The position numbers and the translations under genes are program-made. Positions 1-64,000 of a DNA stretch of 64,000 nt are shown here, piece after piece; positions within the stretch are counted from its first letter, which is position 1, and each line of letters opens with the position of its first letter. The stretch lies in the NCBI GenBank assembly GCA_017499595.2, contig CM039006.1:2666001-2730000 (forward strand), read 5' to 3'. The notes under the pieces are model-generated. The model saw nothing but the letters and a program-made list of their open reading frames with translations. It made no database searches and had not been told where the DNA came from. This DNA comes from Psilocybe cubensis. Taxonomy: Eukaryota.

Positions 1-23056: not shown

Positions 23057-25498
23057 TCAAGCAGACCAGCCGCTGCCGCGATTATGATATGACTCGCTGA
23101 AAACCAGTGCACGAGATGGGGAGGACTGGGTACCACATGCAGATCGTGCTTTTTGGGTGGGCCTTCCACTGTTTTCCCACTCGTTGTCTGATACGGCAGG
23201 AGCCTGGGATCGCTTTCCGAGTACCTTGGCAGATGGGCGATATGTCAAATTTGGCAGTTTAGCCGCTGGTGGACTTGAGTATTCCGAATTGGCCTCGCGA
23301 AGGGTTTGAGAAGAGATGTGTGGTACATCCTTTTCAGGAGTGTACTGCTCGACATCCAACGTACCATCTGGACTGAGTGAGTGAGATCGATGGCGAGACA
23401 ATGATTGTTGACGTGCACGAGCTTCAAAACGAGGAGATGCATAACGAGGGTGGGGGGAGCTAGGCTGGTGATACATGGCAGTGCGAGGTTGATGAGAGGG
23501 AGGACTTCGACGAGAAGGGGACTGCCTACGAGACGGAGAGTGATGGTAAGATTGTGGTTGACCTTTTGACTCTGAGTAATGTTGAGATGAAGGTGTTCGT
23601 TGCTGCGGTCGAGATTGGTGGCGACGGGGAGACTGACCACGAGGAGTATCATGGAAATAATGGCGGGGAGACCGACCACGCAATGTAGCATCATGACGGC
23701 GGGGAGATTGAACATGTTGACGAGGTGAACTGTGGTGGCGGGATGGGGGTACAGGTTGAAGAGTGTGGTGGGACAATTGTGCAGGCACTGCAAGGTGCGG
23801 TACAACCTTCTTACTATCTTTTGAAGACGTACCAGCTTGTCCCAATCCTACAGATCTACCTCCCTTGCCTTGACCTGAACCTCCTGCTTCCTTGCCCCCC
23901 CCTTCTGTAGTAGATGCAGCTGCCTGAGCCTTGCGTGCTTTTCTGGCACGTCGTTGTTCCGCAATTGTATCATAGGTCGATGGGCCATCCAGATTGTCTT
24001 TAGTTTTCGCTGAGCGAGGGTCCTTGTTCAGGACCTTCCTGTAACGTGGTTCAAAGATCAACAATCTTGCGCAGCATGCGAAAAAGGACTTACGCATTCC
24101 ACCATTCTATAGTGTCCATTGACCATTCCGAGTCCCCGTCGTCCTTTTTATCTGGTTCAAACAGCGAGATGATGTATTTATAAAATTCATGACGATCAAA
24201 AACGTTGTCTTCAATACGCCAGTCTTCGATGCTTGAGATAGAGTAACGGATCTAGGCGGTGTAGATGAGCACAGTGTGAAAAATAAAGTTCAGACCCTTA
24301 CCAGCAGACAGGCATACGCAATTGAGGCTGGGGTGACTGTTTTCATGTGATGTATCTTGGCTTGGGAACTTCGTGTTTTGGTTTGGCCGGGCTTATCTTT
24401 AAGAGCCGACGAGGGCGAGGTAAAAATGTGCTTCCAAACCTGGTGGGAGCATTAGAAGCAATCATTTAATGTACTAAAACTTACCATGACTATGAGTCGT
24501 GTTCGAAACATCTCCGAGTCCCAATCCTCAGGATCAAATTTGTCTGATTCCCACAGAAAGGTGGGAAGGTCCTTTGCGAGAACATGGATTACATCTTTGT
24601 CAAGCTTGCACATAAATCTAAAAGTGAAGGGCCGTGCATATAGTTAGCATTACACCCTTACCAAGACATGGCCAACGTATTACTTACTCCGTAGGATTGT
24701 CATCAAAATCCTTGAGATACTTCATCGGGCACAAAAGACGAGCCAAAACCTTGTTCTTGAATCCACGCGATTCCGATTTGGTGGATGTTGCACTAATTTC
24801 GACCTTGTTGGCTGGCGAACACTCATTGATATACGTAATAATTGTGTTTTGAAGAGTTGAAATGTCCTCGGACCTGGCTGCCCCAGATGCAGCAATCATC
24901 TAGAATCCAACCATAGAACACTATAGTAAGACAGTTAAGATGAATGCAAATGAAAGGTACTTACTGCCTTGGCCAGATCGTCCTTTCGGTCAACATTCTT
25001 CGGGGATATAAAGTAGAATAGGTCTGATTCAAAACATTTGATACCAGCGATCATGTCAGCAAAAACAATGAGCTCATTTCTGTATTGATTTTCAAAGCTA
25101 CAAGGGTTATATGAGTAGATATATGCGCATATATTATCTGTTACAACTCACTTTTTTATATCGGTATCCCCAAATGAATCTATGTAGTATGAAATACCGC
25201 GGTCCAGAACCTCGTACCAGTTTTCGTAGAGATTTTTGCTCCGGGTATGCCAGCGAGCAAAAGACGTGTACGGTTTGAGAATTGCCCTAAAATTAAGTGA
25301 GCCTTGAGAATAAAGACAAAAGGAAGCGACATGCGCTGATTGCTTTGTTTTCCCTTGACTGTCAAGGGCTTTATTAAGGGCTTGAATGCGTTCCGGGTCT
25401 ATTTGGTGTTGATCCTTGCTCTCTTTGGGGTCGGATTCGCCATCATCGCTGTCGCTTGGGGCAGAAGGAGGAGCTTTGCGCAAAGAAGCAGGAGGCAT
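23057..25498 (-). CDS. Transposon accessory protein, DUF6698-like, with long disordered Ser/Arg/Pro/His-rich C-terminus (spliced)
   Basis: ATG 25498. Motifs RGFKNKVLARLLCP, PTFLW..FDPED, HIFTSPSSA, MKTVTPASIAYA, YSISSIEDW, FDRHEFY, IEWWN match my recollection of DUF6698. 3' end approximate. Confidence 0.7.
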
Positions 25499-27628
25499 GG
25501 TGGGAGGTTGAGTAAAAGAAGATGAGAAAGATGATGCGGGTTGAACACGGTGTTTAGCACACTCACGTGATTGCTGCCCTGGCTCCTTGCGCGACTGCTG
25601 CTTCCCTTTACCACTTGTCAACACAATCCATGCCCTTGCCAACCAGTCAATGAAATCCTTTTACTTCATTTTCCTAGGAGTTATCCTTATGGTGTTTTCA
25701 TGTAGTGGATGCACTGCTCCACCGTTCAAGAATTTGCAAGCCTTAACTGTTCATCGAAGGAATTGCAAAGGAGTGGCCAAAAACTCGCAACAAATTATAG
25801 AAAACTCGGCAAAAGCATTATCCCAAAGGAATAAGCGTCAACGCCTCTCTAATGCTTTAGAAAATGTTCCTGGACCTTCGGTATATTTTATTTGTGACCA
25901 TTTCTTTCCAAAATAAAACTTACACATTCTGTACAGCACGATTCAGAGCCTGAGGCTCCCATTAACATTGATATCACTGGAGAGCCAAATGTACATGATG
26001 CTCCGGACCATCCGGTTATTTCTGCACCAGCATTTGTTCTACCACCTACTCGGAGTGGCTGTGAACGGAAGTTCCCAAAGCAATATGCCGACATGCTACC
26101 GAACTCTTCTACATATTTACCACATCTCCCTCCGGCTCCACCACGGCTACCAAAGGAGCCCTCGAAACGAGCTGAAAAGCTTAGAGCAGCTTCTAGTACC
26201 CCTCCACCAGATCCTAAAGACATGTATCTGCGTAGCGAAATCAATGATTTTGGACTATATCGTGTTTATCCCTCGTTTCCCACCTGCGAAGTCAACGAAT
26301 CTGATGATCTTGACAACTTATGTGATGCACCAGGTCTGGCCACAGCAAGCGGCAAATCAAAAACACGATGGTGGAAGTCATTTGGCATCAATTCCGTGGA
26401 TACAACTTCTCAGAATGTTAGTCTTTTCACGCCATTTATGAACGCCACAATATTTCGTCTGGTCAACTGGTTTTATTCTGGGTCAAACCTCAAGTCGGCT
26501 GGTGAATTGGACCGTCTGGTTAAAGATGTACTCCTGGCCGATGACTTCGACAAAAACCACCTCAAAAACTTTAGTGCCAAACGAGAGTTTAGTCGCCTCG
26601 ATGAAACTGACGCTCAATTCCCTATTTCTTCGAGCAATACCTGGAAAACATCAACTGTCAAGCTCTCTTTACCTGCCGAAAATGTCCCACATTGTGCTGA
26701 ATCAGAGGCTCCTGTTCTGGAGGTTCCAAATGTACACCATCGAAGTCTTGTAGAGGTTATAAAGTCTGCCTTGGAAGACGAGTCGACAAACAATTTTCAT
26801 TATACTCCCTTTTGTCTTTTTTGGCAACCAACCAAGGAAAGCACTCCTGAACGAGTCGTTTCAGAGCTATACAACTCGGAGGCATTCTACGAAGAGCATG
26901 TGCGACTACAGCAGCAACCTCGAGAGCCTGGATGTACTCTAGAGGTTGCCATTGCCGGGCTGATGCTGTGGTCAGACTCGACACACCTTGCACAGTTTGG
27001 AAATGCCTCATTGTGGCCCATTTATCTCTTTTTTGGAAATCAATCGCAATATTTTCGTGCCAAACCCAAAAACTTTGCCGCCCATCATGTCGCCTACATT
27101 CCCTCGGTAAGTAATATATGAACTATGTCAAGATATATTGTTTATCGAGTGTTATAGCTCCCAAATTTCCTGCAGGATATTTATATGAAAGCTTTTAATG
27201 GTCTTGCAGCATCTGCAGCTACAATAACTCACCTCAAGCGTGAGCTCATTCAAGCAATTTGGCTTCTATTGCTCGATCCTGAGTTTATGCACGCGTATGA
27301 ACACGGAATTGTGATCAAATGTAGCGATGGTATAGTTCGGCGGATCTTTCCACGATTTTTTACCTACTCAGCTGACTATCCGGAGAAGTAAGTTCTTCTA
27401 TTCTTGTTAACGTGACAAGATTATTAATTATCTCCAAAAGAATACTTCTCGCGACTATCCGGTACCTTGCAAAATGCCCGTGTCCACGATGCTTGATCCC
27501 AATGTTCCGTATTGGGGATTTGGGAACAAAGGTTGACGACCAGCGACGCCAACACATACGAATTGACACACCATCGCGACAATACACAGTTGAGCAGAGT
27601 CGTAAACACATCTATGAACAAGGGAAGG

Positions 27629-28078
27629 TGTCAGGGTTTCTCCAGTTTTCCCTCTTTATCTTCACAGATTTATCTTATCCTTTCATTATCTTATCAATTA
27701 TCTGATTAGATAGTTTATTTCTTTCATCACAGCCTTCTTGCTCTGCTTCTTTCTAGTAAATTCTATATGATTCTTAGTCTTACTCATCCTTTTTCTATAT
27801 GATGTCACTTTTATTCTTTAACCTTCCTTTATGATATAATGTAGGGAATATTCTAGAATAGCTGTAGAGTATAAATACTGGACTTGTAGGTAGCTGTAGC
27901 TTCAGCTTCAATCTCTTAGGATATCCACTATCATTGGTGTGATCTCTTAGAATCATTGAGTCTCTCTCACTCTCTTATTCTCTCTCTGCTCTCTTACTCT
28001 CCCTCTGCTCTCTTTCTCTCTCTCTTGCTTGATCTTTGTTGGTGGCCTTGTCACACTGATTATAGTGTTGCCCTGACA
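27629..28078 (+). repeat. 5' LTR (450 bp)
   Basis: TGTCAGGG...CCCTGACA termini, TATAAATA at 27870; no difference from 33560-34009 found by eye. Confidence 0.97.
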
Positions 28079-28080
28079 GA

Positions 28081-28091
28081 AGATTGAAGCT
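28081..28091 (+). promoter_or_regulatory. Putative self-priming primer-binding site
   Basis: AGATTGAAGCT is the exact reverse complement of LTR 27904-27914 (AGCTTCAATCT). No tRNA-type TGG PBS is present. Confidence 0.75.
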
Positions 28092-28583
28092 CTCTCAAGA
28101 CAACTCCACCATCTCTCTTTCAACACCACACTCTTCACCTCTTCAACCTCTTCAACATCATCACCTCAACCTTCTTCCTCCACTTCCAACCCACCAACCT
28201 CTTCATCAACCTCTTCACCAATCTTCTTACCAACCTCTACATCTCCTCCAATCTTCAACATCCTCCTCAAGACCTTTCCTCAAGACCTTTCCTCAAGACC
28301 TTTGGCTCATCATCTTTCCTACTCTCTGTTGTGTGCTGTGTGTGAACTTAGTAGATAGGGATACCAACTGTTGGGGCAGACACAGTCCTACTAGTGTTCT
28401 GTTTTTGGTGGTCTAGGAAATATCCAGTAACCCTGTGATCCTAGGTTTAGAGCCCTGAGTGGTGTGACAACTGGGTATCCAGTAGATAGATATTTTTTTT
28501 AGAATACTTAGTATAGTTTCAAGGGCACTTTTAGTAGATAGCTTCTCCCACACACACATCAGAGAGCCTACCTACCCCTACCC

Positions 28584-29681
28584 ATGGACATGGACCCCTC
28601 CCAATTGCCTCCCACCACTCCTTCTGTGGAAGAGCTCATGCATCAGGTCCAGCTCCTTACCCAAGAGTTGAATTTTCTTAGACAGCAGCAGCAGTCATCA
28701 TCCACTCCACCACACCCTCAGCAACCAGTCAGTCAGTCACCATCACCACCACCTGCTGCTCTAGATATTCACTCTTTCCCTACCCCTCATGTTGCCCCTT
28801 CCTGTTCACACTCTGTCATTAAAGTCTCACCTCCAGATCCATTTGATGGTTCTATGGAGAAGGCAGAAAACTTCCTCAGTCAGCTCAAATTATATTTCTA
28901 TGGGAAAGGGATTACAGATGACTTTCAGAAAGTTATTTGTGCTCTATCTCATATGAAAGGAGGTACTGCTGGGAAGTGGGCATATGAGAAGACTAAAGTA
29001 ATAGACAATGCTCAGTCCCAAGAAGGTCTTTGGGCTGACTTTGTTTATGAATTTAGGGAAGTGTTTGCAGATCCAGACCCCTCCAACACAGCTAAGCATA
29101 AAATGCACATGCTCAAGCAAGGCAGGCAGACTGCTGATGAGTATGTTGCTAGCTTCAGGGCTCTGATCTCAGATACTGGGTATAATGATGCTGCTTTGGT
29201 AGACCAATTCAAGGCTGGGCTTAATGAAAATCTCAGGAATGCAGTCTACTATGTTCCTGACATGCCCAAAACCTTGGATGGATGGATTAAATGGAGTACT
29301 AGGCTAGATAGGCAGTGGAGACAGAGTGAGGCCTTTACCAAGTCTCTTTCCTCCTCCTCTTCTTCTCCCTTCCTTAAAGCCCCAACTCCCAAGGCTGTTC
29401 CTAAGCCTACTCCAAATCCTCCAGTCTTTTCCAACAGCAGCTCAAGGACCTTTGGTGCTCAGGCAAAGCAACCAGATGTAGTTCCCATGGAGGTTGACTC
29501 TGGATGGAAGTCAGTTAGGCCAATTGTTTGCTTCAAGTGCAGAAAGCCTGGTCATAAGGCTGTAAACTGCAGGTCATCAGTTAACATCAATGCTATGACC
29601 CATGAAGAACTGGCTGACTACTTTGGGAAATTAATCTTGGAAGGAAAGGAGCAGAAAGATGAGGAAAAGAAAAATTTTTAG
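28584..29681 (+). CDS. gag: Retrotransposon Gag
   Basis: 365 aa; PDPFDG, LKQGRQTADEYVASF, VPMEVD and zinc knuckle CFKCRKPGHKAVNC. Confidence 0.95.
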   Translation: MDMDPSQLPPTTPSVEELMHQVQLLTQELNFLRQQQQSSSTPPHPQQPVSQSPSPPPAALDIHSFPTPHVAPSCSHSVIKVSPPDPFDGSMEKAENFLSQLKLYFYGKGITDDFQKVICALSHMKGGTAGKWAYEKTKVIDNAQSQEGLWADFVYEFREVFADPDPSNTAKHKMHMLKQGRQTADEYVASFRALISDTGYNDAALVDQFKAGLNENLRNAVYYVPDMPKTLDGWIKWSTRLDRQWRQSEAFTKSLSSSSSSPFLKAPTPKAVPKPTPNPPVFSNSSSRTFGAQAKQPDVVPMEVDSGWKSVRPIVCFKCRKPGHKAVNCRSSVNINAMTHEELADYFGKLILEGKEQKDEEKKNF

Positions 29682-32600
29682 AAGCACCATTGGTGAAAGA
29701 CATGTCCCAATGGAATAGATTTAATGTACTAGAAAATGAAATTGACAGATTTGATCCTCAGTCTTCAGATTCTGGTGCAGAAATCATGTCTACTTCTTCC
29801 TCTCTTTCTACCTTCCCTGAAAAGATCTACATCCTCAACCATAATCCTAAAACCTCTACCCATTTGTCTGTCATCTTAAAGACAATGGACACAGAGAAAA
29901 GGTTATCTGTTGATGCTTTGCTTGATTCTGGAGCTACTGGCCTCTTTCTGCATTCTGGTTTTGTGAAGTATCATAATCTCAACACAAGGAAACTTCCTAG
30001 AGCCATTCCAGTCTATAATGTTGATGGTACTCTCAACAAGAGTGGCTCTATCCATGAGGAAGTAGACTTAATTATGGTACACAAGAACCATACAGAAAGG
30101 GCCACCTTTGCTGTTTGTGACTTGGGAGACAAATCTGCTATCATTGGACATACTTGGCTTTGGCACCATAATCCAGATGTTGATTGGAAGACAGGGGATG
30201 TTCAGTTTATTAGATGTCCCTCTGACTGCCAAATGGAAGCCAAAAGAGCCAGAAGAAAGAGGCAGAGAATAGCTGCAGTCAAAAGGAGGAAACTCCCTCA
30301 ATTTGATGAAGAAGGAGATGATTCTATTGAAGATTCTTCTGATTCTGAGATTGAGCCTGAGGACAGAATTTTTATCTCATATCTTCATCCTCAGAAGCAG
30401 TCTATTAATGCTACTTCTACTATGTCTCAAAGATTAGCAGAAGAGTCTCATCAGCAAGCTGATTCCCCTAAGAAAACCTTTGAAGAAACTGTTCCTAAGC
30501 ACTATCATCAATTTAAAGGTGTTTTTTCAAAGGAATCTTTTGATAGGCTACCAGATAGAAAGCCTTGGGATCATGCTATTGAGCTGAAACCTGGTTCTGA
30601 ACCTTACAGATCCAAGATTTATCCTCTTTCTCCTAATGAACAAAAGGAACTTGATGCCTTTTTAGAGGAAAATCTGAAATCTGGCAGGATTAGACCCTCC
30701 AAGTCACCTATGGCCTCCCCTGTATTCTTTGTCAAGAAGAAGGATGGATCTCTTAGGCTTGTCCAGGACTATAGGAAACTAAATGAAATGACCATCAAGA
30801 ACTCCTACCCCCTTCCATTGATTTCTGACATTATCACCAAACTCAGCAAAGCCAAATACTTCACCAAACTTGATGTTAGGTGGGGATTTAACAATGTCAG
30901 AATCAAAAAGGGAGATGAATGGAAAGCAGCCTTTAGAACCAATAGAGGGCTGTTTGAACCATTGGTCATGTTCTTTGGTTTAACCAATAGTCCTGCTACC
31001 TTCCAAACTATGATGAATGATATCTTTATTGAGCTCATTGATGGAAATGTTGTCATTGTCTACATGGATGACATTTTAATTTTCACTGAGACTCTTGATC
31101 ATCATAGAGAGGTAGTCAAGCAAGTTCTGCAAATCCTAGAACAGAACAAACTCTACCTTAAAGCAGAGAAATGTGAATTTGAAAAGGAAAAGATTGAATA
31201 TCTTGGACTAATCATTTCACAAGGCAGGATTGAGATGGATCCTGTCAAGGTAGAGGGAGTTTCTAAATGGCCTGAACCTGAAAATGTCAAGGATGTCCAA
31301 TCATTCTTGGGATTTGTTAATTTTTATAGAAGGTTCATAGAGGATTTTGCAGACATTGCTAAGCCCCTTCATGAATTGACAAAGAAAGGAACAGTCTGGA
31401 GATGGAGTCTTAGACAGCAGGAAGCCTTTGACCAGTTAAAGAAGAAAGTCACTTCTTCACCTGTCTTGATTTTCCCTGATGATAACAAGCCATATAAAGT
31501 TGAAGCAGACAGTTCAGATTATGCTACTGGGGCTGTTTTATCTCAGGAAGGATCAGATGGGAAATGGCATCCTGTAGCCTTTATGTCTAAGAGTCTATCT
31601 GAAGTAGAAAGGAATTATGAGATCCATGACAAAGAGATGCTGGCTATTATCAGAGCACTAGATGAATGGAGACATTATCTTGAAGGAACCCAACATTCCT
31701 TTGAGATTTGGACAGACCACAAAAACTTAGAGTACTTTATGGTTGCCCAAAAGCTCAGCAGAAGGCAAGCCAGATGGTCACTCTTCCTGTCCAGATTTGA
31801 TTTTACTCTTCATCATAGGCCTGGTAAAAGATCTCTTAAGCCAGATGCTTTGTCTAGGAGACCAGATCATAAAAAGGGAGAGAATGATAACCAAAATGTA
31901 GTTCTCCTCAAACCTTCCTACTTTAAAATCCAGGCTCTCAAGCAGGGTCATGCTACCATTACTGGTGCAGAAAATGATCTTCTTAAGAAGATTAGAGAAG
32001 CTAAGGAGATGGATGAAAAGGTGGTCAAGGCAGTTCAGGAGCTCAAGAAATCTTCTACCAAGAAGATTGAAGGACAGGAATGGTCAGAAGAACAAGGCCT
32101 TATTCTCTACAGGGGGAAGGTGTATGTTCCCAAGGACAAAGATCTTAGAAGAAAGATTGTGGAACTGCACCATGATGCCTTCATTGCTGGACATCCAGGG
32201 AAATGGAAGACAATTGAGCTAGTCTCTAGGAATTATTGGTGGCCAGGAATGTCACATTTTATTGCAGCCTATACCAGAGGTTGTGATAGATGCAACAGAA
32301 CCAAAACCTTTCCAGCCAAACCTCTTGGTCTTTTAATTCCTACTGAGATTCCCTCTGATGTCTGGCAATGCATTTCTGTGGACTTTATTATGGGGTTACC
32401 AGAATGTCAAGGGTATAATGCCATTATGGTGGTTGTGGATAGACTTAGTAAAATGATCCACATTATCCCTACTACAGATGAAGTCACTTCTGAAGGGACA
32501 GCCAGACTATACAGAGATTATGTCTGGAAACACCATGGCTTACCCATTAAAATTCTGTGTGATAGAGGTCCACAGTTTGTCTCAAGGTTTATGAAAGAAC

Positions 32601-33559
32601 TCAACTCAATACTTGGTATCCAGACAGCCTCATCTACAGCCTACCATCCCCAAACTGATGGTCAGACTGAAAGGGTTAACCAAGAAATTGAGCAGTATCT
32701 TAGACTCTTCATAAATCATAGACAAGATGATTGGGTTGAATGGTTAGCTCTGGCTGAATTCTCTTATAACAACAGAGTTCAGGCTTCAACTAGGCAGACA
32801 CCATTCATGCTCAATAATGGCAGACATCCCAGAATGGGCACTGAACCCCTTAGAGATAGTAAAATGGACACTGTGGATACCTTTGTGAAAAATATGGAAG
32901 AAGCCAGAAAAGAAGCAGAGTCTGCACTTAGAAAAGCTGCTGATGATATGGCTAAATTCTATAATAGACACAGAGGTACTCCAACTCAGTACAAAGTTGG
33001 GGATTTGGTATGGTTGGATGGCAAGGACCTCAAAACTGATAGGCCCTCCAAGAAATTGGATGATAAAAGATATGGGCCTTACAAAATTACCAAAGTTATT
33101 AGCCCTAATGCCTATGAGCTTAAGCTGCCATCCACCATGAAAATCCATCCAGTGTTCAATGTGGTTAAACTTCTACCTTATCACCCAGATATTGTAGGAA
33201 GAAAGCCACCTTCTAGACCACCTCCAGTCATTCAAGGAGAAAATCCTGAGTGGGAAGTTGAATTTATCAAGGACAGCAGACTTTTTAGAAACAAACTTCA
33301 ATATTTGGTCAAGTGGAAAAACTATCCTAATGAAGAATGCACTTGGGAGCCTGCAGAGCATTTGAAAAATGCTTCTAAGGCTATCAAGGACTTCCATGCC
33401 AAACACCCTTCAGCACCTAGAAGGATTTCTGCTGTGACCTTTGATAGACTTTCTTTCACTCCTATTATTAACTTTACTGAACCTCCTCCCCTTCTTAAAC
33501 CCTCTAAACTAACCCATCCATGTGCACATTGTGGAAAATGTGCCTTAGAGAGGGGGTGA
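29672..33559 (+). CDS. pol: Retrotransposon Pol (protease, RT, RNase H, integrase, chromodomain), in the -1 frame relative to gag
   Basis: LLDSGAT, YPLP, YMDDIL, DSSDYATGAVL, H-H-C-C zinc finger, DDE core (SVDF, DRGPQF, GQTERVNQ), GPY motif, chromodomain (WEVEFI...YLVKWKNYPNEECTWEP). No internal stop over 1289 aa. Confidence 0.96.
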   Translation, partial: KFLEAPLVKDMSQWNRFNVLENEIDRFDPQSSDSGAEIMSTSSSLSTFPEKIYILNHNPKTSTHLSVILKTMDTEKRLSVDALLDSGATGLFLHSGFVKYHNLNTRKLPRAIPVYNVDGTLNKSGSIHEEVDLIMVHKNHTERATFAVCDLGDKSAIIGHTWLWHHNPDVDWKTGDVQFIRCPSDCQMEAKRARRKRQRIAAVKRRKLPQFDEEGDDSIEDSSDSEIEPEDRIFISYLHPQKQSINATSTMSQRLAEESHQQADSPKKTFEETVPKHYHQFKGVFSKESFDRLPDRKPWDHAIELKPGSEPYRSKIYPLSPNEQKELDAFLEENLKSGRIRPSKSPMASPVFFVKKKDGSLRLVQDYRKLNEMTIKNSYPLPLISDIITKLSKAKYFTKLDVRWGFNNVRIKKGDEWKAAFRTNRGLFEPLVMFFGLTNSPATFQTMMNDIFIELIDGNVVIVYMDDILIFTETLDHHREVVKQVLQILEQNKLYLKAEKCEFEKEKIEYLGLIISQGRIEMDPVKVEGVSKWPEPENVKDVQSFLGFVNFYRRFIEDFADIAKPLHELTKKGTVWRWSLRQQEAFDQLKKKVTSSPVLIFPDDNKPYKVEADSSDYATGAVLSQEGSDGKWHPVAFMSKSLSEVERNYEIHDKEMLAIIRALDEWRHYLEGTQHSFEIWTDHKNLEYFMVAQKLSRRQARWSLFLSRFDFTLHHRPGKRSLKPDALSRRPDHKKGENDNQNVVLLKPSYFKIQALKQGHATITGAENDLLKKIREAKEMDEKVVKAVQELKKSSTKKIEGQEWSEEQGLILYRGKVYVPKDKDLRRKIVELHHDAFIAGHPGKWKTIELVSRNYWWPGMSHFIAAYTRGCDRCNRTKTFPAKPLGLLIPTEIPSDVWQCISVDFIMGLPECQGYNAIMVVVDRLSKMIHIIPTTDEVTSEGTARLYRDYVWKHHGLPIKILCDRGPQFVSRFMKELNSILGIQTASSTAYHPQTDGQTERVNQEIEQYLRLFINHRQDDWVEWLALAEFSYNNRVQASTRQTPFMLNNGRHPRMGTEPLRDSKMDTVDTFVKNMEEARKEAESALRKAADDMAKFYNRHRGTPTQYKVGDLVWLDGKDLKTDRPSKKLDDKRYGPYKITKVISPNAYELKLPSTMKIHPVFNVVKLLPYHPDIVGRKPPSRPPPVIQGENPEWEVEFIKDSRLFRNKLQYLVKWKNYPNEECTWEPAEHLKNASKAIKDFHAKHPSAPRRISAVTFDRLSFTPIINFTEPPPLLKPSKLTHPCAHCGKCALERG

Positions 33560-34009
33560 TGTCAGGGTTTCTCCAGTTTTCCCTCTTTATCTTCACAGAT
33601 TTATCTTATCCTTTCATTATCTTATCAATTATCTGATTAGATAGTTTATTTCTTTCATCACAGCCTTCTTGCTCTGCTTCTTTCTAGTAAATTCTATATG
33701 ATTCTTAGTCTTACTCATCCTTTTTCTATATGATGTCACTTTTATTCTTTAACCTTCCTTTATGATATAATGTAGGGAATATTCTAGAATAGCTGTAGAG
33801 TATAAATACTGGACTTGTAGGTAGCTGTAGCTTCAGCTTCAATCTCTTAGGATATCCACTATCATTGGTGTGATCTCTTAGAATCATTGAGTCTCTCTCA
33901 CTCTCTTATTCTCTCTCTGCTCTCTTACTCTCCCTCTGCTCTCTTTCTCTCTCTCTTGCTTGATCTTTGTTGGTGGCCTTGTCACACTGATTATAGTGTT
34001 GCCCTGACA
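33560..34009 (+). repeat. 3' LTR (450 bp)
   Basis: Direct repeat of 27629-28078, followed by TSD GAAGG. Confidence 0.97.
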
Positions 34010-37000
34010 GAAGGGGGTCAAGAGTACCGCAGTAGAAAACCTTTTACAAGGAAATTCCACTACACCAACCCGTGTATGTATTTATTTACCGCCTTATCTA
34101 CAGTGTACAGCCGCTAACAGAACACTTTTAGAATGCATTTTCAACCCGATTGTTTCAATTCGGCTTCAATTACTTCTCGATGTTTGTGCCAGATTTACTA
34201 CATGAATTTGAGCTCGGTGTGTGGAAGGCCGTGTTCTCACATTTAATGCGCATCCTACATGCATATGCCGAGAACAGCATTCAAAAACTCAACGAAAGGT
34301 CTGTTCTATCTGGATAGACTATTAATTCAGTCTAACTAATACAATAACAATCTAGATATCGCCAGGTAGAAACATTCGGGCAAGACACAATCCGAATGTT
34401 TTCAACCAATGCTTCAGCCATGAAGAAACTCGCAGCGCGAGACTTTGAAGACCTGCTACAGGTTTGTTTTGATCTCATTTATTTGGTGTTATGCTCAATT
34501 TGGCATGCTTTGAAGTGCTCAATGCCAGTTTTTGAGGGCTTACTGCCTCGAAAACACGATGAATTTATACAGAATATGCTGTTTACGCTATGTACATGGC
34601 ACGCTTACGCAAAGCTGCGTCTTCAGACGACTTCGACGCTCAATGGGCTCAAATCCACTACAAAAACCCTTGGCAAACTCCTTCGGGGGTTCGCTAAAGA
34701 CATATGTCCACATTATGATACAGTTGAACTTCCCCAAGAAGAAGCCGCACGAGTACGCCGTCGAGCAAATGCTGTCAAGAAAGGCAAGATTCTACCAAAT
34801 TCTCGGCGTAAGACTCGTAACTCTGGGCCCATTGATGAGGATGATTCCACTACCCAGTCAAAGCGCCGAAAAGTCTTTAATTTATTAACATACAAACTCC
34901 ATGCTCTTGGAGACTATGTTGCCTCGATCTGGAGGTATGGACCAACAAGTGGCTACTCGACACAGATTGTAAGTCTTGTTTATTATGATTATTTTGTGAT
35001 TACTGATTCGTTTTTTATGGATCAAACCAATTATAGGGAGAGCTTGAACACCGAAGAGTCAAGCGCTTCTATGCCAAAACAAACAAAGGACGCACCTTTG
35101 AACGGCAAATTACAAGACATCAATGTCGAGAACGCCTTCTTCGTACAATTTCTGAACGTGAAAAAAGATCCAAAAAGACCTCAACGGATATATTACAACA
35201 GGCGCCTTCAAACTACTCTACATCAAATGTTTCCAATGCTCCACACGTTCCATTCATTGAATCAGATGCACTTCCACCTACTCTACCTCAGCTGCACCAT
35301 CATATTAGTGCCGACAAGCGCCTCAAAGATAATGTCCACCGCTGGCTTTACACAAATGAGGGTGATCCTGCTCTCAAGGTAAATTGTGTTGCTTGCCACC
35401 TCCTTTCTTGCCCTCTACAATTATTTAATCTTACGTTTAGAACTTTATACGCGACCTCAAGAATCACCTTTTATCTCGCCTTCTAGGGCATACCGCCGAC
35501 AGTGACGATTATCTGTATTACTCTGATGAAGACCGCTACAATGTGCAAATTGTCAACAACCTCATGTTCCGACACAAGCTGCTCAGAATCAATTACACCA
35601 CGTACGATGTGAGGCGCCAACAAGACACAATCAATGCTCGAACTCACGCCGATATTATGACACTATCGGGGAACACGGCTGACAATGCTCATCCATATGC
35701 CTATGGTCGAGTATTAGGTATTTTTCACGTTGATGTTCAGCATCGTGGACCTCTTTCAACATCAAACCAAACTCATCGGATGAACTTTCTTTGGGTAAGA
35801 TGGTTTGAACTTGATCCAAACTACGTTGGAGGCTGGAAGACTAAGCGACTTCATCGGGTTCGCTTTATCAATTCCTCTTCATCTCTAGCCTTTGGGTTTC
35901 TAGATCCTGCAGATGTCATACGTGCATCTCATCTGATACCAGCTTTTGCACACGGGCCTACTGAGGAATATCTAGGTCCATCTATTGCCCGGCCTGTTCT
36001 CAAAAACCGAGTCAATCTGCTGAATCAAGATTGGCGATTCATGTATATTAATATGTAAGTCGTTCTCCAAGCTACTACTAATCGTAGTGTCTTATTGACT
36101 CCGGTGTAACGGGCAGGTTTGTTGACCGCGATATGTTTGTGAGATACCTTGGTGGCGGAGTCGGTCACTATACAACAAATGAATACACCATAAACCTCCG
36201 GCCTGACGATCACGATGTTCGGAATGTGTTTGTGGTACCTCACCATGGTGTAGACGATACAGGAGTTCATCTAGAAGACGAGGATGAAAGCATGGACTGG
36301 CTGGATGAAGAAGATACACACCTCCTGAGCAATGATGCCGATGAGCGCCATTTCTCCGAGGCTGACCCCGATGATTTCAACTCTGAAGATGATGACTGGG
36401 GTTATAAATCCCCTACCCACTCGTGCGACGGCTCAGACGATGAGACAGATCATTTGGATGATAGTGAAAGTGATCATGGGGAGGATCTTGGTGGGTCTGC
36501 GGGCACTATGGACGATGATGGTGTTGGTGGTGGTATGATTTATGAGCCCAACATTGGTGCGGAGGATGGCGAAGAGCCGTGGGAGATGGGTGATGAAGAG
36601 GCGGAAGGCTACGGTATTCTATAAGGCGGTTGTAACTGTATATCTACTAGATGCTAAATTGAATTTGTATTCCTCCCACTTCTTGAGTTGGATAGTGTTT
36701 GACCCCGTACAAATGGGTACAGGCCAGTGACAAGCCAGGTCATCTTGGACTTAAAGGCATTGAAGACAAAAATTGATCAACCTTGCATTTGAATGCATTG
36801 AAGTCAGAATTTTTGGGGCTGTTTTACATACAAACCACAAACTTTGCTGTGTGCTTCCAATGCATACCCAGAATTTTTCTATCTTAGATGAGACTCACCA
36901 TTATCATATTGCCAATAAATTCACAAATATAAATTGACGACAGAATGCAATGTCAGGCAGAAAATTATACTTACATTGGTTACTCTCTACCAAAATCTTA

Positions 37001-37977
37001 CCTCTCTTTTAAGGTCTTCCAAATATTTCTCGGGTATACGTTGTTCACCAAAAATTGTGGTTACTTTGGAAGGAAATGCAAAGTTATGTCAAAAATTGTA
37101 GTCACTTTGGACGTACATTGCATTGCCTTATTAATATCGTGAGACCTTGGATGGCGTACCCTGCAACCCATTCTTTTTGCCGATTTGCTGATGTCACTGT
37201 CACTGCACTGCACTCTGGCGGCAACACTACGTACAAATTCGTAGTAGGCGCCGATGGCGCTAAGAGCGTCGTGAGAAAGCAGCTTGGCTTGGCGTTTATC
37301 GGTGAGACGATGGAGCAGAGGATGATCGTGGGTGATTTCATAGGGGACGCCCCGTTCTTTATCAATGTGAGCACTTTGTCTGTGTTGTAGATTAATATGG
37401 CTGATTGAGCTTATCCAATTTTTTGGAGCAGAAATGGGGTTGGTGGAGAGACAATGAAGACAATGTGTAAGTTGCTGATTTAAACCATATTTGCGTAGTC
37501 TTTGCTGTTGAAAATCTGACTTTGTTACCATTATAGAACCGCTATACGACCCACTAATACACCAGGGAAATTCACATTTTTCACGGGTGGATATAAGAAC
37601 GTCAAATACGCCGAAATCTGCTCGAGTGATGACGCGGTTAAAGAATCTATTCTCAAGGGGACTGGAGGAAGGACCGATATAAAGATTGAGGAGTTTGTAT
37701 GGAGATCCCCTTACAGGTAAAGTCTTTTTAAAGCTTCAATGTGATGTATTAAACACCGATTTTGAAATAGGGTGAACGTACGTATGACCGAGACTTTCAG
37801 AAAGGGAAGGGTGTTCATTGTAGGAGGTATGAATTTGTATCCATTCTTGGGTGTTTTATCAACTGATGAGCAACACGCACAGATGCCGGACATGTTCACA
37901 GCCCAGCGGGAGCTCAGGTACTAAGCGATTCTGACTTGCAAACTATTCATCTAATTAACGCGATTGCAATTCTGTAG

Positions 37978-38772
<795 letters not shown>

Positions 38773-40107
38773 TAGAAAATCATAATTTTTTCCTGGCCCA
38801 ATGCACCAGACGGCATGATTTAAGGTAGTTTGAACATAAATTATCCTCCTGAATGCGGGTCCTCCGTGTATCCTAGATATAGTTTGTGTACATGCAAACC
38901 GCTTACGCCCGGTGAATAAAAGATTTACAGAATCCCAACTTTGGAGTGAAAATCAGAGTAAAATGTCGTTGAACAGTTCGTTTGAGAGTTGTGATCGGCG
39001 TGGATTAGTAGGACTTGAATCTGTACCCGCAGTTTCGAAACAGCATGACAGTAGAAGCAACTGATGTAGCGCACCGGCTCCAAATTTGCTTAACCACTTG
39101 TTCAAAAGGCTTTGATCGACTGTACATGGCGAGTCAAAATTAGTATGAAGGAAAAGAAGAGGACTTTACGATTTATCGATTTCGTTGGATTCTGATCAGC
39201 CTCTGCTGTGCTTAGGGCGAAAGATCCAGCTGCAACGAGCAAGGTGAATATAACCGATTTCATGGTCACCCAACCACAAAGCAGGATGATATCTTTAAAG
39301 AGTGTGGTAGCGTGAAATAGGTGGGCAAGATTCAGATGGTGGGCTGACCGTTATGTACTGCCTTTTATTCTGATGGCCCTGGCCCTGACTTCAGTGGCTG
39401 ACTCCATCAAAACGATGTCTGTACAAGGTCTTGGCAAGATTTGAATGGGTCGTGATAACCAATTGCCTTCCAGGTTTTCACTGAAGGTGCAGTAAATCTC
39501 TCCATCAAAATAAAAACATGAATGGGTCCAATATGTGAATTCTATAACACTAGTACGTGATCAAGATGATTGCTCGAAGTAGTAAGCAAACGCCCATGAG
39601 ACATATCGAACATAATTTATTCAGTACGCCTTCTAGATCCTCCTCACCCAGTATCGCCTCCTTTAAATTTTACAGACCCACCGCCTTTCCCCGAGACAAG
39701 AACCAATGAGGATCGACGACAAGATCACGGACGGGATACGGTGCTTTCAGAGTCCTATGGCCGTGGATAACGACAAGATCACCAGCGCCATTGGATGGTC
39801 CGAGACCCGGCGCAACGCTCAAATGTCCGGAATATATCCATGATTGTCATCGGACGAGAAAACGAGAGAACGACCTAGATGATGCAACGTGCGCTGGCCA
39901 AAGGTTTAAGCCACGAAAAGGACTATTTAAGCCACGAACTTGGGAAAAGACAGGGGCCGGACCTGTTGTAGGCTAAATAAGCGGAAGTCCCACGGGCAGA
40001 ATGTGGGACGGCCAGGGACGGCTCCACACGGGGCTCTGGTCCGCCTCCAGACTATAAATCCGTGAACGCAATCTTATCTGTATTCGACTTGCAAATCTTG
40101 GACCACC

Positions 40108-42180
40108 ATGACTTCCCCAGCTTCAGGCAAGTTCATGTACACAACAAACCTGGTTATCGCTTACAGAGAATGTTATAGATTACCCCGCCTGGAAGACTCT
40201 CCAGAATCTGTATGATACCACCCGCGAGTCCATTGTGCTCAAGGAACTCTTTGCATCGGACCCGCAGAGATTCGCAAAGTTCTCCAAGGAGTACAACTCG
40301 ACCTATGGCCCGCCAGTGCAGATTCTTCTCGACCTATCCAAGAACTTGATCACCGAACCCGTCCTCGGTGCCCTGCTCCAGCTCGTGCGCGAAGCTGGCG
40401 TCGAGAAAGTCCGGGATGCCATGTTCGCAGGCGAGCACATCAACACCTCCGAGGACCGCGCGGTGCTCCATGTTGCTCTGCGCAACTTCACCGACGGCGG
40501 GCTCTCGATCGCGCCGAATGAGGCGGGCGTGAACGAGGTCGACGGCGTGCGTGCGCATATGAAGGAATTTTCCGAGGCGGTGCGCTCGGGCGCGTGGAAG
40601 GGATACACGGGCAAGCCTATCGACACCATCGTGAACATCGGCATTGGCGGTTCCGATTTGGGCCCTGTTATGGTTACTGAGGCCCTCAAGCCGTACGCGA
40701 AGCGCGATTTGAAGGCGCACTTTGTGTCCAACATCGACGGTACACATATCGCGGAGACGCTCAGGGAGTGTAACCATGAAACAACCCTCTTCATCATCGC
40801 CAGCAAAACCTTTACCACACAGGAGACCATCACGAACGCGGAGACGGCCCGCAGCTGGTTCCTCCAAGCTGCAGGGGGCGCGAGTGCACAATCGCACATC
40901 GCGAAGCACTTCGTCGCGCTCAGCACCAACACAAAGGCGGTCACCGCCTTTGGAATTGATGCAAAAAATATGTTCCAGTTCTGGGACTGGGTCGGTGGAA
41001 GGTACAGTCTCTGGAGTGCCATCGGTCTCTCGATCGCTTTGGTCATTGGCTGGGACAATTTCGAGGACTTGCTCAAGGGTGCACATGGAATGGACAAGCA
41101 TTTCAAAGAGACTCCTCTCGAGCAGAATCTTCCGGTGCTAATGGCTGCCATTGGTATCTGGTACAATGATTTCTACGGTGCGTGTCGCTCTGTTTTACCT
41201 GGGGTCACTGCTGATGAAATTATAGGCGCCCAAACGCTCGCTCTATTGCCGTACGACCAATACTTGCACAAATTCGCGGATTACTTCCAACAGGTACGTA
41301 TCATGACTGGTACCACGACATATGGCCCTTTGTTTCTCTTTCTGTATTTTTGTTGTTACAAAATCTCATTTTTGCATTCCTCCAGGGAGATATGGAATCG
41401 AACGGAAAATCTATTACCAAAGGCGGACACAAAGTCGACTATCAGACAGGGGTGCGTATTTCTTCCTTACTTTTCTCGTCTCTCGTCACCGTCTCCTGAC
41501 CTCCAAAAAAAATTCATCCCTCAGCCAATCATCTGGGGCGCATCCGGCACAAACGGCCAACACTCGTTCTACCAGCTCGTACACCAAGGCACAAAACTCA
41601 TCCCCACCGACTTCCTCGCGCCCGCTACGACACACAACCCGATCGAGCACTCCAAGCACCACCGCATCCTGCTCTCCAACTTCTTCGCCCAGCCCGAGGC
41701 GCTCGCGTTTGGAAAGACCGAGGAGGAAGTTAGGAAGGAGCTGGGCAAGGAGGGCGAAGGCAACGAGGCGCTGGTGAAGAGCAAAGTCTTCGCTGGGAAC
41801 CGTCCAAGCACGAGTATCATGTTCCCGCTCCTCACGCCCGCGGTGCTCGGTGCGCTGATTGCGCTGTATGAGCACAAGATCTTCGTGCAGGGTGTTGTGT
41901 GGGGTATCAACTCGTTTGGTGAGTCGCGTTTTGTGCTGGGTTTTGTGGGTTTTATGTGGTTAGGAATACTTACCGTTGGATGTGTAGATCAAATGGGTGT
42001 CGAGCTCGGTAAGGTGCTCGCGAAGAAGATTCTCGCCCAGCTCGAGAAACCTACAGATGTCGTCGGCCACGACAGTTCGGTGCGTCACGCACTCTTTTTC
42101 ACCATTCCCCTGTTCTTGCTGACTCGACCGTGTAGACAACGGGATTGATCCACTACTACCAAAAGCACAGAAAAGAGTGA
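40108..42180 (+). CDS. PGI1: Glucose-6-phosphate isomerase (spliced)
   Basis: [85 protein letters not shown]. Confidence 0.97.
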
Positions 42181-42874
42181 AGAAGATAACTTTTTTTTCG
42201 ATATTTAATGTTCAGGAGACCCTCGTCGATCGCAATTAGGATCAGGATAGATATAACCACTAGAGTCGAAAAGACGGGAGGACGAGGCAAAAAAAGCAGT
42301 AAAATATGTACTTGTATGAATCGATGGACAAACAACAGTGATTGTTTTTAATCAACCGTGGACCCAGTGTATCGTCTAGGTGACCTGATGATACATGACA
42401 ACACCTGTTCGATAGACGTGGATGTCGAGAGCTACCTTGTTGCCCCTGGTTCCACGGATGGATTGCAGAATTTTGGTCCATTGAACGAGATTCTGTGGTG
42501 CAGATCGCTAGTTATCGTCCGTAGGTGTCAGAGACCTGCTTGATCAAATCCAAGAGTATAGGTCGTAATAGGAGATCGAAGAAAACTCGGAATAACCCAA
42601 GTGTGTATTGCGTTATACAGCGATGATTACAGTAAGTAAAAATAGGAGAAGTAAAGCCCGAACAGATGAATGCATGGGAAGAAAGAGTGTATCTAATAAA
42701 TGGAGGGATATATGGGGAGAGGCAAACTTTTGAGGTAGACGATGGCGCCGGAATGTTTGAATAAATGCTAAACGTACAACTACAACGAAGGAATAAGTGG
42801 TGTAAAAAGGAGGTCAATATAACTAAAAAGAAAAACCCGAAGTATAAAGAGGACAAATGGAAGGAAGTGCGGCG

Positions 42875-44104
42875 TTAATCGACCTTCTTTGGTTCTTCAG
42901 TCTTTTTTCGTTCTAGCACCTCCACCCAGTTCTTCGGGAACCATCCTTCGCGCCCTTCTCTCGTTCGGCCTTTCCACCACTGGCCGCCCTCTACCTCTAT
43001 CCGTGGGTCAATTTCAGCTCCTGTGCGTGGATCAAGCTTGCCAGTGATCGCTACGATCTCGTTCTCTTTCAAAGCGAGTTCAGCGGGGTTGGATGGGTTG
43101 AATGGGTACAGAGCCCTTGCGAATGTAAGGGATGATGGATCAAGGGGAGGAAGCTGCTGGCCGGGAAGTAGGCCACCGTTGGCAGCTGCCTGAGCTTGCG
43201 CACGCTCTTTGAGGATATGGATAAGTTTCGACATGGCGTATGGTACACCGAAGATAGCGAGAAGGAAGAAGATGAGAGGCTTCTTGCTCGCTTTTGGAGG
43301 TGGTGGGCCCATGGGGCCCTGGACAGGTCGGCCGTTGATGAACTCCCTGAATTCGTGGTTCAGGTTACCAGCCCCACCTTGTGGTCGGCCGGTAATAAGC
43401 TCCCTCATCCACCTCAGCAAGCCAAATAGTCCCAAAACACTCCCTAGCGCATTCCGTAGCTGGCCGAATTGCTCTGCGACACCTACCATGGCGAAGAAAG
43501 ATGAGTGTGTGGCCATGAACGTCGACTCGAGCATCTGTGCGACACCTGTAAAGGTCTGCACAATTGAATGGAGTAGTGCGAACGTATGTTGCGTTGTTGA
43601 CTCCAATGTCTGTGTGAGCGATGGTGTGCCATCGGGGTTCAGAGGTACTCCGTTCGGGCCTACGCCCATGCCCATACCGTAGCCACCCATACCGCCCATA
43701 CCATAGCCTCCGTAGCCGCCATATGACCCTAGTCCGCCATAAGACCCAATGCCGCCGTATCCACCACCGTAAGACCCTAGCCCACCATAGCTGCCTAGTC
43801 CTCCATATCCACCGTAAGTCGATCCCAATCCGCCATAGGATCCGAGTCCTCCATATCCTCCACCATAAGTTCCTGCTCCTAGTCTCGAATATGGAGAAGA
43901 AGAATAAGGAGAGGTCAACGCTGTCGATGTGGTGCTCCCGAATGCCGCAGGCCGTTCGGGTACAGTTGGCTGAGACGACGATGCTGTGGCCGCGTTGCTA
44001 GCCGTTGTTGTTGTCGCTGTCGTTGCTGATGATGTAGTTGGCAAAGCAGAACTAGTCGCAGTCGCTGCCCCACCTCTCTCCCAGGGTTTTGGTGGAGATA
44101 CCAT
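42875..44104 (-). CDS. PEX13: Peroxin 13 (SH3-domain peroxisomal membrane protein)
   Basis: MVSPPKPWER start, YGG-rich region, AQMLESTFMATHSSFFAMVGVAEQF, TM segment, and SH3 (ARALYPF...WWKGR...EGWFPKNWV). Uninterrupted ORF. Confidence 0.95.
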   Translation of the reverse strand: MVSPPKPWERGGAATATSSALPTTSSATTATTTTASNAATASSSQPTVPERPAAFGSTTSTALTSPYSSSPYSRLGAGTYGGGYGGLGSYGGLGSTYGGYGGLGSYGGLGSYGGGYGGIGSYGGLGSYGGYGGYGMGGMGGYGMGMGVGPNGVPLNPDGTPSLTQTLESTTQHTFALLHSIVQTFTGVAQMLESTFMATHSSFFAMVGVAEQFGQLRNALGSVLGLFGLLRWMRELITGRPQGGAGNLNHEFREFINGRPVQGPMGPPPPKASKKPLIFFLLAIFGVPYAMSKLIHILKERAQAQAAANGGLLPGQQLPPLDPSSLTFARALYPFNPSNPAELALKENEIVAITGKLDPRTGAEIDPRIEVEGGQWWKGRTREGREGWFPKNWVEVLERKKTEEPKKVD

Positions 44105-45104
44105 TGTGATAGTTGGAAAAGGGAGATAAATGAGATGGCGGTGGGGAGAGAAGAGGTGTTGTGACTGTGACCTCTTCCCGGTCAATGTGATTACCGGTGT
44201 GACGTGTGTGATAACGGGAATCAATTGCCGAGCCCGAACCAATACGGCAACATACGGCCACAAAAATATGGAGGGGCAATTATGTTTCCTATGTTCTTGA
44301 CGTATTTTCTGGAATATATGCAGCTTTATTCCCCAATTTTGCAACCTTACAGCCCATTTATATAATGAAAGGAACATTTGATGCTGCTCAAAGTTATCAT
44401 ATAACCATTGTTTACAGACTCTCAAGAGTTTCTCGAATCCCAGAACTTCCGAAAATGTCAAAGTTAGTTGCGGTATGCCCAGGATCTAGCTGCAGTACTA
44501 TACCTTTTATGATATCCGACTCCACCATAGAAGACAGCAAATACTTCTAGCGCCACGTCATTCTCCGATTCGACCTCGACAATTAATTTTGACGCAGTGG
44601 ACAACAACAGTATCCTTAGGATATCTGAATAGTGAGGTATAACTGCGACACTTTTTCTGTTATGGATCAAGGCAGTGAGTTAAGCAGGTAATGCTAGAAC
44701 ACATAATTCTGAACTGTAAACTAGTAAATAGCCATCGACTTCAAAATATAAATGGACAAAATCATCCACAAACACGATCATCATTCGCAAAGTAAAATTA
44801 TAGATGAAAAATAAAAAGCAAAAAACACTATTTGAGTGTCTTGTTTTTTCTAACCATGGTTATATAGATTTTTATGGCAGTTAACTGATGCAAAGAACAT
44901 GCCAGTGGAGTCGGTGTGACCTCTTGATGAACCGGCGATCAATCGGCACATTTGGAGCGGAGATTGAATGAGCCATTGCCGTCTCTTTGTACAAGAAGCA
45001 TTGTCAAAGAAAGGTTTATGGGTATTTTCATACCGATAGACCTATTCCCTAAATCAAACATTAAAAATTGACGATGATACCCCGCATAGAAAATAACGAT
45101 GGTA

Positions 45105-45341
45105 GGCGAAGTGTAAGAGTGGCGTTTGCGCCTGGGTCGCATCGCTAAAAGTTGACAGAGCGTTCCTTCGTTTATAAACCGCCGTCCATAAGAAGAATAC
45201 CCGAAATGAATGTTTTAGCGATGCGACCCAGGCGCAAACGCCTCTCTTACACTTCGCCGACGAGCCATTGGGGTAGGTTACTGGCGTTTGCGCCTGGGTC
45301 GCATCGCTAAAACATTCATTTCGGGTATTCTTCTTATGGAC
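45105..45341. repeat. Overlapping inverted repeats (three copies of GGCGTTTGCGCCTGGGTCGCATCGCTAAAA)
   Basis: 45184-45242 is the perfect reverse complement of 45283-45341 (59 bp). 45105-45150 pairs nearly perfectly with 45213-45258. Confidence 0.9.
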
Positions 45342-45635
45342 TGACATTTTGTTAGACTTTGAGAGTTTAGAGCCTGCAAACGCGACTGAAGCCGGGCAAT
45401 GAGAACTAACATCCGATGCAACCACATTAGCTGCTTTATTAAAGCACCTCCTACTACAAGACATTGCTGATAAAAATTCACCCCAACATAGAGTTTGTCA
45501 ACGAATCTAGAGTAAACAGTGTACATATTCAGGAAAAAATGTCCTTATTAATGCCTGACCTGAATCATGGACAATAAACAGGAATTTAAAACAATGATGT
45601 TAGAATCACTCAATCAGGTGATGACGGAAAAGATA

Positions 45636-45707
45636 CGGTCAGGACTGGAATTGAACCAGTGACTCCCGGCTATATATGCCAATGCTCTACCACTGAGCTA
45701 CATGACC
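45636..45707 (-). pseudogene. tRNA-like sequence (tRNA pseudogene or tRNA-derived element)
   Basis: GGTCATGTAGCTCAGTGGTAGAGCATTGGCATATATAGCCGGGAGTCACTGGTTCAATTCCAGTCCTGACCG folds as a cloverleaf with A and B boxes, but the anticodon loop ATATATA is abnormal and the acceptor stem has a mismatch. Confidence 0.7.
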
Positions 45708-46046
45708 CATGGGTAGATAGAGAGTTATATGTCAACAAATGACTGGTAGTTTCTGTGCGTAGCAATGTCCCACCTTACACGTTGGCTTCGAATCTCACAC
45801 ATAGTGACATTGTTGTTCTCCTATGCCAACGCATATACCGGTATTGCAAATTATGACAATTGAGACGCCAAGGTTGCACTCCTTGGAAGTTTCTTAGGTC
45901 AGAATATATGGATAAATTTCTCGGTCGAATAATCCCCTTGTATATGTGTTAATTCAGTTTCTTTATCCCATATTCTCCTCGTTCATAATACAAGTTCAGT
46001 TAATCTTTTGATTATATTACAGCGGCAACGAGATGAAACATGTCAA

Positions 46047-46948
46047 CTACCATGCCAGGTTCGATCCATCAAAGTTCCAAAATAGTCCTGTTTTCTCGAG
46101 AGCGAGAGCCTCGGATGTTTTGATCAAGCATGCAGCAGCTTCATCGGTGGTGAGTCGTGGTATCTGTGGTGCATATGTGGATATCCAGTCAGTGAGGCAG
46201 TCGCTAAGCTCCGTTTTCGTCCAACCTTCAAAAATCAAATTTCAGTACTGCCTACATTTGACATGACATAGGCCACCTACCTGGATGGATGGCAGCTGTT
46301 GTGACACCGTCATACTTCAAGGACGCGCCCCATTTACGCGTGAGCCTTTAGAGTTACAATTAACATTTCAAAGATACATTGGTGCGTCGACTCACATGTT
46401 CAAACTAGCTTTCCCAACGCTGTATGCGTTCATTTGGTTTACCATCACAAACGTGGTCTCGAAAGACGCCAGCACCGAGCTGACGAATATTATCTTCTTC
46501 ATTTCGCTCTTCTTAACCAGCGGGAGAAACGCGCGTGAGACGCGTAAAGGTATAACAGTGCTCAGCTGCATCTCATAACCGAATACATCAAGGTCAAGGT
46601 CCTCGAATTTGGTGCTCGGCTGTGGGTTCTTCGCGGCGTTGTTGATGAGGTAGTCGAGCCCGGATGGAAGGAGTGGGGTGGAAGCGATCACAGCCTTTTC
46701 TATGCTTGTTGGGCTCTCGATGTCGAGCTCGATTACCCTCAGTGTCTTAGGGTATCTTGCAGATAATGCAACGAGCGATGGAGCGGAGGCATTACGACTC
46801 GTGGCAATGACAAAATTGGAGTCATCTTGCAGCTGGACTGTATGGGTTTTACCATATCCTTTCAAGGTTCATGAAACCGACGTACCAAGGCTTCAACTGT
46901 GCTGTACCCAATCCCCCTATTAGCGCCGGTAATCAACCACGAAGGCAT
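46047..46948 (-). CDS. Short-chain dehydrogenase/reductase (C-factor/CsgA-like), spliced
   Basis: MPSWLITGANRGIG, LDYLINNAA, IIFVSSVLAS, YSVGKASLNM (YxxxK), IHPGWTKTEL. Confidence 0.92.
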
Positions 46949-49312
46949 TCGAAGCTCAGAGATATTGTTTCAAGTAAGTCTGCTCAATGAATCAACTGAG
47001 GCTCGGAAAACTGGAACGTTGCAAAGGGTCGGTTATAACATCCCCAGTTCATGATCCTTCTAAATGCTATCTTCGAGTGGACTAATAGAAGATCTGTCTT
47101 GGCTTCTGCGCCCGCATATCTTGATTTTTACCTTTACTTTCCTGTGACAGTGCCTGGCAGGCCCTTCCCAAGGTCCATGGCACGTAATAGTCATGCCATT
47201 GTCAGTTGTATATGTCTCGACCGATTGTTGCCCGACATCATGGGATCAGCTCACTGTCGAAGTAAACGATACGAGCTCTCCGGCTAGCCGACTGGCTTTC
47301 AGATCACAGGCGCTTTACCCATACTGCTCAAAAAATACCCATGACGAAGGATCGCATGGCAAACTCAAGAATCAGCAGAGTTTTACTTCCAGGAGAGAAA
47401 AAATATATGATCACGCTCAGGCGTCAAAAGGATTGATTGAAAACCAGAGTAAACGGATTCTTTTCGCTTTAAAACCTCGGGGAACAGGCGGTTTGAACAG
47501 CTCTATGAACTCTGACAGGGTCACATCATACAAAAATAACCTGCCTGACCTCTACCTGTCCTGTGCCGCCGGAGTGGGCTTATTCCGAAGTGGGTAACGT
47601 GCACTCAAGGTCAAAAAAATGCTATCAGAGAAAAGATTTCTACTTTACTAACGCCTGAATGCCAGGTAAAGGTCTGCCTGATATTTGCAAGGGGATGACC
47701 TGTCGGTCCAAGAATGAATCTATGGCAGCAGATATGCATCAACGCTTTTTACCCTCTAATCACCGATGTCCCATAGGGTAATCGATGCGACACATGCCTT
47801 CAAAGGCAATTGCTAACTGTTTCTTGATTGGGTATTTTTACATACGATTCAAGTTGAGAGTGTGATCGTCCGAGTAATTATCTTATCGCTTGATTATTTG
47901 ATACTATAAATCCAGAAAAAATGTATTGCTTTGCCCTCCACCCAGTACTTGATAACCCACGCCAATACTAGTGTTACTCAGAACACTGGCGTATAATCAA
48001 CCCAAAATTAACCTTCAAATATAGTGTTCGCATCGAACAGAACACACGGTTGCTTTAGCAATCGCGCTAGAATCTCACAATCTATTAACCATACATGTGT
48101 CGAGAAATATGAGATGTCGCTGGTACCTGGTTCTTCTGGTCTTCGATGAATCACCGAGACGATGCGTTAGTCGGAAACGCGCCGCGCGTCGCGCCACACG
48201 CTCCAATATCATGTCACCTCCTTACCTGACATGCGATATTAATGGTTTGTCAGCAAGATTATGACGATTTAGTGAAGTTTGTTCGTAATCTATTTATTAT
48301 CGTGCAGCAAGCAATTCAATGATGAGTGTGTACCCAAACTCATCTACGGATAAGATAAAAGAGAGATTAAGGATTTTCAAGAGATCGTCGCTTACCTCCA
48401 TCAAACTTCCTGACAGACATTGATCACCTTCTTCTGACGTGAAATGCTTTTAATTATCAAGGTCTTCTTCAATTTTATACTCCTAATATACTGACTCGAG
48501 GTTTCCTCAATTTTTTTCATCTCTCGGTTTCCCTCTCGTCTCAAAGAGATTTCGTCTCTATTCATCTCTCAAAAAACTCGAAATCTTTTCCCTTATCTTT
48601 TTTCTTTGACCCAAATGCTCAGGCCTTTGGCGGCCCAATTTTCTATCCATACTAGTCTAATCGCGTCGCGTTTGTATCGCGTCTGATCGCACAGTCAATC
48701 ACGTGACTTCTGACTTTCATCACTTTTCGACTCGCCGCCAAAGCCCTACGCGTGTCACCACGATATTTTCTGACCTTTTCTCTTGCCAATTTATTTCACT
48801 CTAACTCTCATATTCTTCTTCTCTGCTCATCTATCTTTCATCTCACAGGAATCCGTTCGAACGTCATTAGCTTATCGATGTGCTAAGACGCACGGGTGAG
48901 CGTTCATCACCTTTCTATGCTATGGTATCTACTATGGGGGTTTGTCTATCTAGAATTTAGTGACGTTTGAGCCTTGGAACTTGTCGTTGATATTGTTGGA
49001 CTTGAACTATATCCTGACGCGTACATGTGAGTGACAATTGCATCTCTACTCGAAGCTGTTTTATCTACTAGGTATTATTATATCAAGGAATAGACACGCC
49101 GGTATTCGGCAAAGTTCGTGTTGGACCCCACATTGCGCACCACGGCGTTGATGTGTCGAAGTCTCGAAGATGCTTTTCTTCATGGTTGGATGAATACAGA
49201 GGACCAGGGTGACCTGCACTAGATTTACAGGCGAGGTAAGCGACGTTTCAGTTTTTCATTTTGCGTCTACGCTGGTTACCAGTTCGTTGCAACCGGGACG
49301 AAATCGGACTGT

Positions 49313-49664
49313 AGTCCTTCTCAATTCTAAAAGTTAGAAAAAAAGTTAGAAATTTATGCATGGCAACAGTGTAGCAACGATCATACTGGGCGTCGAGGAC
49401 ATGCGGTATGACGCCGCCAAGTTGATCCTGTTCCTGTCTGAGTTAGAATGAGTCTGAAAGTCGGCAGGCTTTGCCGCCGTGTTTCGGTCGCCATTGACGC
49501 GTCCAGACACGCGAATGAGTTGTGCCGTTCGGCATTGGCACACAACATTTTAAACACCGCTTTGTCTTGTCCATCTAGGCATCACATAGCCAAGACGCCC
49601 AGCGTGATTGTTGCCATGCATAAATTTCTAACTTTTTTTCTAACTTTTAGAATTGAGAAGGACT
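49313..49664. mobile_element. 352-bp MITE with 56-bp perfect TIRs and 3-bp TSD
   Basis: AGTCCTTCTCAATTCTAAAAGTTAGAAAAAAAGTTAGAAATTTATGCATGGCAACA at 49313-49368 and its exact reverse complement at 49609-49664; TGT on both flanks. Confidence 0.88.
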
Positions 49665-50321
49665 TGTGTCAATGATAACCGAAATAGAATACCATTTGCT
49701 GATCATCCGATTTCTCTCCCATGCACTTGTGGAGACTCACTATTGCTACATTGCGATTTCGATTCAAATGTAATATTCATTCAAGAATATAACTGCAACC
49801 TTCTCAGGACGATTGGGAAAAGAATCCTTATCGGCGCAGCAATCTCACGATGGTGTTGTTAATTATAAACAAATCTTCTCACTGCATACCGCGAAGGCTT
49901 GATGCTCATTTTGAAGCAACCTGCACACCATTGCGCTCGTGCTGTAACGGTGGCTCTATTCGGTGAGTAAGCTTTAATGTCATTACCAAATGTAGCCATG
50001 ACTTATGTTTTATATTAATTAACTTCGACGATTTCAAAGTACTTCAGGTAGAATTATAAGGCTGCAATGCCGTTTTCTGTTCGGTTTCTTGTATCTTGTG
50101 TGTCGGTCCGTCTCGTGTCTCTTCCTTTTGTGCCCACATGCTTATTCCTGTAAAGCCACCTTTTGACCACCGACAGCGATCAAGGTGTTTCGTGAGCCAT
50201 CATGCCCATATGGTCGCATGATATCGTGTACGAGAACGCCTCGTCACCTATCATCACATCTGGAATTGCTTAAATGGCAGCTCGGAGTGCTTGAAGCCAT
50301 TCTTGCTAATCATCAGGCGAG

Positions 50322-53306
50322 ATGATATTCCTCCACAGACTTCGTGCATATCTGCTGTTGGCCAGTCTTATAGCTTCGGCCACTGCTACTACTGCTGCCC
50401 GGGATCCTTGTGCTGTTATTGGGGGTCAGAAATGGGTCGCTCCTAAGGACCTTCGAGCTTGCTTTACATCAGTCAAAGTAGACCCAGTGATAAAGGACAA
50501 TGTACGGTTTTTCACAACAAAAATAAAAAAGTAATATTCTAACACAGTTTGATTCCGTCAAGATCATCCAAGTCATAAACAAAACACTTGGTTTCCACAC
50601 ATCAGTTAACTACGAATTCAAGGCTCCAGAACCATTCACTGCTGATGTTCACGAGGACCTCCTTGGAGATCTGGCGCGCATCCAGAAGCAAAACTATCCA
50701 TCTGATTACGACCTTCATATCGATTTCTCGCGAACTCTGAAACGTTTGAACGATGGTCATTGTGTATGGGTTAATAACTGCTATGTAAGTTGACTTTACT
50801 TCTCCAATATCTTAGTACTCATTTACTGTCGAAGGATTGTGAGTCATCCTTGTTATCTACAGAAATTGTTCGACGCCTTAAAACTGTACAGCACTGTTTT
50901 TGAACTTTTTACCGACTCCTTTGGCCCTCTTGACCGAGGCTGACGGGTCACAGAATGTGCATATCGCACCGGAGGCCTTTACGGTTGCATCTGCTGAATT
51001 CCCAGATCAAATAGATGTGTGGCAAAATGCATTACCCGGTCCTTTGAAGGGAAAATTATCTACTGTGAGTTATCCTATCGCGCGTCTTGCATAAAAGCGT
51101 GGCTTAATCCATTCATGTAATCAGCTTTCTGGGGCGAAAGTGTTGCAAATCAACGGACAAGACCCTTTCGTGGCAGTTAATGCCAACGCATTGATTACCG
51201 GAAGCTTTCAGGCTCTTGGAACGCGACAGAATTCGTATGTTGAAGTGGTTTTATTTAACTGTGCCAAAGAATTCATATATTTCTATGAATGGTAGATTTT
51301 TCTCAAGTTATCAGCGAAGTACAACAGGATGGAATTATGTCATGGGGAATTTTGCGCAACAGTCTCTGCCGCTGAGCGATTCTGTTACTTTGACGATTGT
51401 GAGGGTCAACCATACTCTCCCAGAAGTGGTTGTGGTAAGTCATGGCGTATATGTCTTGCAGTAACGATATCTGACATTTTTTCAACTGAATACTAGTTGC
51501 CATATAGGGCTCGCATAGGCTCTGCCACCCATAATTTCACTGACACGGCTTCATGGCGCGCTAACAACTGTGTCGCCATTGATGGTACGAACGGAGTAGA
51601 CGCATACGCCTCGTCATCCACTACCAACTCCGTGAATACACCTTTGATCAAATTCCAACAACAACCGCCTGTGCCTGCTGCAGTCTCGCGCAAGCGCGCT
51701 GTGAATGTGATGCTCGACACTTCCCCACCATCCGACGTTGTCCTCCCTCCCGGTCTGCAGCCATCATTACCAGCTATTAATGGCAGCAGGAGTGTTTCAC
51801 AGTTCTACATGCTGAAGGATGGCAAGACAGGTGTCATGGCTCTCGGCAGCTTCTCAGATTCGGATTTCAACACCTTTTTGCTAGGAATGCTCCAAGGACT
51901 GCTCTCCCTGAAGTCCTTAGGGGCAACACAATTGATCGTTGACGTTGTGAGTCAAGCTTTACAATACCGGATATTGGTTTCTCGACCGAAAGCTCATTGA
52001 TCCCTGTTCAAGTCCAACAACGGAGGTGGATTTATCTGTGCAGCACATGTAAGTGCAATTTTAATTAACAATAATATCTTGCCTTCTGAATAATCTCCTA
52101 TCAGTGGCTCCATCGTATAGTAGGTTACCTTTGAGGTCACGGAAAGCTTTAACTCATGGGAATTCATTCAGATTGCAGGTCCCAAGTCAACGACTATCCC
52201 CCAGGCAGGGCTAGACACGAAAGCTAGAGACGGACCCCTAGCTCAGCTTATAGTCAAGCAAATCGTTAACGCCAACGCAGACCCCCAAGATCTCCTCATG
52301 TACAACCCTGTTAACTGGGCAAATGCCAGCAACATTTTCTTTGCTCCCGGGACTGACTGGTTGCAGCCTCCCGTCAATACAGTAATCAACGGCCGTGCTG
52401 ATGCTTTTAGTCAACGGTATGTGCTGTGTCCCTCTCTGTCTGATTGAAAAACGAAAGCTTATAATATAACGTCAGCCTCGGAGAGGAGTGCTCCCCTGAC
52501 AGTTTCCCTACTGCGCCACCAGATCAAGCATTGTTTGATCCCAAAAAGGTCGTCATTGTTTCGAACGGAAGGTAAGTCAGCGTCAAGATATAGTTGACTT
52601 GCAGGAACTGATGTCATTGAACGATCAAATCAGATGTGCTAGCTCGTGTTCCTTGTTTAGTGTACGTGAGCGTTGCAGTGTGGTCTATATTTGATTCTAA
52701 CGCCCGTATAGGTCACCATGAACAAGAAAGAAGGATCAAAGACTGTCGTACTTGGAGGTAAAAAGGATGTCCAGCAGCAATACTGCGGCACTGTCGGCGG
52801 ACAATCCACCGATTTCTCGACAATGGACACAGAAGTTAAGGTAAGAAACGATCGATAAATAGATCCCTGACAGTGATAGATATCTAATATCGACTGTGCT
52901 GCCATTGCAGACTACCCATTTGAAGAACAACTCGTTGGCGCCACCAGACCTGTAAGCGAATGCCGTCGAAACCGTGTCATTTTCTGAGTATCATGTTCAT
53001 TTCCATTTCCCCCATTTCACAGACTTGTAAATGGAGTTCAAGGTATTACGTGGAGGCTAGGCTTTGGAGTAAATGACCCTACTCAACCAGAAGGTGATTT
53101 TTCAAGACGTACATGTCGCATACTGCAAAATACTTATATCGCCTCCGTAGAATGGCAAGCACGACCTGCCGATTTGAACCTTCCGATTACGGCTGATATG
53201 TATGTATTAATCCCCGAGTTACATTCAGAAGGTACTTACTACGTTACCCAGCGTAAACAACCCCGTCGCGATCTGGGAAATCGTGGCGAAAAAGCTGTTG
53301 CAGTAA
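50322..53306 (+). CDS. Secreted peptidase S41/CPAF-like protein (many introns)
   Basis: Signal peptide; DPCA..ACF, LKRLNDGHC, TGVMALGSF, LIVDV-SNNGGGFIC, VIVSNGRCASSCSLF, TVVLGG. Confidence 0.8.
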
Positions 53307-53617
53307 TCATTGACTAGAAGATGGACATACGCTCAAATTAACTTTTATTTTGTGTAAAATATGAACAAGAGAATGTTACACATTGACAGAATACATGCAA
53401 AAGAATGTGGATGTATGAAATAAGAATACAATGATGGTTATTGGCCTTCGACAACTATGAGTGGGCATTCCGCTCGTGAATATTTATACTACTATTACTA
53501 TATACTACTACCAGGCGCGCTTACGGGTCATATCTAAGAAAACGGTCGTTACTGACTGGCAAGGCGTAAATGGGGTCGGGTTTGGGTCGTGAAAGATGCA
53601 AAGAAAATTATCAAGAC

Positions 53618-56260
53618 TTAAGATGCAATCATTGGCCCTCCTTCCTCGGAGTTCAGGGTATCAAACGTCGTGGTGCTTCGGAGGTGGTTATTAACAAGCT
53701 ACATGAAAAGTTTCTTGTATGAGTACCGGAATGGACTTTTAATCTCATCAAAGCGCTGAACACTCACCCCGTTTATTGGCCGAGTATAATCTTCGTGATC
53801 TCGGAGACTCGCCGTGCTCGCTTGCTGTGCGGTATCCAAAGCTCCCAGTCGGGGATGGAGAAGGCCTTCGACCATACTAGACGCGTCAGTTGGTACAGGC
53901 GATGGAGCAGACGGCAACGTCATAGTTGGCCAGGGGAAACTAGGCGGATGAAGATCGTATCCAGCACTAGACATTTGAGGCAAAGGAGGAGAGAGGGAGG
54001 TGTACCCGTTCCCAGTCACCCCGCGGGGGAACCGAAGAAGCGCCTGAGGTGGATTCAGGAGCGACGGACTGTACACACCGGGAGGGGGGAGGAAGCTTGT
54101 GTCGTCAGTAGTTGCACGCGGTTGTGGTGCAGGTGTACCGCGAAGTGTCGCGATACTTTGTGTCGACACGCGATGGCTGGTAGTGCGAAGGCGGTTCAGG
54201 AAGCCCTTGACACTGTTCCGGTCTGATTGTTCTTGACGCTCACAGTCGTATGCAGGTTCGCGAAGTGAACCAACGAATGCACTGGGTGGGGTAGAGCTAT
54301 GGCGGCGCCCCTCAGATTTTGGCATAGGCCTTGGCCCATTCATCGAATTGCGCTTTGCTTTAATCGCCCCCGACTTGCCATGAGAAGAACCAGACCCATG
54401 GCCGCCCGAAGACCCTGACCCGCCCACAACTGTCAACGAAACGGCACTTCGACTCGCCATCTGCGGAACACCGTTCTCACTGGTTTCTGAGCGTCTACCA
54501 CCAATATCACGAGCGGCCTGAGGGTCATTGATTCCCCACCAATACTGCTTAGCGCCTTCGGCGGCATGCCCGTCGTTAGCCGAGTGCGCCGGTAAAACTA
54601 CAGGCGCCGGTCGTGCGAACGGGTCGCCCATAGTTTGAGTCATATTGGGCATGTACGGCTGACCGCCAAAGGTAGGATGCATAGCGGATGCCATCCCGAT
54701 GTTAGTACTCTCAGCGCTGCCCGCCCCACCTCCCTCTCCCGATAAATGGTCTCCGGAAGACCCTTGTCCAATGTAACCCCCTTCCCCACTGTGCTCTTGG
54801 CTGCCCAACGTCTGCCGCCGATTCAAAGAATTATGGCCTCTCAGATAAGACACATCATCGTCGTCCCCGTCAATAGGCGGTCTCCATACTTCGCGGGCTC
54901 GGGCGAGAATGTCGATAGACCCGCGATCGAAGTTTTGGCGTGCCCTGTAACGCCTGCAGCCGTAGAACAGGAGAAAGATGACGAAAATGACGGCGAGCGT
55001 CACGGCTACAGCTATCCCTGCTATAGCGCCGGTGTTCCTCCCCAAACCACTGTATATAGAAATTAATACAACGCAATAGAAAAATATGCTTAGACTATAT
55101 CTTACCCAAGTTGTTGAGGGGTATCGGTTCGCAGCACACCGGTCTCGACGACAGTGCTTATTGTCGTTGTGCGCCCGTCTGAAAAAGTAGTGGTGAACAC
55201 CCTCGTGATTGTGATCGTCCGGGTAGGACGATTGGCAGGAGAAGTATCTGTTGAAATAATGGTATCAGAGTTTGTAAATAGCAAATCATCGCCGTGCTCA
55301 CCTTGACTTGAAGTCGTGTCAGAAGATGTGCTGAAGATGGCATCACTAAAATATAACACACATGAATTTAGAATAGTTAATTCGGTGCAGGAGAAAAGAC
55401 ACAACTTACGAGGTAGGAGTTGACGAGGATGAGGTTACTCGGCTGGAAGTGGGTAACGATGAAGATGAAAAGGAGGAAGACGAAGTTAAAGATTCAGAGG
55501 TGAACGAGCTAATCGTGCTAGAGGTATCCTCCGAAGAGACGGACGTGAAAGGGGGGAACGAAGTGGTCGTAAATTCCGACATCGAAGATGGGGGAGAAGA
55601 TACAGGAAGAGACACCGTGCTCCCCAATGTCGGAAAGGAAAACGAAGAAGTCCCACCTGCCTCCATCCGCGACGAACTCGAGCTTGCGCTCCAAGCCAAG
55701 GGTGAACTTGCCGAGCTCGGCGAGGTAGATGTAGTAGTTATAGAGCTTGGGCCCTGCCGCGAAGTACTTGAAGACACAGTCGCGGTTGAATCGGGTATAT
55801 CTGTTTCCGAAGGCGTTAATGAAGGTGGTGACGTCGATGTCGGGGGTATCGTAGACTGGCTTTCGGGGAATGCAGAACTCGGAAATGTAAGTGTCGAGGA
55901 TTCTGAGATCGTAATGCTAGACTGGGATGGTCCCGCGGTGATAACAGTTTCGGAGGTGCTGACAGTTTGTTCTGGTGCAATCGAAGTGGAGGATATAGAA
56001 GTTGTTGTTTCAACATTCGACTCTGATAGAGCTGCGGATTCGAAAAATTGTGAGCACCCGCAATCGGTGGTCGGGATAGCGGGAATAAACTCAACCATTC
56101 GAAGGCGCAGACGTCGAGTCTGGTTGCTCGCTACTTGAGCCCACCCCAGTAAGACCTGTCCGTGACCCATTCAGTAAGCAAAATCAACAAAGTCCTGGGA
56201 TGAATACCCACTAGGCGATGGGGTAGGTGCGCTTTCGCTCAAGCTAGAAGCGACTGAACT
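53618..56260 (-). CDS. Single-pass membrane protein with long Ser/Thr-rich ectodomain and Pro/Gly-rich cytoplasmic tail (start uncertain)
   Basis: S/T-rich exons in ORFs 55406-56170 and 55102-55404; TM GAIAGIAVAVTLAVIFVIFLLFYG followed by RRYR; C-terminal SLRDHEDYTRPINGLVNN...MIAS*. Confidence 0.7.
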
Positions 56261-58694
56261 CCCAATCCGTCATCCTTCTAAATTCCTCCAAAATGGATGC
56301 AGAGAAACATACCTGCAGACTGAGGTGAAACATATGTAGTCTCACTTGTTGCTTGGTCAGCATTCGAATTCGTCCTGAAAAATTGCAGTCAGGCATGGCG
56401 CTAAGGTAAATTAAAAAACGCACGAGTCATCAAGTTGTCTTCGTAGTCCGACATATCGATTAATCCCCGATGACACAGAGGCTAAAACTTTGGAGATGAG
56501 AGATACAATTGCTGGGGCATTATACTCTTCTACGCTTGGCCAGGTTGTTCTTTGTCTCCAAGCTCGCAGACGGCCAGGAATGCGTGTATAACAAAGGACG
56601 TCGACATCGCTGGGGTGGCATCCGGGTAAGACATCCCTTGTTTGGGAAATCGAGAGCGATGCCGAACAAGGGACCTCCTGAAACATCATGTCAGGGAGCG
56701 AACAGGGCTCTCGACCCGCAACGCGCTCGCAACTCAATTGCGTATGGATAACGATGGTGGCCTCCCAGTAATACCAGCCTGGAAGGGCTTGAAGAGAGTC
56801 GATTCACTCAGTGTGTTATCAAAGTAAGAATGGCAAAGAAGATGGTTACGTCCATCAAGGAGCGAACAAGTCTAAGTGAGAAGGGTATAAGTAAGTCAAA
56901 GTAACGCGCTATACGTTACAGTGGCTCCTCGATCCCGGCCGAGATTGAACGAGTGGGGGGGAAGAAACCTAACAGACCTGGCATGACACGTTTTTAATAA
57001 AGCACTGCCGTGGCCCTGAGCGGAGATCCATTCATCTTGAGCCTCCTGGTCATTTTAAATTATCCCGTCCTCGAGTCCGGTTGTCACTAGGCGTATCTTA
57101 CTCGTCATGTCAACAATGAGATTTGCAGTACGTGCCCTTGGCTTTATTGTTTTTAATTACCTAGTAGGACACTTGGTAATTAGGCACGGTGATGTGCATG
57201 GGGGCACAGCAACAGGAGGTGACAAAAAAACAAGGAATCAACCCCGCGATATCAATCCGGTTAGAATGGCACCTTGGTCTGGTAAACCATTTGAATCTAT
57301 ATTCGTGGCACAGCAAACAAAGGCACGCAGCTTGCGCAGGGCCCGAGAACCATTCAAGCTGTCGCAAAAGTCGTGTCAGGTTTTAGGTCGTGCAACGCCA
57401 CTGGCAGTGGCTACGAAACGCAGCAGTCCCCTGTCTCCGCCACTGTAGTCTTTCAACTAATAAAAGATGGCTTTGATCAGTGGATCCTGACTTGTCCCAT
57501 CGTTGTGGGTCCGAGACGGTGAATAAATGTCTGGGCAGGCAACGTTGATGGAAACGTCGATGTCAATCTAACGATTTGATATTCTTGAGACCGAGGAATG
57601 GGCAATTCATGACAGTCAACCCAATGAGCGGGCATAGAAGAGTAGAGAAGAGTGCTACAAAGGAGGATTGCTTTATTGAAACCCCCTAGAACCCCTTCTC
57701 TCGATGGGTGCTCGGGAACTGTGGAATATATCGTGTAGGAAAGCAAATTCCTTATAATCATCCCTACAAACCATCAGTACATCCTCGACATCTGCTATGA
57801 TGTATCACTTTATTTTTGAATAATAGGGAAGTCGAGAGGGCAAACTCAGAAAGGACGCACGAGCTGGGGCGACGAACAGTGCCACTACGTGATAGACAAT
57901 CTGTATCGTCATAGTGTATTCTCGCCATACGCCCGGCGTACCTCATTTGACGCGCCTACATATTTTCACAACAAGGCGCACAATTGCGACTTTTCGTTTC
58001 GATCTCCATACACGTACGTGCTTTCCATCTACTTAGCTATAAACCTTAGAAATATGTGGGACTTGAAGCTAATTCGACATCATTACGTCAATCGGTACCA
58101 AATTATCGATGGCCGTGATCCGAAGGACGATGAAAAATATCCGAACGTCGTTCCTTGTCTTCCACCATTCAACTCCTTTGCGTCAAAAACATAACGAAGG
58201 ACGTGTATCACACAACACTTCTATTTCACGACTACCTCGAAGAACATTAATCGGATGATCAAGTATGAATCATTCGGGTCCATGATTTGTCAAAGTCATG
58301 TCCACATTCTAGTCAATGTACGCAAGCTTTTTTTGATGGAGTGAAGGTTCTGTCCAGGTTCAGCCTTCGCTGGTGTCTAAACAAACTGTGTTCAATGGGG
58401 TGCATCATGCACATCGTTGTATTGTCCAACTATTTTGGAGAGTATTACTTGGATGTCGACTCTTGGCCTATGCATTATTCGGGTCCATGAATATGGTGAA
58501 TCAAATCATACCCACAAACGTGTTCTAGTCGATGCGTGCACGCTTTCGGGAGTGGAAAGCGAAGATTCCGCATGGCTGAAGAGAGCGACTTAATGTAGGT
58601 TTTATTTTGCAGTGCATGTTGGGATGATTTATCACACGTTTTATACTCCTTGCTTTTTCCAGTCCATGTTGTCTGCTATACTACACCTATTAAA

Positions 58695-60755
58695 TTATTT
58701 TCCCTCAATCAAAATCATTATTTCCGCAGGGACAGCTGGGCGTTTATTCCACTCCTCAATCCATCCTGAACGCGCGCCGACTTCTTCATTGAAACTGGGA
58801 ATTGCGAAGACCCCTGTCACAAGCCAGATATTCCGATCGTTTCCTTCATGCTCTGCCAGAAGAGTAGGCAGTACAGCTCGGGCAACCATCAAGTTTGAGT
58901 TGGCGTCTGTGCGGAGTGCGCGCCCCTTCCTTCCGTTTTCAACACCCACGAGGTCGACAATGCCGGAAACGCCTGCCCGAGAAGCAGCTCTACCCTCTCC
59001 CCCTTGTTCGAACGTGCCAAACGCCTCGCCTGTCGAAGGTTCAAGCGCCCGACCATCTTCTCCCTGACCATAAATTGCAAAACCGCCTTCTGCGGAAGTC
59101 AATTCCCGACCGGTTTTGATTCTATGCACCCGCAGGTGCCACAGAGGCGTGTCCTTATGCGGAGGGACCAACCAGGTCTCTACTTCGACATCCTTCCAAG
59201 GATACCACATCGACCTTAACCACTTGCCATTTTCAATCCTGGCCTCCCTTGTATCTCGACGGCACTTCCACGTTTCGCCATTATCATCACTCAGCGCCAG
59301 CGTGCTATCACCGCCAAGCTCTTCGAGGGTTCCATTTCCAACTGGGACGCTGTAGCCGAATGCCGAAGAGTACGCCAGTTTCCCGTACTTTGCTGCACTC
59401 TGCTTCACCGGATATGAACATTGTTGCCCAGATGATAGGAGATATGTATGTCCTGCAAGGTTGGATGTAATATGAAGGGGGTGATTAAGGGCTTTCACTG
59501 TTCCACGAAGCGGCTCAGGGTATGGTTCTTCCTCTGATGCCCAGAATGGGTGTGTTTCCGGTAAAGCGAGAGTGACGAAGGATTTACAACACCAGTATGG
59601 CGATCCAGGAGAGTTGTAGTTCTCGGTCATGCTCTGATTGGGGTAAACATATCCGATCGTCAATGTGCCGTCGGGATAGAATGCTCCAGGTTGCTTCGCC
59701 CAGTATCGGATGTTTCGAAGCTGCAAACCTTTTATGACTCCCCACGTCAATGGCGCAGGGAGATCGACATCTGCGAAGGCCAAAGCACCCCAGAAGGATG
59801 ACATCGCGAATCGATATGTTAAACTCCTTCCAAATGGAATCGCACGACCTGGCGTACATCGAAGTCAACCATTTTTCAACTCATGCGAGACGTCAATCAG
59901 GCTTACCTTCGTCGTCGAAATAGTGCACAAAATCAAACGCAAACTTTCTCGCTCGTTTTCGGTATTCTTCACATCTTTTGGGGTCGTCTCCTTGTGCTAA
60001 CTTTGAGTATGCCAGCTGTGCGAACTGGATAGCAAAGGACGACGAATAGTAGTCGAGTTGGATTACACCCTCCGGACCGTCTCTGGACCACCCGTCACCA
60101 ATATAGAAAGTATCCAAATGGTCCAGGTCCGCCTTCATCCGTTTCGCATCAAAGCGGGCAGAACCTGCGCGAGACAAACCGAGATTCGCAAATACCTGCG
60201 TAGGCAGAGAGAATTTGTGTCAGCAGCTCGACAATTTTCCGGCCCCGCGAATCAGAAGTCATGGTCACACACCCTGAACCATAGCCAATTGGTGTTCGGC
60301 ATCTCTTTATCGTTCATGCCTCCCAGCCAATCCTCAAAGTTTCTCTTGGTCTCATCGCTGAGTGGGTCCCACAACTTTTCCTTTGCAACTGCGATGGCGA
60401 AGCCGATGGCAGAGCACTCGACCATGCGCTGGTCCTTGTTGCGCATGTTGCCCCAGAACTCATCGCTCTTGGGATCTGTGCCGTTCTTGAACCCGTCTAC
60501 CCACCGCTTGGTGCCATCGTAGTCGCCCCCTCCTCCTAGCAATGCAGCTAGCCCCCAAATGGGCCGAGAAAAACCTTCTAGTTGCGCTGCTGCCTCGTCG
60601 TAATGTGTGGCCGTGTGTCCGAGGTGGATACGCGCTCCTCCTGGAGAAGTATGCGCTGCTAAAGGATCTAGGATACCCACCAAAAACCTTGCCAGGTCAT
60701 CTTTTGTCCTCAGAGGGTTGGATGCGAAGGGTGCGGTTGGCGTGAAATTACCCAT
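58695..60755 (-). CDS. DUF2264-domain protein (two introns)
   Basis: [81 protein letters not shown]. Confidence 0.85.
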
Positions 60756-61908
60756 GGGTTTTGTTGCAATTCAGCCATTGGACGTCCTCGGTTTTTAAAG
60801 ATCTACTTCGTCAAGAATATGCCGGTCCGTCGACATACTTGCGGACCGCTTGCGTCTCAAGCCATTGACAGAACCGTCATGTTTTGTTTTTCCAGCCCAC
60901 CGTGTACCAAACATGACGAGCGTTCACGTGAATGCATTATCATCATCACAACGCTATCAAAACATAAAGAAAAGAAGCAGCTAAAATTTATATGTTTCGA
61001 TGTCCTTCTTTACGTTCTGATCTAATTCACCTGAAATCTGATCGCGGCGATACAATTAGAACCAAATCAGTCTATGCTCTGCTAGAGGTTTAAGCCTAGT
61101 CCAAATTGTCACGGATACCAACACAACTTTGTTGAACAGTCGGTGGGAACCCGCAAACATTGTAGGGCGTCAATCATCAGTCTTATGAATCATGGATCCC
61201 CCTCAAAGTGCGCCAACATTTCCCAGGAGTTGTTGGTTGTGTATACAACCACCACTACTGTATGTAATATGGTCTTATCGAACCGTCGGCATATACCTTT
61301 TCATTAAATACTCAGATGTCAGTCAACGAACCGAACAGGAATCGTCCAATGTCGTCCAAAAAAGATGGCAGAACTATCTCATTCAATTTTGAAGTCTTTC
61401 CGGTGGCGCCCAAACATAAAATACGTACTACATACAAACTCTCGTAAGTTTTTCGGCAACCGCACAGAACCAAACCGGCCGCTCTGAGCTTACCTATCTT
61501 TATACTTCCCATGTTGCCAAAAAATGTCTTCTGTGACTAGTGTCTTCTATTTGATTCACAGCAACACCGTGATAACCCGCGTCATGGGGTGCTTCCAGAG
61601 GAAAGAGCTCAGCGCAAGAGCACAACCATGAACCAAAAACTACAGGACATTCCCGCGACAGTGGCAATCTCCGTCGACCCTGATGATTGTCTCGGGGCCC
61701 GACCGTCGCTGGCGGCTGACTTAATTGCTCGGATGATGATATCCTTCACTCCCTGAGAATACAACAATACATGTTTTATATATGAGGCAGAGTGGCCAAG
61801 CTCGATATGCCAATGCTTTAATAACGGGCAGCCTTCTCATCCTCACGCTCGTCTCTTCAAACATCAACACCCACTCGTTATCAGTTACCCCATACCCCAC
61901 GTTCTTTT

Positions 61909-64000: not shown

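Follow-up and report, generated by a model that had tools for sequence, protein, structure and literature searches.

A multi-copy Ty3/Gypsy retrotransposon without CpG dinucleotides in Psilocybe cubensis

How can a retrotransposon whose genes are open and whose family has recently been mobile lack the dinucleotide CpG altogether? This question is raised by a locus in a 64-kb stretch of Psilocybe cubensis DNA (contig CM039006.1 of assembly GCA_017499595.2, positions 2,666,001 to 2,730,000), hereafter called the window, to which all coordinates refer. A direct count from 27629 to 34009 (6381 bp, GC 41.0%) gives 0 CpG and 216 GpC. Base composition predicts 267 CpGs for the same interval, and the observed/expected ratio (o/e) of the rest of the window (0.94) predicts 251. 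The original prediction, that CpG is wholly missing from these 6,381 bp, that GC dinucleotides are common there, and that 200 or more CpGs should have been present, is borne out on all three points. The nearest flanking CpGs are at 27601 (the last before the element) and 34028 (the first after it). The resulting CpG-free gap of 6427 bp (window positions 27602-34027) brackets the 6381-bp element, with its bounds lying no further than 28 bp from the left LTR end and 19 bp from the right one. The second-longest CpG-free gap in the whole window is 275 bp. A scan of CpG o/e by bins across the window showed that the depletion is confined to the element, and all remaining 1-kb bins contain 26-88 CpGs (o/e 0.69-1.34). 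This agrees with the earlier claim that the surroundings are CpG-rich up to both target-site duplications (TSDs).

Judged by its LTRs, its TSD, its gag gene, and the order protease, reverse transcriptase (RT), RNase H, and integrase, the element is a Ty3/Gypsy (Metaviridae) LTR retrotransposon (Table 1). The chromodomain at the integrase C-terminus marks it as a chromovirus. It appears to be of the Tf1/sushi type, with putative self-priming. No TGG-type tRNA primer site is present in the sequence inspected after the 5′ LTR. We take positions 27904-27914 to be the putative transcript 5′ end (the start of R), and we assume that the 11-nt repeat reflects Tf1-type self-priming. Pol is read in the -1 frame with respect to gag, with a 19-nt overlap between the two, and the AAATTTT heptamer may act as the -1 frameshift signal from gag to pol. 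Both frames are free of stops, as had been proposed, and only the proposed length of Pol needs correction, since the frame spans 1298 codons from stop to stop rather than 1289. The LTRs, which had been described as identical, match at every position.

Table 1. Features of the CpG-free element and its insertion site. Positions are those of the window; those of the pol domains were converted from residue numbers.
Feature	Position	Strand	Basis or remark
Left part of interrupted Plavaka-type transposase gene	25898..27628	+	PF18759 Plavaka, E 2.9e-14
5′ target-site duplication GAAGG	27624..27628	+	Same 5 bases at 34010-34014
5′ LTR, 450 bp, TG...CA ends, 0 CpG	27629..28078	+	450/450 identical to 33560-34009; 13.6 CpG expected
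11 nt in LTR complementary to putative primer-binding site	27904..27914	+	Perfect inverted repeat with 28081-28091
Putative self-priming primer-binding site, 2 nt past LTR	28081..28091	+	11-nt complement of 27904-27914
gag, capsid and CCHC zinc knuckle, 365 codons from first ATG, 0 CpG	28584..29681	+	Pfam matches PF19259 Ty3_capsid (E 3.2e-10), PF03732 (E 1.5e-9), PF00098 (E 3.5e-4)
pol frame, 1298 codons, 0 internal stops, 0 CpG	29663..33559	+	ORF and Pfam
AAATTTT heptamer just 5′ of gag stop, putative -1 frameshift site	29672..29678	+	Sequence
Protease DSG motif	about 29918-29941	+	Read from translation; no protease Pfam match in this copy
RT (RVT_1)	30731-31216	+	Pfam, E 1.1e-37
RNase H (RT_RNaseH)	31478-31798	+	Pfam, E 5.4e-39
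Integrase zinc domain (Integrase_H2C2)	32135-32308	+	Pfam, E 7.1e-20
Integrase core (rve)	32366-32650	+	Pfam, E 2.8e-10
SH3_Tf2-1	32999-33184	+	Pfam, E 3.8e-18
Chromodomain (Chromo, PF00385), pol residues 1197-1246	33251-33400	+	Pfam, E 2.5e-15
Putative polypurine tract AGAGAGGGGG, just upstream of 3′ LTR	33547..33556	+	Role inferred from position
3′ LTR, 450 bp, 0 CpG	33560..34009	+	450/450 identical to 5′ LTR
3′ target-site duplication GAAGG	34010..34014	+	Matches 27624-27628

The insertion interrupts a transposase gene whose assignment to the Plavaka type, already suggested from the sequence, is supported by its Pfam match. With the element removed, the Plavaka frame that is open at 27376 reads through the empty site and gains ~63 codons from the right-hand flank. 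The read depth of the flanks (~23) suggests that this transposon is single-copy at 85% likeness. Its CpG o/e is 0.74-0.9 in 1-kb bins (0.74-0.81 across the left part), which gives no hint of strong CpG decay. Searches with blastn and tblastn found no further copies or solo LTRs of the element within the 64-kb window.

Raw reads reveal that the element is one member of a multi-copy, recently mobile family, as is evident from the identical LTRs, the ratio of read depths, the presence of an empty site, and purifying selection among copies. Among raw DNA reads of an independent run, 31462 of 69269 match at 99% identity or above. The internal region has an average depth of ~1491 in a DNA run from a conspecific strain (X15), compared to ~23.4 for the flanks, which corresponds to ~64 copy-equivalents. 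Thirteen reads of the same run join 27623 to 34010 and represent the empty site, with the 5 letters at the joint fitting both sides. Where reads run past the LTR edges, their loose ends show little consensus, in keeping with many insertion sites. A presumed RNA run (X14) yields five short matches (152-227 nt) with little depth and is uninformative on expression, and none of the runs recorded as RNA is listed as containing the stretch.

Variation among the copies was sampled at the best 40 of 635 variant places, 38 of which are inside the element. The listed variants are present at frequencies of 23-67%, revealing sub-lineage structure, and the 29 listed coding variants comprise 24 synonymous and 5 nonsynonymous changes. 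Although 20 of the 38 variants are T>C or A>G, a class in which ~24% would be expected to create a CpG, none of these 38 best-supported places does so (P ~0.005). The view of the element as intact and young is thus well founded, given its identical LTRs, its open frames, its ~64 copy-equivalents, and the empty site. The accompanying claim that the whole lineage has been purged of CpG is based on one full copy and the 38 listed family variants, and individual copies may carry variants that create a CpG.

The coding regions carry a distinctive record of how CpG has been avoided. Every Arg codon in the element (91 of 91) is AGA or AGG; in six host ORFs of the window, CGN serves for 118 of 161 Arg residues (73%). 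There are 0 NCG codons in the element. Both of these properties had been anticipated, as had the avoidance at codon junctions: not one of the 376 G-starting codons of pol follows a C-ending codon, where 67 such junctions are expected. Pyrimidine-ending codons that precede a G-starting codon end in T in 227 of 227 cases, whereas elsewhere 44% end in C (P ~1e-58). Synonymous shuffles of pol (n = 2000) have a mean of 68.6 CpGs and a minimum of 48. CpG is depleted relative to host sequence and relative to synonymous expectation, and its loss from the element is a matter of recoding rather than decay.

The avoidance is specific to CpG and reaches regulatory and coding sequence and every codon position. 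No CpG occurs where about 13.6 are expected in each LTR, 21.5 in the leader, 57 in gag, and 158 in pol. We considered and rejected avoidance of CHG-type or other motifs because CAG and CTG are in excess (o/e 1.82 and 1.43) and GpC-containing words are present at normal levels (GGCC, 1.16). A relic of RIP-like mutation or of 5-methylcytosine (5mC) deamination was likewise rejected. The o/e values of TpG and CpA are near background (1.21 and 1.15 in the element vs 1.13 and 1.10 in the rest of the window), there are 0 stops in 365 + 1298 codons, and the recoding of Arg to AGR is not something that deamination can produce. It was therefore correct to propose that this is not a decayed copy.

Relatives of the element offer two useful points of comparison. 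Near-full-length relatives were scored on contigs from metagenomes, viruses, and MAGs (66 among the matches listed). Their identity to the element is 43-60% for metagenomes (again among the matches listed), 33-52% for the viral collection, and 29-59% for GTDB contigs. Among the matches listed, an ORF of at least 1000 aa is kept by 0 of 21 relatives with a CpG o/e below 0.5 and by 7 of 9 with a CpG o/e of at least 0.8 (Spearman 0.51). CGN accounts for 45-83% of Arg in the 7 listed relatives whose longest ORF in the locus is at least 1100 aa. In these distant relatives (29-60% identity), an intact coding region thus goes with retained CpGs, and CpG poverty with broken frames. The second comparison is with dead Gypsy copies in a fungal genome (G001), which have a CpG o/e of 0.00-0.18 (0-25 CpG per 6 kb) and 8-25 TGA stops; one of these (L099) has 0 CpG in 5910 bp. 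Because such copies show that mutation pressure alone can clear 6 kb of CpG in some fungi, an exact zero is by itself no proof of selection against CpG. The closest protein relatives of the element show 61-88% identity, and source names among protein relatives include 'tf2 155 kDa protein type 1-like'. The nearest relatives with a named source form a cluster at 88% identity, to which Psilocybe cf. subviscida contributes six annotated copies of 1253 aa.

We consider it reasonably probable that the absence of CpG is best explained by long co-evolution of the element with a CpG-specific 5mC defence of Agaricomycetes. The host-side premise for this explanation is drawn from papers on other Agaricomycetes. 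The portions of these papers that concern methylation describe methylomes that are almost wholly CpG and concentrated in transposable elements (TEs) (PMC6191308, PMC4457147, PMC6380393), which matches the original prediction that basidiomycetes methylate repeats mainly at CpG. Specifically, passages on Ganoderma give CpG as 98.7% of 5mC and report that C-to-T changes in TEs fall preferentially at CpG (PMC4457147). Those on Pleurotus describe Gypsy elements as 26-59% methylated and repressed (PMC6191308), and those on Heterobasidion give CpG methylation for 84-88% of Gypsy elements and a negative correlation with expression (PMC6380393). A bias of C-to-T change towards CpG in TEs also figures in part of a report on Rhizoctonia (PMC4014442), and a section of a review places DNMT1-RFD and DNMT5 in Agaricomycotina (PMC13297926).

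If Agaricomycetes in general aim cytosine methylation at CpG in repeats and thereby silence transcription, methylated CpG would deaminate to TpG or CpA, with CGA giving rise to TGA stops. A retrotransposon lineage that replicates under CpG methylation would then be expected to shed its CpGs quickly. Only sublineages with harmless losses would go on transposing, namely those in which Arg codons became AGR, NCG became NCH, and C-G codon junctions became T-G, and newly arisen CpGs would be lost again or selected against. The CpG-free element that results would offer the CpG maintenance methyltransferases DNMT1-RFD and DNMT5 nothing to act on and would lack hypermutable sites, and neither heritable 5mC nor decay by 5mC deamination would therefore be possible. 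The decisive advantage may lie in avoiding silencing, in resisting mutation, or in the two together. The adjacent Plavaka copy, which is not depleted of CpG, weighs against this explanation, although that copy appears to be single. More tentatively, it is possible that an active family lacking the only heritably methylatable dinucleotide represents a natural 'unmethylatable' transposon. Its escape from both 5mC silencing and mutational decay might explain how ~64 near-identical copies exist amid genome sequence with normal CpG content. The original interpretation, a 'stealth' transposon invisible to CpG-methylation silencing, is thus supported in part; it would hold in full if this host methylates CpG and the element is less silenced than CpG-bearing TEs.

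Co-evolution is not the only route by which CpG could have been lost. Under pure mutation pressure, methylated CpGs would deaminate to a near-zero equilibrium and protein selection would filter the losses, with no benefit in expression or spread. The dead Gypsy copies of G001 demonstrate that near-total erasure by mutation occurs in fungi, and the biased C-to-T change reported in parts of the Ganoderma (PMC4457147) and Rhizoctonia (PMC4014442) papers is of the appropriate kind. Furthermore, the lack of CpG-creating variants at the best 38 of 635 places would also follow from very fast re-loss. However, with 445 TpG and 465 CpA in the element, an expectation of 3 or fewer CpGs demands that CpG decay run at least ~150 times faster than the reverse transitions, and decay at 10-15 times the reverse transitions would leave 30-45 CpGs in the element. 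The excess of TpG and CpA over the host background is almost nil, and the neighbouring Plavaka copy is not CpG-depleted. In addition, a family that maintains ~64 near-identical copies and a 24:5 ratio of synonymous to nonsynonymous variants under such pressure is effectively immune to it, which is already an advantage. Mutation pressure alone is therefore rather unlikely to be the explanation.

It is also conceivable, but quite improbable, that the CpG-free state evolved in some other, strongly CpG-depleted host and arrived by recent horizontal transfer, in which case it would say nothing of the defences of the present host. The dinucleotide profile does differ beyond CpG (AG and CT o/e of 1.38 and 1.39 vs 0.94 and 0.95 in the rest of the window; GC 41% vs 45%), and the internal region also occurs at ~99% identity, without these flanks, in a run assigned to another organism (X10, organism D). 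Yet the relatives at 88% identity come from Psilocybe cf. subviscida, a species closely related to the host, which fits residence in this fungal group. The sub-lineage structure of the ~64 copies indicates prolonged activity in the species, and the CpG-free state in a donor host would need the same kind of explanation. Avoidance at the level of RNA or cDNA, through ZAP-like sensing of genomic RNA or a CpG-context cDNA deaminase rather than chromosomal methylation, strikes us as very improbable. Vertebrate viruses are known to suppress CpG under pressure from an RNA sensor (ZAP), and the avoidance in the element is complete over the whole transcribed unit. However, U3 (27629-27903, if transcription starts near 27904) is CpG-free too and would be present in RNA only via the 3′ LTR copy, and neither an RNA sensor nor a cDNA deaminase specific to CpG is known to us from fungi. 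Finally, an artefact of assembly or sequencing, or a synthetic sequence devoid of CpG, is barely credible and is effectively refuted by the independent raw reads, which cover the element at high depth with at least 99% identity. The TSD, the empty allele, and the many genomic flanks argue for a natural insertion, and natural relatives exist at 61-88% protein identity.

Among known elements, Tf1 and Tf2 of fission yeast and the Tf1/sushi chromoviruses are similar in their gag-PR-RT-RH-IN-chromodomain order, their SH3_Tf2-1 domain, and, putatively, an 11-nt self-complementary primer site just after the LTR. Tf1 and Tf2 self-prime and encode a single fused ORF, whereas the frames of the present element are joined by a putative -1 frameshift. 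To our knowledge, absence of CpG has not been described as a trait of the Tf1/sushi group. Lentiviruses and small DNA viruses of CpG-methylating or CpG-sensing hosts suppress CpG, and phages avoid restriction sites, but these depletions are not known to be complete. They share with our case the depletion, by a genomic parasite, of a short motif recognised by a host defence; here, a retrotransposon resident in a fungal chromosome has an o/e of 0.00 across 6.4 kb.

A closer precedent is provided by Microbotryum transposons, which are subject to TpCpG hypermutation. The relevant portion of Horns et al. (2012, PMC3318451) describes a paucity of targets where mutation would be nonsynonymous, from which those authors infer co-evolution between TEs and the defence; the same portion reports no clear RIP-like hypermutation in three Agaricomycotina. 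In both cases, basidiomycete TE lineages are short of a CpG-context target that the host mutates (PMC3318451) or, for the present element, may mutate. However, the trinucleotide paucity described there for Microbotryum is partial and position-dependent (PMC3318451), whereas the present element has lost all CpGs from coding, synonymous, and non-coding positions and is intact and multi-copy. Gypsy copies decayed from CpG to TpG, whether RIP-like or methylation-deaminated, such as those of G001 and those described for Agaricomycetes including Ganoderma (PMC4457147), resemble it in having very low or zero CpG in CpG-methylating fungi. Unlike the present element, such copies carry an excess of TpG and CpA, a loss of GC, and many TGA stops. 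Full-text searches of mainly openly accessible articles, Psilocybe papers among them, turned up no account of a fungal retrotransposon that lacks CpG.

CpG depletion of repeats in methylating fungi is usually read as the scar that host defence leaves on dead elements; here, it is found on a living family. Because the depletion has reached its limit on such a family, it is evidence of transposon counter-adaptation. Families of this kind would be misclassified wherever TE annotation or 'RIP index' pipelines take low CpG as a mark of inactivation. If the family is unmethylated and active, its promoter and coding sequence would form an agaric expression unit that is naturally free of CpG. The family would also provide a natural experiment on the role of 5mC, as opposed to H3K9 methylation or RNAi, in the control of transposons in mushroom-forming fungi.

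The Ty3/Gypsy element holds no CpG dinucleotide in 6381 bp at 41.0% GC, although 267 would be expected from base composition and 251 at the observed/expected ratio (o/e) of the rest of the window; GpC occurs 216 times. Each of the LTRs, leader, gag and pol, taken separately, is devoid of CpG. The flanking CpGs lie at 27601 and 34028, which leaves a CpG-free gap of 6427 bp, and the second-longest such gap within the 64-kb window is 275 bp. When CpG o/e was computed in 1-kb bins across the window, the element alone was empty, and all remaining bins held 26-88 CpGs each (o/e 0.69-1.34). Furthermore, CAG, CTG, GGCC, AGCT and GATC are present in the element at or above their expected frequencies, and the avoidance is thus specific to CpG. 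Chance cannot account for this absence. Together, the zero count, the length of the next gap and the motif specificity confirm the earlier observation of a CpG-free element. Relative to the rest of the window, AG/CT and GA/TC steps are also enriched in the element (o/e 1.24-1.39) and AC/GT steps are scarce (o/e 0.78/0.70), a profile explained in part by its purine runs and its AGA/AGG arginine (AGR) codons.

The coding regions reveal how this composition is accommodated. As originally noted, arginine is encoded in gag and pol exclusively by AGA or AGG (91 of 91 codons), and TCG, CCG, ACG and GCG codons do not occur. None of the 376 G-starting codons of pol follows a C-ending codon, versus 67 expected, and synonymous-codon shuffles within pol (n=2000) yield 68.6 +/- 6 CpGs with a minimum of 48. 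Where a codon ending in a pyrimidine stands before one starting with G, that pyrimidine is T in 227 of 227 cases; at the other pyrimidine-ending codons of the element, C has a share of 44% (P about 1e-58). Host codon usage is ruled out as the source of the AGR bias, because six host or Plavaka ORFs of the window use CpG-bearing arginine codons (CGN) for 118 of 161 arginines and contain 44-159 CpGs per ORF.

Deamination leaves an excess of TpG/CpA and TGA stop codons, and it makes no transversions, which are required to convert CGN to AGR. The element has no stops, and its TpG/CpA o/e of 1.21/1.15 lies near the 1.13/1.10 measured over the remainder of the window. Deamination decay of the element is therefore rejected, and the original view that this is not a decayed copy is borne out by its open gag and pol. 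The absence of CpG is the result of recoding rather than decay.

The two LTRs agree in all 450 bases, as originally noted. Domain matches in pol include RT, RNase H, integrase zinc and core, a Tf2-type SH3 and a C-terminal chromodomain, and this set identifies the element as a chromovirus. The pol frame is -1 relative to gag with an overlap of 19 nt, and an AAATTTT heptamer directly precedes the gag stop, which we take to be a putative -1 frameshift site. No tRNA-type primer site was found in the sequence following the 5' LTR. An 11-nt leader segment is perfectly complementary to a segment within the LTR, which is the arrangement of self-priming Tf1-type elements; such priming is putative here. 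The element interrupts a Plavaka-type transposase gene (PF18759), whose frame reads through the site once the element is removed in silico. Among the host ORFs of the window, the one for phosphoglucose isomerase shares 95% identity with its Psilocybe cubensis counterpart and 89% with the P. cyanescens one, which identifies the host as a Psilocybe-like agaric.

Coordinates of the element, its parts and downstream host genes
Feature	Position	Length	Remarks
Element	27629-34009	6381 bp	
5' LTR	27629-28078	450 bp	starts TG, ends CA
LTR segment	27904-27914	11 nt	complementary to leader segment
Leader segment	28081-28091	11 nt	complementary to LTR segment
gag	28584-29681		begins with ATG; matches Ty3 capsid, retrotransposon gag, CCHC knuckle
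pol frame	29663-33559	1298 codons	stop-free
3' LTR	33560-34009	450 bp	starts TG, ends CA
Target duplication	both sides of element	5 bp	GAAGG
PGI (phosphoglucose isomerase), peroxin-13 and DUF2264 protein genes	40112-44485 and 58695-59864		ordinary host genes 6-25 kb downstream of element; normal CpG

Raw DNA reads from run X15, which carries the same species label, were aligned to 24629-37009 at 85% likeness or better. Mean depth is about 1491 over thirteen internal bins and about 23.4 over thirteen flank bins, a ratio of ~64 copy-equivalents at no less than 85% likeness. Of the 69269 aligned reads, 31462 reach an identity of at least 99%, and a further 32976 fall within 95-99%. Thirteen reads link 27623 straight to 34010 with 5 letters shared, which represents the empty site and indicates a presence/absence polymorphism of the insertion within the species; it is missing from at least some genome copies sampled by this run. 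Loose read ends at the LTR edges reach a consensus of only 0.35-0.44, as expected from many different insertion sites.

Of the best 40 of 635 variant places, which were the ones examined, 38 lie inside the element. Among these, 29 are coding, with 24 synonymous and 5 nonsynonymous, a bias indicating that the copies diverged under protein-level selection, through transposition-competent lineages. The family is alive. Not one of these 38 best-supported variants, from 635 variant places in all, creates a CpG. They include sixteen T>C and four A>G changes. Since G comes after 23% of T and C before 25% of A in the element, the probability of zero CpGs among these 20 changes is about 0.005. The family sequence is drawn from one full copy and the best 40 of the 635 places, and rare CpG-bearing copies may occur among the 595 others.

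Copies also differ in length. Hundreds of reads show in-frame insertions (9, 12 or 15 nt) at a CAC/CAT repeat (28737-28753) in the N-terminal part of gag, and a 13-nt leader deletion at 28264 is present in about 44% of reads. In run X10, whose label names a different organism, contigs ~99% identical to the element interior (27709-33568) occur at depth 10-14 without the window flanks, and further contigs touching the RNase H region continue into CpG-containing sequence. Among runs recorded as RNA, none was found to contain the element.

Protein searches returned thousands of relatives, the closest 88% identical, in a cluster to which Psilocybe cf. subviscida contributes six annotated copies of 1253 aa. 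DNA was compared for 94 relative loci at 29-60% identity among the matches listed, with CpG o/e from 0.01 to 1.3, and none of these 94 combines an intact frame with absence of CpG. For 66 loci spanning most of pol (short matches omitted, L094 handled apart), ORFs of at least 1000 aa are found in 0 of 21 with CpG o/e <0.5 and in 7 of 9 with CpG o/e of at least 0.8, and the two measures correlate (Spearman 0.51, P 1e-5). CGN provides 45-83% of arginine codons in seven relatives whose longest locus ORF is at least 1100 aa. On several metagenome contigs (L071:1-1844, L030:357-1918, L065:7808-10812, L012:5697-7030), CpG-free flanks of 1.3-3 kb and 31-35% GC adjoin CpG-bearing Gypsy elements (~50% GC); these flanks may be the decayed remains of older repeats that surround more recent insertions.

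Dead copies are found on G001, the 6.65-Mb record containing L094, which is titled an actinobacterial MAG chromosome and has loci L103-L117 along it. Its GC content drops from ~70% to ~50% at about 4.286-4.290 Mb, with no N there, and TE-rich DNA of roughly 50% GC continues from ~4.29 Mb to the record end. The record looks like a bacterial-eukaryotic chimeric assembly. Its 105 Gypsy-pol matches are mostly riddled with TGA (one example has 21 TGA, 1 TAG and 2 TAA). Eight dead copies (L095-L102, 4.42-6.53 Mb) each carry 12-22 in-frame TGA stops; their CpG o/e is 0.00-0.18 and their TpG/CpA o/e reaches 1.64, and they are textbook cases of CpG-deamination decay. One of them, L099, has zero CpG across 5910 bp, yet carries 28 stops. 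Mutation alone can therefore reach zero, and the zero count of the element by itself is no proof of selection.

Three reports place Agaricomycete 5mC nearly all at CpG, chiefly in TEs (PMC4457147, PMC6191308, PMC6380393), with CpG making up 98.7% of 5mC in Ganoderma (PMC4457147), and describe repression of methylated Gypsy elements in Pleurotus (PMC6191308) and Heterobasidion (PMC6380393). A review holds the CpG maintenance methyltransferases DNMT1-RFD and DNMT5 responsible (PMC13297926). It is also reported that C-to-T change in repeats favours CpG and yields TGA stops (PMC4457147) and that hypermutation in Rhizoctonia is CpG-biased (PMC4014442); in another study, a clear RIP-like pattern was not found in three Agaricomycotina (PMC3318451).

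Under such a CpG-directed 5mC regime, a retrotransposon lineage would lose CpGs and would persist only where every loss was harmless. This filter would favour arginine codons of the AGR type, NCH over NCG, and T rather than C ahead of a G-starting codon, which is exactly the pattern in the element, and the end state would offer substrate for neither methylation nor deamination. We consider it reasonably probable that the CpG-free state is a counter-adaptation to this defence. Its advantage may lie in silencing escape or in mutation immunity, and the originally proposed 'stealth' evasion of silencing stands as a hypothesis.

Mutation pressure alone, without benefit to the element, gains support from the zero count of dead copy L099, and we regard it as unlikely, if the most serious competitor. 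By a simple equilibrium estimate from the 445 TpG and 465 CpA of the element, three CpGs or fewer are expected only if the rate of CpG decay exceeds that of recreation by a factor of at least about 150, which requires either an extreme mutation bias or selection against CpG. Both are compatible with the result that the common family variants examined, most of them synonymous, include none that creates a CpG. A composition imported through horizontal transfer seems improbable, a CpG sensor at the RNA or cDNA level somewhat more so, and an artefact barely conceivable.

Vertebrate viruses that suppress CpG and phages that avoid restriction sites follow a logic analogous to that of the element. 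The nearest precedent found comes from Microbotryum TEs, in which TpCpG is scarce at nonsynonymous positions (PMC3318451); that depletion is partial and concerns a trinucleotide, whereas CpG is entirely absent here. Full-text searches of main texts, mostly of non-subscription journals, turned up no account of a fungal retrotransposon that is both active and free of CpG. We rate the element as an extreme, new form of defence-target depletion in a genomic parasite.

Follow-up and report, generated by a model that had tools for sequence, protein, structure and literature searches.

Introduction

Specialists expect self-priming in fungal chromoviruses. The mechanism is proven for Tf1 of Schizosaccharomyces pombe. 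Tf1 and Tf2 are described as chromoviruses in which the first 11 nt of the mRNA form a self-primer whose complement is the primer-binding site (PBS) (PMC7175516; bioRxiv 2022.12.06.519325), and the ends of Tf1 cDNA are reported to carry copies of the PBS (PMC11042837). Self-priming is presented as the common feature of the Tf1/sushi chromoviruses of fungi, vertebrates and non-seed plants (PMC6317226; bioRxiv 2022.12.06.519325), whose members outside fission yeast typically use a -1 frameshift and carry a CCHC motif according to the latter source.

Among basidiomycetes, self-priming has already been proposed for Tcn1 of Cryptococcus neoformans (PMC7175516). Most Tcn1-clade elements of mosses and lycophytes are predicted to be self-priming by the same rule as applied here, namely at least 10 bp of PBS complementarity to the 5′ LTR starting 0-5 bp beyond the LTR (PMC6317226). 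MarY1 and Laccy1/2 are described as basidiomycete-only chromovirus clades (PMC2864245), and marY1 of Tricholoma matsutake has been placed within Tf1/sushi (PMC6317226). The literature searched, in which the founding papers appear as citations, yielded nothing on how agaricomycete clades (MarY1, for example) are primed. Further background is available in parts of PMC3601003 and PMC5341516.

A young chromovirus family in the window

The window is the whole 64,000-nt stretch of DNA analysed here, and its positions 27629-34009 are occupied by an intact LTR retrotransposon of the Ty3/Gypsy chromovirus type with two identical 450-bp LTRs (Table 1). The element is classified as a chromovirus because pol carries RT, RNase H, integrase, SH3 and chromodomain. 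The order of RT, RNase H and integrase with a C-terminal chromodomain was found together with TG...CA LTRs, a 5-bp target-site duplication and a polypurine tract. The pol frame matched PF00078, PF17917, PF17921, PF00665, PF24626 and PF00385, and the protease was assigned only from its LLDSGAT motif. The nearest solved RT is that of Ty3 (E 8e-80), and the named pol relatives, sharing 63-68% identity, come from the agaric Lyophyllum shimeji, which points to a probable agaricomycete host.

Table 1. Features of the window element and of the oligo(T) site in a second clade
Feature	Position	Strand	Basis
5′ target-site duplication GAAGG	27624..27628	+	same 5-mer beyond the 3′ LTR; empty site in one contig of DNA run X3
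5′ LTR, 450 bp, TG...CA	27629..28078	+	identical to 33560-34009; X3 contigs have loose ends at 27629 and 28078
TATA box TATAAA	27870..27875	+	-34 from the inferred start
C/A pyrimidine/purine initiator, putative start 27904	27903..27904	+	Y/R in 17/17 tabulated elements
Self-primer, putative 5′-terminal 11 nt of the mRNA	27904..27914	+	exact PBS complement; invariant in 30/30 copies; mean pair probability 0.93
R-U5 stem, 5′ arm, continuing the primer duplex	27915..27943	+	predicted fold; 3 double-sided changes relative to L071
R-U5 stem, 3′ arm (LTR end)	28050..28079	+	predicted fold
2-nt spacer (GA), LTR end to PBS	28079..28080	+	offset 2 in 22/23 rows with a match of at least 10 nt
PBS, no TGG	28081..28091	+	exact primer complement; invariant in 30/30 copies
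gag, Ty3-type capsid and CCHC knuckle	28584..29681	+	ORF; PF19259, PF03732; PF00098 marginally above the cut-off
pol: protease, RT, RNase H, integrase, SH3, chromodomain	29663..33559	+	1298-codon frame
-1 slippery heptamer AAATTTT in the gag-pol overlap	29672..29678	+	sequence and frames; use predicted
Polypurine tract	33547..33556	+	sequence directly before the 3′ LTR
3′ LTR	33560..34009	+	identical to the 5′ LTR
3′ target-site duplication GAAGG	34010..34014	+	matches the 5′ copy
C-T9-GAA site	L167:1967-1980, L168:1533-1546 (oriented)		G000 C3:140549, C5:487325

The -1 gag-pol frameshift signal and the Gag CCHC motif, which are typical but not universal in Tf1/sushi members other than those of fission yeast, are both present. 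In contrast, Tf1 is described as having one ORF and no CCHC motif (bioRxiv 2022.12.06.519325). The domain order is shared with Ty3 and with the plant lineages Tekay, Reina, CRM and Galadriel, but these plant elements are primed by tRNAs, mostly tRNA-Met (PMC6317226), whereas the window element has no TGG at its PBS. Likeness to Tcn1, as a basidiomycete chromovirus with a proposed self-primer, and to the MarY1 and Laccy1/2 clades, as basidiomycete chromoviruses set beside the L. shimeji relatives of the window pol, is a likeness by description only.

The family is young, high-copy and recently mobile, since 38 of the 96 genome matches to its RT-RNase H region are 98-100% identical across the whole query, 28 of those 38 retain the unbroken 1298-codon frame, and the insertion site is empty in a contig of DNA run X3. 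This contig joins both flanks without the element (site at window 27628), and the insertion is therefore polymorphic.

Intron-split ORFs on either side of the retrotransposon (window 25898-27121 and 34348-36058) resemble a Plavaka-type transposase gene. PF18759 was matched on the 5′ side, and a Pfam search with the two ORFs of the 3′ flank gave no match. The retrotransposon is probably nested inside this gene, whose family is not restricted to one phylum according to a database listing.

The PBS is complementary to the element's own LTR

Since the LTR ends at 28078, the PBS begins 2 nt past it. The preliminary description had reported an 11-mer at this place that is exactly complementary to a segment of the LTR, and the lack of a TGG-initiated tRNA PBS behind the 5′ LTR. 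The sequence bears out both points: 27904-27914 (AGCTTCAATCT) and 28081-28091 (AGATTGAAGCT) are exact reverse complements, and TGG is absent from 28079-28130. The match is exactly 11 nt and can be lengthened only with a bulge, and the PBS 11-mer occurs once on the plus strand of the window. With 11 nt at offset 2, the pair lies within the range given for Tf1/sushi elements, in which 10 nt or more of the PBS pair with the 5′ LTR and the PBS begins 0-5 nt past that LTR (PMC6317226). The Tf1 PBS seems to abut the LTR, as PMC11042837 suggests, whereas that of the window element is 2 nt off.

Of 8000 dinucleotide-shuffled LTRs, 21 contained an 11-nt complement to any 11-mer starting 0-5 nt beyond the LTR. 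The element has 5471 internal 11-mers; complements of 3 of them occur in the LTR, and one of these three is the PBS. Chance complementarity in a pyrimidine-rich LTR thus has a small but non-zero probability for a single element. The primer 11-mer has 176 matches genome-wide. Primer and PBS are invariant in all 30 copies compared, out of 40 matches listed, with variation in 0 of 660 cells against 8.2 expected; as these copies are close kin, their invariance lends weak support.

Primer and PBS change together across related elements

The preliminary description had suggested looking for compensatory changes in related elements. We compared other Gypsy families of the host genome and, from a set of 80 metagenome loci, the 21 in which a 5′ LTR end is visible; most of the remaining loci are without one. 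Homology or motif, and not the locus's own 3′ LTR, served to place the LTR end in L063, L071, L080 and the majority of the metagenome loci besides. An exact complement of 10-13 nt was found in the element's own LTR in 23 of the 28 rows with a defined LTR end, window included, and the offset was 2 in 22 of these 23. The exception, L130, has offset 3 because its LTR end is degenerate. Four of the five non-matching rows (L095, L108, L120 and L127) are contigs cut before or inside the primer, and the fifth (L115) has a single mismatch. L169 is a further element with a matching PBS and own-LTR complement.

These rows and L169 contain 11 distinct primer types, each of which is fully Watson-Crick paired with its own PBS. 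Exchanging partners between types gave 0 perfect pairs out of 110, with 49% of positions paired on average, and two or three kinds of base pair occur at 10 of the 11 positions of the primer duplex. Two further primer types, from L171 and L082, came out of a blind scan and bring the total to 13. In all 13 types, primer and PBS match each other exactly. Covariation is clearest in L071, which has 69% RT-RNase H identity to the window element and an alignable LTR. Its primer AGTTTCGATCT and PBS AGATCGAAACT differ from the window duplex by two double-sided changes.

The complementarity test is not positive by default, because L167 and L168, more distant chromoviruses of the same genome, gave no complement of at least 6 nt. 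L170 and L172, whose LTR ends are unplaced, gave no match in the blind scan. In a tree built only from the loci of the present analysis, in which the deep forks are open and reference elements are not included, the primer types are spread over several branches.

These data also bear on chance. The blind scan returned about 13 off-LTR matches in 375 kb, so that isolated matches do arise, but the complementarity recurs at one offset with 13 different sequences. This recurrence refutes chance as the explanation, and we regard chance as hardly worth entertaining.

Host tRNAs compared with the PBS

Alternatively, a host tRNA might prime by its mature 3′ end or by an internal fragment, as in half-tRNA-primed Copia elements, with the LTR match being secondary. 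A comparison of the PBS with host tRNAs had been proposed in the preliminary description. We used 46 distinct nuclear and mitochondrial sequences, taken from 50 of 63 listed loci and the window; this set is partial, as 63 of 1810 candidates were scored. Among these 46 tRNAs, the best 3′-end match to the PBS was 1 nt with CCA and 4 nt without it, and the best internal fragment paired over 7 nt by Watson-Crick rules against a null mean of 7.3. Neither mode of tRNA priming produced a match above the null in this set, and tRNA priming was rejected.

Without TGG, the CCA end of a tRNA cannot pair with the PBS. In addition, the PBS differs in 13 ways between families and tracks the LTR each time. 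On the other side, the tested tRNA set is partial, and in L066 and L169, which belong to a more distant clade, the PBS matches 10 nt of the 3′ end of tRNA-Val(AAC) without CCA. However, in L171 of the same clade primer and PBS change together, so that complementarity to tRNA-Val is lost while pairing with its own LTR persists, and self-priming is favoured in the L066/L169 clade as well. Taken together, priming of the window element by a host tRNA appears very improbable.

The PBS of L066 (1686-1698) and L169 (1374-1386) matches both 10 nt of the own LTR and the 10 nt that precede CCA in tRNA-Val(AAC). The register is that of a canonical PBS, except that GTT replaces TGG. This double match is possibly a trace of a tRNA origin of a self-primer, or due to chance.

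Self-priming also explains why tRNA-based annotation would miss such PBSs. The self-primer of L065 (1539-1549) ends in CCA; its PBS therefore begins with TGG and would be mis-annotated as tRNA-type. The best tRNA 3′ match to this PBS is 5 nt (7 with G-U pairs), versus 11 nt for its own LTR.

Promoter signals in register with the primer

The primer had been described as lying 34 nt downstream of the LTR TATA box, which agrees with TATAAA starting at 27870. In Coprinopsis cinerea, the initiator is given as (C/T)(A/G) and the canonical TATA box is most often at -34 (bioRxiv 2024.05.10.593147), and the classic promoter model is summarised as a TATA box at about -30 with a pyrimidine-purine start (PMC7849388). 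TATAAA at -34 and the C/A dinucleotide are consistent with transcription starting at 27904.

Across the relatives, the primer starts on a Y/R step in 11 of 11 types versus 2.6 expected. In 8 of the 11 types, the interval from -30 to -36 contains a strict TATA motif, versus 0.5 expected; a looser motif, selected after the data had been viewed, raises the latter count to 10 of 11. When individual elements are tabulated, TATA or a TATA-like motif is present between -32 and -35 in 16 of 17. The start is not pinned down by folding, because the primer duplex is also predicted with upstream starts from -60 to -3 (probability 0.68-0.94). If transcription starts where these signals suggest, the primer match would locate the U3/R border with single-base precision. 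No canonical AATAAA-type signal by which the R/U5 border might be placed was found in the LTR.

Two predicted duplexes around the PBS

The Tf1 RNA is described as a 'pretzel' of three duplexes, the third of which, on the leader side, is needed by Tf1. The central primer:PBS duplex is predicted in the window element with a mean pair probability of 0.93 and is backed by covariation. The second duplex, between the sequence 5′ of the PBS and the LTR downstream of the primer, is also predicted by the fold, and the R-U5 stem of L071 carries 3 double-sided changes and one G-U to G-C change in the same register. In contrast to the three duplexes of Tf1, only these two are supported here. The third, between the LTR and the leader sequence 3′ of the PBS, is unsupported, since 167 of 200 shuffles paired as well in a crude test on 14 nt; given the crudeness of this test, the window element has either a weak third stem or none. 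Of nine elements tested, only L143 fell below 5% (2/200), followed by L132 (12/200) and L062 (17/200), and the other six gave 67-194/200. For the 5′ region as a whole, the gain in folding over shuffles is modest (z -1.7). In L119 and L066 other folds are preferred, and the primer duplex has probabilities of 0.20 and 0.05, respectively.

The duplex might be real and selected for another purpose, such as packaging, dimerisation or translation control, or might be an internal hairpin of a transcript starting upstream, with another RNA acting as the primer. The start position is a predicted one, the duplex also forms with upstream starts, and the third pretzel duplex is unsupported, all of which leave room for this explanation. 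However, the 5′ edge of the match falls on the Y/R initiator, with the TATA or TATA-like motif upstream in the 16 of 17 elements mentioned above, its 3′ partner sits exactly at the position required of a PBS, and no other primer site is evident. We therefore judge another function of the duplex improbable, if somewhat less so than priming by a host tRNA.

Two further features of the LTRs were noted. In L061, L062 and L064, the bases after the primer copy the first 4-6 nt of the LTR and pair with the LTR end, which leaves exactly the 2-nt spacer bulged. In L071, L080, the L132 group and L065, the 15-22 nt after the primer are directly repeated farther down the LTR (R region), and these repeats are possibly alternative partners for the LTR end before and after cleavage.

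A probable Tf1/sushi-type self-priming cycle

The PBS exactly complements the LTR 11-mer, the two keep a fixed register, and they change together across relatives. With covariation spanning 13 primer types, no fit among the 46 tRNAs, and a TATA box and initiator in register, the proposal that the element self-primes is well supported. We assign a probability of about 0.9 to the window element being a Tf1/sushi-type self-priming chromovirus. Self-priming itself is already known for this group, to which the window element adds one member. Nothing is overturned by this finding. It would carry the mechanism, so far proven in fission yeast alone, into a mushroom-type genome and a family there that is high-copy and recently mobile.

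In the cycle that we infer by analogy with Tf1, Pol II would start at 27904, and the first 11 nt would fold back onto the PBS, stacked on the R-U5 stem, by which the LTR end would be drawn close. RNase H of the element may then cut after nucleotide 11, a step shown for Tf1 only, for which the domain is present here, and RT would extend the new 3′ end into minus-strand strong-stop cDNA. The PBS would later be recopied from the retained primer, so that the two copies are kept complementary. Such recopying would imply that primer-PBS covariation partly reflects templating and not selection, and templated covariation would in turn point to use of the sequence as a primer. From the 2-nt spacer, a cDNA overhang of 2 nt is predicted, which integrase would trim.

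A broader generalisation is tentative and, in our view, doubtful. Mushroom chromoviruses may use a variant of the Tf1 mechanism with a primer of 10-11 nt, a fixed 2-nt spacer and a two-duplex structure without the leader stem, in which the PBS is recopied each cycle and the pair drifts freely, several young families of this kind residing in one genome together with a sister clade whose PBS is oligo(U). If this were true, one genome with several self-priming families and the oligo(U) sister clade would be a natural setting for priming-mode switches.

A sister clade with an oligo(T) PBS and other repeats

A second young chromovirus clade, represented by L167 and L168, has C-T9-GAA directly behind the 5′ LTR, where neither a tRNA site nor a self-complement was found at the PBS. 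There are 8 such sites in the genome versus 0 for the control. The site resembles the T-rich site described for SM-Tcn1 (PMC2864245) and the polypyrimidine site of Dictyostelium Skipper, for which the primer is given as unknown (PMC5006619). Priming by a poly(A) tail is conceivable in this clade, as the LTR end is matched by 3-4 nt directly behind the T run, though the case for it is weak. The oligo(T)-PBS clade is arguably a more open question than the self-priming described above.

Other repeats were noted in passing. Several tRNA-like sequences of 72 bp, to which ARAGORN assigns the identity Tyr(ATA), are dispersed at G000 C8:1946856, C9:790193, C12:350510 and similar sites, and may constitute a tRNA-derived repeat. 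The blind scan also revealed long inverted repeats in the window at about 16076-16580 and 45121-45350, with arms of up to 29-36 nt, and one in L171 (887-1240) with 54-nt arms, which are possibly MITE-like elements.
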